A stretch of 64,000 bases of DNA, from NCBI GenBank assembly GCA_965240325.2, contig OZ251226.1, forward strand, positions 1,116,001-1,180,000. Reading direction: 5' to 3'. How positions within the stretch are numbered: the stretch's first letter is position 1; every line of letters begins with the position of its first letter. Below are positions 1 to 64,000 of this stretch, piece by piece. The position numbers and the translations under genes are program-made. The notes under the pieces are model-generated. The model made no database searches. It was not told the origin of the DNA and saw nothing but the letters and a program-made list of their open reading frames with translations. The stretch comes from Rebecca billardiae RCC1528. Its lineage: Eukaryota > Protista > Haptophyta.

Positions 1-1154
1 TGGTGAGCAGACATGGCAGCCGCGTCGAAGTGGTGCGAGCGCAGCGATGACGAAGCCAATAGACACTGCGCCAGAAGGGGGGGGTCCAAAATTGTCCCCG
101 CCGACGGCTCGATGGCTGCCGCACGTGCGTGCCCCGCGTGCCTTGCGCGTGTACGTGCACGGTAGGGCGTCCCGACAGCGAGGGCGGGGTGGCGTAGATG
201 GTCTCATGGGAGGTGTGCCCGTGTGCCGGAGACGCTTCGACACCTTGGTGGCGTGCCCACACCTCTCCTTGCCGCCGCTTGCCTGCTGCGTGCTCGGCCA
301 GCCGTGTTGAGAGCACGCCTGCGCGTGCATGGCCAATGTCAGGCGGATCGAGCCGTAGTGAGTGCGCGTGCGGGTACTCCTACCCGATGCGTCTCTCTAC
401 CACTGTCGCAAGCCCTCGTGCGCGTCGTGAAGCCTGTCGAATCCAGTCGGACACATGCCCAACATGCTCGCGAACAATGGCCGAGGAATGGCGTCAAATG
501 CGCTATTTGAAAATAAAACTGGCCATCAGCATGTCGCATACCACCATGATAACGTTGACACGTCGTGGGTTCGAGTGTCACACGGCTTAGGGTTGACTTA
601 CAAGAGCTACTGCATCGCGACCATCCGAAACACGGCCCTTGCATCAAATACATCAAATCGCGCGGCCGCATAAGACGGCAAGTACTGTAGTGCTGCGGCG
701 AATCATCGCGAGGCAAAGGACGAGGCAATGGTACTCACTGCGGCGTCGCTCACAGCGCAGGCAGGTGTTTGGCGCGGCTGCACTCTCGAGGTGGCTGGGA
801 TACAACATCCAGGTGCAGCACCCTCCCCGTGTGGTGTCAGAGCGCGCTCCCGAGCGCGTGCCTCCGAGCGCGGGGCGGCCGCTTGCTGCAATGGCCGCCT
901 CGATGAGGTGCGGCAACGCGCCCCTCACCTGCCTGCGCCGGTCTGTTTTGTGGCGGTGTCTTTGTGCAGTGTTGGATGGCGTCAATCACGCCTTAACCAA
1001 GTGTGCACGTTAAAACATAGTAAACTGTAGACAGAGTGTAGTGCCCAAGCACGGACTGCACGGAGTGCCATCAGACTGTTACTTACAGCCGAGCCATCCG
1101 CCAACTCACTCAACAGGCCAGTTGGCAGACTGTGCCGGATGAGTGCGGCACTCC

Positions 1155-4100
1155 TCAGCTCTCGATGGCCTCGTCGTGTCGCATCAGGAACGCGTTGTGC
1201 GACATCTGCCGCATCCCCACGGACGGCCTGATGGGAGGCGGCTTTGCCGACGAGCGCCGGCGCCCGAGGCGCCCGTATGGTTCAGCGGCTGGGCCCATCG
1301 GCATGCCTGCGGTGGCGGCGAGGCGCTGGGTGGGCGCGAGCTCCGATTGGCCGACCGGCGTGTTGGACAGGCGCCGTTGCTGCGCCGCTGCAAGCTCCGC
1401 CTGGCTCACCACCGGGGCGTTGGACAGGCGCCGTTGCTGCGCCGCGAGCTCGGCCTGGCCGACGACGGCGGCGTTGGACATGCGGCGTTGGGCCGCCGCG
1501 AGTTCCGCCTGGTGGCTCATGGCGTTGGACATCCGGCGCTCCGCCGGGCCCATGGCATTGGACATGCGGCGCTGCACCTCGGGGCTACCCGCCATGCGCG
1601 CCATGGCCGCTCCGGGCCCGAGCGAGAGCGGGGGCGGACCACCCGCGCCCGCGCCCGCGCCGTTGGCAAAGCCAGCATTCGACGCGCGCCGCAGCGCCGC
1701 GAGCGGCGGAGACCCGGAGGCGCCGCCATCGCCGATGGGTGCGAGCGCGCGGAGCGGCGGCGAGTTCTGCACCGCCGCGGCGGTGGCGGCGGCGGCGGCG
1801 GCGCCGCCCACGCCCGTCATCGGGCGCAGGCCTCGCAGCCTGTCCGCGGCCGCGCCGTGGCCGGCCGTGCCCGGCGCGCGCATCCACGCGGGCTGCGCGG
1901 TGCGCGCCTGCCACTCGGCTCCGCTGTAGCTCATGGCACTCTGCCGCAGGGGCTGGAGCGGCGTGCGGGGCGCGGCGGAGATCGACTCGCGCCGCGGCGC
2001 CGCGTACGACGGTACCGGCGCCGAGGCGGCCAGCGGCTGCAGCCTCAGCCTCTCCTCGTCCACCGCGCCACTCCCGTCGGCGAGGGACGGCACGCGATGC
2101 GGCCGGCGAGCGGCGGAGCCGTCCGGGTCGGTGGCGCCGCCGCCGAGCCACCGATCGCTGCCCTCCTCGCTGAGCGGCGGCGGCCCGTGCCACGGCCCGG
2201 CCGGCGGGGCTGCCAGGCTGAGGAGCGACGCGCCGCGCTCGCGCCGCGGCGGGCTGGCGCAGCGCATGCTATCCACGTCGCTCGCCTCCGCCGACTCCGC
2301 CTCCGAGTCCGGGTAGCCGCTCCCCGCGCCGTCCGCGCTCCCGAGATCGTCGAGATCGGTGTCGTCCCAACCGCCGTCATCGCCGCCGTGGTCCTCGCCG
2401 GCGCCGAGCGCGTGCTGGAGGAGCAGCGCGCGCCGCGCCTCGGAGAGCTCGCGGATCTCCGAGCCCGCAACCGACGAGTGCGCAGAGTGCGCGGCGGCCG
2501 ACCCGGGCGCCGAGCCGTCGGAGCACGTCGAGCGGCGCGCCGAGTCGAGCGATTCGTGGCCGGCCGCCGAGCCGCGCGACGACGAGAATGAGCTTCCGCC
2601 GAGCTGCTCGGAGAAGGCGTCGAGCTGCTGCGAGTCGTTCTCGCCAAAGGCGTGGCTCGCGCGGTCCTCCTCGTCCTCGTCGTCGAGCGCCGAGTGCAGC
2701 TGCGCGCGCTCCGAGGAGAGCGCGCTCCCGCCACCGTCGGCGTCGTCGCTACACACGCTCTGCGAGCGCGCCAAACCGCTCGCGCGCCGGCCGGCGCCGG
2801 GCTCGTGGTCGGACAGCGCGCGGAGGTCGTGCAGGGTGCGCACGCCGTCGTACCCACCGGCGGCGGGAGGCGGCGGGTCGGCCAGCGTGCGCCACCCGCC
2901 GCCGCCGAGCCCGCCGCCGCCATCGAGCCCAGCGCTGCCGCCACTGCCCGCAGAGCGAGGGGAGCTGGGGAGAGATTGCGATCTGGGGAGGCTGGGCTCG
3001 CTGCCGTCATCTGGCCCGCTGCTGCCGCGCCGCCCGCCGCCGCCGCCGCTGTTGAACGTGCTGTTGGCGTCGTCCTCGGCCCCGTCCTCGGCGCCCGCGA
3101 GGCCCCTCGGCGCCCGCCCGCCGCCCGCGCGCGCGAACGGCGCCATGGCCTCGTCCCAGGCCGCGCTCGGACGTTTCGCGGAAACTTCCTCGCGCGTGTG
3201 TGCGCGCAGGGCATCCGGACTCAGCCGGGCGACGGGTCCGGGGCCTTCGCCGCCCGGCGCGAGCGGCGCGGCGGTTGCGGGCGCGTGCGGGCGCAGCTGA
3301 TCGGCCGCGCCCCGCACCCCGCCGCAGTGCGTCCCGCCAGCTGCTCGGCCCACTGCGCCCGCCCCGGCGGCCATGCTGGCTGTGCCCGCTGTGGCGACCA
3401 CGCACGTAGCGCCGCCCGCCGCGCCGCGCGCTTGCGCCTCCAGACTGGGCGGGCCACGGCCCGGGCCGCCACCGGCCACGGCTGTGGCTGCGTGCGCGGG
3501 CGGCGAGGGGCCAGGCCAGCTCTCCGCGAGGGCCTCCACCGGAGCCGGCGCCCCGGCGGGGCGGCTGGCGCGGCGCCCGGCCGCTAGCTCTGGGCCGGCG
3601 CCGCGCGCGGCGGGCGCGCTGGCGACCGCCGCCTCGGCCGGCGCGGCGGCGGCGGCGGCCGACGCCTCAGTGTGGGCCTTGCGCTGGCGGGCGGAGGCGG
3701 TCTCCGCGTGCTTGCGTGCGCCAGGCTGGCGGGGGACCGAGGCCTCGGAGGGCCGGCGCGCGCCGGGCTGCCGGGCCGCCGCTGACTCGGACGGTCTCCG
3801 AGCGCCACCCTGCGTCGACTGTGAGCCTCCGCGGCCGCGCGCGCGGCTGGCCGCCTGGGCAGCTGCGCCGCCGTCTGCGTCCGCGGCGTCCGGCGTGGCG
3901 GCGGCGGCGGCGGCGTCGACGGAGGAGCCGCTGCTGCTGCCGCCGCTGCTGCCGCTCCCGAGCCCGCCGTCGACGCCCGAGCCGCTGCGCGCGTTGCGCG
4001 CACGGCGGCGGCGGCCGGCGCCGGCGCTACCGTCCTCCTGTGTGGCGGCGCGCGACGCGCGGCGTGGCTTGCGCGCTCGCTCGATGCCAGCGGCGGTCAT

Positions 4101-6659
4101 GGCGGCCTCGCGCTCGGCGTGGCTGAGCTGCACGCCGGCCGCGTCCGCCAGAGACAGCGCCTCCCGCACCAGATCGGCGGCGCGCTCCTTGGCTCCCGCC
4201 GCCGCGGCGTGCGCGGCCGTGCCGCCGTCAGCGCCAGGGCCGCCACTCCGCCCAGCGGCGCCGCTGCCCGCGCCGCCGCCGCCCATGCCGCCGCCGTCGT
4301 CCCCGGCGGTGCTCTGCGCGAGGGCCAGCGCGTCGCGCAGCCCCGAGTGCGCGAGCGAGACCGCGAGCACGTCCATCCCCGCCGCCACCTCGGCCGCCAT
4401 CGCGGCGCTCAGCGGCGGCTTGCTCTGTTTCGGCCTCGTGGCACCGCTCTCGGCGCCGTCACCGTCGCCGGCGCCGCCGCGCGCGCGCCGCCGCCCGCCC
4501 TGCGCCTCGCCGGCCTCGTCGTCCGCGTCCGGCCCAGCTCCCTCGAGGATACTGGCCAGCGCGCCCGCCAGCTTGTGCGAGCGCGCGCGCGCCTGGCTGG
4601 GGGAGGGCTGCGGCTTGGCGGCCGCATGCGCCGAGGGCGAGCTTTTTGCGCCTGCTTTGCTGCCACCGCCACTCGCAGGCTTGCTGCCGCGCCTCGCGCG
4701 CGCGCGGCCCGCCCTGTCCGATGGTCCGGCCGCGGCGGAGGGCGCGCCCGATTCGCTGCTGCCGCTGACGCGACGGCTCCCGCCCTGAGAGCGGCCGCCG
4801 CCGCCCGCCGCGCCACCCGCCGCCTTGGCGGCGGCGGCGGCGGCCGCCGCGGCCGCCGCCGCGCGCTTGCGCGAAGCAGGGGCCCACTTCCAGCCAGCGC
4901 CGAGCAGGCCTGCGGCGCCGCGCTCCGCCGAGTCCTCCGCGCCCGACTCGGAGCCGCCGTCCTCGGACTCGGCGTACGGCCCGAGCTTCCGCCGGCCGAG
5001 CGCCTCCCGCGCCTCGTCGATCGCGGCGCGCAGCTCGAGCCGCGCGAGCACGGACTTGCGCCGGCGCGAGTGGAGCACCCCGAGCAGGACGGCCGCGCCC
5101 TTTGCCTCCGACGCGGGCAGCTCGTCAAAGCCGCCGTCGTCGTCGTCGTCGTTGTCGAGGTCGCGCGCGCGCTCGGCCTCCGCCTCCGCCTCCGCCTCCG
5201 CCTGCTCGGACGAGGCGAAGAGGGCGAGCAGAGACTCGCGCGACAGCCCGCCGCTCGGCATACCGGCGGCGGCGCCGGCCACGTGCTCGTCGGCAGCGGA
5301 CGACGGTTTCGACGCCTTCTCGCCGGCGCCGGCCGCGGCCGAGGCCGCCGCCTTTGCGCGCATCACTTCGCGCGTGGGCGAGGTGCGCCCGCGCTCGGGG
5401 GACGCCTTGGTGCGCGAGCTCCGCCGGCGTGCGCCCGCGCCGCCCTCCTTCGGCGGCAGCGCCGGCTGGCCGCCTCCCTTTTCTGCGCCGCCTTTTTTGG
5501 AGCTGCCAAACGATGAGCGGCGGCGCGGCGCTCGGTGCGCGCCGCCGGTTGGCGAGCTCTGTGCCGCGGGCGCGCCGGCTGGGACCGCAGCGGTCGGAGT
5601 CGCGGCGGCGGCGGCGGCGGCGGCCGCGGCGCTCCCCGACACGCGCCGCTTCTGCTTCGATGGCTTGCCCCCGCGGCTCGCTCGGCGCGGGTGGCCCGCC
5701 TGCGCCTGCGGCTCTGACTGTCCCAGTGCCGGGAGTTGTGTCGGGCCGCCGGCCTCCGCGCCCTCGGCAGCCGCGCTCTCGGCGGCGGGCGCGACTGACG
5801 CGTCCCACAGGGCGCGATGCGCGCCGCCGGGCTGCCTGGTCGGCGACGCCGGTGCTGATGCCCCCGCGGCAGCGCCAGCCCCCGTCGGCGGCGGCATGCT
5901 GGCCGACGCCACGTTCGCCGCCTCCGCGGCCAGCCTGCCTCGCGCCTCCGCGTCCGCCTCCTCCTCCTTGTCGTGCGTGCGCACGGCGTGGAACTCGCGC
6001 AGCCTGCGCGGCGCGCGCACAATCTGCTTCGCCAGGGCCAGCCGCCGCTCGAGCTCGGCCCACGGGTCGGCGGTAGCCGCGGCGTGGTCCGCGTTCACGG
6101 CGGCCGTCGCGTCTCTCTCGAGCACCTCGAGGATCGAGTGGAGCCCCCTGCGCACGTCGTCCGCGTCGGCGGAGACGTCGGTCACTCGCTGCAGGAGCTG
6201 CGAGAGGAACGCCACGTACTCGCCTTCGTCCGCGCCAAAGTCGGTCCACGTGTCCACGAGCTCGAAGAGCCCCGCACAGAACGCAGACATGGGCATGCTG
6301 TCGGCATCGGCGGTCTCGCCGGGCGCGGCGGTGGACGCGCCGGGTCGGAAGAGGGCGAGATCGCTCGCCCAGTCCTGCAGCGCGAGAGCGCGCGCGGCCG
6401 ACTCGGGCGCGTCCTCCGCCGTGCTCCCGAGCACGCGCGAGATGCGCGTGTACAGCGCGCAGTAGTCGTCGAGCTTCATCCGATCGCCCTCCTGCAGGCC
6501 GACGGCGTTCCAGAAGCGCGCGATCGCGCCCAGGATGGCCGGCGAGCGCATGAGCAGGCGGCGCCATTCAAGCTGCTCGTCCGACTCCTCGGCCCCGTCC
6601 TCCGCCTCATCATCGTCGCTCGCCGCCCCGAAGGCACCCTCGCCGGGGTGGCGAGTCAT
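1155..6659 (-). CDS. Large low-complexity Ala/Gly/Ser/Arg-rich protein (~1834 aa) with a conserved N-terminal helical (possibly EF-hand-like) domain; paralog of 50119..53889
   Basis: Uninterrupted ORF. First ATG is at 6659 (the track starts at a GTG 10 codons upstream). The N-terminal block FWNAVGL...LALQDW...MPMSAFCAGLFELVDTWT...EYVAFL is shared with the ORF at 50119. The C-terminus carries RR[ML]SN repeats. Confidence 0.75.
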   Translation of the reverse strand: MTRHPGEGAFGAASDDDEAEDGAEESDEQLEWRRLLMRSPAILGAIARFWNAVGLQEGDRMKLDDYCALYTRISRVLGSTAEDAPESAARALALQDWASDLALFRPGASTAAPGETADADSMPMSAFCAGLFELVDTWTDFGADEGEYVAFLSQLLQRVTDVSADADDVRRGLHSILEVLERDATAAVNADHAAATADPWAELERRLALAKQIVRAPRRLREFHAVRTHDKEEEADAEARGRLAAEAANVASASMPPPTGAGAAAGASAPASPTRQPGGAHRALWDASVAPAAESAAAEGAEAGGPTQLPALGQSEPQAQAGHPRRASRGGKPSKQKRRVSGSAAAAAAAAAATPTAAVPAGAPAAQSSPTGGAHRAPRRRSSFGSSKKGGAEKGGGQPALPPKEGGAGARRRSSRTKASPERGRTSPTREVMRAKAAASAAAGAGEKASKPSSAADEHVAGAAAGMPSGGLSRESLLALFASSEQAEAEAEAEAERARDLDNDDDDDGGFDELPASEAKGAAVLLGVLHSRRRKSVLARLELRAAIDEAREALGRRKLGPYAESEDGGSESGAEDSAERGAAGLLGAGWKWAPASRKRAAAAAAAAAAAAKAAGGAAGGGGRSQGGSRRVSGSSESGAPSAAAGPSDRAGRARARRGSKPASGGGSKAGAKSSPSAHAAAKPQPSPSQARARSHKLAGALASILEGAGPDADDEAGEAQGGRRRARGGAGDGDGAESGATRPKQSKPPLSAAMAAEVAAGMDVLAVSLAHSGLRDALALAQSTAGDDGGGMGGGGAGSGAAGRSGGPGADGGTAAHAAAAGAKERAADLVREALSLADAAGVQLSHAEREAAMTAAGIERARKPRRASRAATQEDGSAGAGRRRRARNARSGSGVDGGLGSGSSGGSSSGSSVDAAAAAATPDAADADGGAAAQAASRARGRGGSQSTQGGARRPSESAAARQPGARRPSEASVPRQPGARKHAETASARQRKAHTEASAAAAAAPAEAAVASAPAARGAGPELAAGRRASRPAGAPAPVEALAESWPGPSPPAHAATAVAGGGPGRGPPSLEAQARGAAGGATCVVATAGTASMAAGAGAVGRAAGGTHCGGVRGAADQLRPHAPATAAPLAPGGEGPGPVARLSPDALRAHTREEVSAKRPSAAWDEAMAPFARAGGGRAPRGLAGAEDGAEDDANSTFNSGGGGGRRGSSGPDDGSEPSLPRSQSLPSSPRSAGSGGSAGLDGGGGLGGGGWRTLADPPPPAAGGYDGVRTLHDLRALSDHEPGAGRRASGLARSQSVCSDDADGGGSALSSERAQLHSALDDEDEEDRASHAFGENDSQQLDAFSEQLGGSSFSSSRGSAAGHESLDSARRSTCSDGSAPGSAAAHSAHSSVAGSEIRELSEARRALLLQHALGAGEDHGGDDGGWDDTDLDDLGSADGAGSGYPDSEAESAEASDVDSMRCASPPRRERGASLLSLAAPPAGPWHGPPPLSEEGSDRWLGGGATDPDGSAARRPHRVPSLADGSGAVDEERLRLQPLAASAPVPSYAAPRRESISAAPRTPLQPLRQSAMSYSGAEWQARTAQPAWMRAPGTAGHGAAADRLRGLRPMTGVGGAAAAAATAAAVQNSPPLRALAPIGDGGASGSPPLAALRRASNAGFANGAGAGAGGPPPLSLGPGAAMARMAGSPEVQRRMSNAMGPAERRMSNAMSHQAELAAAQRRMSNAAVVGQAELAAQQRRLSNAPVVSQAELAAAQQRRLSNTPVGQSELAPTQRLAATAGMPMGPAAEPYGRLGRRRSSAKPPPIRPSVGMRQMSHNAFLMRHDEAIES

Positions 6660-7093
6660 CCTCGCGGCCGGCTGGTGCCGCTGAAACACGGGAAGGAGCC
6701 GTGGTGAGGGTACCTTCGGAACGACGGATTCGTGGCTTCCGTCGTCAATAGGCCTTCATTACCCAGTCACCAGTGGAAGGCCCTTTTATTAGCATGTCTT
6801 ATTGCATCTGACCAGGGCTTCGTCAGCATGTGATTATGAAATCGGTTTTAAGCTCAATATGATCTCGTAGCAGTTATCAATTGTTGGCCCGAATTCACGA
6901 ACGGATTCTTAACCGCGTACTTATTGAGGCGAATATTCTAACACTCACTGTTCGTCAAGCTGATGAGTACTGCCAACGTACTACAGTATTGGTGTGCAAC
7001 CCGAACGTCATTAACCAAGCCGTTCAGTACTCAAGGTACTGGCCAAACGATCGCTCTGAGTCTGACGGCTGATGAAGCGGCGCTGTTGCCACC

Positions 7094-8450
7094 TCATCGT
7101 AGCCGGAAGTGCCGATTTCGATCCTGAGGGCGGTCACTGGCGTACGCGGCGGCGGCGTCGACCACGGCACGCAGCCTGTCCAAGTCGTACCCGCCCCGGC
7201 CGGCCTCCCGCTCCGGCGCAGCCGGTCCGTCCGTGCGGCCAGCGTCACCCGCGGCGCGGCGCGCTCGCACCATCTGCGCGACGGCGCGCACGCCAGCCGG
7301 CGGCTCGCCGTGCGCTCCGTCCTCCCCTGCGCCCAGCGCCTCCTCCAGATCTTCCAACGCGTCCTCAAGCGCAGCCGCTTCCGCGGCCTCCGCGGCCTCT
7401 GCGGCCTCCGCGGCCTCGCCCTCCTCGCCCTCGGCGCGCCGAGCGCGCCGCGCCTTGTCGACGTCGGCCGGCGACTGTCGATCGCCGAGCACGAGCTCTG
7501 CCAGCGCGACCTTGCTCGACTCGTCCATGGCCGGGCCGAGCAGGGTGTGCACGCCCAGCCGCAGGAATGCGAGCGGCAGCGCCTCCGCCACCGCACCCTC
7601 CGTGCGCATGCCGACAGCATCCGCCGCGTCGGCGCCCGCGCCGCGCGCGTCCGCGCTCAGCGCCCGCGCCAGCTCGCGCGCCAACGGCACCGCGCCCACG
7701 AGCGGGTACTTGTCGTGCGTCTCGAAGAACTCGAGCCAGCGGCGCGCCTCGGCGGCGCACGTGCGCGCCGCGGCGGAGCGCGCGCTCGCGCTCGCCGACT
7801 TGCGCAGCGCCGACGCGGCGCGGCGCACTGAGCCGATCAGGCAGGCCTCGGTCGTGCAGCCCGTGCAGAGGTGGAGCGTCGCGTCCCGGCCGGTGAACAC
7901 GTGGTAGGATGCGCCGGGGCCGTAGAAGCGGCGGCCGCGGCTCACGTCGTACACGCGCCCGGCGACAGAGACGTACAGCGGAGCGCCGTCCTCGCCGCGC
8001 GCGCCGGCCTCGCTGCTCCCGCCCGGCGGCGCGCGCAAGCGGCCGTCGAACTCGACGAGATCGCTCTCAGACAGGACAGGCACGCCCGAGTCATCGCCCA
8101 CGTCCAGCAGCTCCTCGGTGCCGAGGAGCATGGGCAGGATGAGCGCGTGCGACGCGTCGGCACCGAACCGCCGCTTCCGCGCCTTGTGCCGCGCGAGGTC
8201 GCGGAACAGCTGCCAGGCCCACGGCGCGCGGGCGGTACGTGAGCCGTGGGCGGTCGGCGAGGCGCAGCGTGGCGCGCGCGCGCGCGCGCAAGCGCTGCGC
8301 ACGCACCTTCATGAGAGCCAGATTGGCTGCGCGCGCTGGGGCACGGACGGTGTCCTCGGGCAGCACGAGGAGCGCCAGCGCGCAGGCGAGCACGACAACA
8401 AGAAGCGCATCGAAAAACCGGCCACAGCGCGATGCCGCCGCGGCCGCCAT
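7094..8450 (-). CDS. Cytochrome b5-like heme/steroid-binding (MAPR/neuferricin-like) protein with N-terminal TM anchor; exons 8450-8307, 8209-7094
   Basis: Motif [34 protein letters not shown]. The hydrophobic leader exon joins in frame through a GTGCGT...GGCAG intron. Confidence 0.85.
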
Positions 8451-8635
8451 CGCCCGATCAGCGGTTCGTCGGCGGTGGTCGTCGGTCAGTCGAATCTGTC
8501 GAATTGACTAGCTGACTCAGCCTGACAGCTAGACAGTCCGCGCAAGGGCTTGGTCCGCGGCTGCTGGCGTAATCAGACTCCACTGGCTAGAGACTCAGGC
8601 ACCCCGCAGCCACTTAGCAGGTCGCCTAGCCCTAG

Positions 8636-11600
8636 CTAGGACGCGACGCGCTGAGGCTGGCCGCGGCTCCGCAGCCCCCACGTCCGCGCCCGGCTCCCCT
8701 TGGGGCTCTCGTCTGTGGCGCGCGCCTCTGCGTCCTTGGACTCGCGCGCCCGGATCCTCTGGATCGCGTCGTGGTGCGCCGTATTGGCGAGCTTGATGCG
8801 CTGCGCCTTCTGCACCTCCTTGATCCACTTGGGCTTCTCCGGGACGATCGAGTAGATGATGAGGCAGCCGAGGGCTGTGCGCGCGTGGCGGCGCGCGCAG
8901 GCGAGCGTCGGGCGCGCGCGCGCGCGCACGCGTCGGTCAGGGCGGCGCCGGGCGCTCGGGCGGTGCCTCTCGGGCGCGGCAGCCGTCCGCGCCGCCGCCG
9001 CCGCCGCTCGTCCTCGGCGCACGCACGCACGCACGCACGCCGCGCGCGCACGCACGCACACACGCACACACGCACACACGCACGCACGCACGCACGCACG
9101 CCGCGCGCGCACGCACGCACACACGCACACACGCACACACGCACGCGCGCGCGCACGCACGCACGCACGCACACACGCACGCACACACGCACACACGCAC
9201 ACACGCACGCACGCACGCCGCGCGCGCACGCACGCACGCACGCACACACGCACACACGCACGCACACACGCACGCACGCACGCCGCGCGCGCACGCACGC
9301 ACGCACGCACACACGCACACACGCGCGCGCGCGCGCACGCACGCACCGAGCAGGTGCTCCCACACGAAGCAGACGACGACGCGCCACCACCATTTGACGT
9401 GCCCGTCCGCGTTCCAGAAGCGGTCGTGCTGCGGGTGCTCGGGGTCCTCCGAGTGCTGCGCCCAGCGGGCGGAGAGAGCGGGCAGGCGCGGAGGAGGCGT
9501 GGCGCGGCGCGGCACACGCGCGCGCGCTCGGGTCACGCTGTGCCGCACGCGCGCACGCAAGGCGCGTGGCGCGCTCGCGCCCGCTTCGCGCGCGCGCGAG
9601 GAGACTTGCGCCCGCGGGGCGCCCGCGGGGCCTCGGCTGCGCAAAGCAGAGACGCGCGGCCGCGCGCGCGCAACAGTCGCTCGGCCGCGCGCAGGGCGAC
9701 ATTCTCGCGCGCGCACGAGGAAGAAGATCTCAGCGGTGCGACTCGAGATGGTGGCAAAGGTGACGATCATCGGGATGGCCGCCCACACCGAGAAGACGAT
9801 GCAGTCGTCCCACGCGCCGACGGACTTGGCCTTCTTGGGCACCATCCGGCGGAACGCGTTGTTGATCTTGATCAGGTCCGTGCGCAGCTCGAGCTGGTTG
9901 TTCAGGTAGCACGCCACCGGCGTGAGCGGCCACACCACAGTGTACGTCGCGATGTACCCGATGAAGAGTACCACGTCGTAGTAGTCGTCCTGCGTGCTGT
10001 AACTCGGGAGCGCGAGCTCGTCCAGCGCCTGCAGCACGACGCGCGCCGTGTCCTCCTCGGCCGGCTCGCGGTGGGTCGAGAGCTCGCGCGGGTTGAACGA
10101 GTGCACGGTCTCGCGCTCCTGCGCCTCGCGCTCTGCCGGCTTCGCCTTCGAGTACGCCTTCGGGTCCATCGACGCGGACTTGGCGCGGCGCGCGTGCGCG
10201 CGCCGGCGCACGATCGACACCAGGATGAGGGGCCACACGTTTTCAAAGGTGAAGGCGGCAACCTGCGCGGGCGCGCGGCGCGGCGGGGGGCAAGGGGAGC
10301 AGAGCACAGGGCGGGCGGGTGAGGCCGGGCCGGGTGCTGGCGCGCTCCGGCGGGCGGGGCGGCACTCGGCGCGAGGCCACTCCGCCCACGCGCCCGACCG
10401 CATTGCCGTGCCCGCGCGCCAAGCCGTCCGTGCGGGCGGCTCACACGCGCGCACACACGCACACACACGCGCGCGCACACACACGCGCACACGCACACGC
10501 ACACACGCACACGCACACACACACACGCACACGCACACGCACACACGCACACGCACCTGGTTCATGCCGAGCATCGACGCGACCATCGTGTCGTGCTTGG
10601 CCATCCAGTAGTCCGCATCGCGCTCGTGCTGGATCAACTTGCCGAACAGCGGGAACTCCCACTGGCGCAGGTCGACGCCCGAGTCGACGAGCGGGATGTG
10701 AATGTACCCGAAGAACCACGACCAAAAGTACCCGTCGAGCCAAATAAAGACGAACAGATAATACACGTACTGCCGGTCGAACTGCTCTTGAAACGGCCAC
10801 TGCTCGCGCCGGGTGCACCACGCCGCCACGTAGGACCAGAGGACGTACTGCCCGAACATGATGCAGCCCACGTAGATGGCCGTGTTCAGAATGTACGTCT
10901 GAAAGTAGTACATCATCTCCTGCGAGCGTGCGTGCGTGCGTGCATGCGTGCGCGTGCGCGTGTGCGTGCGTGCGTGCGTGCGTGCGTGCGCGTGCGCGCG
11001 TGCGCGCGTGCGTGCGTGCGTGCGCGAGCAAGGGCGCGCCAGGGGCGGAGAGCGCAGGCGGGGAGGGCGGGGCAGGCGGGGTGCGCGCCGATGCGGCGGT
11101 GCCGCGTGGCGCGCACGCGGGGGGGGCGGGGTGGGGCGGAGCGCGGAGGGCGGCTCAGGCGAGGCGGGAGCGTCGGCGGCGCGGGGCGGCGCGTGGCGCG
11201 CGCGGTGCCATGCCGCGCGGCGCATCTGCCGCCAGGCGTCATCCGCCGCCCCACCCATTGCGCCGCCACCCTCGCCGTCCGCGCCGCCGCCGCCGCAACC
11301 GCCGCGGCGGCGGCTGCCGAGCGCGTGCGCGCCCCCTCGCCACGCGCGCGCGGCGCGCGAAGCACAGCGGCCTTCAAGAAGCACAGCGGCGCTTGAAGGC
11401 CAGGGTACACACGTAAGAATAAAGCAATAAAGATATAATAAGAGCAACAGCGGCGCACCTGTCCGGGCACGCCGTCGTACCGCTCGCACGCCCACACGTA
11501 TTGCGCGTAGGAGATGTATTCAATGCCCGTGAGGAGCAGCACCTGCAGCAGCATCTGCAGCGCGGTGTTGCCGAACGCGGGCATGCGGTTCCAGTTCGTG

Positions 11601-14600
11601 TACCGCGGCTTCTCGAGCAGCGTCTCCGCGTCCTTCCGCCACTTACCCGTGAACGCAGGGTTCCGCCGCTCGTTCTTGTGCAGGCCGTCCACGCCCCAGT
11701 CGTTGCGCAGCTCGGCGGAGCGCCGCCGCCAGAACACGACAAAGAGCGCCCCCCAGAGCGCGAGCGCCGAGCCGAAGGCGACCCACAGCGAGTTGTACCT
11801 GGGCGGGCGCGGGTGAGGGTTCGGGTGGGTTCGGGTTCGGGTTCGGGTTCGGGTTAGCACTTGGGCGCGGTGCGCGCGCGTTCGGAGCCGCGGGCGGGCC
11901 GGCCGCGGTGGCGAGCTGGGGTGAAGGGGCGCGGCCACGGCGCAGCACGCGCGGGCGGCAGGCAGCACGTCGCTGTGTGCGCGCGGCGCTCCTCGCGCGT
12001 GCACGCCCGCCCGCACGCCGCCACCCATCCCTCGTGCCGGCGCGCGCGCGTCCGCGCCACGCGCGTCCGCGCCACGCGCGTCCGCGCCACGCGCGTCCGC
12101 GCCACGCGCGTCCGCGCCACGCACAGAACAACGTCGCCACCCAGCTTCACCAGCTCGATGCAGAAGCCTGCCGCCGCAACGGGGAACAGCCACTCGACCG
12201 TGAAGTCGAGGAGCCCGAAGTACCACGCGAGCTCCTCGCCGAAGTGGTTGCGCAGCAGGTTGAGGTGGGCCTCGCTCAGCTCGGCCATGATGCCCCACGC
12301 CTTCTCCAGCTTGCGGTTGAACTCCCGGTCGTGCAGGGGAAAGGACGCCTCCACAATCTCGACGCCGTGCGCCTTGTACGTGCACGCGCCGAGCGCGGCG
12401 TACGGAGGGCCGAGCTCGGCGCGCTCGGTGACGAGCCGCGCGACCGAGGCGATCTTGTCCGCCGTGGTCATGGCGGGTGGCTCGGGGTCCAGCGACTGCG
12501 CCGGCGTGGCGGCGCGCGGCGCGCGCGTCCGCACGCACGTCGGTGCGTCCCGGCGCGCGCGCGGTGGCGCGCGCGGCGCGGTGGCGCGCGCGAGCAGCCC
12601 TCTGCGTCAGCCCGCGGTCGCTCGGCGGCCGCGCAACGCGCGCGAGCAGCCCTGTGCGTCCGCCCCGGTGCGCTCGGCGTCCGCGCAACTCGCGACGCAA
12701 TGATGAACCAACATATGAGTAATCTAATAAAAACAAAAAAAGGCGCGGGCGCGGCGCACCTCCTCCACCATGAGCCGCTCGCCGTAGTGGCTTTCGTACT
12801 CGTTCTCGATCGCCACTTTGCTCTCCAGGTCGTGCACGAGCACCACGTACGCGTGCCCGTCCGACCGCGCGCCGAGCGGCGCGCGGTGCGCGCTCACGTG
12901 CAGCCCAACCTCCTTGAGCTCCTTCAGGACCGCAGCGACCGCGCGCGCGCCGGGCTTAGAGCCCGCGCCGCCGAGGCGCGCGTGCGTGCGCCTCGCGACC
13001 ACCGGGTCGTCGAGGTCGCGCAGCACGATCGCCCAGAGGTACGGCTGCTCCGACGCGAACGCGAGCTCCGGGTACACCCACGCCATGCGCCGCGTGTACG
13101 CGCGCGTCTGAGGCATGCTCTCCAGCACGCGCCGCAGCTGCTCATAGTGTGCGCGCTCGGACTTCTTGAGCGCATTGGACGGCCCGGAGCGGTGCGCGCG
13201 CTGCAGGTACTCGACGTACTGCCTCACCGCGTCCGCCGCGCTCTCCGGCGCCGGCGCCGGCGCGGCCGAGCCCGCGCCGCCGCCCGCCGCCATCCCGCCG
13301 TCCCGACCAATCAGGTGGAGCATCATCGCGTCGAGCGAGCCGTGCGCGCGCAGCATCTGCGACGCGTCCGAGGGTGCGTAGAGTGCGGCAATCAGTCTCG
13401 AGAGGACGTTGCACATGATCACCGTGCGCGCGCGGTACTTGAACGACACGTCTGCGCCGGCGCGCGCGCGAGGCGTGCGCGCGGGCGGGGGCGCAGCTGA
13501 GAGCGCGCGCGCACGCGCGCACGCGCGCGCGACAGGGCGCGAGAGAGGCTCTGACAGTCCGCGCGCCGCGCGCGGCTCGAGCCTCGAGTGCCGGCGGCGC
13601 ACCGGACATGAAATCCTGCGAGTACACGCGGAAGGTGATGGCCTCGCGGCCCCAGAGCGCGGCGACCACGATCGCGGTGATCGAGGCGAACGCGAGCTCC
13701 TGCACCTGCGCCTTGAGCCGGTCCTCGTGCGTGCGCACCTGTCGGAAGATGAGCAGGGCCACAAACAGCGCCCACGCGCCGAGCAGGATGAACTCAAGCA
13801 CCGCAAACACGAGGAACGCGCCCTCGAGCTTGTACGTGAAGGACGGGTCGGAGCGCTTGTGCTGGTCCGAGATGCCGTACTGCAGCGTCGACACCACCCA
13901 GATCAGGCCCGCGAGCGCGATGCGCTTCACCCAGTAGTACTGCGGCAGATTCGCCATGCTCACCTTGGTCGACGCGGCCAGGACGGTCGCCAGCATCATG
14001 CCGGCCGCATAGAAGGCGATGTCAAAGATGGCAGGGACGACGGTGTACCCCAGGCCCAGCGGCATCATGATGATGAAGGACGGGTTGTTGTACCTGCGCC
14101 GGCGGCAGGGCCGGCAGCGGCGGCGGCGGCGGCCGTGAGCCGCGGGGCGCGTGAGCTCAGCCGCGCGCCCACACCACGTGAGGCACAGCAGACGAGGCGG
14201 AGAGGGCGCGCGCGCGCTCTTCGGGCCGAGTCGTACGGACCCCGCGCCGGCGGCCAGACGCGTCGCGCAGCACGGCCGCGTCCACAGACAGCAGCCCGCC
14301 ACGGCCGCGCGAGCCCATCCAGCGCAGGTCCGTGCACTCCCGCGGCGCCGGCGCCGACGCCCACGCCGACGCGCAAGCGCGCACGCATGCGCGCACGCGA
14401 GCGCGCACGCACCCGCAGATGGCGAGGGAGAAGATCCAGATGGCGTACTGCTGCGGGAGCCAATCGCGCAGCGGGTGGCGCCACAGCTGGCGCGTGAAGA
14501 GCCCGAACGAGACGAGCGAGGTCACCAGCGCGAGCAGGCGCAGGCACAGCTCCGAGTAGCCGTGCTCGATTGTCCCGTGCGTCGAGACCAGCACGATCGA

Positions 14601-15311
14601 ATCGATCCACTCGGACGGCGGCGGGTAGTCGGCGGGCGAGTCCTTGCCCGGCTGCGTGGCGAGGGTGAGCTGCGCGGCGAACTGCTTATGCTCCAGCCCC
14701 GGCTCGTACGCCACGGAGAAGACGTAGCAGTGCGAGTGGTGCCCGCGGTCAAGCGGGTCGCGCGAGCCGTCCGGCCACCCCGGGTGGTGCGGGTGACTCG
14801 TCTTCGACGTGCGCTTCGGGCACTCGATGGGGTCGAGCTCGGCGTCGGAGGACTTCTTGGAGAGCCTCCACGGCTCGTTGTCCGCCTGGCGGTACAAGAT
14901 CGCCGAGCGCAGCACGAGGTTCGACGGCACGGGCATGCGGCAACGCTCCGTCATGTTGTACAGGCCGCAGCCCGCCTCCTCGCGCGCCTTCGGGTAGAGG
15001 ACCATCGACACGCGGAGCCAGCGCATGTACGGCGAGAGCGGCTCCGTGTCGTTGCCAAAGACGATCTGCGCCGGCTCGCCCTGCAGCACCTCCGGCCCGA
15101 GCACCGTGTCCGTGAGCACGTTCCGCGAGCCGGCGCTCCAGAAGATGACGTCGTACGCGCCGCCGATGACGAGCGTGCCGAGGATGCCGAGCACGATGAA
15201 GCACATGAGCGCGTGCGGCCGGATGACGGCGTACACTGGGACCATATTCGGCAGCGCCACCAGCTCCGCCGGGTCCTCGATCAAGTCCTCGCGCTTCAGC
15301 CCGCGCCGCAT
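8636..15311 (-). CDS. TMEM181/Wntless-like domain fused to anoctamin (TMEM16), ~1349 aa; exons 15311-14413, 14093-13603, 13451-12760, 12495-12125, 11798-11459, 10919-10557, 10262-9717, 9455-9347, 8874-8636
   Basis: All 8 introns are GTGCG...CAG and phase-compatible (4050 nt total). Anoctamin motifs: FPLHD, LRNHFGEELAWYF, FWRRRSAEL..WG, DDYYDVVLFIGY, PL..YLNNQLELRTD, SVGAW, WEH..IVPEKPKW. TMEM181/Wntless-like motifs: DWLPQQY...YNNP and LYAPS. The start codon is uncertain because upstream in-frame ATGs exist. Confidence 0.75.
9019..9346. repeat. Degenerate (GCAC/CA/GC)n intronic microsatellite
   Basis: About 330-bp alternating purine-pyrimidine tract. Similar tracts at 10441-10556, 10925-11025 and 20261-20420. 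Confidence 0.9.
12046..12124. repeat. 15-bp minisatellite (GCGCGTCCGCGCCAC)x5 in an anoctamin intron
   Basis: Direct tandem copies abutting the splice donor. Confidence 0.9.
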
Positions 15312-16355
15312 GACGCCACGCCGCGGGGTGAAGTGGCCTCCCTGCTGCGATGGGTGCCGCCGCACGCCCGCACGCTCGCATTTCATCGCGCTCATTTTGG
15401 CCTCATCGCCGCGCGGGCGCGGCGCCCCCGCGAGAGCCTGGCCGATACACACCCTCCGCACCCGGCTCGCTCTGCGCGGGTGACTGGTGTGATCACTGGT
15501 GAACACTGAAACACTGAACCTCAACCACGCTCGCAGAGCAAGCAGCAGAGTCTGCAGCATGGGTCCCCACCCCCCCACGTGCTCCACGCGCAGAGCGGTA
15601 CTTCTAGGGTGTGTATCGGCCAGCCCGCAAGCGCCCCGGAGCGGCCGAGCGCCGATGAGATAAAATACGGCCCGCCATTCATTTCTTTTTCAACTTTCGT
15701 CAGCCGTGCGGCGCGCTGGTAGTTCATCCGTCCCGTGCTGCCTGGCAGCACGCGTCCGTGAGTCGATCCGAAGCCCTACCTGAACCCTTTGCCGGTGCCA
15801 CCGCCAGAGTGAATGCCTTGTGCTGGCCGGGCTCCACAGCGCCGATGCCCCGCGCCGTCGCCGCGTCCGGCCGGCGTCGGCAGGGCGAACGACGCCGAGC
15901 GGCCAAGTCCGGTCGCCACGGAGTCGGCCCGGCCATTTGGCCGAGACCGCGATCCGACGGGGTCCCAATCCGGAGGCACTGCCGGTCCCGCAGGCCTGCC
16001 TGCGAGTTGCGACTCGCTGGTTGCCTTGCGGCCAGCCCACGCGATCACACAGCCTCACGCCGTCGTTCGCACCGGCGCGCGGCCCCACGACGACGCACGC
16101 GCCGCGCCGGGGACGACAGCCAGGAGATGGCCGTCCGATGCATCGAGCGGAGCACCAAGCGTGAGAGCGGGTGCGCCGCAGTAGAGCGCGCCCCCGGCCC
16201 ACGGCACTGCCGTTCGTCCGCGCTCAGCGCCAGCGCGGAGGCCGGCGCGTGCAGGCTCGAGGGCGCCAAGGCCCCAGCCAGTTACCCCAGGCTAAGGCTG
16301 CCTGTGCCTAGGCGTGCGCGCGCGCCGCGAGCGCGCGTGCCGCCTCGGCCCGCGC

Positions 16356-17212
16356 TCAGGGCAGTGGCAGCGACTGCGTTGTGCGCAAGTTCACCTGCTC
16401 CGCCTCGATCTCGAGCTCGTCGAGCGCATCCATCTCCGGCTTCTGATGCATCACCGCGTGCGGCAGCGAGAGAATCGACGCGACAAACGCGACCCACACG
16501 AGCGAGGACAATGCGCCTGCGCAGGGTGAGCACAGGCGGGTGCGTGGCGGTGGTGAGCTCGGGAGGGGCGGCTCGGTGCGCGCGCACGCACGCTAGCCGT
16601 GCGTGCTGCAGCGGGCTCCGCGCGCACGCGCGCGCGCGCACACCCGTGATCGCGATCACGAGGAGCGTAAACGGCACCAGCACCAGAAGCTTCTCTCGCC
16701 GGCCGAGCTCGTACCCGCCGAGCTTCACCACGGTGTGCGCGTCGTGCAAGACGAACATGTAGCTGCACGCACGCGGCCGGGACAGGGGCGCGCCGCGTCA
16801 GGCGCAGCACAGGGGCACAACCGCTTGGCGCGGCATGCTGCGCGCAGCGCCGCTGCGCGCCGAACGCGCCGCACCCCCACGAGCCCGCAGATGCGGCGAG
16901 GCCAAGCAGCAGTAGTGGCGAGGAGAGAATCGTATACACGAGGACGACGACGTATACCACGCCGTAGAAGAGCTTGTACATGCTCCAGTTCGCGCGGATG
17001 CGCACGAGCGCTTCCGATTGGTCGGCCGGTTTGGAGAAGAGCATCGGGTTGAAGAACGATCGCGCGAGCACGATCGTCTTTGCGCGGTTGGCTGAGTACA
17101 TGACGCGCACCTGCTCGAACACGGTGCCCTTGAGCCATGCCCACCGCGTCGCCACGGCGCCCCCGCCGCCGAGCAGCCCCTCGCTCTCGTCCCCGCTGCC
17201 TTCGGCGTACAT
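16356..17212 (-). CDS. PRA1: PRA1 (prenylated Rab acceptor) family protein, ~205 aa; exons 17212-16875, 16762-16644, 16516-16356
   Basis: FFNPMLFSKP...EALVRIRANW..Y...Y motif, two long hydrophobic segments and a C-terminal LPHA + acidic tail. Splice phases are consistent. Confidence 0.85.
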
Positions 17213-17384
17213 GGCCAACGCCTTGACCCTCGCGCGCTCCAGCGGGATCCTGGTGGTAGGTCCGGAGGGGGCGGTTGCCGGGCGAAAAAACAATAAACCA
17301 AATAAAGGCCGAATCGATCGACCAAACTAAAAGCATCACGTGCCCCGTGCGGCGCGCCGCCATCGTGATCGTGGAGCGCGCGCG

Positions 17385-20300
17385 ATGCCGCAGCCCCTGC
17401 CGCCGAAGGAGAATGCGCTGTTCAAGTCGATCGTGGTACGTGCCCCCATCGACGCGGCGCATCTCCGCCCGCGCGTGCCCGCCGCCGCGCCGCCGCCAGC
17501 GCCGCTCGCGCGCGCGCGCGGTGCGCGGTGCGCTGACGGCGTGCGGACGCGCCTCCCCTGGCTCGCGCGCGCACGCGCACGGCCTGGCGCGCGCAGAAGC
17601 ACTACGAGACGAAGCAGTACAAGAAGGGGCTGAAGGCGTCGGACGTGGTGCTCAAGAAGCACCCGGACCACGGCGAGACCCTCGCGATGCGCGGCCTCAT
17701 CCTCAACTGCCTCGACCGCAAGGCGGAGGCGTATGAGCACGTGAAGCGCGGCCTGTCCAAGGACATCCGCTCGCACGTGTGCTGGCACGTGTTCGGGCTG
17801 GTGCACCGCTCGGACCGGGACTACAAGGAGGCGGTCAAGTGCTACCGCAACGCGCTGCGCATCGAGCCGGACAACGGCCAGATCCTCCGCGACCTCTCGC
17901 TGCTGCAGGTGCAGCTGCGCGACAGGCACGGCTACCTCGAGACGCGGCATGCGCTACTCCGGCTCAAGCCGAACCAGCGCATCAACTGGGTGGGGATCGC
18001 GCTGGCGAACCATCTGCTCGGGCGGCACCGCCGCGCGTACGACGTGCTCGGCGCGTACGAGAAGACGCTCGACAAGACCGACATCGAGTCCAAGTACGAG
18101 CATTCGGAGATGCTTCTGTACAAAGTGGAACTGCTGCGCGACGGCGGCGTGAACGACGAGGCCGCCGCGGAGCTCGACGCGGCGGAGCCGATGATCGTGG
18201 ACCGCACGGCGGTGCGCGAGCTGCGCGCGGAGCTCCTGCTCGAGCGCGGGCGGTACGACGAGGCCGCCGCCGCGTTCACCGAGCTCATCGCCCTCAACCC
18301 CGAGCAGTACGGGTACCACGCCGGCCTGCAGTCCGCGCGGCTGCGCCGGCCGCCGCCGCCGCCCGCGCCCGGCCCGCAGACGCGCTCGCCGTACGGCGCG
18401 AGCCGGCTGCGCCGGCCGAGCTACGCGCACCTCTCTGCAGAGGAGCGCGCGACGCTGCTCGAGCTCTGCGCCGAGCTCGAGGCCGCGCACCCCAAGGCGC
18501 TCGCGCCGAAGCGCATCGCCCTGGACGTCCTGCCGCTGGGCGGCGGCGGCGCGGCCGCGGTCGCGGCGTTCGAGGCGCGCTTCGCGGCGTACACGCAGCC
18601 GCTGCTGCGCAAGGGCGTGCCCTCGCTCTTCGCCTCGGTGCGCCCGCTCTACGCCGAGCCCGCCAAGCGCGACGCGATCGGCGCGCTCCTCGTCCGCTGG
18701 CGTGACAGCCTGCTCGCGCACGGCACGTTCGATGGCGGCCCGCCCGAGCCCTCCCAGGCGGAGGGCCGTGGCGGGCCGGAGGCGCCGTCGACGCTGATGT
18801 GGGTGCGCTTCATGCTCGCGCAGCACCACGACGAAGTGGGCGAGTACGCCGCCGCGCTCGCGGAGGTGGACGCCGCGATCGCGCACACGCCCACGCTCAT
18901 CGAGCTGTACCTTCTCAAGGGTGCGCGCTCGGGTGCCCGTGGGCGCGGCCGCGCCTTCGCGCGCCACCATCCCCGCTGGGATCAGCGCCGCCCCCACGCA
19001 GTGCCCGCGGCACCGCGGCACCGGCCGTGCGGCCGCCGCCCCCCGCGGGCGCGGCTGGCCCTGTCCATCTGTCTGCCGCACGGCCGCCGACCTGCGCAGC
19101 CGGCGGCGCCGGCGGCGGCCAGTCGGCCGGCCGGAGCCAGCCCCGCACGGCCGGTGGCAGCGCGCGGGGTCGTGCACGTGGGGGACAGGCGCCCGCCCGC
19201 GCGCCGCGCGGCCTCGGCTGCCGTCCGGGCGCCTCCGTGTGCGCGCGCGTGGGCCTGCCGTGCGCCCGCCGATCGTCTCGAGTGGGGCGAGAGAGCGTGC
19301 GGGCGGGCGCGGCTGCGCGCGGCGCGGGCGCGGGGAGGGCGCCCGCACGTGGGCGGCGCCCGTGCCGTGGTGTTCAGGAGCCCCCGAGGCCGCGCGCGCC
19401 GCCGAGCCCCCTAACCCTAACCCTAACCCTAACCCCGCCCCTGCTTCCCTGACGCCCACCCTCCACCCGGCGCTCCGTGCCGCGCGCAGGGCGCGTGTTC
19501 AAGCACGCGGGCGACGTGTCGAGCGCGGCGGGCGCAGTCGAGCACGCGCGCTCGCTCGATCTGGCTGACCGGTACCTGAACACTAAGGGGACGCGCTACC
19601 TGCTGCGCGCTGGGAGAGTGGAGGAGGCGTCGCAGGTGATCCTGCTCTTCACCAAGGACGGCGCGGAGAGCGACAACAACCTCTTCGACATGCAGGTGCG
19701 TGCGCTGCGTGTGCGTGTGCACGGCACGCGCGCGGCGCCCTCTCGGCATGCGCGCGCGCGCGCACGGCAGGCGTGCGTGTGTGTGTGCAGCATGCGGGCA
19801 CGCGCCGTGCGCGTCGGCGCGCGCGCCGCCACCGTACGCCCCACAACACGGCGTCGCCCAACCCCTACACCAACCCTACCCCAACCCTACCCGTATGCCC
19901 GTGCAGTGCATGTGGTATGAGCTGGAGGCGGGGGCGGCGCTGTGGCGCGCGGGCGAGCTCGGGCGCGCGCTCAAGAAACTGCTGGCAGTCGAGCGGCACT
20001 TTGTGGACATTGTCGAGGACCAGTTTGACTTCCACACGTACTGCCTGCGCAAGATGACGCTGCGCGCGTACGTGCGGCTGCTGCGGATGGAGGTGGGTGC
20101 CGCGCACGCACGCACCGCGCGCTGCGCGTGGGCGGGAGCGTTGGAGCGGCGGAGCGTGCCGCCCGCGGCCATGGCACCGCGGAGCTGCGGGCGGCGGTGG
20201 GGGCAGGCGGCGGTTTCGGCAGCCAGCCGTGTGCCACGGCGGTGCCAGGGGAGGCGCGGGGCGCACACACGCACACACGCACACACACACACACGCACAC

Positions 20301-21996
20301 ACGCACACACACGCGCGCACGCACACACACACACACACACGCACACTCGCGCACACACGCGCACACACACGCGCGCACTCACACGCGCACACACGCGCAC
20401 ACACACGCACACACGCGCGCAGGAGCACGTGTGGGGGCACACCTTCTTCGAGCGAGCCGCAATCTCGGCGGTCGAGATCTACCTGCAGATCCACGACACG
20501 CGCAACCCGACGTCGGAGGGCGCGGCGGAGGGCGCGGCGGGGGCGGAGGCGGAGGGCGGCGAGGCGGACGCCGCGGCGCGGAAGAAGGCGGCGTCCAAGG
20601 CGCGCAAGGCGGCGGCGCGCGCGGCGGAGGCGGCGGCGCGCGAGGAGGCGACCAAGGCGGCGGCCGCGGCCAAGCCCTCCGCGGGCAAGGATGGCGGCGC
20701 CAAGGGCGCTCCGGCGAAGAAGCAGGTCAAGGTGTGCCCACTGGCCGCCGCGCTCGCGGCCGTGCGCGCCGTCCGGCGCGACCCACGCCGCCGCACGCGG
20801 CACGCCCTCCGTCCGGGTCCAAGCCCGCCCTCTGCTCACGCGCGCCCCCGCCCGCCGCCCTCCGCGCGCCCCGCAGGCCGACGGCGAGAAGAAGGAGCCG
20901 GACTTGGATCCGGACGGGGCCAAGCTCGCCGCGACAGAGACGCCGCTCACCGAGGCCTCGCGATTGCTCCGGACTCTGCTGGTGCGCGGCGGTGGCGGCG
21001 GCGCGCCCAGACCTGCGGGGATGGGCGTTGGCCTGGGTGGCCGGCGCGCGGCGCGCGCGCTGCGCCACGCGGAGGGCCCGCGCGCACGGTGCAGTCGCGC
21101 ACGCCGCCAGTGCACCGCGGCGCGCGCGCGCTGTGTGCGCGAGATGTGATCTCAGGGCCAACGCAGTGGGGACGGGGCCGGGCCGTTGCCGCGCCGAGCC
21201 GCCGCGCCGCAGCCGCCCGCCCGCTCGCTCACTGTGCGCCGCCGGGCCTGCCCGTCCCATGACGGGCTTGCGCGCCGCGCGCCGCGTGCCGCGCGCCGCC
21301 TCGCCACAGGTGCACTCGGCCGCCTCGCTGCAGGTGCAGCTGTGCACGCTGGAGGTGTACAGGCGGAAGGGGCTCCTGCTGCTCGCGCTGCGCGCGCTCA
21401 AGAAGGCGCTCGACCTCGCCGGCCCGGCCGAGCCGCGCGTGCACAGGGCGACCGTCCGCCTCTTCGAAGCGGTCGAGGAGCGCCGCGGCGGCGGCGGCTC
21501 GGCGGAGCCGGCGGCGGCGGCGGCGGCGGGCGCGGGCGGTGAGAATGGCGGCGCCGCGGCGGCAGCCGGCAGCGGCGAGGTGCGCACGGGGCCACTCGAC
21601 CCCGCGGTGCGCTCGGTGCTCGACGTGCAGCGCGCGCAGCTCGTCGCCGTCGACGGCCAGCCGGCGACCCTGAGCGCGTTCAACGACGCCTATTGCGCGG
21701 CGCACGCGCGCGCGTCGGCCGCAGCGTGCGTCGCCGCGGCGGAGATGTGCACCGCGCTCGAGCCGAAGCGAGCGGCGGAGGCCGCGAAGCTCGTCGCCGC
21801 GCTGCCGCTCGGCGCCGGCGCGTGCGAGCTCGCCGACGCGGTGGCCGCGCACCGGCTCCTGCTGCGCGAGCCGTTCAGCCGAGATGCGCCGGGCGCGGCG
21901 GCCGAGCTCGCGCGCCGCTGCGCCGAGGGCCGCTTTGCAATGTCCTCTCACTTCCGCGACGCGACGGCCGCGCCGGGCGGGGCAGCCGCATCATGA
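17385..21996 (+). CDS. NAA15: NatA N-terminal acetyltransferase auxiliary subunit (NAA15/16, Nat1), ~955 aa; exons 17385-17435, 17597-18920, 19490-19695, 19907-20092, 20423-20731, 20877-20981, 21310-21996
   Basis: LPPKENALFK, HGETLAM, SHVCWHVFGL, HTPTLIELY, LDLADRYLN, DMQCMWYE, EDQFDFHTYCLRKMTLRAY, DLDPDG. TPR repeats are present and splice phases are consistent. Confidence 0.95.
19408..19436 (+). repeat. Intronic telomere-type (CCCTAA)n
   Basis: Four tandem CCCTAA units in NAA15 intron 2, about 55 nt before the acceptor. Confidence 0.9.
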
Positions 21997-23056
21997 CCGT
22001 CGCTCAACCGCGGCCGGCCTGAGCGGATGCGCCGCCCAGCTGGACGGATCTGCGCGAGCCAGGCTCAGCCTGACGCGTGCCTGGCGCCATCACCATGCTG
22101 CTGCTAGTGGATGGGCGCATCATTGCGGTGGTATCAGGTATGGTCGTGTGCGTGCGTGCACAGACGACCGCTGGCAGTCTCTCCGGAGTCGCTTGACTCT
22201 GGCGGCTCGTCTGAGTGACGCCGGACGAGGGGGCGCGGCTCGGGCGCCGACTCGGTCGGAGGGCATTCATCAGCCTGATCGGCTGATGCTCATTGGCGGC
22301 GCCGGCGAATCAGTGTCACGCACTATACTCCCGGGATCGGCCGTGCTGCCAGCTGCGCCGGCCGGGCCATTATATATATATATATATATTATCATTGGCA
22401 TATATAAATATTGCGCGTCTGCTGATTGACTACACTTGATGTTGGCACTCATTTAATACATATAGGCTGCTGATGGCCGTGTTTACTGCAGTGCGTGATG
22501 ACGATATGATATATATATATATGACATATATATATGCATGATGCTGATGGGAAGTGAGGTGAGACCGGTTGCCGGGCCCGACACAATTAGTGACAATACG
22601 ACTGCCTTTCCGCATCTGACAGTGCGCGCCGCACACGAAATTAATATAATGCGCGCTACGTACATATCATCAATAATAATAATAATTCGGAATAAACTCG
22701 CGCGTGGCACGACAAAGTTAAACATACGCTATACTGCTGGCGCGCGTCGTGCTCATCCCGTCACAGCGCGCACAGCAAGCAGTAGTTCTGCTTCGTCGAT
22801 CGCCGCCGCGTATGACAATGCCGAGCATGACGATGCACATGATGATGATGATGATGATGCCAGCATCATAGCAGTCGTGATGATGACGCTGCTGTCGGCA
22901 GCGCAGCGCGATTGCGCCGCGGCTGGTCAGTGTTGCCGTCGCCAGGCGGCTTCCGCGGCCCGGCGGGCGAGACACGCCGCCTCCGCTGAGCGCGACGATC
23001 GGCTCGCCGCCACCAGCTGGCTGCGGCGGTGCCCCCGCGCGCCGCGCGTGGCAAGC

Positions 23057-26000
23057 CTAGCCGTCGGAGGTGGTCCCGCCTTCGGTCATCCCGACAAGGT
23101 CTGTGAGCGACTCGACGTTGGCGGCGTCGATGCGGCGCGCGCCCGGCGCGACGGCGAGCGGTGACTTGGCCTTGACGCGCGTGCCGCCCTCGCTCGGCGT
23201 CGAGCCGTGCTGGCTGCCGGGCTCGCTGCTGTCTTCTGCCTCACGCCCGGCGTTCGCGAGGTCGAGCGCGGACGACTCGTTGCGGTGCATCCCGCCGCCC
23301 GGCATCTCGACCGGCGCGAGCAGCGGCGTGCGCACCTCCAGATACGGCCCGCCCACGGTCGGCTGCAGCTCGATCACGGTGTGGAGCGGCACCTCGATCT
23401 CGGGCGCCTCACTCACCGGCCGGTTGAGGAAGTAGCAGAGCAGCACCTGCGAGCGCGCGCACAGCGCGCGCGGGCGCACGCGCGCGGGCGCGTGAGTGTG
23501 TGTGGGTGTACAGGGCTGCGCGCGCTCGAGGGCTGGCCGCGCGCGGCGGGGCGGGTGCGGTTCAGGGTGTGAATCAGGGTTCGGGTTCAGGGGTAGGGTT
23601 GGGGGATTGGGGCGCACCTGCAGCACGGAGACGTGGGAGACGACGAGCACGGGCATCGTCTGCTGCTCAATCTCAATCAGGACGGGCTCGAGCCGGTTCA
23701 TCAAGTCGCGGTAGCACTCGCCGCCTGTGCAGGGGCCGGCGCGCGGCAGGGCGCACAGCACAGAGCGCCGTCAGCCGCCTCGGCCCGCGGCGCGGCGGGC
23801 GCGGTGCCGCCGCCATCACCGCCGCGCGCGCCACAGCGCAGCATAAATTCCCCTTCATCACGGGCTCCGGGTGGTCAGACTGGCGGCCGAAGCCTCCAGC
23901 CCTACGCATGCGCGCACCCGGGAAGCGCGTGTTGTAGACATCCTGCGTGAAGCGCTCATACCACTTCGGGTCGTGCTCGGCGATCTCCTCCATCGTGCGG
24001 CCCATGTGCTCGCCCTTGTCCAGCGGCGTGAGCATGAAGTACTCCTGCGGGCGATGCGGGCGATGCGGGCGATGCGGGTGAGGCGCGGAGCGGCCGGGCG
24101 CGACCCGCCCAATCACAGCGGAGCAGCGAGCGGGTCCGGTCTGTGCCACGAGCCGGCGGCCGCGTGGCACGACAGCGCACACACACGCCGGGTCCGGCGT
24201 GTGCGCGCGCGCGCGCACGCCACGCCGCGCGCGCACGCCACGCCGCGCGCGCACGCCGCGCGCGCACCTCGCGCGAGCTCGGCGTCTTGAGCCGCGAGAC
24301 CGTCGCGTTCGCCCGCGGCAGCGTGCTCGTGATCACCTTGAGCTGAGCGCCCGGATTCACCAGGCCGTTGGCGTTGCGCACAACGGACGCCTGCCACTTG
24401 TTGGTGAGCCGGCGGTTGCTGCGCGCGGGGCGCGGGCCGGGCGGGGCGGGGCGGGTGTGAGCAGCGCGCAGCGGAGCCGTGCGGCGCGCGCGCGCGCGCA
24501 CGGGAGATTGCACGCGAGATTGTGCGCGAGATTGCACGCGAGATCGTGCGCGGCGCAAGCCAGCGCGCGAAGAGCGCGGGCCGCGGCGCGCGCGCGCTGG
24601 CGGGTGCGCGGACGCTCGCGCGCGCGCGCACCGGCGCAGCCGTGAGTCCTTCTCCGCCCACTCGCGCCCGCCCGTCGGCGTCGGCGAGATGAAGGATGAC
24701 TGGCGGCGGGAGAAGGCGTCTTCAAAGTCGGTCGACGTCGACGTCTGACGCGACGTCTCGAGTGGCCCGCCGGGGCCCGCGAGCACGCTCGGCGACGGGA
24801 GCGAGCCGACCAGCGAGCCCTCTGCGTCATGGTAGGTGGCCAGCGGCGACGGGAGGGCGGAGCCGTAGTCCTTGGGCAGCGAGCCCGAGCCAGGGAGGCT
24901 CGGCGGCTTGTCGTCGTACTGCAGCGCACTCGACCCCGGGATCGGCTGCGGCTCGGAGCCGGAGCCGGCAGCGGCGGCGGCCTGGGGGGCGCCGCCGGTC
25001 TCGAGCTCGGGCTGCTCGGGCTTCTTGTGCTCGGGGCCGCCGGCGAGCGCGGCCCTGAGCGAGACGCGCGGCGAGTTCGCGAACGCCGACTCGTCCACCT
25101 CCGTCGTGGGCGGCATGGCGCCGAACGTCGCGTAGCGCGTGCGCGGCAGGACTGACTCAAGGGCTTGCGACGCGATCTCTGTCGAGCTGCGCCGGCTCGG
25201 GTCGTGCGAGGGCGGCTGCGAGTCGTCGCCGCGGCTCGAGCACGGCTCCGTCGTGCCGTACTTCTGCTGGTGCGCCTCCACCGCCGCCTGCACCACCGCG
25301 AAGAAGTCCGTGTGGTTCCCTGAGCGCGTGTACCGCCGCTGCACGGCCGCCGGGTCGCCCTCAATATCTTGGAAGGCCTTAGTCTGGTCGCGGATGTAAT
25401 CGGCAAGGACCTCGGAGAAGGCCTGGCCGGTCTCGGTGAGCTGCGCCATGGGCGAGCCGATGGAGGAGTGGGTGTTCGAGGTGCGCAGCCCCACGCCCTC
25501 GCCCGCGCGCACCAGCCAGATCGGCCGCGGGCCGATGTGCACCGCCATCAGGTAGGGCAGAATGCTCTGCGCGACGCGGCCGTAGCAGCCCGACACAAAC
25601 ACCTGCGACGACATGTTCCACAGCTTGATGTACGAGTAGTCGACGCCCTCCGCGATGGTCTCGTACACGGCCTCGTACTTTCCTATGCGCGCGCGCAAGT
25701 CCGCTAGCGCCTCCTCCTCCGTCATGCTGCGCACCGCCGCGCGGGGCAGGCGCGTGAGCGCGCGCGCGCGGCGGCTTTGCGCGCGCGCGCGCCGCGCGCG
25801 CGGCGCCGCGCCGCGCGCGGTGCGCGAGGGTGCGCGTGCGCGCGCGCGCGAGCGCGCACCCGAAGAAGTCGGGCGAGCCGGACACCTTGCACCGCATGTT
25901 CTCCTCGAGCACGTCCTGGTTCGTGCACAGCGTCTCGATGAAGCAGATGCCGAGGTCGAGCGGCGACGACTTGCACACGCGAATGATGAGCTGCCGCCGG

Positions 26001-26635
26001 TCCTCGGTCGAGTTGGTCGCGTCGAAGATGCCGATCTCGCCCTCGCGCATCATCCACTGGAGCATGTCGTTCAGCGCGGCGCGCGCCACCGCCTCGCGCT
26101 GCGCCTTCGCCGCGTCGTTGTGCGGGTCAAAGAAGTCCGACTTTCCGGACTGCTGAACCTCGACCGCCTCGCGCCGGTACTTGCCCACGTTGAACACGCG
26201 TGTCGGGTGGCCCTTCCACGAGAGGAACTGCTCGAGCCGGCGCGAGATGAAGGACTTGCCGCGCGCGGGGAGACCGACCATCACGAAGACCAGGTGCGAC
26301 TTCTTGTTCGTCCGGTGGTGCCGCGTCGACATCTCCTTGCGAAAGGGCTTCACACCCGATCGCGGCCGCGCAATCGCAGCCGCCTTGCCCTCGTAGTACG
26401 CAGCGGCGTTCGCGCTGGCGTGCGAGGGCTCACTGTTCGAGCGCTCGGGCATCAAGAGATCCGGCGCGGCGCTGTCCATCTTCGCCGCGATGCTCACACT
26501 CGTGCTCGGCGGCTCGCTGGAATGATGCGCGCTGGGCGTTTGCGGCTGCGACGCATTGCCCACCGGCGGCGACGTCTCGCTCCTCGGCCCGACAGTCGCC
26601 TCCGCCGTGAAGACGGGTGCTGGCGGCTGGCTCAT
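23057..26635 (-). CDS. PFKFB: 6-phosphofructo-2-kinase/fructose-2,6-bisphosphatase family protein, ~881 aa, with degenerate phosphatase site; exons 26635-25860, 25726-24632, 24418-24268, 24044-23918, 23724-23618, 23446-23057
   Basis: P-loop MVGLPARGKS, FNVGKYRR, IFDATNST, SPDF, RFPGGECYRDL..RLEPVLIEIE, VPLHTVIEL. Splice phases are consistent. Confidence 0.92.
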
Positions 26636-26997
26636 CGGCCCGCGAACTCGCTCGGCGCGGCGTGCTCAGGGCCTCCTTCCAGCGTCGCCTCGTCGGCACT
26701 CCGCGGGAGTGCACCACTCGCGTCAGGCCCAGTGCTCGGCCTTCGGACCCGCTTTGATGCCTGATGGCGCAAATGGACGTGAGCGACTGAGCGCCCAGCT
26801 TATTACCCGCTTGTTGGTGTGATAAATAAGCAGCGAGTGACGGTGAAGGTCCGGTGGCCTGCAAGTTCCGCCGTCGTCGTCGGCTAAAAGACTCGGCACT
26901 ACTCGCACGCAACTCGCAATTCGCACACTTGCGCGGGAAACATCGGCGCGTCCCGTGCCGGCTGTTGGGACCTGTGCTCCGCGTGTCGCGCGCAACC

Positions 26998-27444
26998 ATG
27001 GCACAGCCGTCGGGGGGCTCGTCGTTCATGTCGAACATGTGGAAGTTCTTCCAGGAAATGACGGGTCATGGAGCGACGGACGGCACGTCCACCGACGGCG
27101 GTGCCGCGGCAGGCGGCGGCGGCGGCAGCGGCGGCAGCGCAGCAGAGACCTTCCACGAAATCTTCAACTCGCTGCTTGGCGCGCAGAAGGGCCACGTGAG
27201 CAACGGGTACTTCCACCACGCCGGGCAGAACGACGAGGGCTTGTTCTGCATGGAGACGAAGATGGCGCCCTCCAAGATGGCCGAGTACTTCACGGCCAAC
27301 AATGGCGATGTGTCGCTAGGCAAGTGCTCGGAGGATCCACAGTACTCGGGCGCAAACTGGGACCTGCAGGGGACACAGAGCTTCCGTGTGCAGAACAAGT
27401 TCTACGCCGACTTTAGTGATCCCGCGAGTGTCGTCTCAGAGTAG
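26998..27444 (+). CDS. Small hypothetical protein (~148 aa) with a Gly linker and a compact aromatic/Cys-containing C-terminal domain
   Basis: Strong GC3 codon bias and complex, non-Arg/Ala-biased sequence. ATG at 26998, divergent from PFKFB. Confidence 0.7.
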   Translation: MAQPSGGSSFMSNMWKFFQEMTGHGATDGTSTDGGAAAGGGGGSGGSAAETFHEIFNSLLGAQKGHVSNGYFHHAGQNDEGLFCMETKMAPSKMAEYFTANNGDVSLGKCSEDPQYSGANWDLQGTQSFRVQNKFYADFSDPASVVSE

Positions 27445-28429
27445 CTGCGCAGGCGCGCAGCTGCGGATGGCCCGCGGTGCGCATTCGCCATGGTTGTGGT
27501 AATAATGCGCGGTAACTACTACAGAGCAGTCGACTACACCGCCGCATACGCTGCGCGCCCCGCCTTCACACGAGATCGCGCCGCAGTGTATGTTGGTGAT
27601 GCGCGATGCAGCTGTTGCCTGCGACAGCTGCAGCCTGCTGGGCGCGCTCGCGGAAGTTGGGCAGGCAGTACGCCCCTCTGCCGCCGACTGACGTCAGTGA
27701 CGCCGTGCCGCGGTGGCCGAGTTCGGCTGCCGCACCTGGCAGCCTCGGCAGCCGCTGCTGGCTGCGCCCGGAGTCTCGGGGCCCGTGCCAAGTAGGCTGT
27801 GGCTGCGTACGTATCCCCAAGACGGCCACGACCCGACTACATTTTGTATTATTTAAATATATATAAATAATATACGCTGCTGTATTAAAGAGTGAAAGTC
27901 AGTCAGACCGAGTCCGAGACTGCCGCCGGCGGCGCAGGAATTATTGAACTCACATGATCCGATACTACTAGATCTATTATGGCGGGCCGTATTTATGTTA
28001 ATAAATTAATATATATATATATATATATTCTGCTACTAATAAATATCGCGAAAGTCTTACGAGTTACGTACGGGCCGCAACCGTGAATGAACCGCGACTC
28101 AGTCTCACTCATGCACTGTGTAACGAACTGACAAGCTGCCTATTTAGCCTAACTAACATGAGGTCGGACTACTCGGACTAGCTTAGGTCTAGGTGTTAGT
28201 TAGGACCTGACCCTGGACCGCTCGGATGAATAACGAGCGCGGACCGCGGGACCGCCTGCGGGAGAATCCCGGCGCAGTCCGGCGGTCCGGGCTGAGTCTG
28301 CTGGCGGGACTTCGATATCGTCTGCTGCTGCGGCCGCGGGGATCAATCACATCACAGCACGGCGCGTCAGGGGCGTTCCCCGCACAGGTCATGCGCTAGG
28401 CTGTCCGACTCTACACTGCTGTGTAGAGG

Positions 28430-30389
28430 CTGCCGAAAGTCTGCTCTAGCGGGACCCCCGCGCACTGGGGTCGTTCCGGGCGCGAGCTCGGCGGGGACGT
28501 GGCGAGCGGGTCGGTGCGCGCCGTGGGCTGGGTGTGCGATTTTACCAACGTATCGGTCGACCTGACCCTCCCCGTCGCGCCGCTCTTGCCCTCGTGGCCT
28601 CTCTTCCCCCCAACACGGGTGCGCGCAGCCGCTTGAACAGCCTGGCTGCAGGTCGTTCACAGACGGCAGGCCGCGTGCAACCTGCGCGGGTGAAGAGGGG
28701 TGGCTTGTTGCGTGGTTACGCGGCTGACGCCCGTGTGTGGCCTTGCGAGCCTTTGTGTGCGAGGTTACTTGCCCACATCTGCTCTCGCGTGTCATGCGCG
28801 CGTGCAACGAACACTATGCCGTATGCGACCCGCCTTGCAGCAGCCGAGGCCACTGCCACTGGCTATCCACGTCGCGCGCGAGATCGTCGACATTCTGACG
28901 GGCTCGCATCCAGGCGAGTGCAAGTGCGCGCGCTGCGTTACGTTCCTCCCGTCCACTGGAGGTGTGCACTGTGAAGCGGAGTCCAGCAGCCAAAACGACA
29001 TGGGCATCTGACTCGTCATTCGTGTCAACCTGTGACGACGGGCATCGCGCCAGGCTGAGAGGCCAGTGCCCAGGATAGCTCGGGTGATGGGGCACCGCAC
29101 GTCTGATCATCGGATGGCAGATGAAGTCAGCAACGTACTAGATCAAGCGTCGGCTTGTCCACGTCGCCGGCGCGGTGTGCGCACTCTCCTGCTGCCGCTG
29201 CTGCACTACAGCGCTACTGTACTCTGACAATTCTAGGATTTAAAGACACATCAGGTATGAGGACGCAGCTCTCCTGATTCGTCTGTCGAAGTACTGATTG
29301 GAGGCGGAGGATGTGAGCGCGTTAGCCGCGGATGAGGGAGTCGTCGCCGATGCTGATCACTGAGATGCCGCGCGCTGTGACTTGCAGTCGTCGGTCGTCA
29401 CGCCGTTGCCGCCGTCGGACGGTCGGTCCCGGCTGACGAGTGACGGTCCGAGTTGATGCAGTAAGCTAGTGAGAGTAGTCTGCGTGGATGCTCACGCCAG
29501 CCGCCGGTGCGGTCGGGGATGGCGCTCAGCCTAGCCGTGGGGGAGGTAGTCGGCCTGGCCGGCGGGCGGGGTTGCTCAATATTCGTTTCTTTTAATATTT
29601 TATTCATCGCCGTGGATTTAATTTTAAACCCGGCCACGCTAACGACATGACCTTGTGGCGCGTTGCGTCGGAGAACGGGACGGCAGCCTGCCCGCTCGGA
29701 GCGTGCTTGTACGCCACAAGCATGCGGGCGACGATGCTTGATGATTCCCACTCTCGCACCGGAGCTGTGAGTCTGTGTAACACAGTGACGCGGGAGCCGA
29801 GGGTGACTCGACGGGCAACTTCAGGAATGCACCTGCCAGAAGCACTGCCTTCAATATCAAGCACGCAGATGGCAAAGACGAGGGCCACAAGCATGCGACA
29901 GAACATGTCAACGATATGGCGTCACCGTCTTAGTGCCTGCAGTGGCCCCACGCTGGCCCAGCTGGCAGCAGGTGGACAAGCGCAAGCGCAGCGGAGATCC
30001 GATGGTGTACGTTACACGCGCGCATGACACGCGAGAGCGGATGTGGGCAAGTAATCTCGCACACAAAGGCTCGCAAGGCCACATATGAGCGTCAGCCACG
30101 CAACCACGCAACAAGCCACCCCTCTTCACCCGCGCAGGTTGCACGCGGCCCGCCGTCTGTGAACGACCTGCAGCCAGGCTGTTCAAGCGGCTGCGCGCAC
30201 CCGTGTTGGGGGGAAGAGAGGCCGCGAGGGCAAGAGCGGCGCGACGGGGAGGGTCAGATCGACCGATACGTTGGTAAAATCGCGCACCCAGCCCGCGGCG
30301 CGCACCGACCCGCTCGCCACGTCCCCGCCGAGCTCGCGCCCAGTGCAGCCCCAGTGCGCGGGGGTCCCGCTAGAGCAGACTTTCGGCAG
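28430..30389. mobile_element. Non-autonomous long-TIR (MULE/foldback-like) element, ~380-bp inverted arms
   Basis: 28430-28809 is the near-identical reverse complement of 30010-30389. The ~1.2-kb interior has no convincing ORF. No TSD found. Confidence 0.75.
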
Positions 30390-30512
30390 GCCCCCCGTAG
30401 CCAGCGGAGGGGGGCCGGACAGGCTAGTCATGCGCCAATAAAAACTCACGCGCGAAAACAAAGCGCGGAAAATGAAAACGCGCTTGGCGCGAAGGCGCGC
30501 TGGCGTCGATGG

Positions 30513-31413
30513 GCGCTTGGCGCGCGCGCGGCGCGGCGCGCTGCGGCCGTCGAGTTGCCGTGCGAAGGCGGCGCGTTGCTTGCGTGGCATCGGAACACGA
30601 CCATGCTCCGCACTGCGCCCCGCAGCTTGCTCCTCGTCGACTTTGCCGCGCCTACGATCAGCGCGCATGCGAGCGTCGCGTCGGAATGAGCAGCCCGCGC
30701 CGGCCTCAGCCGTGAGCGCCCGCCTGGCGCGCGATGCGATCAACTCGGGGCACGAGCTGCGGCTGAGCGAGGAAGCATGTGCCTGCGCGCAAGCCGCGCC
30801 GCCTTGAGACATCGATCGTGCGCGTTGATGCAGCTTCAGACGGCTGTCAACGAATGCCGATCAGCCTGCACGAGCCTTGCATGCAGTGGAGATGAAACAA
30901 CAGACCGTGAGCGCCCTGAAGCGATGAATAGGAGTCTTCGGGTTGCGTGTGCGCGCAGTGACTCGTGTACATCCATGCATCGCCTGCGCGCGTGGCTGCC
31001 GTCATGCCATGCTTGAGTAGTTGCGCTGATGAGGAGTCCTTTCAAGGGCACCGCGACATTCGCAAGGGCAAGAAGAATAGTTGCGTGCAAGGTGCATGCC
31101 CTGCTCACGATCGGTGTCTCAAGGCGGCGCGGCTTGCGCGCAGGCACATGCTTCCTCGCTCAGCCGCAGCTCGTGCCCCGAGTTGATCGCATCGCGCGCC
31201 AGGCGGGCGCTCACGGCTGAGGCCGGCGCGGGCTGCTCATTCCGACGCGACGCTCGCATGCGCGCTGATCGTAGGCGCGGCAAAGTCGACGAGGAGCGAG
31301 CTGCGGGGCGCAGTGCGGAGCATGGTCGTGTTCCGATGCCACGCAAGCAACGCGCCGCCTTCGCACGGCAACTCGACGGCCGCAGCGCGCCGGGCCGCGC
31401 GCGTGCCAAGCGC
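30513..31413. mobile_element. Second inverted-repeat element, ~308-bp arms with ~285-bp spacer
   Basis: 30513-30820 is the near-perfect reverse complement of 31106-31413. Confidence 0.7.
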
Positions 31414-32010
31414 TGGTGCGCTGCAGTCCGGGTTGGCGGCCGCCACTGGCGCAGCGCCAGTCCGGGAGGGTTTTGGCCCCCAGGGGGCCAAAACCCCTCG
31501 CGGAGCGTGTGGCAGGATCCCGGGAACGCCCTTGAGTGCCCTAGCTCATTAAATTATTAGTTCCGGAGTTCGGTACCAGTGGATGGCGGATATATATAGG
31601 ATTGATCGACTCATTCGTTGATTCTAACTGTGTCTCTGTGACTGTGAGCGGGCTCACTGTTAGTGTTACTAATTAGTGTGTCTGAGACATTAGTTAGGAG
31701 TACCGACGCGGGCGACGGTGTCATCTTGCATGAGCTCCCTGAATATTAGAACTGACCACCACGCAACGTTGCGGGTATTTTTCAATACGACGGACTCGAC
31801 TCGAGCCTTGTCGTAGGGGGCTGGGACGGGTGGATGCCGACAACGGTGAGCGTGGAGCGGGCGCGCCTCGGACATTGCTGTGATCGCGAGCGCGCAGCAG
31901 CCGCTACAGCGGCGCAGAAGAGCTGCGTGTCGTAGGGCGGGGCTGCTCGCGACGGGCAGCCCAAGCTTGCGTCGGCGGCACGGTGGACTCGGCCACCGGA
32001 GTCCTTCACC

Positions 32011-33032
32011 TCACAAGGCGCGCCCCGCGACCTGCGTGAGATCGACGCCCACGGCCGCGCCGACGGGTCCGCGGCCGCTGTACAGCGGGAGCCGTTCAAC
32101 CGCCTGCTTGACGGCGCGCAGGTTGGTGGGGACGTCCTCCTTTATGCGCCACTCGATGGCGGGGACGGGTACGACGCCCTTCGGCGTCACGTTCACCGAG
32201 TAGATCAGCTTCGTCGTGTACATGGGCTGCGGCGGCGGCGGCTCCTCGCCCGCGGCCTCGGCCGCGCGTACCGCGTCTGGCGAGGGCGGCACCATTTTGC
32301 GCGAGTGCGGCTGCAGCGCCCACTCGCCGTCGAAGCGCGAGAGCATCTTCGACTCGACGAGCCAGAACTTGATCTTGCGCTGCAGCCTGCGCGCCTCCTG
32401 CTCCGGCCCGAAGAGCTCCTCCATGTCCATCGTCAGGGCCGCGGAGAAGTCGAACCCGAAAATCTTCTGCGCACCCTCCTGGTAGAGCCGAATGCCCTGG
32501 TGCGGCAGCCGGCGGGAGATGACGAGGTTGGGCACGTGGGTCGCGAGGTTGTCGTAGTCCGTGAGGATGCGCCACACGGCCTCAGGCGGGCGCTGGATCA
32601 CGATCGACGCCGAGATACGGCGGCTGCGCGGAGGCAAGGGCGGCAGCCGATGGAGCGCATCGCGAGCGGCGCGTCAGAGAGGCGCGGGGGTGCGCGTGGC
32701 CGTCGAGCGCGCTGCGCCGTGCGAAGGGGCGGCGGGCGGCGCGGCAAAAGCGCGTGGTCGCGTACGCACGCGCACCTGTTGAGACCCGTGGCCTCGATGA
32801 TGGGCGTCTCGCCCAGGATCATTGAGCGCACCGCCGTAACGCATCGCGTGTTCGACGCGCGGCTTGGTTGTCTCCTCGTGATGCGCGTCTGCTGCAGCCG
32901 CGTGGATGCCACGTGCGGTCGCTTTGTCAATGCGCTGCTTCCGCCGAGCCATCCGGAGGCGCAGCAGGCCCACCACCCCAGCACGAGGACGAGGACCTTC
33001 GGGAATGCCGGCCGAGGCTTAGCTGCCGCCAT
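32011..33032 (-). CDS. SRPBCC/START-like polyketide cyclase/dehydrase family protein with bipartite plastid-type leader, ~289 aa; exons 33032-32776, 32623-32011
   Basis: RRISASIVIQRPPEAVWRILTDYDNLATHVPNL...LYQEGAQ...FDGEW...IKEDVPTNLRAVK. Signal peptide followed by an S/T/R-rich transit region. Confidence 0.88.
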
Positions 33033-34795
33033 GTCTGCGATACGCCCGCTTGATGAGCGCTCTCCCGAGACTCCCGCGACTTCGCACGGCCGCGCCAGTC
33101 CCGGCCGGCTTCAAGTGGCGGAAGCGTTGGGCTGCGGAAGCGCTCGCAAAAACGAAGCTCACAGGGAGAATCTTGGCCCCGATTCGCCCGCGAGACGTTC
33201 GAGCGGCTAAAAAGCAATCTCCGCCAGCTGAGATCTTGTCGGACGGGGAAACCGCGGAAGGATGGCTGCCACAGTGCCACTGGCCAAAGCTCGCCAAATG
33301 CCGAAGGCATCGAAGGGTGCGCCCGTCATGAATCGTGATGACCGTCTGGGGTCCACAACGTACGACTGCAGACGGCACCGGCGATTATTCATGGCCGCTC
33401 GGTCGCAGACTCATTCTATGATTTATCGACACAGGTAGGACGGCGCAGGTCTCCTGATTCGTCGGCGGCAGTGCCCGATCGTCGACAAGACGTTGGTGGC
33501 AGAGCATAGCCTGCACCGCGATCGAATGGCTTAAGCGTGAGTCGATTGACGATGCTACCGCGACTCTATCCGGCCTGATGGCCTCAGCGCCCTCAGTCAG
33601 CATCGCCGCGCCGTCCAGGTCCGAGGCGGCGCGGGGCCCGCACCCGGCTCATCGGAACGGTCAGAGTGAGTATGTGATCGGAGTAGCATTGGCAACGTCG
33701 GAGTGACGGTGAGTGCACCGAGTATTATCCCGACTACTACGATGCTAAGAGTCACGTGGTCCTACAGTCGTCTACACACTGCAGTCCGCTAGTAGCAGAT
33801 TCAGCGGTAACTCGCAGACTTAAGCCGTCAACTGTACCGTTGGTACCGCCGGCGTCAGACTGCCGACATGAACAGATTAAGACGCCAGTAACTCGAGACT
33901 AGTCACTACTACTAAGTACTAGAGGCTACTCTGACGGCAGACACGGCAGTGGCCGGAAGGCGGAACCGCGTACTCTGTAATCGTCTGTCTAATGACATCA
34001 GAGCGCGTAATACTGCCTTATCTGCGGAAACAGCAGACTAATTCAGCTAATAAGCCGGGCTTAATTTACTAGCTACTGTCGTCTGTCTCGGTACTGTAAC
34101 GTAATACTGAGCCTCGGTCATCATTTGCGTACTAGCAGGACTAGTAGGCGGTCTGTACATCTGAGTCAGATTCTGATTGTCCGTACAGATCAGCTGCTTG
34201 ACACTCCGGAACTCGGCAGAGTTCCACTGTTAGTGTTAGTGTTACAGACTGTCGTAATAACATGAACTCATCGTCGGGCGGAGTCGTCAATCACTAATCA
34301 TAGTCAGTCCACGCCACAATTATATATACGACGACAATGTCGACATCATGAACCGAACCGTGGCGGAACCGTGCGGGGCCGCCGGCCGCGGTACGCCGTA
34401 CGGCGGGGCAGCCGGCAGGGCGGCCCGGCCGGGCCTCGGTCCGCGCTGCCGCCTGCCTCGCCCGTGAGTGACTAGTGTCTAGTAGTGACTCACTGACACT
34501 CAGACTGAGTCCGTGTCTGATAACACTTAACTGTTATAACAGCACTCACAGTGTCAGTCGCGGAGTCGGCGGGCAGTGCTGCCAGGCCGGCGCCAGGCCG
34601 ACCAGGCCCTGAGTAGCGGCCTAGCGGCTAGTATGAGCCCGTCGCAGCCCACGCCCACGGGCCACGTGACCCGGGGCCGCGTAGTTTGTAAACCGGTATG
34701 ACCGTACAGCCTCAGGATGGCTGACTCAGTATGATGAGACTGTGACAGTAAGTATTACTGCGTACGACTACTAATTAGTATGCGGATAATATTAC

Positions 34796-34950
<155 letters not shown>

Positions 34951-35107
34951 CAACGGCCGTCTCTCAGTGGCAATCAATGCCGCGACCCCGGCGGCGTTAA
35001 CCGCGAGCGGCTGGTGCCGCCCAGTTCAGCACCCGACGAGCCTCGGCCTCGGCGGAAGCCGGCCGGCGGTGACCCGTTGTCAGAGCATGGATCCGGCTGG
35101 GCGCGGA

Positions 35108-37403
35108 TCACCACACGTGCTGCGCCTCGAGGATCTTCTTCTCCCGCTTGATTTGCAGCAGGTGGTCGAACGCGAAGGTCATGAACTCCTTCGCGTCGAC
35201 CGAGCCGTTGGCGTCCGCGTCGACCATGCCCATCAGCGCGTAGATCTCGTGCCGCTCGAGGCCGAGGTCGGCAGAGCGCAGGCACAGCTCAAACTCGTTC
35301 TCGTCCTGCGTGCGCGCGCGCGTGCGTGCCGGCCGTGCGTGAGTGCGTCGGTCGGTGTGCGTACAGAGCTCAGCGCGCGCGGCGTGCGCGCGCGGTGGCC
35401 GCGGCCGACGGGACCGAGCGCCGAATGACGGCTGGGGGTCGCCCGCGCGCGCGCACCAGCATGGAGTTCTTGTCCACGTCGTGCTTGGCAAACGCGGTCG
35501 CAAACTCGGCCTCCATCTGCGCGCGCTCCTTGCCGTTCATCAGCTCGACTGGCGCAAAGTCGGCGCGCTCGAGCATCCGCGCGCGCTCGGTGAGCGACTC
35601 GGGCGTGCACAGCGCGCGGAGCATGCGCGTGACGACGGGCACGACCTTCTCGTAGATGATGCCGCCGTCCTCCTCCATCGGCGCCATCGCGACGATCGTG
35701 TTGGCCTGCATGCGCGAGAGAAGCACGACGTCCTGCGACATGAGCACGTCGACCATGCGCGTGCGGTAGAGCACGCCCTTGCCCTCGTAGTCGCCGGCGG
35801 CGAAGAGGTCGCGCACGCTCTGCTCGAGCTCGTCGAAGCCGACCACGCGCAGCTCGTGCTTGTAGTACTCCGTCAGCACGTCCACCATTGCCGCGGAGAA
35901 CTCGTCGAAGCTCAGCTGGCCGTCGCCGCTCACGTCGAGCGAGCTCATCACGAGTCGTACCTGCTTGGCGTTCAGCCCGAGCCGGGCGTCGCGGAGCACA
36001 GCGCGCAGCTCCTGCCGCGAGAGCTGGCCCGACTTGTCCGCGTCGTATAGCTCGAACGCGACGCGCGCGATCTCGATGACCTGCGCCTTGGGCATGCCGT
36101 TCACGAGCGCGCTCGCCGCCGCCTCCACCTCCGCGCTCAGTCGCTGCTCCTCCGCCTGCACCCGGTGCCGCGTGCGCATCGCCTGGATGACGTCCGTGGC
36201 GATCGGGATGAACTCGGCGTACGACACCTTGCCGTTGCCGTCCTCGTCGACCTCGGCGAGCAGCCGCTGGATCTCCGAGGGCTTGAGGCCGAGCGCCGCC
36301 GTGCGCATCAGCGTCTTGAACCTGCGCAGGGGAGGCGGGACACGCCGGGCGCGGGCGCGGGCAGCGCGCGTGAGCGCCGGCAGGCCTGGGTGCGTGCGCC
36401 GCGCGGCGCAAAGCTCCAATCCAGCGCGCGCGCGCGCGCGGCACGCACTCGACGGCGTCCAGCTGTCCGTTGCCGTCCTGGTCCGCCTCGCGGAACAGCC
36501 GCACCAACTCCTTCTCCAGAGACTCCACGCTCGCGCCCGTGGTGCCGATCGGGCCGGCCGAGCCCGTGCGCTCGGCCGCGTCGTCGTCGTCGTCGTCAGC
36601 GTGCGCGTGGGCGGCGGTCTCGAGGTGCTCGTACCCCGGGATCCCGAGCTGCTCGGCGAGCCGCGGCTGCGTGAACCACGACGCCGCGAACGCCTGCGCG
36701 TCCGTCGGCTTCTCCTCGACGAGCGCGCACAGGAAGCCGTGGACGAGCGCGCGCAGCTCCGGGTGCGCGCGCAGGTACTCCTCATTGTTGATCCGGATCG
36801 CCACGCTCTTTCGCCGCATCTGCGCGATGAGGTTGACCTGCCGCGTCGCCTTCTTCTCCTCCTCCATGCGCGCGAGCTCCTCGGAGCTCCCGGCGCGCTC
36901 GACCTCGGCCGGGTCGGCGCCGTCCGCGGAAGCGTACGGCGCCGCCTCCGCGCCCGAGTCGGGCGCGTCATGCGGCGAGGCCGGCGGCGTCGGCTCGGGC
37001 TGCGCGTCGACGGGTGGCTGCGCGTCCGCCTCGGCCTCAGGCTGTGCGCCGACGGGTGGCTGCGCGTCCGCATCGGCCTCAGGCTGCTCTGCCGCCGCAT
37101 CCGAAGGCGTGGCCTCTTCCTCAGCTGCCGTCGCGCCTGGCGACGGCTCTGCCGCTGAATCCGCGGCTGCCGTCGGCACGTCTGTGAGCGCCTCGGTCGG
37201 CTCCTGCGGCGGGTCCACATCCGCCGCGGGCTCTGGCGCCGCGTCCGCGCCCAGCTCTGCGTCGGGCTCCGGAGCCGGGTCAGGCTCTGCGGCATCTGGC
37301 GCCGGCGTCGGTGCTTCCGCCTCGGTCACGGGCGCGGGGTCCGTCTCGGGCTCGGGCTGCGATTCGGGCTCGGGCTCGGGCTCGGGCTGCGATTCGGGCT
37401 CGA

Positions 37404-37457
<54 letters not shown>

Positions 37458-37560
37458 ACTGCGGTTCGGGCTCGGGCTGAGCCTCGTGCTGCACCGCATC
37501 GGCAGGCCCAGCCTCCGGAGCGGGCTCTGCCGCCTGGAGCGGTTCGTCGCTATCCGCCAT
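35108..37560 (-). CDS. RIIa dimerization/docking domain + multiple EF-hand protein (radial spoke RSP7/RIIAD1-like), ~724 aa; exons 37560-36449, 36321-35457, 35305-35108
   Basis: [25 protein letters not shown]...FAASWFT (RIIa-like). EF loops [72 protein letters not shown]. Acidic (PE)n N-terminus. Confidence 0.85.
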
Positions 37561-37691
37561 TGATCAAGCTCGAAACCGACGACGACCCGGCCGCTCGCCA
37601 CTTACCCATACATACCCATATGCGTTGCGCACGGTAACTCTGCCAACTTCTTCCCGCGCGCGCGAGCCGCGAGGGACGAGGTGACAAGAAT

Positions 37692-39618
37692 ATGCGGGGC
37701 GACCGCTCCGAGTCGGCGGTACGGGCGTTGCTGGAACGTGCGGCCGAGGATGGGCGGCGTCGGCGTGCACGGGTGCGAAGGCCGATGATCGCGCTCGGCA
37801 CTGCGTGCGTCGTCGTGGGCCTCCCACTCATCATCCTCGATCAGGGCTGGTGGTTCGTCAGTGAGGTGGCGTCTGTGGTGCTCCTCCTGGGTGGGTGGTT
37901 CCTGGCCTGTGCCATGGTGCCTGACGACCCGAAGTCGCCCTACTTCGTCGCGGCCGCGGTCCTGGCTGTCGAAGCCGTGCTCTGCGTCTGGGACGTGTTC
38001 AACACTCTCAACCTTTTCTCGCTGGCACGCGCCGCCGGGTGCGACGAGCGGCAAAACGAGCAGCTGCTCTCCTGCCGGCACATGATGGTGTTGCAGGTGA
38101 CGAATGTGTGGGACACATGCGTCGCGTTCTGCGCCGTTGTCATCTCGATGCACACGCTGGTGAGTCGCTGGCAGCACGGGCCTCAGCCCCGGCGCGCGCG
38201 GCGCCGAATCATCCTGCTGATGCGGTTCTACCTCGTGTCGTACACAATCGGCATCACGCTGCGCGAGCTGAGCTCGGTGGTGCACGGGACGGAGGAGGAG
38301 CGCTCGTTTGTGGCCATGATCCCCGCGTTCCTGTTCGCCGCTTTCGTGATGCTGCTGTCCGGCGTCGCCATGTCGCCCGGCGGCATCGAGCGCGTGCACC
38401 GCCGGCTCATCTCGCGTGGCCTCACAGAGGGCGCGAGCTCGGCCGCGGCGATCGCCTCACTGATCGGCGGCAGTGGGCGCGCCCCGGCCGAGACGATGGA
38501 CAGGGCTCTCGCCACACTGCGCAGTGTGCCACTCGACCGACTCGAGCGGCGCCACTTCGCACCCCCGCCACGAGCGAAGGCACGCAGGGACGCGAGCTTG
38601 CCTGTCGCGCTCTCCAGCAGGATGTCGTTAGTGGCAGGCTTGCGCGAGCGCCACTCCACCGAAGAGGGGGGCGCTGCGCTGGGCGGTCCACAGGGTTCGA
38701 GGCGTGCGAGCTCCGGAAGGCAATCCGCTATCCACCCGGTCGAGAGCGTCGAGGCCTCTCCGACGTCACCCGACCGCTCCCGTCCCGACACGGTTCGGTC
38801 CGACTCGCCGCAGTCGAGCTCGCCAAAGGGTGCGGCCTCTGTCTGCCAGCCCGCCGAGTTTGGCCGCATCGACGCGTTCGTGAGCCACAGGTGCGTACCC
38901 GCGTTGCTCGCGCGCGATCGGTGCGCGCAGCACGCCGCTCACGCACGCCTCCCTTGCTGTGTGCACGCGCAGCTGGTCGGACGACCCTGACGCCAAGTGG
39001 GCGGCGCTGCAGCGCTGGCGCGAGCGCTTCAAGGCCAAGAACCTGCGCGAGCCGACGATCTGGCTCGACCGGCTCTGCATCGACCAGGACAACATCAGCG
39101 AGTCGCTCGAGAGCCTCCCCGTCTTCCTCGCGGGCTGTCGCACGATGCTCGCGCTCGTGGGCGACACGTACACCGAGCGGCTGTGGTGCGTGATGGAGCT
39201 CGCCGTCTTCACGATGACGGGCGGCGAGGCCGACCAGGTCGAGTGGATAACGCTCGACGGCGCGAAGCGAACGGACGTCCGCGACTTCGACGTGCGGCAT
39301 GCTCGATGCACGAGCGAGGTGGACATGGACCGACTGCTCTCGACCATCGACGCGTCGTTCGAGGGCATCGAGCGCTTCAACACGACGATTCGGAAGCTCC
39401 TTGCGCGTGCGACCGCCAAGTGGAGCACGCCGCGCAGCAGCACGACGCTGGCTCCGGACTTGAGGCGAGGGACATCTACATCTTCCACGCTCGGGCTCGG
39501 GCGTGCTGGCAGCAACATCCACAGCGGCGCGGGCCGCAGTGATGACGGCAGCGGACATCCGAGCGGCTACTTGTCCCAGAGTCAGATTCTCAGGAGTGGC
39601 TCGGATTCTGCAGCATGA
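37692..39618 (+). CDS. Polytopic (~6 TM) membrane protein with C-terminal TIR-like domain, ~614 aa; exons 37692-38890, 38973-39618
   Basis: Six hydrophobic segments, then DAFVSHSWSD...IWLDRLCIDQ...LAGCRTMLALVGDTYTERLWCVMEL. The phase-2 intron restores the SHSW motif. Confidence 0.82.
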
Positions 39619-41085
39619 CTGACCGTTGGCGTTGACCGCGCTGATGACTGAGAGTGAGACTGAGACTGAGTGAGTGATGAGCAGTCAGACTCAGAGTAGA
39701 ACTAGAAGCCTCGTACTCGTATTGTCTGTCGTGCACTCACGTGACGGTGCGCCGTAGTGCGGTACGGGACGTGGTCCGATCGCGCGCGATATATACCGAG
39801 TATTCCGTACAGTAACTACGCTGTAAGCCGACTTCTCCGTTCTGACGGCGGGCGGTACCCTCCGATCAGGCCCTCCGAATGAGTCCGCCGATTACTCTCT
39901 GACGGGAGCGGCCGCGCCGCCGCGGGCCCGTGTCGTAGCGGCTAGGCCGGCTGGCGCCGACGGCGCAGTTCGCGGCAGGTCCGTCCGGCTCGTCTCCGAT
40001 CGATACTTATGCAATGTTGCTAAGCTTCGAGTGCATCTGGCGTCTCCGATGGGCCATGGGGCGCCACGGCCGGCGTCGCAGCAGCTGTGCTAAATGAAAT
40101 GAATAACAAGGACGGATCGTCATCATATCAATTATCATCGCTCGTATAGGGACCCACAAATTTAGTTGCCGGCTGCAGCAGGCACGACTTTGTCTCAGCC
40201 CGCACGCCCGCTACGCGCCGACCCGGGCAGAGCCCATCCGCCCGCGCATGCACCAGGCCCAGCCGCGTCAGTACATACCCACCCGGCCGCGGCACCCGCG
40301 CTCTGTGCGCCACGGTGTCGATGCGCCCGGCAGTCGGTGCGCATGCACGAGCCAGCCGGCGGGCAGCTACGGGCTGGTTTTCGGCGTGGAGCGCGGTCGT
40401 GTGAGCTGCATTAATTCAGCTGACCCCCGGCTTTTGTGCATTCGGGAGTCGTGCTGCTACGGTGGGCGTGCCACGCGCCTAAACTCGACGCTGGCAAAAT
40501 TAGGCGACGAAAGTGCACGCGCAGCCACACGCAGCCCATATTGATGCTCTCGGAGCAGGCTCGGGCATGCACTCGATCGGCTCTGGCTGACGGCAGCGCC
40601 AAGCTGGCGGCGCGGCGCGAGGGTGCATGCGTGGCGTGGGCGGAGCTACGTCGCACACGCACCGCGCGGCGCGCGGCTCAGCGCACGGAGGCTGCCGACA
40701 GCCGGCGGCACGCAGGCAGGTCTGCTCGCCGCCAGTCGAGCTCGCCGGCCGCCGGGTACCAAACGTCAACCCAGGATGCACAGCCACGCCTATTTGCGAG
40801 GACTCGAGCAATCGGGTCCGGGCGCACCTCATGTGCACGGCAGTGGAGTGGGCCAAGTACGCCCCTGGTATGGTGGCGCGCCGCTGCTTTGCTGCGCTGA
40901 TATGGCGAACAATGTCGGGAGGCTTAAACTTGTGAGGGACTATAGTCCTTTGAAGGTGTTTTGTTTTTATTCTCAGCATCGAACGGCGGAAAATCGCGGT
41001 TGCTAGGATCCGGACAGCTCGGCCCGACTAATCCGGTGTCGGCCCTCGACGCCAGGCGTGGCCGCTGTCGTCGAGCAGGACGACG

Positions 41086-43635
41086 ATGGTGGAGAATGGA
41101 GGGGCGTCGTCGGACAACGACAAGGCCGCAGCCGCGCGCGCGTGCTTCTACGCGCATGACTACGTCGGCGCCCGCCAGCAGCTGCAGTCCATCGCCTCCG
41201 CCGACGCGAAGCAGAAGCACAACCTCGCGCTGGCTGACTACTACGCCTCTGGGTGCGAGTCGCCCGAGCAGCTGCTGCAGCGGCTCGAGGGGCTGAAGCA
41301 GGCGGACGGGGACGGCGAGGCGGTTGTGGACAGCTCGCTCGCGCAGTACAACGCCGCCGTGCTCCACTTCCAGCTCGAGCAGTACGGCCGCTGCCGCGCG
41401 CTGCTCGAGCCCATGTTCCTCAACATCGAGCCAGTCGATGAGTTCCTCGCGTTCCGCGTGTGCTTCCTGCTGATCGAGGTGTGCCTGCTGCAGCGCGACG
41501 CGGCGCTCGCGGTGCAGGTGCTCAGCTACCTCGACCGCTCGTACGCCAGCCTCACCAGCGCCGACAAGGCGTCGGCGGCGAGCGCGAACGGCTCGGAGGG
41601 CGGCGGCGGCGCGGCGGCGAGCGCACCAGCCGGCGGCGCCGCGGAGGGCGGGGGGAAGAGCGCGGGCGCGCCGTCGGAGTGGCCGAACAAGCGGTCGAGC
41701 CGGCCCTCGCCCGTCGTGATCTCCCCGTCCGAGGTCGAGCTCCTCCTCCACCTCTTCAGCGCGCGCGTGCACATGCTGCTGGGCGCGCGGCCGGCCGCCA
41801 AGCACGCGATCAGTGCGGCGCTCGTCACGAGCGCGCAGGACCCGCGGGCGCTCTTCCTGAAGGCGCAGCTCGAGCTGTCGCGCGGCAACGCGCGGAAGGC
41901 GATTAAGGTGCTCAACTCGTGCGGCCGGCAGGGCGGCGACCCCAACCTCGCCGCGCTCTACTTCAACAACCTCGGCTGCGTGCACGCAGCCATCAAGCGC
42001 CACCACGCCGCCGCCTTTTATTTTCAGCGCGCGCAGCAGGAGAACCACGCGACCTGCGGGCCGCACGGCGGGGCGGCTGGTGCGCGCGCGCGTGCGCCGC
42101 GCGAGCCACGACGCCCGCCACGCCCGTACCCGCGCGAGGTGGCCCCACGTGCTCACGCGGCCGCCGCGGCGCGTGCGCGCGCCCCCGCGCGTGTTGCGTC
42201 CGCGCGCGCGCGCAGCGGCGGGCGGAGCGGGCGCGAAGCCGTTCAGCTGCGACCGGCGCGCGGAGCTGCTGTACAACAAGGGGTTGCAGCTGCTGCTCAC
42301 CGGCGAGCCGCGCCTCGCCTTCGCGTGCTTCCAGGAGGCGCTGCACAAGCTGTACGCGTGGCCGTTCATTTGGCTGCGGCTAGGCGAGTGTTGCGTGGCA
42401 GTCGCGGAGACCCGGCTGGCGGCGGCGCTCGAGCCCGCCGCCGAAGACGACGACCTGCACGTGGGACTGGGCGCGCGCGCGGGTGTGCTCGGCGTGCCGC
42501 GCGTGCGCCTGCCCGCCGCGCCCGCCGCCGGTGCCTCGATGCTCCTCGCAGCCGAGGCCGGCGCACCGGCAGCGGCCGACGGCGGCGGCGCCGGCTCAAC
42601 AGACACGGCCTCGGTGTTGTCCGCGCATCAGCAGCAGCAGCAGCAGCAGCCAACCCTCAGCTACGCCGTGCAGTGCTTCCGGAATGCGCTGCACACCAAG
42701 CGGTCCACGGTCGCCGCGATGCCCGCGGCCGCGCCGGCAGACGACGGAGCGGACGACGTCGCTGCCGAGTCGGACGACTCGCCCGCGCTCAAGGCCACAG
42801 CAGGTGGGTCCCTCAGCGCCACGCCGGCGCGCTCGCTCGTGCGCCCCCGCGCGGCGCCGGCCGTCCGCGTGCGCGCGCGCGCGCCGGCCGTGGCGCCGCG
42901 CCCCGCGCCATTCCGACCACTCGCCCGCCGCCTCGCGCCCCGCCGCCGCTCGGTGCGCGCAGGCGCGGAGGGCGAGCTGCCCGGCGCGCACGCCATGCGC
43001 CACGTCGCGCTGCTCAACCTCGCGTGGGTAGGGCTCTCCATCGCCGATCCCGCGATGGCGCTCTCGGCCGTGGACGAGCTGACGGCCGGATCGCAGCGCA
43101 TCGCGCCGCTGCATCGGCTGCTCGCGGCCATGTACGCGGCGGAGGCGCTGTGCGCGCTCAACCGCCCGGCGCAGGCCGCGCAGCGCTTGGCGCCCACGGC
43201 GCTGGCAGACGTGCTGTCTCAAACGGCGCTGGACGCCTCGCCGCACGCGCCGGGTGCCTCGCTGCGCACGGCCATCTCGCCGGCCACCTCGGCGGCGCTC
43301 CTGCCGAGCACGGCGCGCGCGCTGCTCGCGACCAACATGGCGGTGGCGCACATCGCGTGCGACGACCTGCAGTCCGCGGAGCAGTGCGTGCTGCAGGCGC
43401 TGGCGCTCAAGCCGCAAGCGCGCGAGCCGCTGCTCGTGCTCGCGTACCTCGAGCTCAGGAGCGGTGCGCGCGCCTCTGCTGCGCACCTGCGCGCGTGGCG
43501 ACCGTCCGCCCGCGCCCGCGCGCGCGCGCGGCGCACCAACTTGGCCCGCGCGCGACCCCGTGACCTCGTGCAGGCAATGACGAGGCTGCACTGCGCATCC
43601 TGCGCACAGGGCGTGCAGTGCCCCGCGCGGGATGA
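41086..43635 (+). CDS. CNOT10: CCR4-NOT complex subunit 10 (TPR protein); exons 41086-42079, 42216-42803, 42963-43463, 43574-43635
   Basis: YNAAVLHF, LFLKAQLELSRGN..KAIKVL, NNLGCVH, RRAELLYNKGLQLLLTGEP..AF.CF, WLRLGECC, YAAEAL..LNR, and terminal YLELRSGNDEAALRIL. Confidence 0.9.
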
Positions 43636-44270
43636 TCCGCGCCCTGGGCCGCTGGGCGCGATTGACTTATCCGATTGTGCGTTGCACGGGGTTATGATGC
43701 ACCACAGAATAGATTCCTACGACTCATGGGAGGCGCGCGCCCGTTATCGGAATGCTGAATAAACCTGATCTATAGTGACTGATGATGCCGTATCGGACAT
43801 CGACGGTGCGGCCCGGGGCCGGGGCATAGTCAGCTCGCCTCCGTGGCGGCGGAGAGAGCCTTACTAGTTACTACTCGCGCGGAGTCTAATTGTAACTTAA
43901 TTGAGATATCTTCGGATGAGGCTCCCGCCGAGACAGTGTCATCACACGGGACAGCGGACTCCGGTATCGTCGTCCGTGTAGTCAGTGTAGAGCACTGCTG
44001 CAGACTGCAGCAGTTCCGAGCAGGTCTACACAGTACACTACTGTAGAACTTTATTGCAGTCTGATCTCAGTTATTATTATTTATAATGACCGCGTTCCGC
44101 GGTCTTTTTCCGTAGAACGAACGTAGTTCGGGGCCCGCGGTGCACCCTCCGTCGGCTGCTGTCTCAGTCTGACATGTGTAACAGTTCGCCTGAGCTGCCA
44201 CCGCCAACTCAGTCACTGCCGCCCACCGGGCCGGCGGGCCGAGGACTGTCGCCGCGGGCCGCCGCGGGGA

Positions 44271-45445
44271 CTAGCGGCCGGCGCGCGCGCGCAGGCAGGG
44301 CGAGAGGCGCTGGCGCGGCGCGAGCCGGCGCGTGCGCGCGAGCGGGCGCACCTGCTTGAGGTACTCGCCCTGCGCCATGCGCTCGACGACGGGCCGCTGG
44401 TCGCTCGTGCCGGCAGAGCGAGAGCGCGCGCCACTGCTGGCCCCGGCCTGCCGGCTGCGCAGCCTCGCACCGAGACCGACCGAGCGGAGCTCGGGGCGGT
44501 GGAACGAGGCGAGCGGCGCGTCGCGCCTGCCGCCGCGCGTGCGCGCCTGCTCCACCGCGCCGTCGTGCTCGCCCGCCGCCTCCTCCGCCGCGTCGGCCTC
44601 GAAGACGGCGGCTGCCAGCGGCAGGCTGAGCCGCGCGCGACTCACTCACACTGTGAGTCACACCCGCGGTCGCCTCGACAGCCATCTATCCACAGCTGCT
44701 CGAGCTGCTGGAGGGCGCCGCGACGATGGCAGCGCGGGCGCCCAGCGCGTCCGTTGCCGCGTCGCTCAGCTCGTCGAGCTCGGCGCCGCACTTCGCCAGC
44801 TTGGCGCCTAGCGCCTCCGCGTGTCACGTGCTCGTGCACGTCAGCCTGCTGATACGCCGCGGGTAACGCCGCCGCCCATCGGCACTTCTGGCATCTGCGC
44901 GCGCAGCTGCTGCAGCTCGACGGCGGAGTCGTCGCGGCTGGCGGCGAGGGTGCGCACCGCGTCGATTGCCGAGGCCTGCAGCCCGGTGATCGCCGCGTCG
45001 ACGCGCGCGGCGATTTCCCCACGCAGAGTCTCCTCGCGCCACGTGGCCGCCGCTCGCGTGCAGGCAGGCAGCTGGGCGCCGCTGCGCGACCCGGAACCAG
45101 CGCGCGTTTCACTGATATGCTCCTGCTCGTCCTCACGCTGCTGCACCTCCGCGCCGCCGTCGACCGAGTTGAGGAGGAGCTCGCGCTCAGCGTCGAGGCG
45201 CGAGCTCGCGTGCTTGAGCTCGCCCTTCAGCCGCGCGAGCTCCGGGCGCATCCGGCTCATCAGCTCTGCCGCGCCGGCTCGCTCGGCGGTCGCTCTGCTC
45301 CGGGCGGCGAGCGACGAGCTCGCGTGCTCCGGACTCGGCTCGCCCTTGCGCGCTGCTCCTCGAGTGACGAACGCGCCCGCGGGCAGGCTGTTGCCCGTCG
45401 CCCCCGCCGCGATCTCGCCGCCCCCGCCGCGATCTCGTCGCGCAT
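44271..45445 (-). pseudogene. Frame-disrupted coiled-coil-like coding remnant
   Basis: Protein-like segments (MSRMRPELARLKGELK..., EALGAKLAKCGAELDEL, ALQQLEQLWIDG, VVERMAQGEYLKQ) lie in different frames, and no clear introns explain the shifts. Boundaries are approximate. Confidence 0.35.
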
Positions 45446-46705
45446 GCTCCGTGCGCAGCGCGACGCAACTGGTGCGCGCGCTCCGTGTCTGGCGCGCGCC
45501 TAGTAGCGGCAGCGAGGCCTGTTAACTGACTACTGTATGCTTGTTTTACTATGGTCATGTGCTTATGTACTATGGTCACAGTCTACCCACAATTACCCAC
45601 CCTCGCACACTTGGACGTGGGTTTCGTTGATTCCTCTGACTATCAAAAGAGCGGACGCGTCCATTTCTCGCTGCAACATTTGGATGTCTCTTGCGGTCTC
45701 AAAATTCGAAACTCGGTCTCCTCCAGCCCTGAAAATCGTCCCCCATGGCAGCCCATCCCTTTTTTCTTTGATCAAAGATCTTTTTGAAACGTGGTTAGGG
45801 CCCACGGAGCGGGCTCCACGCTGCGCGCTCCGCCCTGCACCGCGGGCCATAATACTATCGTAGTCGTATAGCTGCTACTACGACTAGTCCGATACCGTAT
45901 TTCGGTTATTGCCAACTCATACTGTAGCGGTTAGTACCTACCGACGCTCGCTATCATTGGCCGTATACGGACATATCGACATTATCAGCATCAGGGACAG
46001 GGTCATCATAATCAATATAAAGGACTCTAACCGACCCGTAATTTTATATATATTACAGCAGCAAAAATTCAATAATTGATGTAGCGGCTACCTACCATAC
46101 GCCGACTCGTGGCGCCCCGTGGCCGTGGACTCAGACAGGACTCTCAGCGCCGAGTTGACCGGACTCATCTCGGACGAGGCGGCAGCTAGTATTGAGTAGT
46201 AGCTTAACGTCTAACGATCGTGTGAGTATATATATATAATATATGTCAATAATAATGACTAAATGAGTGGCGGACCTGAGTGAGCAGTCTCAGTTACAGA
46301 CGACGACCACTGCCACCGATGTCTAAAATGTCTAAATTTGCTAGCAGCACTATCGTCGTCACCGGGCCGTTAAATAAGACGATGATATATTATTAATATT
46401 CGTCATCAACATCAGCTTGACCAGCTACCATACATCAGCATCAGCAGCATCATATTATTTAATCGTTGTTAATAATAATCGCGCACAGTTAGTAAATTGA
46501 ATTACTGACCCGGCGGCGGGCGCGGCCCGTGGCCGTGACGCCGGTCCGCGCTGCTGGTCCGCGCACCCAGCCGAGCCAACTCACTGCCTCACACTCACAG
46601 CTGGACTCGATCCGCGCGCGAGCAGCCCGGAACATGTCGGGCGTGCCGGGCCAGCGCACGCCCCTGTCGCCGCACCACCGACCACGCCCTCAGCACTAGC
46701 AGGCC

Positions 46706-47695
46706 TCAGTCCCTCCCCTCGCCGTCGGTCGGGTCGGCGCCAAACGCGCCCTGCTCCTGCATCAAGTTGTGCCCCCACATGTCGCGCCGGCCCGCCTCGG
46801 CCGCGGCGAGCGCGAGCCCGGCCTCGCCGTGCGCCTCGCCGAGCTCGGCAGCGGCCGCGGCGTAGAGCGCCTGGCGCACCTGGCAGTCGCGCGTGTACAC
46901 AAGCCGGTTGCGCATCCACGGCGCATCGGGCGCGCACTCCACCCAGCCGAGCCAGTGCTCGACCGCGCGCTCGCACGCGGCCGCGGCGGCCGCGACGGCC
47001 GCGTCGGTCAGCGGGAGCGCGAGCGCGAGCGCGAGCGGGCCGCCGACGAGGCCGCCGTCATCCCCGCCGAACTGCCGCCGCCCGCTCACGCGCACGCCCT
47101 CTGCCGCGCCCGCCGCCTGCGTTGCGCCGTCGGCGTCGAGCAGCGCGTCGCGCCACGCGCGCACCTCCGGCGTGAAGAAGCGCTCGTCGTACTCGGTACG
47201 CAGCGCGGCCTGCGCGAATTCGTCGCGGCTCGCCGGCGGCGCGCCCGCGCGCTCGTACGCCGCGTTGAGCCGCGGCCGAAAGTCGAGCTCGAGCGCGAGC
47301 GAGCCCGCGCGCACGCCGGCGCGCACAAACAGGTTTGGCACGTCGGCGGTCGGCGCGCACCAGCCGGCCAGGTCGTGGAGCGCAGCACCGCACGGCTGGC
47401 GGAGCGTGCGCGCCGACACCCACGGCACGCGCGCGCTCGACGCGTCCAGCCCGCGCACCGCGCCCGTCGCGCCGCCGCGCAGCACAAACGCGTCGGCGGC
47501 CGTCTCGTCGCCGCCGAGCCGCGCGCCGATCCGCGCAAAGAGCGCCGCGTGCACGGCGCCGAGCGCGTCGGACGCGGCCGCCGGGGTGGTGGCGCTGCCC
47601 GCGCTGAGCCGCGGCCGCGCCCTCGCCGTCGCGCACGTGCTACCTCCACGGAGAACATGTCCGTGGAGGCACAAGATGATGGCAAGCGCCGCCAT
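46706..47695 (-). CDS. Red chlorophyll catabolite reductase-like (ferredoxin-dependent bilin reductase fold), plastid-type leader, ~329 aa
   Basis: W..PTADVPNL....LELDFRPR...EYDERFF and VEHWLGWVE...YTRDCQVR resemble RCCR. Signal peptide MAALAIILCLHG. Confidence 0.65.
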   Translation of the reverse strand: MAALAIILCLHGHVLRGGSTCATARARPRLSAGSATTPAAASDALGAVHAALFARIGARLGGDETAADAFVLRGGATGAVRGLDASSARVPWVSARTLRQPCGAALHDLAGWCAPTADVPNLFVRAGVRAGSLALELDFRPRLNAAYERAGAPPASRDEFAQAALRTEYDERFFTPEVRAWRDALLDADGATQAAGAAEGVRVSGRRQFGGDDGGLVGGPLALALALPLTDAAVAAAAAACERAVEHWLGWVECAPDAPWMRNRLVYTRDCQVRQALYAAAAAELGEAHGEAGLALAAAEAGRRDMWGHNLMQEQGAFGADPTDGEGRD

Positions 47696-47760
47696 CGTTT
47701 GATCGCTCGACGCTCGTCGCGCCCGCGACTCAGGGCTGGGAATTCGTCGTACAGTGACCA

Positions 47761-47812
47761 TCACGTGTCGTCACGGCTGCCCAACAGGCGTGATCACGTG
47801 ACATCACGTGAC
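47761..47812. promoter_or_regulatory. CACGTG (E/G-box) cluster, 3 copies
   Basis: CACGTG at 47762, 47795 and 47805, about 65-115 bp upstream of the RCCR-like ATG. Confidence 0.5.
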
Positions 47813-48396
47813 GAGTCCGGCCCACGGGGGGGTCCGGGGGGTGTCCCCCCGGGGCCCCGCCGGCCTGAGGCGAAGAAAAATTTTGGGCCTATTTGGGAGT
47901 GAATAATGACGAAATCTAATCGTCTACGACAGACTAGTACTTGCGGACGAGTACTCATGAAGAGCGCGATTAGACAGCTGCACTCCGACTAGTCGTGGTC
48001 AGCAGCCCCGTGTTTGAATGCCTGCATGAGGCTCGCCTGCCGAGCCATCTTAAACTTGGCCAGCTCGCGCGCACTCACCGCGACGGAGCCCTTCCGCGGC
48101 CCGGGCCGCGCGTGGCCATTCATTGGTGCGCTCGAGGATGGGATCGGGCGCGCCTTGCCCAGCTGGCGCTCCCCCGGCTTGAGGCGCTTCTTCTCACGCG
48201 CCGACTCCGCGCTCGGCGCGCCCGCCTCCGCGCTCGGCGCGTCCGCCACGGCGGCTCATCCGACTGCGGCCGCGAACCCGCCTTGCGGCTCGTCGAGTAC
48301 TCTCGGCGGAGTCGGCGCGCCCCCGCGCAGGCGCGCACTGCCCCTGCCTCGGGCCCGGGGGCTGTCCGGGTGCACACCATGACTACCGGACTGCTG

Positions 48397-48483
48397 TCAC
48401 GTGACGGACCCATTGCCGACGTGACGCGTCACGTGATCACGTGTCACGTGATCACGCCGTGATATCACGCTCACGTGATCACG
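48397..48483. promoter_or_regulatory. CACGTG (E/G-box) cluster, 5 copies
   Basis: CACGTG at 48398, 48430, 48438, 48445 and 48472, upstream of the ATG at 48542. Confidence 0.5.
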
Positions 48484-48541
48484 AACTCCCAGCCCTGGCC
48501 CGCGTCGCCCAGATCACCGATGCCGCCAAATCGAATCGCCG

Positions 48542-49577
48542 ATGGCCCACCTCACGCCCGGCGGCTCGGCGGTGCTCCGCGGCCTGCAGGCGCGGCCCGA
48601 GCTGAACGGCGGCTGGTGCGGCTGCTCGAGTGGATGAAGGACACCCGCTGCTGGGCCATTGCGCACCGCTGCCGGCGCGGCGCTGCGCGTGAGGCCCGAC
48701 GACCTCAGCGCGCCGCCGCCGGTCCCAGCGGCCGACGAGGCGGCCGCCCTGGAGCGCGGCTGCCGCCCGGCTACCCGAGGAGGACGGCCGGCTCTTCTCG
48801 CAGCTGTGGCGAGCTTCCTCACAAACCATCCCACCGGCCACCGCCGCCTTTGGACCCGCGAGAACGCGCGCGCGCTGCTCGAGCGGCGAGGTGCGCACCG
48901 TGCTGCGCCTCCACAGCATCGCGCCCTCGCCTGGTCGCTGTGGGAGGAGGCGCCGGCGGGCGACGGCGTGTACGCGCCCGCTGGCGAGCCGGGCCACACC
49001 CCGCCGCGCGCGTTGCACTTCGCTGCTCGGGGGCTCGAGGCCTCGCCCTCGATCGGCGCGTCACCGACCTTCGAGTCGTTCACCCGCATCCCGGCCGGCT
49101 TGCGATCGGGCACCGCTCGTGCGCTCCAAATGCCTCCAATTCCAGGCCACGCTCGCGCTCGCAAAACAGTTCTCCGAGAGGCAGGCGGAGACGCTCACGA
49201 CGGCGGGGCGCATGCGCGTCGCGGGGCTGAGGAGCGTCGCGTTCGCCCCGGCGGCGCTGGGCCTGCTCGAGAGCGGCTCGTGGTCGCCGCGGCTGGTTCA
49301 CGCGGCGACTTCGCGGCGCAAGGAGGAGAAGCGGATCGAGGAGCAGCAGCGGCAGGAGGCGCGCGAGTCCCGCGAGCAGAGAAATGCGAGTGAGGCGGCT
49401 GCCGCAGCGGCTCTCGAGGCGGCATTACCATTGGCACCACCTCCAACTGTGCCCGGCAGCGCGGCACGCGCCTCATTCGTCTGGCGCATCACAGACTACC
49501 GGCAGCCTGAGAAGGACTCCTCACTCCCGGCCATGACCCGATCTGGTTGCGTCCACACGACACTCAGGCAAGGATGA
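48542..49577 (+). pseudogene. Frameshifted gene with N-terminal GL...PELNG SH3/KOW-like motif
   Basis: MAHLTPGGSAVLRGLQARPELNG / RLVRLLEWMKDTRCWAI / AGAALRVRPDDL form one recognisable motif split across frame changes. A further shift occurs before CLQFQATLALAKQF. Confidence 0.5.
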
Positions 49578-50118
49578 ACCGCCACGCGACGCGGTAGAAA
49601 TCGCCCCTGCGGTCTCGAGCCGCGTCGTCCTTGGCGGCATGTTGCGGAGGCTGGACCGGGAGGTTGCCATTGCACGTTCCTGCTCGTGCGACAACCAGGG
49701 CTGCTGTGATTGATACGGATCCAAACTACTGACTCGTTGTAGTTGTACAATGTACAAGTATGATAGTCGACTTTTCGTGCTTCAGTACCAGTTGTCTGTT
49801 GTGCCGATTACCAGAATGTTCATCCCCCTCCAAATCATTTTACAGGCTAGTAGTAGTAGCATGGTGAGCAAGCACTGACCAGAGTTGGGTGAAGCCTGAA
49901 TGCCAACTTCTCGTGGTTTTCATCATCAATTGCATCGTTTCGGACCAGTAGCTACCATGTTCGACTGACGAACCGTAATGCAGTCAAAGCGTCGAAGCCA
50001 TCGCGATTGACGCGATAAACCGGCCAATCGGCGCTGTGGAAGCCAACGGCGCGGTCAAACCTCCCGGTCTGGACCCCCGTCCGTCACCAGTGGCTTTCTT
50101 TCCCTCCCCAACCCGGCC

Positions 50119-53100
50119 ATGAACGAGGAGATGTTCCCGGCATCGACAGAAGATGTTACCGTCGTCGACGGCTCTGCGCTGGGCACGCACCAGCTCCCAA
50201 CGATGGCACAAGAGGCGAAGACTCTCGCCGCCTCGCCCCCCCCGAATAGCCTCCAGCGGAGGGCGTCCGTGTCGTCCTGCGGCGCGGCCCCGCCCACGGC
50301 GCCCCGTCCCATGCGGCGCCGAGCCTCCATGTCCAGCATCCCGACCGTAGGTCACGCCGCTTCGAGCGGTGTTGAGCGCGAGATGCTCGCGCGCGAGCGC
50401 GTGTACGCCGACCGCGTGCGCTCGCGCCCGTCGTACGAGGGCGACCTCTTCCACTTCGAGCGAGCGGGAGGCCGCCCGCGCGCCAAGAAGTACCACGAGT
50501 CAGGCACGGCCGCCACGCACGCGAAGAACGTGGCGCGGCGTCGCAGGCTGATGCAGCAGCCATCGATTCAGACCGCGCTCTTCAAGTTCTGGCGCACCGC
50601 GGGCCTCGCAGACCACGATCTCATGGAGCTCGAGATGTACATCTCGATCCTGCAGAAGATCGGCCGTGCGCTCGGCGTCACCCGGCGGGGCGACGACCCG
50701 GCCGTGAGCCGCCAGCTCGCGCTCGAGGACTGGCGGCGTGACATGCAGGCGTGCGGGCTTGCTGAGTCTGCCGCCATGCCAATGTCCGCCTTCTGCTCCG
50801 GCCTCTTCGAGCTCGCGGACGTGTGGACGGAGGGCGTGGACGAGATCGAGTACGCGTCGTTTCTCGGAAAGCTCTTTCGTCGCATCACGTGCATAGTCGG
50901 CGTGCAGCGCGTGCTGCAGCGCTCCCTCGCCGTCGCGTTGCGCGATGGTCCGCTGCGCGCGCTCGACGAGCGCTCCTTCCAGATCGGCGCCGCGCTCGCC
51001 GCCGCGCCACGCGCCTTCCTCGAGCTTGAGAAGGTGGAGACGGACGAGGAGCTGTGCAGCGCCGGCGCGTGCAGCGACGGCGCGAAGGCCGAGCGCACGC
51101 GCGTGACGCTGGGCCCTGTGCGCGCAGCCGCCGGGGCCCGGGTGCGACCCACGCTCGAGACGCTGCAAACGGACGCCGGCGCTCGTGTCTCGGCGCTCCG
51201 TGGAGAGGAGCCTGCTGCTGTCGGGGGCGAGGCAGACATCGACCCCGCCGAGGCGGCCGCAGCCGAGCCGAGCTGCGCGCATGCGGTGCCCGAGGTGGCG
51301 CCGCCCCAGGCAGCGGCGGAGACCGCGGCTGCTCACGCAGAGTCGCCCTCTTCCCCAACGAAGGCGCCTGTCGAGGCGCCACCTACCACCTCGGCGCACG
51401 CACTGCCGGACTGGGCCCCTCGCTGGACGTCGGTGCGCGTGGATTCGGACAGCGAGCTGCGCGACGCCGAGGCGCGCGCGCGCGCACACGCCGGGTGGGC
51501 GCGAGCGGCACTGCGCGATCTCGAGCGCTCGATCGAGCTCACGCGGCGGTTGCTCGGACGGCGAGAGCGCGCGAGTGCAGACACGGGACCCCCCGCGCTG
51601 AGCAGCGGTGGCCCGCCGCCCTGCGCCGCCACGCCCGTCAGCTCCTCCTCCCTGGCCACCGCGCTGAACGCGGCTCTGGAGGCCGGTCTGGGGGCCGACC
51701 CGACGCTCGCCGCGGGCGTTGAGGTTCTCATGGATGCGATGGGCGAGCAGCTCGTGCGCGACGCTCTCGCCGCTGCCGAGCACGCGCACGGCGGTGATGC
51801 CTGTGCTTCTGCTGCCCCAGCCGGTGGCGTCGCAGCTGCGGGCGCACAGCACGAGGCATGTGCGGCGCTCAGCCGCGCGCTCGAGCTCGGCGCCGCGCTC
51901 GGCGTGACGCCCGAGCACGCAGTGGCAGCGCGCGCCGCGCGGCTGCGAGCGCACTCGAGCGCACTCGCCGCCGCGGCGCGCAGGCCGCGTCCCCGCCCTG
52001 CGAGTGCGTGCACGGGCCCACAGGCGCATCCCTCTGCCCTTGACGCGCCTCTGCTGTCACACGCCGCCGCCGCCCGGCTGGACTGGGCCGAGGCGTGTGG
52101 GGCGTACGCTGTGCCCGCCGTCGCCAGCGCCCACGAGCGTAGCGCGGACGCCAGCGCGGCCACGGGCGGCGGGGCCACGCCGTGTGTGCTCGTCTCGTCC
52201 GTGGACGGTGATGCCGCCGACGCGGCGGAGCTGCTCGGCTGGGCATCGCTCGCGCAGCGCTCGCCGCCGCGCTGCCTCTCGCCGTCGGCCTCCGCCGCTT
52301 CCTCCACCGCCTCCTCGGCGACCGCCTCCGCGTCGTGCTCGGACGCCGAGGACGCCGGGAGCGCATCCGATGAGCACGCGGTGCGCCGGCGGCGCGAGTC
52401 AATCGACCGCCACCTCCACCGGCTGCACGTGGCGCGAGCAGGCATGGTGGTGCATCCGCCAGCGGCTGTGCACCCACCCTCTCGCGGAAGCAGACCTGGC
52501 TCGACGCGCGCAGCGAGCGACGCTGGCGGCGCGAGCGCGATCGCGGCCGACCTCACAGACGCCGACGAGCCAGGCTCTGACGTCGAGCCCCGCGCCGAGC
52601 AGGACCGGCCGGGGCCGCCGGCGACGCCACGACCCTCGGAGGGCGTGACTCTGCTCAGTCTGCCACGCCGCGCGTCATTTCCGACGGAGAGGGACCGAGC
52701 GTGCCACGTGGCGGGCAACCCGGCTGTGCACGCGGCTGCGCGACCGCCCGCGCTCTGTGCCGGGCGGCTGCCCACAGCTGACGTGGACGGCGTGCGCGCG
52801 GTGGGCCGTCAGCGCATGCGCCGGGCGACGGTCTGGAGGGCGGTGCCGCGCCCGGGCTCACGCCTCGACACAGCACCCGGCCAGCGCCCTCGCTCGAGCT
52901 CGCATGCGCGCTCGGCCGCGGCGGTCGCAGCTCCGCTCGAGAGCCCAGCCTTCAGCGCGCTCGATGCAATCCCCAGCCGACGGCAGTGGGGCTTCAGCCA
53001 AGCGGCGCTCGCGCCCATCACCCCAGCCCTCAGCCACGCGCGCGCGGACGCGTCGCGCTCACCGACGCTGCCGAGCTCAGCCGGCGTGTCGTCGTCCAGC

Positions 53101-53889
53101 TCAACCGCCGTCTCCTTCAGCGGGGACGGCGGCAGGCGGCCTTCGAGCACTTCAGCCTCGAGCTCAGGCACGCACTGGTCGGCGGCGCTGACAGGCGGGC
53201 ACGCGACGCCGCCAGGTGCGCGCGCTCACTGCGTGCCGTCGTCGCACTCCCGTGCCGCCTCTGTCGCCTCGGCATGTGCCGAGCCGGCTGAGGGCGCGCC
53301 GGCCGCTGAGCTGCTCGCGCCCCTAGTGCTCAAGCGCGGCTCCGATAGCACGCCCGCCGGTCTGCGCTCGGCGCGCTCAAGCGTGGACGACGCGTGTGCC
53401 GGCGCATCGGCGCACGAGCACGACGCCCCGTCGCCCGGACTGGCGACGCGGGACTCAACGGCGCTCTCGCTCTCGGCGGTGCGAGTGCAGCCGCTGCCCT
53501 CCACCGCCCCCGCTGCCACGAGCTGCTGCTCGCCCACTGAGCAGCGGCTGCAGCTGTGGCTGAGGGATGAGACGCTGCCTCCGGTTATCGCCCACCAGCC
53601 CTCCCCAGGCACGAGCCCTGACGGCGCTCGACCTCGCCGCGCGCTGTCGGCCGCTCAGCGTGGCACGGAGCAAGTACGCTCGCCCCCGCACGCGTCGGCA
53701 CGCGCGGCGGTGCACGCTGCGCAGTACGGCATCCGCCGACGGAGATCGACATCACCTCCCAGCGACGGCCGCCGGCGTGCCACGCCCACCGGCACAGGCA
53801 CGGTACCAGCACGCGATCGGACAAGCAGCACGAAGGGCCGGTCGGTGAGAATGCCGCACTTCGGCAATCATGTGCGGGGCGGCGGATGA
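50119..53889 (+). CDS. Large low-complexity protein (1256 aa) with conserved helical domain; paralog of 1155..6659
   Basis: Single ORF containing FWRTAGL...LALEDW...MPMSAFCSGLFELADVWT...EYASFL. Confidence 0.78.
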   Translation: MNEEMFPASTEDVTVVDGSALGTHQLPTMAQEAKTLAASPPPNSLQRRASVSSCGAAPPTAPRPMRRRASMSSIPTVGHAASSGVEREMLARERVYADRVRSRPSYEGDLFHFERAGGRPRAKKYHESGTAATHAKNVARRRRLMQQPSIQTALFKFWRTAGLADHDLMELEMYISILQKIGRALGVTRRGDDPAVSRQLALEDWRRDMQACGLAESAAMPMSAFCSGLFELADVWTEGVDEIEYASFLGKLFRRITCIVGVQRVLQRSLAVALRDGPLRALDERSFQIGAALAAAPRAFLELEKVETDEELCSAGACSDGAKAERTRVTLGPVRAAAGARVRPTLETLQTDAGARVSALRGEEPAAVGGEADIDPAEAAAAEPSCAHAVPEVAPPQAAAETAAAHAESPSSPTKAPVEAPPTTSAHALPDWAPRWTSVRVDSDSELRDAEARARAHAGWARAALRDLERSIELTRRLLGRRERASADTGPPALSSGGPPPCAATPVSSSSLATALNAALEAGLGADPTLAAGVEVLMDAMGEQLVRDALAAAEHAHGGDACASAAPAGGVAAAGAQHEACAALSRALELGAALGVTPEHAVAARAARLRAHSSALAAAARRPRPRPASACTGPQAHPSALDAPLLSHAAAARLDWAEACGAYAVPAVASAHERSADASAATGGGATPCVLVSSVDGDAADAAELLGWASLAQRSPPRCLSPSASAASSTASSATASASCSDAEDAGSASDEHAVRRRRESIDRHLHRLHVARAGMVVHPPAAVHPPSRGSRPGSTRAASDAGGASAIAADLTDADEPGSDVEPRAEQDRPGPPATPRPSEGVTLLSLPRRASFPTERDRACHVAGNPAVHAAARPPALCAGRLPTADVDGVRAVGRQRMRRATVWRAVPRPGSRLDTAPGQRPRSSSHARSAAAVAAPLESPAFSALDAIPSRRQWGFSQAALAPITPALSHARADASRSPTLPSSAGVSSSSSTAVSFSGDGGRRPSSTSASSSGTHWSAALTGGHATPPGARAHCVPSSHSRAASVASACAEPAEGAPAAELLAPLVLKRGSDSTPAGLRSARSSVDDACAGASAHEHDAPSPGLATRDSTALSLSAVRVQPLPSTAPAATSCCSPTEQRLQLWLRDETLPPVIAHQPSPGTSPDGARPRRALSAAQRGTEQVRSPPHASARAAVHAAQYGIRRRRSTSPPSDGRRRATPTGTGTVPARDRTSSTKGRSVRMPHFGNHVRGGG

Positions 53890-54265
53890 CGACCACAATC
53901 AGTATCATCGCAGTATATTATTAGGCTCCGTGCAGCGCACTGTGAGTGTGAGTCGTGAGTCATCAATCAGATGATGACGACGACATATATATTCATCAGC
54001 ATCACTGCTCGTCATGACAGTTAGCTCGCATATCGGCTGACTACGCGGCGGCTAGATCGCGAATCAGCACGCCCGAATACGACGCCGACGGCACCGTCGT
54101 ATCATCTGACGAGCAGGATCGTCACAGTCTACTGCTGGGACCGCTGATGGCGACGCTCATCGTCGGCGCGCTGCGGACTCGTACTTGAAGCACAGCCCTC
54201 AGCGCACTCTGCGAATTGCCAGCCTTCACGTCGAGCGTGCGCCACTCACCGCACCGCCATCACCG

Positions 54266-55306
54266 TCAAGCGGACGGCAGCTGCAGCGTGTACACGCGGC
54301 AGCCATCGCGCAGCGCGAGCCGATCGTCGGCCCCGTCCGAGGCCATCGTCCGCACCGGCAGCACCTCGGCGCCGCAAACCTGCCGCTCGACGAGGGTGGC
54401 GTGCCCGTCATGCTCGACGAGGAGCACGGCCTGAGAGACCGTAGCATAACGACCTGAGCTGGCGGTATCCGGCTCCGCGCTCAGCGGCAGCTCCTCGGAG
54501 TCCATGCGCGCGGATGTCGGGCCGACGCATACGCTCGACAGCGAGCGCTCAAAGCGGCGCGAGACACCGGTCGTCGGCAGCCGTGCGTCCTCCGGCTGGT
54601 CCGTGTCGGAGAGAAGGGAGCGGAGGATTTCTTGCGCGAGGGCCTCACGCGCGGCGGCGCGCTGCCCGGCCGACGTGACACGCGGCGGCGGGCTCTTGTG
54701 CGCGTCGAGCAGCTGGCTGAGGATGGCGCGGCCGCGCACGGCCTTGGGCCACGGCGTGTTCAGCTGAGCGTTGGACATCACATGCATGCCAGCAGGCAGC
54801 CTGCGAACAGCGAGACCGCGTCCGAGCGGCGCGTCCGGCGGTGCGGGCGCACCCGTGGTGTCCGCGTCGAAGCTGTCGGCCTCGGCGCGGTTCGTCGCGT
54901 ACCACACGTCGCGCGCGTCCCCAACCAGCAGGTTGAAGCCATCCCAGTCGCCGGCGCGCGCGGACAGGGCGCGCAATGGTGGCTCGAGAGCGCGCTCGGG
55001 CGTGGCTGCCGTGCACGCCAGGAACTTGAGCGGGAGCGTGCCGCGCGACGGGGCGCCCGCGGGCGGCTTGATGGACGGCGGCTCGCGCACGTTGGTCAGC
55101 GTCGCCCAGCGCGCCGTCTCTGGCTGGACGCCAAGCCACGTGCCGCCGCCCTCCTCATCGCGCCCGGCGAGGAGGCCGGCGTACGGGCCGTTCGGATCCC
55201 ATGGGGCGCAGGGGCGGGCGGCGCGCCCGACAAACTCGTCGCGGTTCGCGGCGAGCACGAGCCTGAAGCGAGGGTGGGCCGCGTGGCAGATGAAGACGAT
55301 GCACAT
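54266..55306 (-). CDS. TANGO2: TANGO2 / NRDE family protein (346 aa)
   Basis: N-terminal MCI...LAANRDEF, GRD...GGTWLG, LTNVRE, SRG.LP, GFNL, SNA.LNTPWPK. Confidence 0.93.
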   Translation of the reverse strand: MCIVFICHAAHPRFRLVLAANRDEFVGRAARPCAPWDPNGPYAGLLAGRDEEGGGTWLGVQPETARWATLTNVREPPSIKPPAGAPSRGTLPLKFLACTAATPERALEPPLRALSARAGDWDGFNLLVGDARDVWYATNRAEADSFDADTTGAPAPPDAPLGRGLAVRRLPAGMHVMSNAQLNTPWPKAVRGRAILSQLLDAHKSPPPRVTSAGQRAAAREALAQEILRSLLSDTDQPEDARLPTTGVSRRFERSLSSVCVGPTSARMDSEELPLSAEPDTASSGRYATVSQAVLLVEHDGHATLVERQVCGAEVLPVRTMASDGADDRLALRDGCRVYTLQLPSA

Positions 55307-55758
55307 TGTTGTCCCCTCAGCGCGGACACGTCCCCGCCGCCATCGTTATGATCGTTCAAGGGGTGTCTAATGTCTTTTTCGAACCTATCACGGACACACA
55401 AAAGTATAAAACGGCGGCCGGACTCGAACAGCAGGGCGCACTCTGCGACCCCTCAAGGCCTGTGGACCAATCACCGACCGACGTTCGCGATCTTCATCTC
55501 TCGTCAGCGTCGAGATACGCAGTTCAAGCCAGCACGTCGTCGCTTGAGCGGCCGATGACACCGGTCCGGACTGATGTCTTGGCGCTTGGCACGAGCCAGT
55601 GCGGCTGCCTTTCGGACAGCGCGACCCGCCTCACCCGCTGCCACAGCAGGCAAGGAGGCAGAAGCCGAAGGGCGGCTAGCGCCGACGATCGAAGCGAGGC
55701 GCACGCCCGCAGCGGTGGGGGTGGCGCGCGTGCGCGGTGCGAGGTACCTCTTTGAACC

Positions 55759-58053
55759 ATGGGGAACTTCCTCGACGCGCCGCTGACCGAGAAGACGACG
55801 GAAGTCGGCCAGGAGGAGTCGAAGCGAGTGTACTGCGCAATGTCGTGCATGCAGGGGTGGCGGGCGCAGATGGAGGATGATCACATCATGACGCTGTCGG
55901 TCCCGGAGGTGAGCGCGTACTGGGGAGCACACACTCTCCCGCCCCCCTCCCCTCCCCCCGCGCACGCCACGCCTCAGCCCCTCACGGGCCCTCGGCTCGC
56001 CGGGCGCGCGCGGGTGCTCGCAGCTTGAGTGACGGCCGACCCGAGGCGCGCGGCGCGACGCGTGTGACTTACGCGACACGGCCCGACCCGGTCGCTCGGC
56101 GCGCGTGTGTGTGGCACGCAGGCACCCGAAGTATCCTTATTCGGGGTCTTCGACGGGCATGGCGGCGACCACGTCGCCCACTACACAGCAAGGCATGGTG
56201 TGTGCCTGCTGCCGCCGGCCTCGCACAACTGCCGCGTGCCGCGCGCGCCGCCACGGCGGGCCGCGGCTGGCTGGCCCGCACTGCTGCGGCGTGGGCCGGC
56301 GTGTCTCCGGGCGCTCGAACTCACGCCCACGCTCTCTCTCACCTCCCGCCCTCCTCCGGCCCGCGCCCGCCTGCCCTCCCGCCGCGCCGCGCGTGCGCCC
56401 TGCTGCTGCCGCGTGCGCCTCTTGCGTCTGCTTGCATTTCGTGCCCTGAGCAGTCCAGCGCCATTTCACGTCGTCCTCGTCCTTCAAACAACCGTTCAAC
56501 GCGAACCAGATCGGGCTGAGCTTCAAGCAGGCGATCATTCAGCTCGACGCCGAGCTGCGCACGCAGCCCGAGCACATGAGCGGGCAGGACCAGTCCGGGT
56601 CGACGCTCACAATGGTCGCTCTCTCGCCGACAGATGTCGTGTGCGCCAACACGGGCGACTCGCGGTGCGCGCGCTTCTGCGCGCGGCGCGTGTGCGCGGC
56701 GTGCGCGAGTGTGGGCCGCGGTGGTGCACGCGAGTACGCCGGGGCCTGCGCCCGCGCCTCCACCGCCGCCATCGCCACCGCAGCGGTCCGGCTGGCTGCG
56801 CATGAGGTCAGCACGGGGCTGGGGGCGCGGGCGCTGGCCGCCCATCGCGTCCGGCTGCCAGCTGCGCCGCGCCCGGCGTAGCGACAGCAAGTGTGGGCGG
56901 ATGGGGCGCGTGGGCCCGGCACCCGCCGGGCTGCGCCGCCGCGTGGCCCGCTCTCGCTCACCGCGCGTCCCACCCTCGCGACCCGCACTTCGGCACGCGC
57001 CCCCTGCTGCTGCTGCTGCCGCTGCTGCCCTCGCCTCGCGGCCACGCCGCGTGTCGCGACGCGCGCTGCTCGCTCGCGACGCGCGCTGCTCGCTCGCAGG
57101 TCGGTGCTGTGCCGCGCAGGCCAGGCCATCGACCTGTCGAACGACCACAAGCCCTATCTCGAGGGGGAGAAGGAGAGGATCGAGAAGGCGGGTGGGCACG
57201 TCAAGTTCAACCGCGTCAACGGCGACCTCGCTGTCTCGCGCGCGCTCGGCGACTTCGCCTACAAACAGGTGCGCGGGCACGCACGCGCGCGCGCCTGCGC
57301 GCGGCCGCGGCTGCGCGCTCGCCTGTGTGCTGCCGCGGGCGCGCGCGCGTGAGTGCCCCCCCCGTTGCGCGCGGTGCTGGTGCTGCGCGTGCGGGGCGCT
57401 GCGCGCGCTGCGCGCGCCGCGCGCTCTCCCCCGTTCTCTCGCCCTCGCTCACCAAACCCACCGCCTCCGCGCGACGCCGCCGCGCCGTCGCCGTCGCCCG
57501 GCCGGCCGCGCAGCGCGAGGACCTGCCAGCCGAGGTGCAGGCGGTGACGGCCGATCCGGAGCTCATCTCGCAGTCCCGGACTCCGGAGGACGAGTTCATC
57601 GTGCTCGCCTGCGACGGGATCTGGGACGTGATGTCCTCGCAGGACGTCGTCTCGTACGTGAGCGGCCTGCTGCGATGCAACGAGCGCCCGGCGAGCGAAA
57701 CCCGCTCACCTGCGCACGGCGGCGAGGGCTCGGATCACTCCCGGCACGGCCAGCCACCGCAGCCGCAGCGGGCGTGGGACCTGGGCGCCGTCGCCGAGGC
57801 CCTGCTGGACAAGTGCCTCGAGAAGGGCTCCCGTGACAACATGTCGGTCGTGATCGTCGTGCTGAAGCCCACGCTCGTCCCAGGGCGGTACGGCGAGCCT
57901 GACGAGGAGCGGAGACGCGAGGGTGGTGCGGCGGCCGGCGGCGCGGGTGCAGGCGCCGCGTCGCGCGGCAGCGGCGCGACGTCGAGCCCACGGCCGCCGG
58001 CGTCGGGCACGCCGTCGCCCGCGGCGCCGAGCCCCAAACCGCCGTCGACATAG
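55759..58053 (+). CDS. PPM/PP2C protein phosphatase (PPM1A/Ptc2-like, possible myristoylation MG), ~381 aa; exons 55759-55908, 56122-56197, 56454-56664, 57100-57268, 57514-58053
   Basis: MQGWR..MED, FGVFDGHGG, ANTGDSR, DHKP, RVNGDLAVSRALGD, LACDGIWDV, GSRDNMS. Splice phases are consistent. Confidence 0.95.
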
Positions 58054-58990
58054 GCGCGGCCCCAGCCGGCCTGCCCAGCCACGTCAGCCGGGCTGCGCGC
58101 GCAGCCCGGCCCCTGCCGCCCGGCCCGCCGCGGCCGTGCGCGGCGCGTGGCTCCGCTAGCCACGTCGGCGCCGACGGTCTCGACTCTCGACGCGCTTGTT
58201 CTTCTCCAGCCGTGGCGCGCTCGGCGCGTGCGCAGCCTCGGCTTCTTGCGCACCGGCAGCGCCGGGGCACCGACCCTTTCCGCCGCGCTGCTGGCGGCCA
58301 CGCTCCGCGCGCCGAGGCGCGCGGTGCGCATGCAGTTTGGCGTCGCCCGGCGCAGAGTGCCCGGTGCAGCCTCGCGGCCGAGCAGCCAGGGCCATGCCCG
58401 ATCCCGCGCCTGGCGCCCGTCCCAGCTGCCACTTCCGGTCCCGTCTCACGACGGTCTGCGCCTGGCGGCCAGTGCCGGCGGCATCGACGCATACGCGGCA
58501 TACGAGAGTGCCGCACGGGGATTCTTGACTCTGGCGTGTGGCACCGCTGCTGCGTCATGGTCTGGGCTCGCCCGTCCCGCCGCCTGCCAAATGAATCCGA
58601 ATTGCTGATGTCTTGTAAGACTTAGACCGCCACTACATGAGTACATCAGAGTAATGCAAGAGTCTAGCTGGGCCGGGCCTAGAATCTGCTACTAGATGAT
58701 TGAATGACTTTGTGTCCCGGAAGGGCCGCAGCTGGTCACCGCGCCTTGTTTGTGACATGTCCTGCTATTATCATAGCCGACATAGGCACTTGATGATCGC
58801 GTCACATTCGCCCCCCCGATGAGGCGATGAATCCTCGATGAACCCTCCGCGATCTCGATTTTCTTTTGCGTGGAAGTGGAGCCCCGGACGGCCTAACCGC
58901 CGCTCGCCTTTCGCGCCGCCGGGCCGCCCGCCCACATTCTCGCGCGGCGACGTCCAGCGAGCATCACGGCACGCTCGACGCGCAGCAGGG

Positions 58991-61900
58991 ATGTGCGCAG
59001 GAGGCGTGCGTGTACTCCTCCTGTCGACGACATTGATCAGGGTGTCTGCCGCCAGCAGCGTGTCAGTAAGTCCGCACCCGTGGCAGGAGCAGTTCGAAGA
59101 GTTTGTTGAGAGGTACCCGCCCGTCGGGCAGGTGCTCGATGCGTTCGTCGCGCGTCTCGAGCAGCCCTACCAGCTGCACGCCGCGTGCTGGAAGCGCTCT
59201 TTCGGGCGAGGGCGTGGCCTCGGCCGATCACGATGCGATCCCCTCTCCGAGTACTCCGAGCCCGGAGGCGCCCTGTGCTACAAGCCGTGCCGCGAGGGCT
59301 ACACGTCTGACGGCGCGAGCTTGTGCTGGCGCAGCCTGTTCGACGTCTACTCGCGTGGCGCGGGCCGCCACCGGGTCTGCCAGCCCGACGAGGAGGAGCA
59401 GGCCGCCCTCTGCTACAAAGCCTGCCCCGAGGGGTACGTCGGCGTCGGGCCGGTGTGCTGGCAGTCGTGCGACGCATCGCAGTACCCCTTCTACGGCGTG
59501 GACGGAGGAGCGATCTGCTGCGAGACGGCTGAGGCGTGTGCGCGTCAGATCTTCGAGATGGCAGTCGTCTTCCCCTCCCGGTGGGCGCGTGTCGTCGCCA
59601 GCGGGCTTGCCGGCAACTACCTCGGCGCGCTCAGCGCCGCGAGGGTGGCGGTGGACGGTGCGATCGCGTTCGCGCTGCCCACGTGCGGTGACCCGATCTT
59701 CGAGCCGCCCCTCGAAGCAGCACCGGGCGCGGCGGCGTTGAACGCGACGCTGGGCGCGGGCGGGGTGACGAAGGCACGTGCGCGACGTGCTCTCGCAGCA
59801 CCGGAAGCTCCGGCCATGGCGCGCGCTCTCGGGCCACCCGACGTGCCGGACGACAGCGCGGCCAAGCATCGCTCTGGGGCGGCCAGCCGCGAGCTCGTCG
59901 CGCGCGCGCTCGAGAGTGCTGATGATGAACACGAAGCACTCGCGAGCTGCACCGAGGCCTTGCACCCCACCGAGGGCCGCACGTGCGCCGTGGGGCTCGC
60001 CGCGGGCATGAGCTGCACCGAGCTTCTCCTCGCCGGGTACGACTGCCACTGCTCCTGCGTCGACAGCCAGACGAGCTGCTGGAAGCATGCGTACGTGCGC
60101 GGCGCCGGCCGCATCCCCAACTCGTGCGACGAAGAGAGCTACTACCCGCAGCGCGGTGGCCTGCTGTGCTACGCCGAGTGCCTGCCAGGCTACCGCCCCG
60201 ACGGAGCGAGCCAGTGCCACCGCGAGCGCCTCTGGCCCCCCGGGGGCTCGCCCATCTACTCGCGCGGCTCGGGCGCGGACCGCAGCTGCGCGGCAGGGGA
60301 GGAGCGCGATGCTGGCCTGTGCTACACGCCGTGCTCAGCCGGGTACATTGGCGTGGGGCCGGTGTGCTGGCAGGCGTGCGACGAGCGCTCGCCGCAGCCC
60401 ATCGACGGCGGCGCGATCTGCTGCTCCTCGGCGCACGAGTGCGGAGCGCGCATCATCGGCCTCGCCACAGACCTGCCGTTCGCCATCGCAGACGTCAGCG
60501 TCGAGCTCATCCTGGGTGGCGGCCTCACGCAGGAGGGCGCCGTCGAGCGCGTGCGCGGGCTGGTCGAGGCGGTGAACGGCTTTCGCCTCGACATGTGCAC
60601 GCTCCCCGAGGAGGCAAGGCCGAGTCCAGGCAACGAGACCGGCCCCGACGGCGACGGCGGCGACGGCGGCGGCGGCGCAGGGGAGTGGTGGGAGTGGCTC
60701 ACGAGCGTGGCCGAGTCCGTGCAGGTCGTGCTGCAGCTGACGCCTGCAGACGAGCCCGGCGCGTCGGCTCTTGAGCGGCTCGCCGTGAGCGAGGCCGAGC
60801 TGCGTGCAGCGGCGGAGGACGAGCTGAGCCGGCTCCTCGGGGTCGAGGGCTCGCGCTTCGTGCTCGATCTGGTGCAGAGCGTGCTGGTACCGAACGCCGG
60901 GCCAGTGGTGGCCGCGCTGCCGGCCGTCGCTGCGGGAGCAGCCGACACCTGGCTGGAAGGAGGAGGCCCGTCTCGCACAGGGCGAGCCCTCTCGAGCCAG
61001 CCGGGGGCGAGGACGGTGGTGATCTTCAGCATCGCACCACCAGCCCTCTCGGCCGGCGGCGGAGCCCCACCCGAGTCCTCGCCGTCCGCGTGGCAGCTGA
61101 GCGAGCGCCTGCTCGAGCACGCTCGCGCTCGGGTGCGCGCCGAGGAGCCAGGGCTGTTCGAGCGGGGCCGCTTCCCGCTGCTCGCCAGGGCGTGCGTGCT
61201 CGAGAGCTCGCTCGAGGCCGAGGCGGCACGACTCACGAACGAGACCCAGTCGGAGCTCCCGGCAAACGTCACTCAGGCGTTTGAGCCCGTGTTTGCATCC
61301 GGCGAGCCGGCGATGCGCTGGGAGGCGCTCATCAGCTCGCTGGGGGTGCACGAGCTTGCCGAGGCGGCGCGCGCGCCGTCACCGCCTCCGCCGGCCAGCC
61401 TCCCAGCTGGGCAGTTCTCGCCGACGCCGGACGGCGACACGCCCGGGAGCGGATCGAACGCCGGTGCGGGCGATGGGAAAGCTGGCGCAGGCGGTGACGG
61501 CGCTCTCGATCCGGCCGCATGTGCGCACGGCGTGGGAGCAGGCGCCTGCGCCTCGTCGACGCCAGGCGGCAGCGCTCCCACGAGGATTCCGCGCGTGTGG
61601 ACGGCGGCGGCCGTTGGGCAGGTGGTGGGCATCGCGTGCATCATTCTTGCGTGCGGTCTTTGCGCGGGCCGGTGCGCCTACCAGAGCCTTCTTGGCCGGC
61701 CTGTGCTACCGCAGTTGGGAGTGGTGAAGCGGCAGGCCGCTACTCGCCCGCCCACACATCGCCCACGCGTGCCTCGCGCGGCGCTGATGCCCGCAGGCGC
61801 AGCTTCACCGTCACCGCCGCTGAGGCCTGCCGCGATTGAGCAGTTCACTTCAGCGAGTATGGACTCCGCCGGTGACATCCCGCCGAGCTCTCGCGCGTAG
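58991..61900 (+). CDS. Cys-rich type I membrane/surface protein (~969 aa) with a duplicated extracellular module
   Basis: Signal peptide, two copies of CWK....RG.G...LCY..C..GY...LCY..C..GY.GVGPVCWQ.C...DGGAICC, a Pro/Gly stalk and a C-terminal TM (VVGIACIILACGLC). Intronless. Confidence 0.82.
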   Translation: MCAGGVRVLLLSTTLIRVSAASSVSVSPHPWQEQFEEFVERYPPVGQVLDAFVARLEQPYQLHAACWKRSFGRGRGLGRSRCDPLSEYSEPGGALCYKPCREGYTSDGASLCWRSLFDVYSRGAGRHRVCQPDEEEQAALCYKACPEGYVGVGPVCWQSCDASQYPFYGVDGGAICCETAEACARQIFEMAVVFPSRWARVVASGLAGNYLGALSAARVAVDGAIAFALPTCGDPIFEPPLEAAPGAAALNATLGAGGVTKARARRALAAPEAPAMARALGPPDVPDDSAAKHRSGAASRELVARALESADDEHEALASCTEALHPTEGRTCAVGLAAGMSCTELLLAGYDCHCSCVDSQTSCWKHAYVRGAGRIPNSCDEESYYPQRGGLLCYAECLPGYRPDGASQCHRERLWPPGGSPIYSRGSGADRSCAAGEERDAGLCYTPCSAGYIGVGPVCWQACDERSPQPIDGGAICCSSAHECGARIIGLATDLPFAIADVSVELILGGGLTQEGAVERVRGLVEAVNGFRLDMCTLPEEARPSPGNETGPDGDGGDGGGGAGEWWEWLTSVAESVQVVLQLTPADEPGASALERLAVSEAELRAAAEDELSRLLGVEGSRFVLDLVQSVLVPNAGPVVAALPAVAAGAADTWLEGGGPSRTGRALSSQPGARTVVIFSIAPPALSAGGGAPPESSPSAWQLSERLLEHARARVRAEEPGLFERGRFPLLARACVLESSLEAEAARLTNETQSELPANVTQAFEPVFASGEPAMRWEALISSLGVHELAEAARAPSPPPPASLPAGQFSPTPDGDTPGSGSNAGAGDGKAGAGGDGALDPAACAHGVGAGACASSTPGGSAPTRIPRVWTAAAVGQVVGIACIILACGLCAGRCAYQSLLGRPVLPQLGVVKRQAATRPPTHRPRVPRAALMPAGAASPSPPLRPAAIEQFTSASMDSAGDIPPSSRA

Positions 61901-61968
61901 GTGTAAGCCATCACACGTATAGGCTCAATCTGGTCACACTATTCATACGTTATACGTACGCTACGACT

Positions 61969-63313
61969 GGGTGAAAATCCCATTTTCTGGCCTGTCCGGG
62001 CGGAAAATCCGGCTGCTCAGATCTGACCGGACCGGGACCCGGACAGCACAGTATCTAGGGACCAGACACTTTTACATCTTCGTTCTCTTCGGATTTGAGC
62101 ATGGGGCGGCGCCCCATTTGCACAGTCAAAAGACCGCGGGTGTAAAAGCAACCGTTGTCGAGTTCGATGTAGCGGCTGGGCGAATTAGTGAATTAAAAAA
62201 CAATTCACGAGACACTTGCGCCCACGGCCGCGATGGCGTGCGCCGTCCACCCACGACGGAGTCGTGGACGGACATCGCTACACAGCCTACGCGACAGGCG
62301 TTGTCGTGATCGAGGTGCCCGTGCGCGTTGTCGATAGCCAAACGATTGGCACGACGACCTGGCACCACATCCGCGTCAAGCACGGCGAGGCCGTGGTCCA
62401 GCGCGTGTGCGGCAAGCCGGCCGATGTGCGGACGGCGTCGGGTGGCGCAGGGGCTCCTGCCGATGCTACCTGGCGGCTGCTGCGGGGCCTGCTGCCGTGG
62501 TCGAACCTGAGGCAGAGGGTGAGTCAACCGCGGAGCAGCTCAACGCTTCCGAGATCGAGCTGCGCGCGGTCGGACCAGATGACGGCCCGCGGCCGTCCAA
62601 GCGCACACGCAAGGACGCCTGAGCACACGCGTTCAGTCCGAGCAAAGCCTGGTCGGCGTACGAGCGCGAGCCAGCTCAGACACGGCACGAGCGCACGCGT
62701 GACGGCTCGTACGATGAGCTCGTCGGCTTGGTCATCGGGCTGCTGTCGCTCGTCGCCTCACTTGTCACGTCACACTCAGCTGAGCAGAGACATCACTCCC
62801 GCCGTTCAGCTGATCGACGAGGACGAGGCGGCCAAGGCGGCGGCGGCTCAAACGCCTGGAGGAGGAGCGCAGGAGGAGGATGAGCTCCCAGCGCTGAGCC
62901 TGTGGGGCCGCGCCGAGGCCAGGCACCGTGGCCAGCGGCTGCAGTCGCGGGTGGCTGCCGGACAGCAGCTCGGCGGCACACGCTCACTCTTAGTCTTACG
63001 TCGATCCTCTTGCTCGAGAGTCAAGGCGGCGGGCAAGGTGCAGGCCGCACGCGAGCTTGCTGAGCGTGCGCAGGCCGAGCCGCAGCTGAGCCCCGAGGGT
63101 GCTCGGGACGCCGCGTGCGCAAGCAGGCCGCCTCGCAGCAGATGGTGCTTCGCATAGTAACTACGCTGATACTACCGGACCCGAAAAAATTTCTTCGCAC
63201 TGCGTGCGCTTTATTCCCTTTATTATTATTTTGTTTCTTATTCGCGTATTAAATGCCGCTTTTCCGCCTCCCCAGTGCTTGCGGAAGTGCGCCAGAAAAT
63301 GGGAATTCCACCC
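61969..63313. mobile_element. Non-autonomous DNA transposon with 23-bp TIRs and 4-bp TSD (GACT)
   Basis: Left GGGTGAAAATCCCATTTTCTGGC versus reverse complement of the right end GGGTGGAATTCCCATTTTCTGGC (21/23). GACT directly flanks both ends. AT-rich subtermini and a broken ORF inside. Confidence 0.8.
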
Positions 63314-63404
63314 GACTGACTACTGCTAGGCAGCATCATGAAAACGTACAGACGACTTCATGCGCGCGTTCGTCGCCGTCGGCCCCCGCCGCGGACTCCG
63401 GTCG

Positions 63405-64000
63405 TCAACCGGCAAGGTAGTTGTGTATCGAAGGTGTGCGGTACGGCGAGATGCGCAGCGACGATCGCCGCCGGTCGTGATTGATGTGGCTCCGGCGCAT
63501 GATGCGGATGAGCGCGTTGTTGAAGGGGTCGAAGAAGTGATCGAGCTGCTGCCGCGACTCGGCGGAGAGGACTTCAACCGCCTCGTGCGCGTTCTCGTGC
63601 GCCGCCGCGACCGAGATGGCGGGTGGCTTCGCGCCATGACCGAGCACGAAGCTCACGAGGTCTTGCCGCACCGTCGCGGGGTCTGCGATGAAGCCCGCAA
63701 ACGAGATGATCAGGAACTGCGACGCATCGAAGGTGCTCAGCCAGTGCTTGAGCTGCGGGGCATACAGCCCGCCTTGCAGCGCCTGGAGGTTGCCCCCTCC
63801 GAGCCCGTGCGCACTGCACGGCATCAGCCAGATCGCGTCAGAGTCGAGCGGGGTGTGCGACCGGCGGGCGCACTGCCTGCAGGCCTCCATCGTCAGCGCG
63901 ACAAACCGGTTGAGGTGCGGCCTGTCCTCGGCCCCGTGGTGCTGCTGGTGTTGTCTCCGCGCCGCCGAGCTCGCCAGCTGCGCTCCGCAAGGACGGGGGT
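63405..64000 (-). CDS. Sulfotransferase family protein (HS 3-O-sulfotransferase-like), C-terminal part; 5' end outside window
   Basis: GLYAPQLKHWLSTFDASQFLII...DPATV...LVSF...LDHFFDPFNNAL. Confidence 0.75.
   Translation of the reverse strand, partial: PRPCGAQLASSAARRQHQQHHGAEDRPHLNRFVALTMEACRQCARRSHTPLDSDAIWLMPCSAHGLGGGNLQALQGGLYAPQLKHWLSTFDASQFLIISFAGFIADPATVRQDLVSFVLGHGAKPPAISVAAAHENAHEAVEVLSAESRQQLDHFFDPFNNALIRIMRRSHINHDRRRSSLRISPYRTPSIHNYLAG

Follow-up and report, generated by a model that had tools for sequence, protein, structure and literature searches.

The window, i.e. the whole stretch of 64,000 nucleotides that was analysed, carries a gene on its minus strand whose model was rebuilt from the sequence. 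Nine exons between positions 15311 and 8636 add up to 4050 nt (1349 codons plus stop), in agreement with the first-pass annotation, which had joined nine exons in frame into 1349 codons. All introns are of the GT-AG type, with uniform GTGCG[T/C] donors and CAG acceptors. As judged from sequence, positions 8636-15311 (minus strand) very probably contain a single nine-exon gene encoding a polytopic membrane protein of 1349 residues. Its domain order is a Wntless (WLS)/TMEM181-type (GOST) module (residues 1-491), a linker (492-596) and a complete TMEM16/anoctamin (597-1349), and a total of about 18 transmembrane (TM) helices is supported. The parts of the gene are:

14413..15311, minus strand: exon 1, residues 1-299; N-terminus, TM1, lumenal beta-sandwich and initial helices of the 7TM bundle
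13603..14093, minus strand: exon 2, residues 300-463; core of the 7TM bundle of WLS type, Pfam WLS-like_TM
12760..13451, minus strand: exon 3, the junction exon, residues 464-694
13054..13368, minus strand: cytosolic linker, residues 492-596
12496..12759, minus strand: intron 3, phase 0; T-rich tract on the gene strand, site of the alternative gene boundary
12125..12495, minus strand: exon 4, residues 695-817; last part of the anoctamin N-domain, with FPLHD and TM1, Pfam Anoctamin 2-35
11459..11798, minus strand: exon 5, residues 818-931; anoctamin TM2-TM3, Pfam Anoctamin 45-144 (49 bits)
10557..10919, minus strand: exon 6, residues 932-1052; anoctamin TM4-TM5, last codon Gln1052 (afTMEM16 Q438)
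9717..10262, minus strand: exon 7, residues 1053-1234; TM6-TM9 and Ca2+ site, Pfam Anoctamin 87.3 bits
9347..9455, minus strand: exon 8, residues 1235-1270; carries the conserved loop HP.H..FWN and the beginning of TM10, aligns without gaps to P0001 and the paralogue (see below)
8636..8874, minus strand: exon 9, residues 1271-1349 and stop; TM10 and cytosolic tail

The same architecture, which the first-pass annotation had suggested looking for in other algal transcriptomes, was found in a paralogue of the same genome and in four further proteins, P0001, P0003, P0006 and P0002. The paralogue (L011:1090-4863 on contig C1) is a single intron-less ORF of 1257 amino acids that aligns to residues 92-974 of the model and contains both WLS-like_TM (48.9 bits) and Anoctamin (88.6 bits). 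P0003, one ORF of 1088 amino acids on a metagenome contig, also carries both Pfam domains (WLS-like_TM with 45.9 bits, 8-247 of 247) and aligned to the model in one HSP over residues 1-917 with 46% identity; the alignment is ungapped at 299/300, 463/464, 694/695 and 817/818 and, hence, colinear across exons 1-5. P0001 (1621 amino acids) stems from another organism and is encoded by the sole ORF of a 5479-nt contig. This contig is probably a transcript, as indicated by its single-ORF, UTR-like shape, and we take the JGI sample series to suggest the same. P0001 matched WLS-like_TM with 43 bits and Anoctamin with 231 bits; the latter match extends over profile positions 2-457 of 460, i.e. the whole anoctamin, and in the alignment to the model the four final exon junctions are free of gaps. 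P0006 (WLS-like_TM with 53.2 bits) and P0002 come from one further, fourth organism. The window gene, P0003 and P0006 form subtype A; the paralogue on contig C1, P0001 and P0002 form subtype B. The fusion originated once in an algal lineage and was later duplicated to give the two subtypes, and the two modules are still joined in frame in at least four organisms and two paralogues. It is rare: four relatives were found among 5.8 billion proteins, an exhaustive search of representative proteins with exon 2 gave 3 matches only, and scans of metagenome contigs for a wider distribution confirmed no additional locus.

Exon 1 matches P0003 colinearly from residue 1 on, including the start Met. Exon 2 matched Pfam WLS-like_TM (PF06664) with 36.7 bits (cut-off 28.3; E 3.6e-9), which answers for the N half the proposed profile check for WLS/TMEM181. 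The fold of the N half was modelled by AF2 on the orthologue (P0003:1-520), which is ~43% identical to the N half of the window protein. The model (pLDDT 74, pTM 0.74) comprises a helix (32-60), strands forming a beta-sandwich (62-257) and seven long helices (259-498), and a Foldseek search with it returned human WLS as best match (7kc4, 7drt and 8tzs; E ~1e-13, TM-score 0.56-0.59 over ~530 columns), followed by TMEM87A. Language-model features of the N half were closest to TMEM181 clusters (0.95). Pfam matches to TMEM181_GOLD (PF21885) or WLS_GOLD (PF21883) were found neither in exon 1 at E <=1 nor in P0003 and P0001 at E <=0.01, and the beta-sandwich is visible in the predicted fold only. 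A word-based search with an alignment of the N halves gave no matches. On the basis of the fold predicted for the orthologue, residues 1-491 are a divergent Wntless/TMEM181-type GOST module, in which a lumenal beta-sandwich lies between an N-terminal helix and a bundle of seven helices. The likeness to human WLS/TMEM181 thus comprises the WLS-like_TM match above cut-off, the predicted fold and the TMEM181-like features, but the identity of the N half to human WLS is only 11-12% and the WLS-like C-terminus runs on into TMEM16, whereas that of WLS ends as a short cytosolic tail.

The genome also encodes two standalone WLS-like_TM genes (G000 C34:1034201-1035136 and C23:676020-676634), one of which is a complete ORF of 615 amino acids with its own stop. 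They share the Pfam family of the fused N half, but reached 114 and 80 bits compared to 36-49 bits for the fused modules. BLASTP of the fused N halves against the two genes revealed nothing significant, and a search for an anoctamin on their contigs gave no match. The weaker Pfam score, the lack of BLASTP similarity and the lack of a neighbouring anoctamin indicate that the fused module is a separate, divergent branch.

In the C half, exons 4-7 matched Pfam Anoctamin (PF04547) in order at positions 2-35, 45-144, 162-233 and 271-405, and exon 7 on its own exceeded the cut-off of 28 bits more than threefold (87.3 bits); the profile check proposed for this half was therefore positive as well. By sequence alignment, the closest solved chains are the fungal scramblases afTMEM16 (6dz7) and nhTMEM16 (4wis), and the top-scoring solved relatives, afTMEM16, nhTMEM16, TMEM16F and TMEM16K, are all scramblases. 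Yeast Ist2 (9hhe) is likewise among the solved TMEM16 relatives, with an E-value of 2.6e-11 compared to 8.5e-29 for afTMEM16. As in afTMEM16, an N-terminal cytosolic domain precedes TM1 (profile alignment). Hydropathy analysis of the anoctamin half gave eight clear peaks; the weaker TM5 and TM8 were placed by alignment, which gives a predicted total of ten TM helices for this half. An AF2 model of linker and anoctamin (P0001:700-1545), built on a shallow fragment alignment, reached a pLDDT of 58 and a pTM of 0.33, which is too poor for groove or dimer; its VIA structural matches (Z ~10, rmsd 12-13 Å) are taken as weak support, and a low-confidence structural alignment begins at residue 15-16 of nhTMEM16. 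The model was used solely for the well-predicted linker and N-domain.

The two halves meet in exon 3, which encodes the final WLS-like helix (TM8, to residue 491), the linker and the initial two thirds of the anoctamin N-terminal cytosolic domain, and whose sequence is kept in frame among orthologues and paralogues. The first-pass annotation had counted about 200 open codons after ...LIAALYAPS (residue 491), followed by a phase 0 splice to the exon with FPLHD; indeed, exon 3 stays open for 203 codons and is joined in phase 0 to exon 4, which carries FPLHD and RNHFGEELAWYF. The open frame by itself was discarded as evidence for a fusion, since 230-codon open frames are not rare here: ~15% of 230-codon windows are stop-free over the six frames of this ~70% GC window. 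Because open frames are common in such GC-rich DNA, the case for the fusion rests on homology, and the same property lends some room to the view that two neighbouring genes were misjoined, with a TMEM181-like gene ending in intron 3 (at 12724) and an anoctamin gene starting separately downstream. Consistent with such a boundary, read-through of the exon 3 donor leads after 14 codons to the stop at 12724 that had been pointed out before (TAG, 12726-12724). But a profile of the junction region matched afTMEM16 residues 37-234 with an E-value of 1.5e-17, and this match begins inside exon 3 and spans intron 3. Intron 3 therefore interrupts the TMEM16 N-terminal cytosolic domain and cannot divide two genes; transcripts ending within 12496-12759 combined with a separate anoctamin start, as considered in the first-pass annotation, are very unlikely, since they would split this domain. 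Further, the codons flanking intron 3 are gapless against three intron-less ORFs at other loci (P0003, P0001 and the paralogue), both Pfam domains share the one ORF of the paralogue, and the linker has no Met common to subtypes A and B. The AATAAA tract (12716-12738), which had been read as a hint of a transcript end, sits on the plus strand and, thus, is no sense-strand poly(A) signal of this gene. Taken together, two misjoined genes are extremely improbable, and the claimed fusion of a TMEM181/Wntless-like domain with a complete anoctamin is borne out, as far as sequence can tell, by the ORFs of the paralogue, P0003 and P0001 and by the homology of the junction region. The T-rich tract that intron 3 has on the strand of the gene was also considered as a terminator or poly(A) site and rejected because of its strand and because a similar patch is present in intron 5.

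A single gene may still give rise to mostly separate proteins, either from an internal promoter that produces an anoctamin-only isoform or by post-translational cleavage of the linker. In an alignment of six sequences, the early linker (512-535) is Gly/Ala/Pro-rich and variable, and this low-complexity part has a length of ~40 amino acids in subtype A vs 150-200 amino acids in subtype B, as is typical of an exposed, cleavable tether; moreover, Met586 is retained in subtype A. Against separate proteins, Met586 is replaced by Lys in subtype B, and residues 536-596 are conserved in both subtypes, end with ...W.YP and are predicted to be helical (AF2 model of P0001, pLDDT 70-88), which points to a structural role of the conserved helical segment between the modules. 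Since, in addition, the in-frame fusion was retained across the organisms and paralogues described above, we regard separate products as very unlikely and a covalently joined protein as the preferred reading.

We then compared the fused anoctamin with the Ca2+ ligands listed for afTMEM16 (PMC6355197). The corresponding residues are:

10242-10244, minus strand: Ca2+ ligand Glu1059, afTMEM16 E445
9984-9986, minus strand: Ca2+ ligand Asp1145, afTMEM16 D511
9975-9977, minus strand: Ca2+ ligand Asp1148, afTMEM16 E514 (Glu to Asp)
9888-9890, minus strand: Ca2+ ligand Glu1177, afTMEM16 E543
9876-9878, minus strand: Ca2+ ligand Asp1181, afTMEM16 D547
exon 6 and exon 7: polar ligands Gln1052 and Asn1173, afTMEM16 Q438 and N539

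The five acidic ligands of TM6, TM7 and TM8 are present in every family member examined. Altered acidic positions in TM7 and, as a consequence, modified gating had been proposed for the window protein, but the motif DDYYDVV retains both TM7 ligands as Asp and Asp. In the alignment, the two-Ca2+ site is intact with one conservative Glu-to-Asp change. The anoctamin half thus resembles the fungal scramblases afTMEM16 and nhTMEM16 in the N-terminal cytosolic domain, TM1-TM8, the five acidic ligands and the equivalents of Q438 and N539. It differs from them in two ligands: the second one of TM7 is Asp where they have Glu, and Phe stands at the position of Q518, a polar Ca2+ ligand of afTMEM16. Further, the fungal proteins have ~735 amino acids and begin at the cytosolic N-domain, whereas here ~600 residues, the 8-TM WLS-like module and the linker, precede it. 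In Ist2, too, a TMEM16 core is extended by a region with an additional role, but this extension is a C-terminal disordered tether, as opposed to the N-terminal folded 8-TM module of the fusion.

The C half would scramble lipids upon activation by Ca2+, given that scramblases are its closest solved relatives and that the Ca2+ ligands are conserved; it is probably a dimer, as other TMEM16s are, and some leakage of ions may occur as well. The N half would probably use a putative cavity and the GOLD-like domain to bind a lipid, or a lipidated or hydrophobic cargo, from the lumenal leaflet. Wnt is not known from algae, and a Wnt ligand is not expected. In WLS and TMEM87A, a lipid-exposed cavity with bound phospholipid has been described (PMC9711517). 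The N half could then tune scrambling via the conserved linker, or it could position the scramblase in the secretory/endosomal pathway that handles such cargo, and the topology fits, because the C-terminus of a WLS-type module and the N-domain of TMEM16 are both cytosolic. The most likely function we infer is lipid scrambling gated by Ca2+, by a protein that carries its own GOLD-7TM module for binding a lipid or cargo. One fused gene with a scramblase C half and a lipid/cargo-binding N half is, in our view, the probable overall explanation; for Ca2+-dependent scrambling by the fusion protein as such, the conserved site and the scramblase relatives tip the balance slightly in favour, and a direct regulatory coupling of the two modules is conceivable but doubtful.

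Alternatively, the fusion is real but scrambling activated by Ca2+ is not the task of its anoctamin half, which could act mainly as an ion channel or in a structural or tethering role, with the WLS-like half as no more than a sorting signal. The sequence cannot reveal the function of a TMEM16, Ist2, a proposed tethering TMEM16 of yeast, is among the solved relatives, the polar ligand equivalent to Q518 is lost to Phe, and the AF2 prediction is too poor to model the groove, all of which leave room for such a role. On the other hand, the acidic Ca2+ ligands are kept throughout the family, only scramblases are found among the best-scoring solved relatives, and scrambling is reported for an early-branching TMEM16 of Dictyostelium (PMC5812556). 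A non-scramblase is, therefore, considered unlikely, and a Ca2+-gated scramblase remains the preferred reading of the C half.

A literature search on TMEM181/Wntless joined to anoctamin/TMEM16 and on TMEM16 domain fusions found no paper on such a fusion. TMEM181 is an orphan, the GOST family is little understood outside WLS, and TMEM16 scramblases are usually regulated by Ca2+ and lipids only. The fusion hints that two lipid-handling families can cooperate. A far-reaching, Rosetta stone-like extension is that WLS/TMEM181-type GOLD-7TM proteins and TMEM16 scramblases are functional partners in general, in that cargo loading or release in the lumenal-leaflet cavity of a GOST protein would need, or gate, local scrambling. 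We consider this generalization distinctly unlikely, but if it were true, animal TMEM181, and perhaps WLS, would partner endomembrane TMEM16 proteins such as TMEM16K or TMEM16E, and the alga would have provided the first case in nature of a "cargo receptor plus scramblase" machine in a single chain. The locus is easily split or truncated by gene callers, and its structure is fixed by the comparative evidence. The fusion protein is a naturally occurring construct that lends itself to structural studies and reconstitution, and its conservation in frame, both after a duplication and in several algae, leads to the testable hypothesis that a GOLD-7TM module and a scramblase act together.

The fusion gene was rebuilt by script from the minus strand of window 8400-15600, and nine exons were joined to 4050 nt, corresponding to 1349 codons and a stop; all splice donors read GTGCG[T/C] and all acceptors CAG.

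Exons of the rebuilt fusion gene (window positions)
15311-14413, minus, exon 1
14093-13603, minus, exon 2, carries WLS-like_TM
13451-12760, minus, exon 3, carries LIAALYAPS (residues 483-491)
12495-12125, minus, exon 4, Anoctamin match, contains FPLHD and RNHFGEELAWYF
11798-11459, minus, exon 5, Anoctamin match
10919-10557, minus, exon 6, Anoctamin match
10262-9717, minus, exon 7, Anoctamin match
9455-9347, minus, exon 8
8874-8636, minus, exon 9

Pfam searches of the exon translations found WLS-like_TM (PF06664) in exon 2 (36.7 bits, cut-off 28.3) and Anoctamin (PF04547) colinear over exons 4, 5, 6 and 7 (profile positions 2-405), exon 7 by itself reaching 87.3 bits. Thus, the nine-exon fusion layout described in the first-pass annotation is present. 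After LIAALYAPS, exon 3 continues for 203 further stop-free codons, and a phase-0 splice then leads into exon 4, where FPLHD and RNHFGEELAWYF lie. Since the window has a GC content of ~70% and a 230-codon window in any of its six frames is stop-free in 15% of cases, the open frame across this junction says little by itself. The intron contents are largely simple repeats (8995-9345, 10440-10556, 10925-11040, 12055-12124 and 11825-11875), namely (GTGC/GCGT)n and (CACG)n microsatellites of considerable length, a 15-nt unit (GTGGCGCGGACGCGC) repeated five times in tandem and a run of (CCCGAA)n. Short T-rich islands (TTTATT-type; 12722-12745 and 11405-11450, minus strand) closely follow the donor sites in introns 3 and 5, stand out in introns otherwise of 70-80% GC and may represent either intronic signals or what is left of an inserted element. 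Other features in this part of the window are as follows:

1155-6689, minus, 1844-codon open frame in a stretch of ~80% GC, no Pfam match; may encode a low-complexity protein or be a product of stop-poor GC-rich DNA
7097-8302, minus, cytochrome b5-domain ORF directly downstream
17645-21259, plus, upstream N-terminal acetyltransferase A auxiliary subunit (NatA_aux_su, TPR repeats), at least two exons

A search of the genome holding the window (G000; 72 Mb, 41 contigs) revealed the nearest anoctamin relative of exon 7 on contig C1 with 58% identity, other paralogues having at most 39%. With the whole model as tblastn query, residues 92-338 and 380-974 aligned to this locus in one frame:

G000 C1:483000-492999 (L011:1090-6203), plus, subtype-B paralogue of the fusion gene

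Here, both Pfam domains score above cut-off (WLS-like_TM 48.9 bits, Anoctamin 88.6 bits) within one unbroken ORF of 1257 codons (L011:1090-4863). Beyond this first exon lie two or more further anoctamin exons (5030-5233, 5412-6203). Translation from the ATG at 1090 yields a long Arg/Gly/Pro-rich extension, so that the protein probably begins further downstream.

Relatives from other organisms have the same architecture. P0003 (1088 aa), of subtype A like the window gene, was recovered with exon 2 in an exhaustive representative search (match at its residues 312-474) and is one called ORF with both Pfam domains on a JGI metagenome contig. Its alignment to the model is one HSP (P0003 1-961, model 1-917, 46% identity) that begins at the identical Met and is gap-free at junctions 299/300, 463/464, 694/695 and 817/818. 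P0001 (1621 aa, subtype B) is the sole ORF on a JGI contig of 5479 nt, where it leaves only short flanks; it contains WLS-like_TM (43 bits) as well as the Anoctamin domain in full (231 bits, profile positions 2-457 of 460) and aligns without gaps over the last four junctions of the model (931/932, 1052/1053, 1234/1235 and 1270/1271). Its contig lacks introns where subtype-B genomic copies of two other organisms have them, which, together with the contig shape, suggests that it is a spliced transcript; the sample series is one we take to be re-assembled marine eukaryote transcriptomes. A further organism (Logan SRR30872635 and SRR30872636) carries both subtypes, P0006 (1122 aa, both domains) and P0002, which has a WLS-like ORF ahead of it. 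The subtype-A orthologue at L014:3000-4289 (Logan SRR30872635) contains an in-frame insertion of ~60 codons between AIVLH and DLDDP that is absent in the window gene and P0003; it most likely represents an intron that the prokaryotic gene caller failed to splice out.

A junction-region profile matched afTMEM16 residues 37-234 (E 1.5e-17), which comprise the N-terminal cytosolic domain plus TM1 and TM2. This homology sets in near residue 637 of the window protein, within exon 3, and spans intron 3, so a two-gene boundary in 12496-12759 would split one domain. The AATAAA tract in intron 3 is on the plus strand; the gene strand is T-rich there, with a similar patch in intron 5. Two neighbouring genes mis-joined by the model are thus very improbable: the domains occur in single ORFs of the C1 paralogue, P0003 and P0001, intron 3 lies inside the afTMEM16-like region, AATAAA is on the wrong strand, and an alignment of subtypes A and B revealed no linker Met common to both. 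That one locus gives separate products, by an internal start or cleavage in the linker, is improbable, albeit less so. Comparison across paralogue, orthologues and domain position makes a single-gene fusion highly probable.

The N half (residues 1-491) has TM1 at 34-52 and seven more helices in 255-491, as judged by hydropathy. An AF2 model of the N half of orthologue P0003, built from a ten-row alignment (pLDDT 74, pTM 0.74), predicted a helix at the N-terminus, then a beta-sandwich (62-257), then seven long helices. Its best four PDB matches in Foldseek were human WLS (7kc4, 7drt, 8tzs and 8tzr; E 1e-13 to 1e-12, TM 0.54-0.59, ~530 columns), followed by TMEM87A, and the nearest ESM-Atlas features of the N half were TMEM181 clusters (0.95). 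WLS, TMEM181 and TMEM87A belong to the GOLD-domain seven-TM (GOST) family, and in both WLS and TMEM87A a phospholipid occupies a large cavity that opens to the outer leaflet (PMC9711517). TMEM181_GOLD and WLS_GOLD were not matched by Pfam in the N half (exon translations, P0003 and P0001). G000 also encodes two standalone genes, whose Pfam scores are far above those of the fused copies:

C34:1034201-1035136 (L017:1339-3183), minus, standalone WLS-like_TM gene, 114 bits
C23:676020-676634 (L018:1468-2442), plus, standalone WLS-like_TM gene, 80 bits

BLASTP found no significant match between these and the fused N half, from which it follows that the alga keeps canonical and fused WLS-like branches together; by sequence, the fused module is divergent. 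The linker (residues 492-596) is first Gly/Ala/Pro-rich and variable in length; its second part, ~60 residues conserved in both subtypes and ending in W.YP, is predicted to be helical (pLDDT 70-88). The topology is consistent, since the WLS-type module ends cytosolic and the TMEM16 N-domain is cytosolic as well.

In the C half (residues 597-1349), a cytosolic N-domain precedes a predicted ten TM helices, and a tail follows. Its nearest solved chains, afTMEM16 (E 8.5e-29 with the P0001 domain), nhTMEM16, TMEM16F and TMEM16K, are all scramblases. The Ca2+ ligands of afTMEM16 are E445, D511, E514, E543 and D547, plus Q438, Q518 and N539 (PMC6355197); the list in that paper prints E534 as the fourth acidic ligand, but the same paper names E543 alongside N539, and residue count in our alignment gives E543. 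The equivalents in the window protein are E1059, D1145, D1148, E1177, D1181, Q1052, F1152 and N1173, respectively. Hence, all five carboxylates are retained, one Glu being replaced by Asp, and one polar ligand is lost. These residues are also invariant across family members, and the altered gating earlier suggested from the TM7 acidic positions is therefore not supported. From these comparisons, the C half is somewhat more probably a Ca2+-activated lipid scramblase than not; a non-scrambling TMEM16 is unlikely.

Between subtypes A and B, the fused N halves match each other (E 1e-16 to 1e-28), and they do not match the standalone genes; the fused anoctamin halves are nearest to one another within G000. 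Taken with the presence of both subtypes in at least two organisms, this suggests one fusion event and a later duplication. Members of the family are rare: 5.8 billion proteins (word-based search) and 1.84 billion representatives (exhaustive search) yielded only P0001, P0002, P0003, P0006 and two fragments, and metagenome scans gave no additional family locus. No literature on a WLS-like plus TMEM16 architecture was found. Judged by sequence comparison, the fusion is real and conserved and, as far as searched, undescribed before; it is a variant of known systems, not a new kind of system.

In sum, the comparisons show a predicted single polypeptide in which a conserved cytosolic linker connects a WLS-type GOLD-7TM module to a TMEM16 whose Ca2+ site is intact. 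The N half would bind lipid or lipidated/hydrophobic cargo from the lumenal leaflet and would either modulate scrambling via the linker, a direct coupling that we propose only tentatively, or target the scramblase to secretory/endosomal membranes.

Follow-up and report, generated by a model that had tools for sequence, protein, structure and literature searches.

In bacteria, plants and animals alike, TIR enzymes couple sensing to NAD+-based signalling and to cell death; in animals, many TIR domains act purely as scaffolds. Among described systems, the closest are the TIR genes of the haptophyte Gephyrocapsa (Emiliania) huxleyi, which are EhV-responsive and induced early in infection (New Phytol 2025; PMC12489294). 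Their products carry an extracellular region or multiple N-terminal TM helices, followed by an intracellular domain with a TIR fold, keep a putative catalytic Glu and are devoid of NB or LRR domains; models of them were superposed on the TIR domains of RPS4 and SARM1, and membership of the set required an HHsearch probability of 50% or more against Pfam families of TIR domains, the evidence on these genes being transcriptional only (PMC12489294). HET domains provide the other point of reference. HET is remotely homologous to TIR, with a glutamate in common (PMC4986451; PMC9153377), and HET homologues in the Haptophyceae and stramenopiles were reported in 2014 (Dyrka et al.; PMC4986451). A fungal HET domain alone suffices for cell death, the biochemical activity of HET domains being given as not determined (PMC12881547).

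We describe a gene from Rebecca billardiae RCC1528, located within a 64-kb window (the whole stretch of DNA analysed; all positions below refer to it and all features lie on its forward strand). As read from the open reading frames and their translations, it is a two-exon gene coding for a six-helix membrane protein of 614 aa with a TIR/HET-like domain at the C-terminus. Judged by description, the gene is like the G. huxleyi TIR genes in its haptophyte origin, its multi-TM N-terminus, its intracellular domain and the retention of the Glu; set against the definition of that group, however, the protein falls under all of the HMMER Pfam cut-offs and has a HET-like βB block. It shares with fungal HET (PF06985; HET-E/D/R, TOL, PIN-C) a WxDxxCIxQ block and an R-x-W-x-x-x-E block, but the domain is C-terminal here, on a six-helix module, and neither N-terminal to NACHT-WD40 nor free-standing, and TIR_2 is matched by more of its relatives than HET. 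Unlike the plant TIR NADases (RUN1, RPP1, RPS4, L6, SNC1), to which it is 12–19% identical, it is membrane-tethered and has no NB-ARC-LRR, its βA motif is SHSW instead of the SFRG type, and its βB block is HET-like. It also differs from SARM1/TIR-1, ThsB, SpbK, AbTir and SPARTA TIR-APAZ, as it is found without ARM/SAM, a SLOG partner or an Argonaute context. Finally, some of the TIR/HET-like fusions of marine protists retain the cassette of TM helices, juxtamembrane segment and domain, although this copy, unlike the H-NOX, LRR and C-type lectin fusions, is without a recognisable sensor.

Gene structure and the membrane module

Exon 1 (37692..38890) bears the start codon, the six-helix module, the juxtamembrane helices, a disordered linker and strand βA, and exon 2 (38973..39618) the remainder of the TIR/HET-like domain and a disordered tail, with the stop codon TGA at 39616–39618. 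Between them lies a predicted GT–AG intron of 82 nt (38891..38972; phase 2, AG/GTGCGT...GCGCAG/C). Its placement follows from the frame shift between two ORFs and from the SHSW motif that splicing restores. The first ORF (37692–38990) codes for the membrane part and has ...GRIDAFVSH as its C-terminal letters before intron read-through; the second (38959–39618), in a different frame, reads WSDDPDAKW...IWLDRLCIDQDNI...TYTERLWCVMEL. The junction codon AG/C codes for Ser, giving FVSH-S-WSDD, an exact match to the family consensus AFxSHSWxDD, whereas without splicing the first ORF runs into the intron as FVSHRCVPALL... A D.FVSH motif had been noted in the unspliced frame and is present, but its Ser–Trp continuation arises only after splicing. 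GC3 is 0.83–0.97 in the membrane part, 0.70–0.83 in the linker, 0.73–0.77 in the C-terminal tail and 0.83–1.00 across the folded parts, in a surrounding region of 67–73% GC. To judge from its sequence, the gene is intact and belongs to a GC-rich alga of haptophyte type. No paralogue of the six-TM TIR/HET-like gene was found within the 64 kb.

Kyte–Doolittle analysis of the protein reveals six hydrophobic segments (aa ~31–50, 55–77, 83–105, 131–155, 171–190 and 204–226), which align with six helices in the modelled structure of a relative, P0017. Predicted TM1 (37782..37841; aa 31–50), with a hydropathy peak of 2.35, maps to helix 2–18/9–26 of P0017. TM2 (37854..37922; aa 55–77), predicted by hydropathy, terminates in the family LAPLPxD motif, which reads ACAMVPDD in this copy; Asp79 is kept in 50 of the 59 aligned relatives. 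TM3 (37938..38006; aa 83–105), TM4 (38082..38156; aa 131–155) and TM6 (38301..38369; aa 204–226) are predicted both by hydropathy and from the relative's model, and TM5 (38202..38261; aa 171–190) by hydropathy. A Trp of TM5 conserved in 52/59 relatives is Ile174 here, and two other well-conserved positions of the N-terminal part are changed (R232 to I and F276 to L). The loop between TM3 and TM4 (38007..38081; aa 106–130), predicted to face outward, is variable among the relatives, and its Cys117/Cys128 pair is weakly conserved across the 59. The Arg-rich N-terminus, the 4–5 loop and the stretch that follows TM6 point to an N-in/C-in topology, which would place the TIR/HET-like domain in the cytoplasm, in agreement with the original prediction. 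The same prediction had called the protein a six-TM receptor-like one; the six TM segments stand, but "receptor-like" is a weak description of this copy, since it lacks an ectodomain and its exposed loops sum to ~40 residues.

Profile comparison revealed the homology of the membrane part, after a word search with exon 1 had returned as its sole match the read-through ORF of the gene itself within the window. When the exon 1 translation was aligned with 40 full-length relatives, residues 7–292 were matched with an hhalign probability of 97.9 (E 6e-13); BLASTP matches extend from TM5 onward, with E down to 1e-7, and the AAAxIAxLxG juxtamembrane helix is a feature of the family. In this copy the juxtamembrane segment (38433..38567; aa 248–292; SSAAAIASLIGG...ALATLRSVPLDRLE) is conserved, with A251, A252, A255, L257, G259, A272 and R277 kept in 45–56 of the 59 relatives, and it is helical in the relative's model, where the equivalent residues 214–249 reach a pLDDT of up to 97. 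The Ser/Arg/Pro-rich linker that follows (38568..38846; aa 293–385), with its lower GC3, has no counterpart in the relatives: about 80 aa of it are an insertion specific to this copy, absent from all 59, and probably disordered. A search of the linker for a hidden intron found no GT...AG pair that is in frame and has a canonical donor, and the linker is therefore retained as predicted coding sequence. The weak matches to GPCR structures given by Foldseek with a full-length relative (probability 0.2–0.6) were rejected as noise from fusion constructs and helix bundles.

The C-terminal domain and its family

The domain was searched as exon 2 alone or in whole relatives, and βA was examined through the relatives. 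Exon 2 alone retrieves relatives at E 8.8e-37 to 1.3e-12, the first ones found being 35–58% identical, and the closest known relative is ~50% identical across the domain. A search of the whole library with the family profile gave, at E ≤ 1e-3, 5,544 cluster representatives, whose source organisms are haptophytes, dinoflagellates and stramenopiles; this agrees with the expansion in microalgae that had been suspected. Most of the best 150 matches have in common the layout of a multi-helix module, a juxtamembrane helix and the C-terminal domain. The same fold also occurs in other protist proteins joined to H-NOX, TPR, DUF285, C-type lectin and LRR modules, with TM-scores of 0.8–0.87 in the marine protist fusions; because it is joined to such varied modules, it behaves as a shuffled output or effector domain.

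The motifs of the domain, like the six hydrophobic helices, the two-Cys loop and the Ser-rich linker, lie on the strand and at the positions originally given for them (FVSH, IWLD, RLWCVMEL). Strand βA carries IDAFVSH (38868..38888; aa 393–399), which fits the family consensus CDAFxSH and corresponds to strand 279–285 in the relative's model. The WLDRLCIDQ motif (39061..39087) spans βB and runs into the BB-loop region, which bears a HET-like CIDQ block; a sub-threshold Pfam HET match falls on this motif. W30 and D32 (exon 2 numbering, as for the residues that follow) are invariant across a set of 140 relatives, and C35 and Q38 are kept in at least 90% of them. The βC–αC block (MLALVGDTYTERLWCVMEL; 39145..39201) is TIR-like, with local alignments to the TIR domains of RPS4 and SIGIRR, and is modelled as a strand (58–62) followed by a helix (70–81); G63, R69, W71, C72 and E75 are invariant among the 140 relatives, and all 11 invariant residues of the domain are present in this copy. 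The putative catalytic Glu is encoded by GAG at 39196..39198 (residue 75, or 475 of the spliced protein). The stretch W71-C-V-M-E75 shares with plant TIRs the W-x-x-x-E spacing and a Glu at the beginning of αC, and WCVMEL aligns locally, if weakly (E 0.31), with WCVREL of the RPS4 TIR domain. From the spacing of the motif, the position in the secondary structure and this one weak alignment, Glu75 putatively occupies the position of the catalytic Glu of enzymatic TIRs. The Glu had been said to be retained, and is. The Ser/Gly/Thr-rich C-terminal tail (39421..39615; exon 2 aa 150–214) is not conserved in the alignment.

The domain, of ~160 aa, has the order of a flavodoxin-like α/β fold (βA–αA to βE–αE) found at the level of the TIR superfamily. 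TIR domains head every fold list, RPS4 and SARM1 being among the best matches, and the proposed Foldseek check likewise ranks them first, although against the PDB none is at E ≤ 0.001; PDB sequence searches with two family profiles and one relative returned nothing significant. With Pfam, exon 2 alone matched neither TIR (PF01582) nor TIR_2 (PF13676), βA carrying part of the TIR_2 signal, and the complete domains of ten relatives reached at most 18.2 bits for TIR and 20.3 bits for TIR_2, below the gathering cut-offs of 21.3 and 28 bits. HET (PF06985) is the only Pfam match of the protein: it scores 18.5 bits with 214 aa and 19.7 bits with 153 aa, against a cut-off of 22.5, and is confined to the WxDxxCIxQ block (profile positions 43–64 only). 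Sub-threshold matches among the 140 relatives are to TIR_2 in 93, to HET in 88 and to TIR in 20, with a best TIR_2 E-value of 7.7e-07. The description of the domain as TIR-like thus holds for its fold, but the cut-offs of Pfam TIR, TIR_2 and HET are not reached, and the subfamily is, in its sequence, intermediate between Pfam TIR_2 and fungal HET. No PADLOC defence model matched exon 1 or exon 2 at E ≤ 10. A search of IMG/VR found no viral relatives, and BFVD gave one weak match, a TIR/WD40 protein of Tetraselmis virus 1 (E 0.16).

Possible activity of the domain

The fold of the domain, its family membership and its conservation are well supported, and we hold them with high confidence. As to what the domain does, by analogy with enzymatic TIRs a Glu-dependent NADase would be the most likely chemistry, although we put it somewhat short of an even chance. 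The TIR/HET-like domain would be an output module held at the membrane. Copies of the protein may be gathered when the helix bundle responds to a cue from the membrane or from a ligand, or through local concentration alone; once gathered, the TIR-like domains would self-associate, and the Glu of the assembled domains would cleave NAD+ or a related nucleotide. Cleavage would produce a small-molecule signal or deplete NAD+, leading to stress, defence or cell-death responses. The explanation as a whole, that is, identity and mechanism jointly (a membrane-tethered TIR/HET-like output module that cleaves NAD+ through its Glu), we regard as evenly balanced between right and wrong.

Possibly, the domain is not an enzyme but a scaffold that undergoes homotypic assembly, as in TLR/IL-1R/MyD88, and recruits other TIR/HET-like proteins of the same genome to the membrane, the Glu being a structural or interface residue. 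MyD88, IL-18Rβ, TRIF, TIRAP and TRAM score as well as the enzymatic TIRs in the fold searches, and adaptor-type signalling has been proposed for HET (Dyrka et al.; PMC4986451). Nevertheless, all 140 diverged relatives keep both the Glu and a Trp at the fourth position ahead of it, a pattern typical of enzymatic TIRs, and loss of the Glu is seen in scaffold TIRs such as SIGIRR, whose alignment matches the WC but not the Glu position. A scaffold of this kind is in our view unlikely. We assign a similarly low likelihood to a death or effector domain of the HET type that works by another chemistry, in which the Asp, Cys and Gln of WxDxxCIDQ would form, together with the Glu, a site for a different substrate. 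Candidates would be RNA or DNA, yielding 2′,3′-cyclic nucleotides, NAD-capped RNA, or the glycosidic bond of nucleosides or nucleotides, the last being the bond on which the structurally related 2′-deoxyribosyltransferase/DNPH1 enzymes act. Against this, every fold list is topped by TIR domains, the βC–αC block closely copies the motif of the plant TIR NADases, and nothing points to any particular alternative substrate.

A different kind of explanation is that the copy is drifting, or that the true transcript departs from the two-exon model. Conserved N-terminal positions are altered in the diverged membrane part, the unique low-complexity linker insertion of 80 aa has a weak codon-position signal, and the closest known relative is, as noted, only ~50% identical in the domain. 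However, 614 codons are open over both exons in this GC-rich region, GC3 is high in the folded parts, the 11 invariant domain residues are all kept, the intron has canonical ends and its removal restores the family motif exactly, and the N-terminus aligns with that of the family. We consider decay or a wrong gene model very improbable. The gene is real and represents, in diverged form, a protist family of very large size that had been catalogued before.

Returning to a membrane-tethered domain that cleaves NAD+, a broader proposal is that the cassette of six helices, juxtamembrane segment and TIR/HET-like domain defines a class of switches, embedded in membranes and spread across protists, that act in immunity or cell death. 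Here the ectodomain-free helix bundle would sense viral entry or budding, a change in lipids, or a change in ions or voltage, and sensing would drive assembly of the cytosolic domains and, in turn, an NAD+-derived signal or NAD+ depletion. This generalization is speculative and we think it rather doubtful.

Significance for marine protists

Proteins of this kind are already known. The original prediction was correct in regarding such domains as functionally uncharacterised, but their novelty is less than it implied: relatives carry the UniRef name "TIR domain-containing protein", haptophyte HET homologues were described in 2014 (PMC4986451), and the 2025 study of Gephyrocapsa described multi-TM TIR genes (PMC12489294). 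Given that prior naming and the Gephyrocapsa report, the single locus adds little by itself. An NADase result on the domain would nonetheless also inform the biochemistry of fungal HET domains. Moreover, virus detection and the decision to die in marine algae shape the collapse of blooms, and membrane-embedded switches of the sort considered above, if they do exist, would provide haptophytes and dinoflagellates with a means of countering viruses or of terminating blooms that is distinct from the single-pass receptors of the TLR type.

Results

The gene at 37692-39618 (+ strand) encodes a TIR-fold domain, tethered to the membrane and facing the cytoplasm, in which the glutamate of the enzymatic type is retained. 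The window has a GC content of 60-80% throughout, and the gene comprises an ATG-initiated ORF (37692-38990, + strand) and a second ORF in another frame (38959-39618, + strand), with an 82-nt intron predicted from the DNA at 38891-38972 (+ strand; canonical ends, CACAG/GTGCGT...GCGCAG/CTGG). Exon 1 ends with ...GRIDAFVSH and the two bases AG, which together with the C from exon 2 form the junction codon AGC (Ser); exon 2 then reads WSDDPDAKWAALQRW. Splicing yields FVSH-S-WSDD, matching the family consensus AFxSHSWxDD seen in every alignment, and therefore supports a predicted two-exon model (exon 1, 37692-38890; exon 2, 38973-39618; + strand) of 614 codons and a TGA stop. Searches were run with exon 1 (37692-38888) and exon 2 (38974-39615) separately, or with whole proteins of relatives; the domain's first β-strand sits on exon 1 and was covered through the relatives only. 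Three public assembly contigs (loci L001, L002 and L003; three runs, one series) are identical to the window over 37428-39018, intron included. They appear to derive from the genome of the same strain, given that they carry the intron and that none of the records containing this stretch is labelled as RNA. All three terminate at 39018, 46 nt into exon 2; the common end suggests an assembly-graph branch, caused by heterozygosity or by a k-mer that paralogues also possess within the conserved KWAALQRWRERF stretch.

A model of exon 2 residues 1-153, built from a 140-sequence alignment (pLDDT 91.4, pTM 0.82), has the elements αA, αB, βC, αC, βD, αD and αE, in this order, and a Foldseek search of the PDB with it places TIR domains at the top, weakly (best E 0.045). 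In Pfam the protein matches only HET, below threshold, over IWLDRLCIDQD (18.5-19.7 bits; cut-off 22.5); among PDB sequences it matches only the TIR domain of RPS4, over ...YTERLWCVMEL (E 0.31). Among the 140 relatives with a complete domain, 93 match TIR_2 (best E 7.7e-07), 88 match HET and 20 match TIR. Since the relatives match both TIR_2 and HET, and all ten of those inspected fall under the curated Pfam cut-offs, the family lies, in sequence, between TIR_2 and HET and formally in neither model. This agrees with the published remote homology of HET and TIR, which share the glutamate, and with the HET homologues known from Haptophyceae and stramenopiles (PMC4986451; PMC9153377).

The original prediction of a retained catalytic glutamate holds as to the residue itself: Glu75 of exon 2 (residue 475 of the spliced protein; GAG, 39196-39198, + strand) is present and, like R69, W71, C72 and D32, invariant in the 140 relatives. 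In the model it lies within helix 70-81, directly after strand 58-62 and four residues past the invariant Trp71, and a local alignment (E 0.31) sets WCVMEL on WCVREL of RPS4. Helix position, spacing to the Trp, invariance and the RPS4 alignment make Glu75 a well-motivated candidate equivalent of the catalytic Glu of enzymatic TIRs.

The six helices, two-Cys loop, Ser-rich linker and three motifs first noticed in this gene are all borne out by sequence and hydropathy analysis. The hydrophobic segments span aa ~31-50, 55-77, 83-105, 131-155, 171-190 and 204-226, and both termini are predicted to be cytoplasmic from the position of the Arg-rich stretches, which precede TM1, separate TM4 from TM5 and follow TM6. 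Cys117 and Cys128 fall in the TM3-TM4 loop, predicted to face outward, and are weakly conserved as a pair among relatives. The Ser/Arg/Pro-rich linker (38568-38846, + strand) contains ~80 aa that have no equivalent in any of the 59 aligned relatives; its third-position GC is 0.70-0.83, against 0.83-1.00 in the folded parts, and its codon-position GC signal is weak. An in-frame intron with a canonical donor was sought in the linker and not found, and the ~80 aa are therefore kept as a coding insertion, predicted to be disordered and copy-specific, as yet unconfirmed. Low-complexity sequence may have expanded here recently, or part of this stretch may be non-coding because of an unrecognised splice.

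Exon 2 alone matches 14 proteins (E 8.8e-37 to 1.3e-12), and a profile of these retrieves, from 1.84 billion cluster representatives, 5,544 at E <= 1e-3 and 1,276 at E <= 1e-30. The best 150 of the 5,544 are mostly 450-600 aa long, with the domain C-terminal and, by a crude count, mostly 4-6 hydrophobic segments ahead of it. The membrane part is homologous across the family, beyond a mere likeness of layout: exon 1 aligns over residues 7-292 with a profile of 40 full-length relatives (probability 97.9, E 6e-13), pairwise similarity in BLASTP begins at TM5 and continues C-terminally, and the six segments pair one-to-one with the six helices that AlphaFold models for relative P0017. Conservation in the N-terminal half is mostly cytoplasmic-side (LAPLPxD following TM2, a Trp where TM5 begins, P..R.R.Q following TM6), and the juxtamembrane helix AAAxIAxLxG...A..RFR.V is strongly conserved. 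Named members occur in dinoflagellates (Gymnodinium catenatum, Kryptoperidinium foliaceum, Zooxanthella nutricula, Symbiodinium), haptophytes (Diacronema lutheri, Phaeocystis antarctica) and a stramenopile (Bolidomonas); UniRef names two of them "TIR domain-containing protein". Relatives were sought in viral contigs, and a paralogue within the window; none was found. P0016 (1110 aa), the top match of the whole-library search (E 2e-122), aligns with the profile at two places along its length; it has some ten hydrophobic segments and may carry the cassette twice, in tandem or as a fusion.

Discussion

Membrane-tethered algal TIR/HET-like proteins are a kind already known, with relatives named in UniRef. 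The closest published case, by published description, is that of the TIR genes of Gephyrocapsa huxleyi, for which the evidence is transcriptional only (PMC12489294); an account of a protein family defined by the cassette of six helices, juxtamembrane helix and domain was sought in the literature and not found. The neighbouring genes give no hint of function. The nearest, on the - strand (35233-37560), is head-to-head with its first ATG 131 nt from that of the subject gene, and the gap (37561-37691) would be a putative shared bidirectional promoter region. It encodes an EF-hand protein that begins with a long acidic PEPEPE/Ala-Pro-rich low-complexity region; its EF-hand pairs (EF-hand_7, E 1.6e-21) fall in a second frame, which implies one or more introns or frame changes in the gene.

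Three other readings of the protein have to be weighed. It could be a drifting or mis-modelled paralogue: conserved N-terminal positions are altered in this copy (W174 to I, R232 to I, F276 to L), whereas all 11 invariant domain residues are intact. The domain could also be a HET-type effector, in which the Asp, Cys and Gln of the WLDxxCIDQ block act on another substrate; a 2025 review still gives the activity of HET domains as not determined (PMC12881547). Finally, it could be a pure scaffold TIR, a reading to be set beside the invariant glutamate.

Whether "receptor" suits this copy is a separate matter. As the outward-facing loops would total ~40 residues in the predicted topology, the term could at most denote a membrane-state sensor; otherwise the membrane part would serve simply as an anchor. 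Longer relatives in which a C-type lectin (PF00059; P0189, P0192, P0193, P0206) or an LRR (PF23598/PF00560; P0083) precedes the same cassette look far more like true surface receptors. In marine protists the domain is joined to H-NOX, TPR, DUF285, lectin and LRR partners, all of them sensor-like. Most likely, then, the domain would be an output module, switched on through self-association at the membrane, that cleaves NAD+ or a related nucleotide once activated, and this cleavage would either signal or deplete NAD+.
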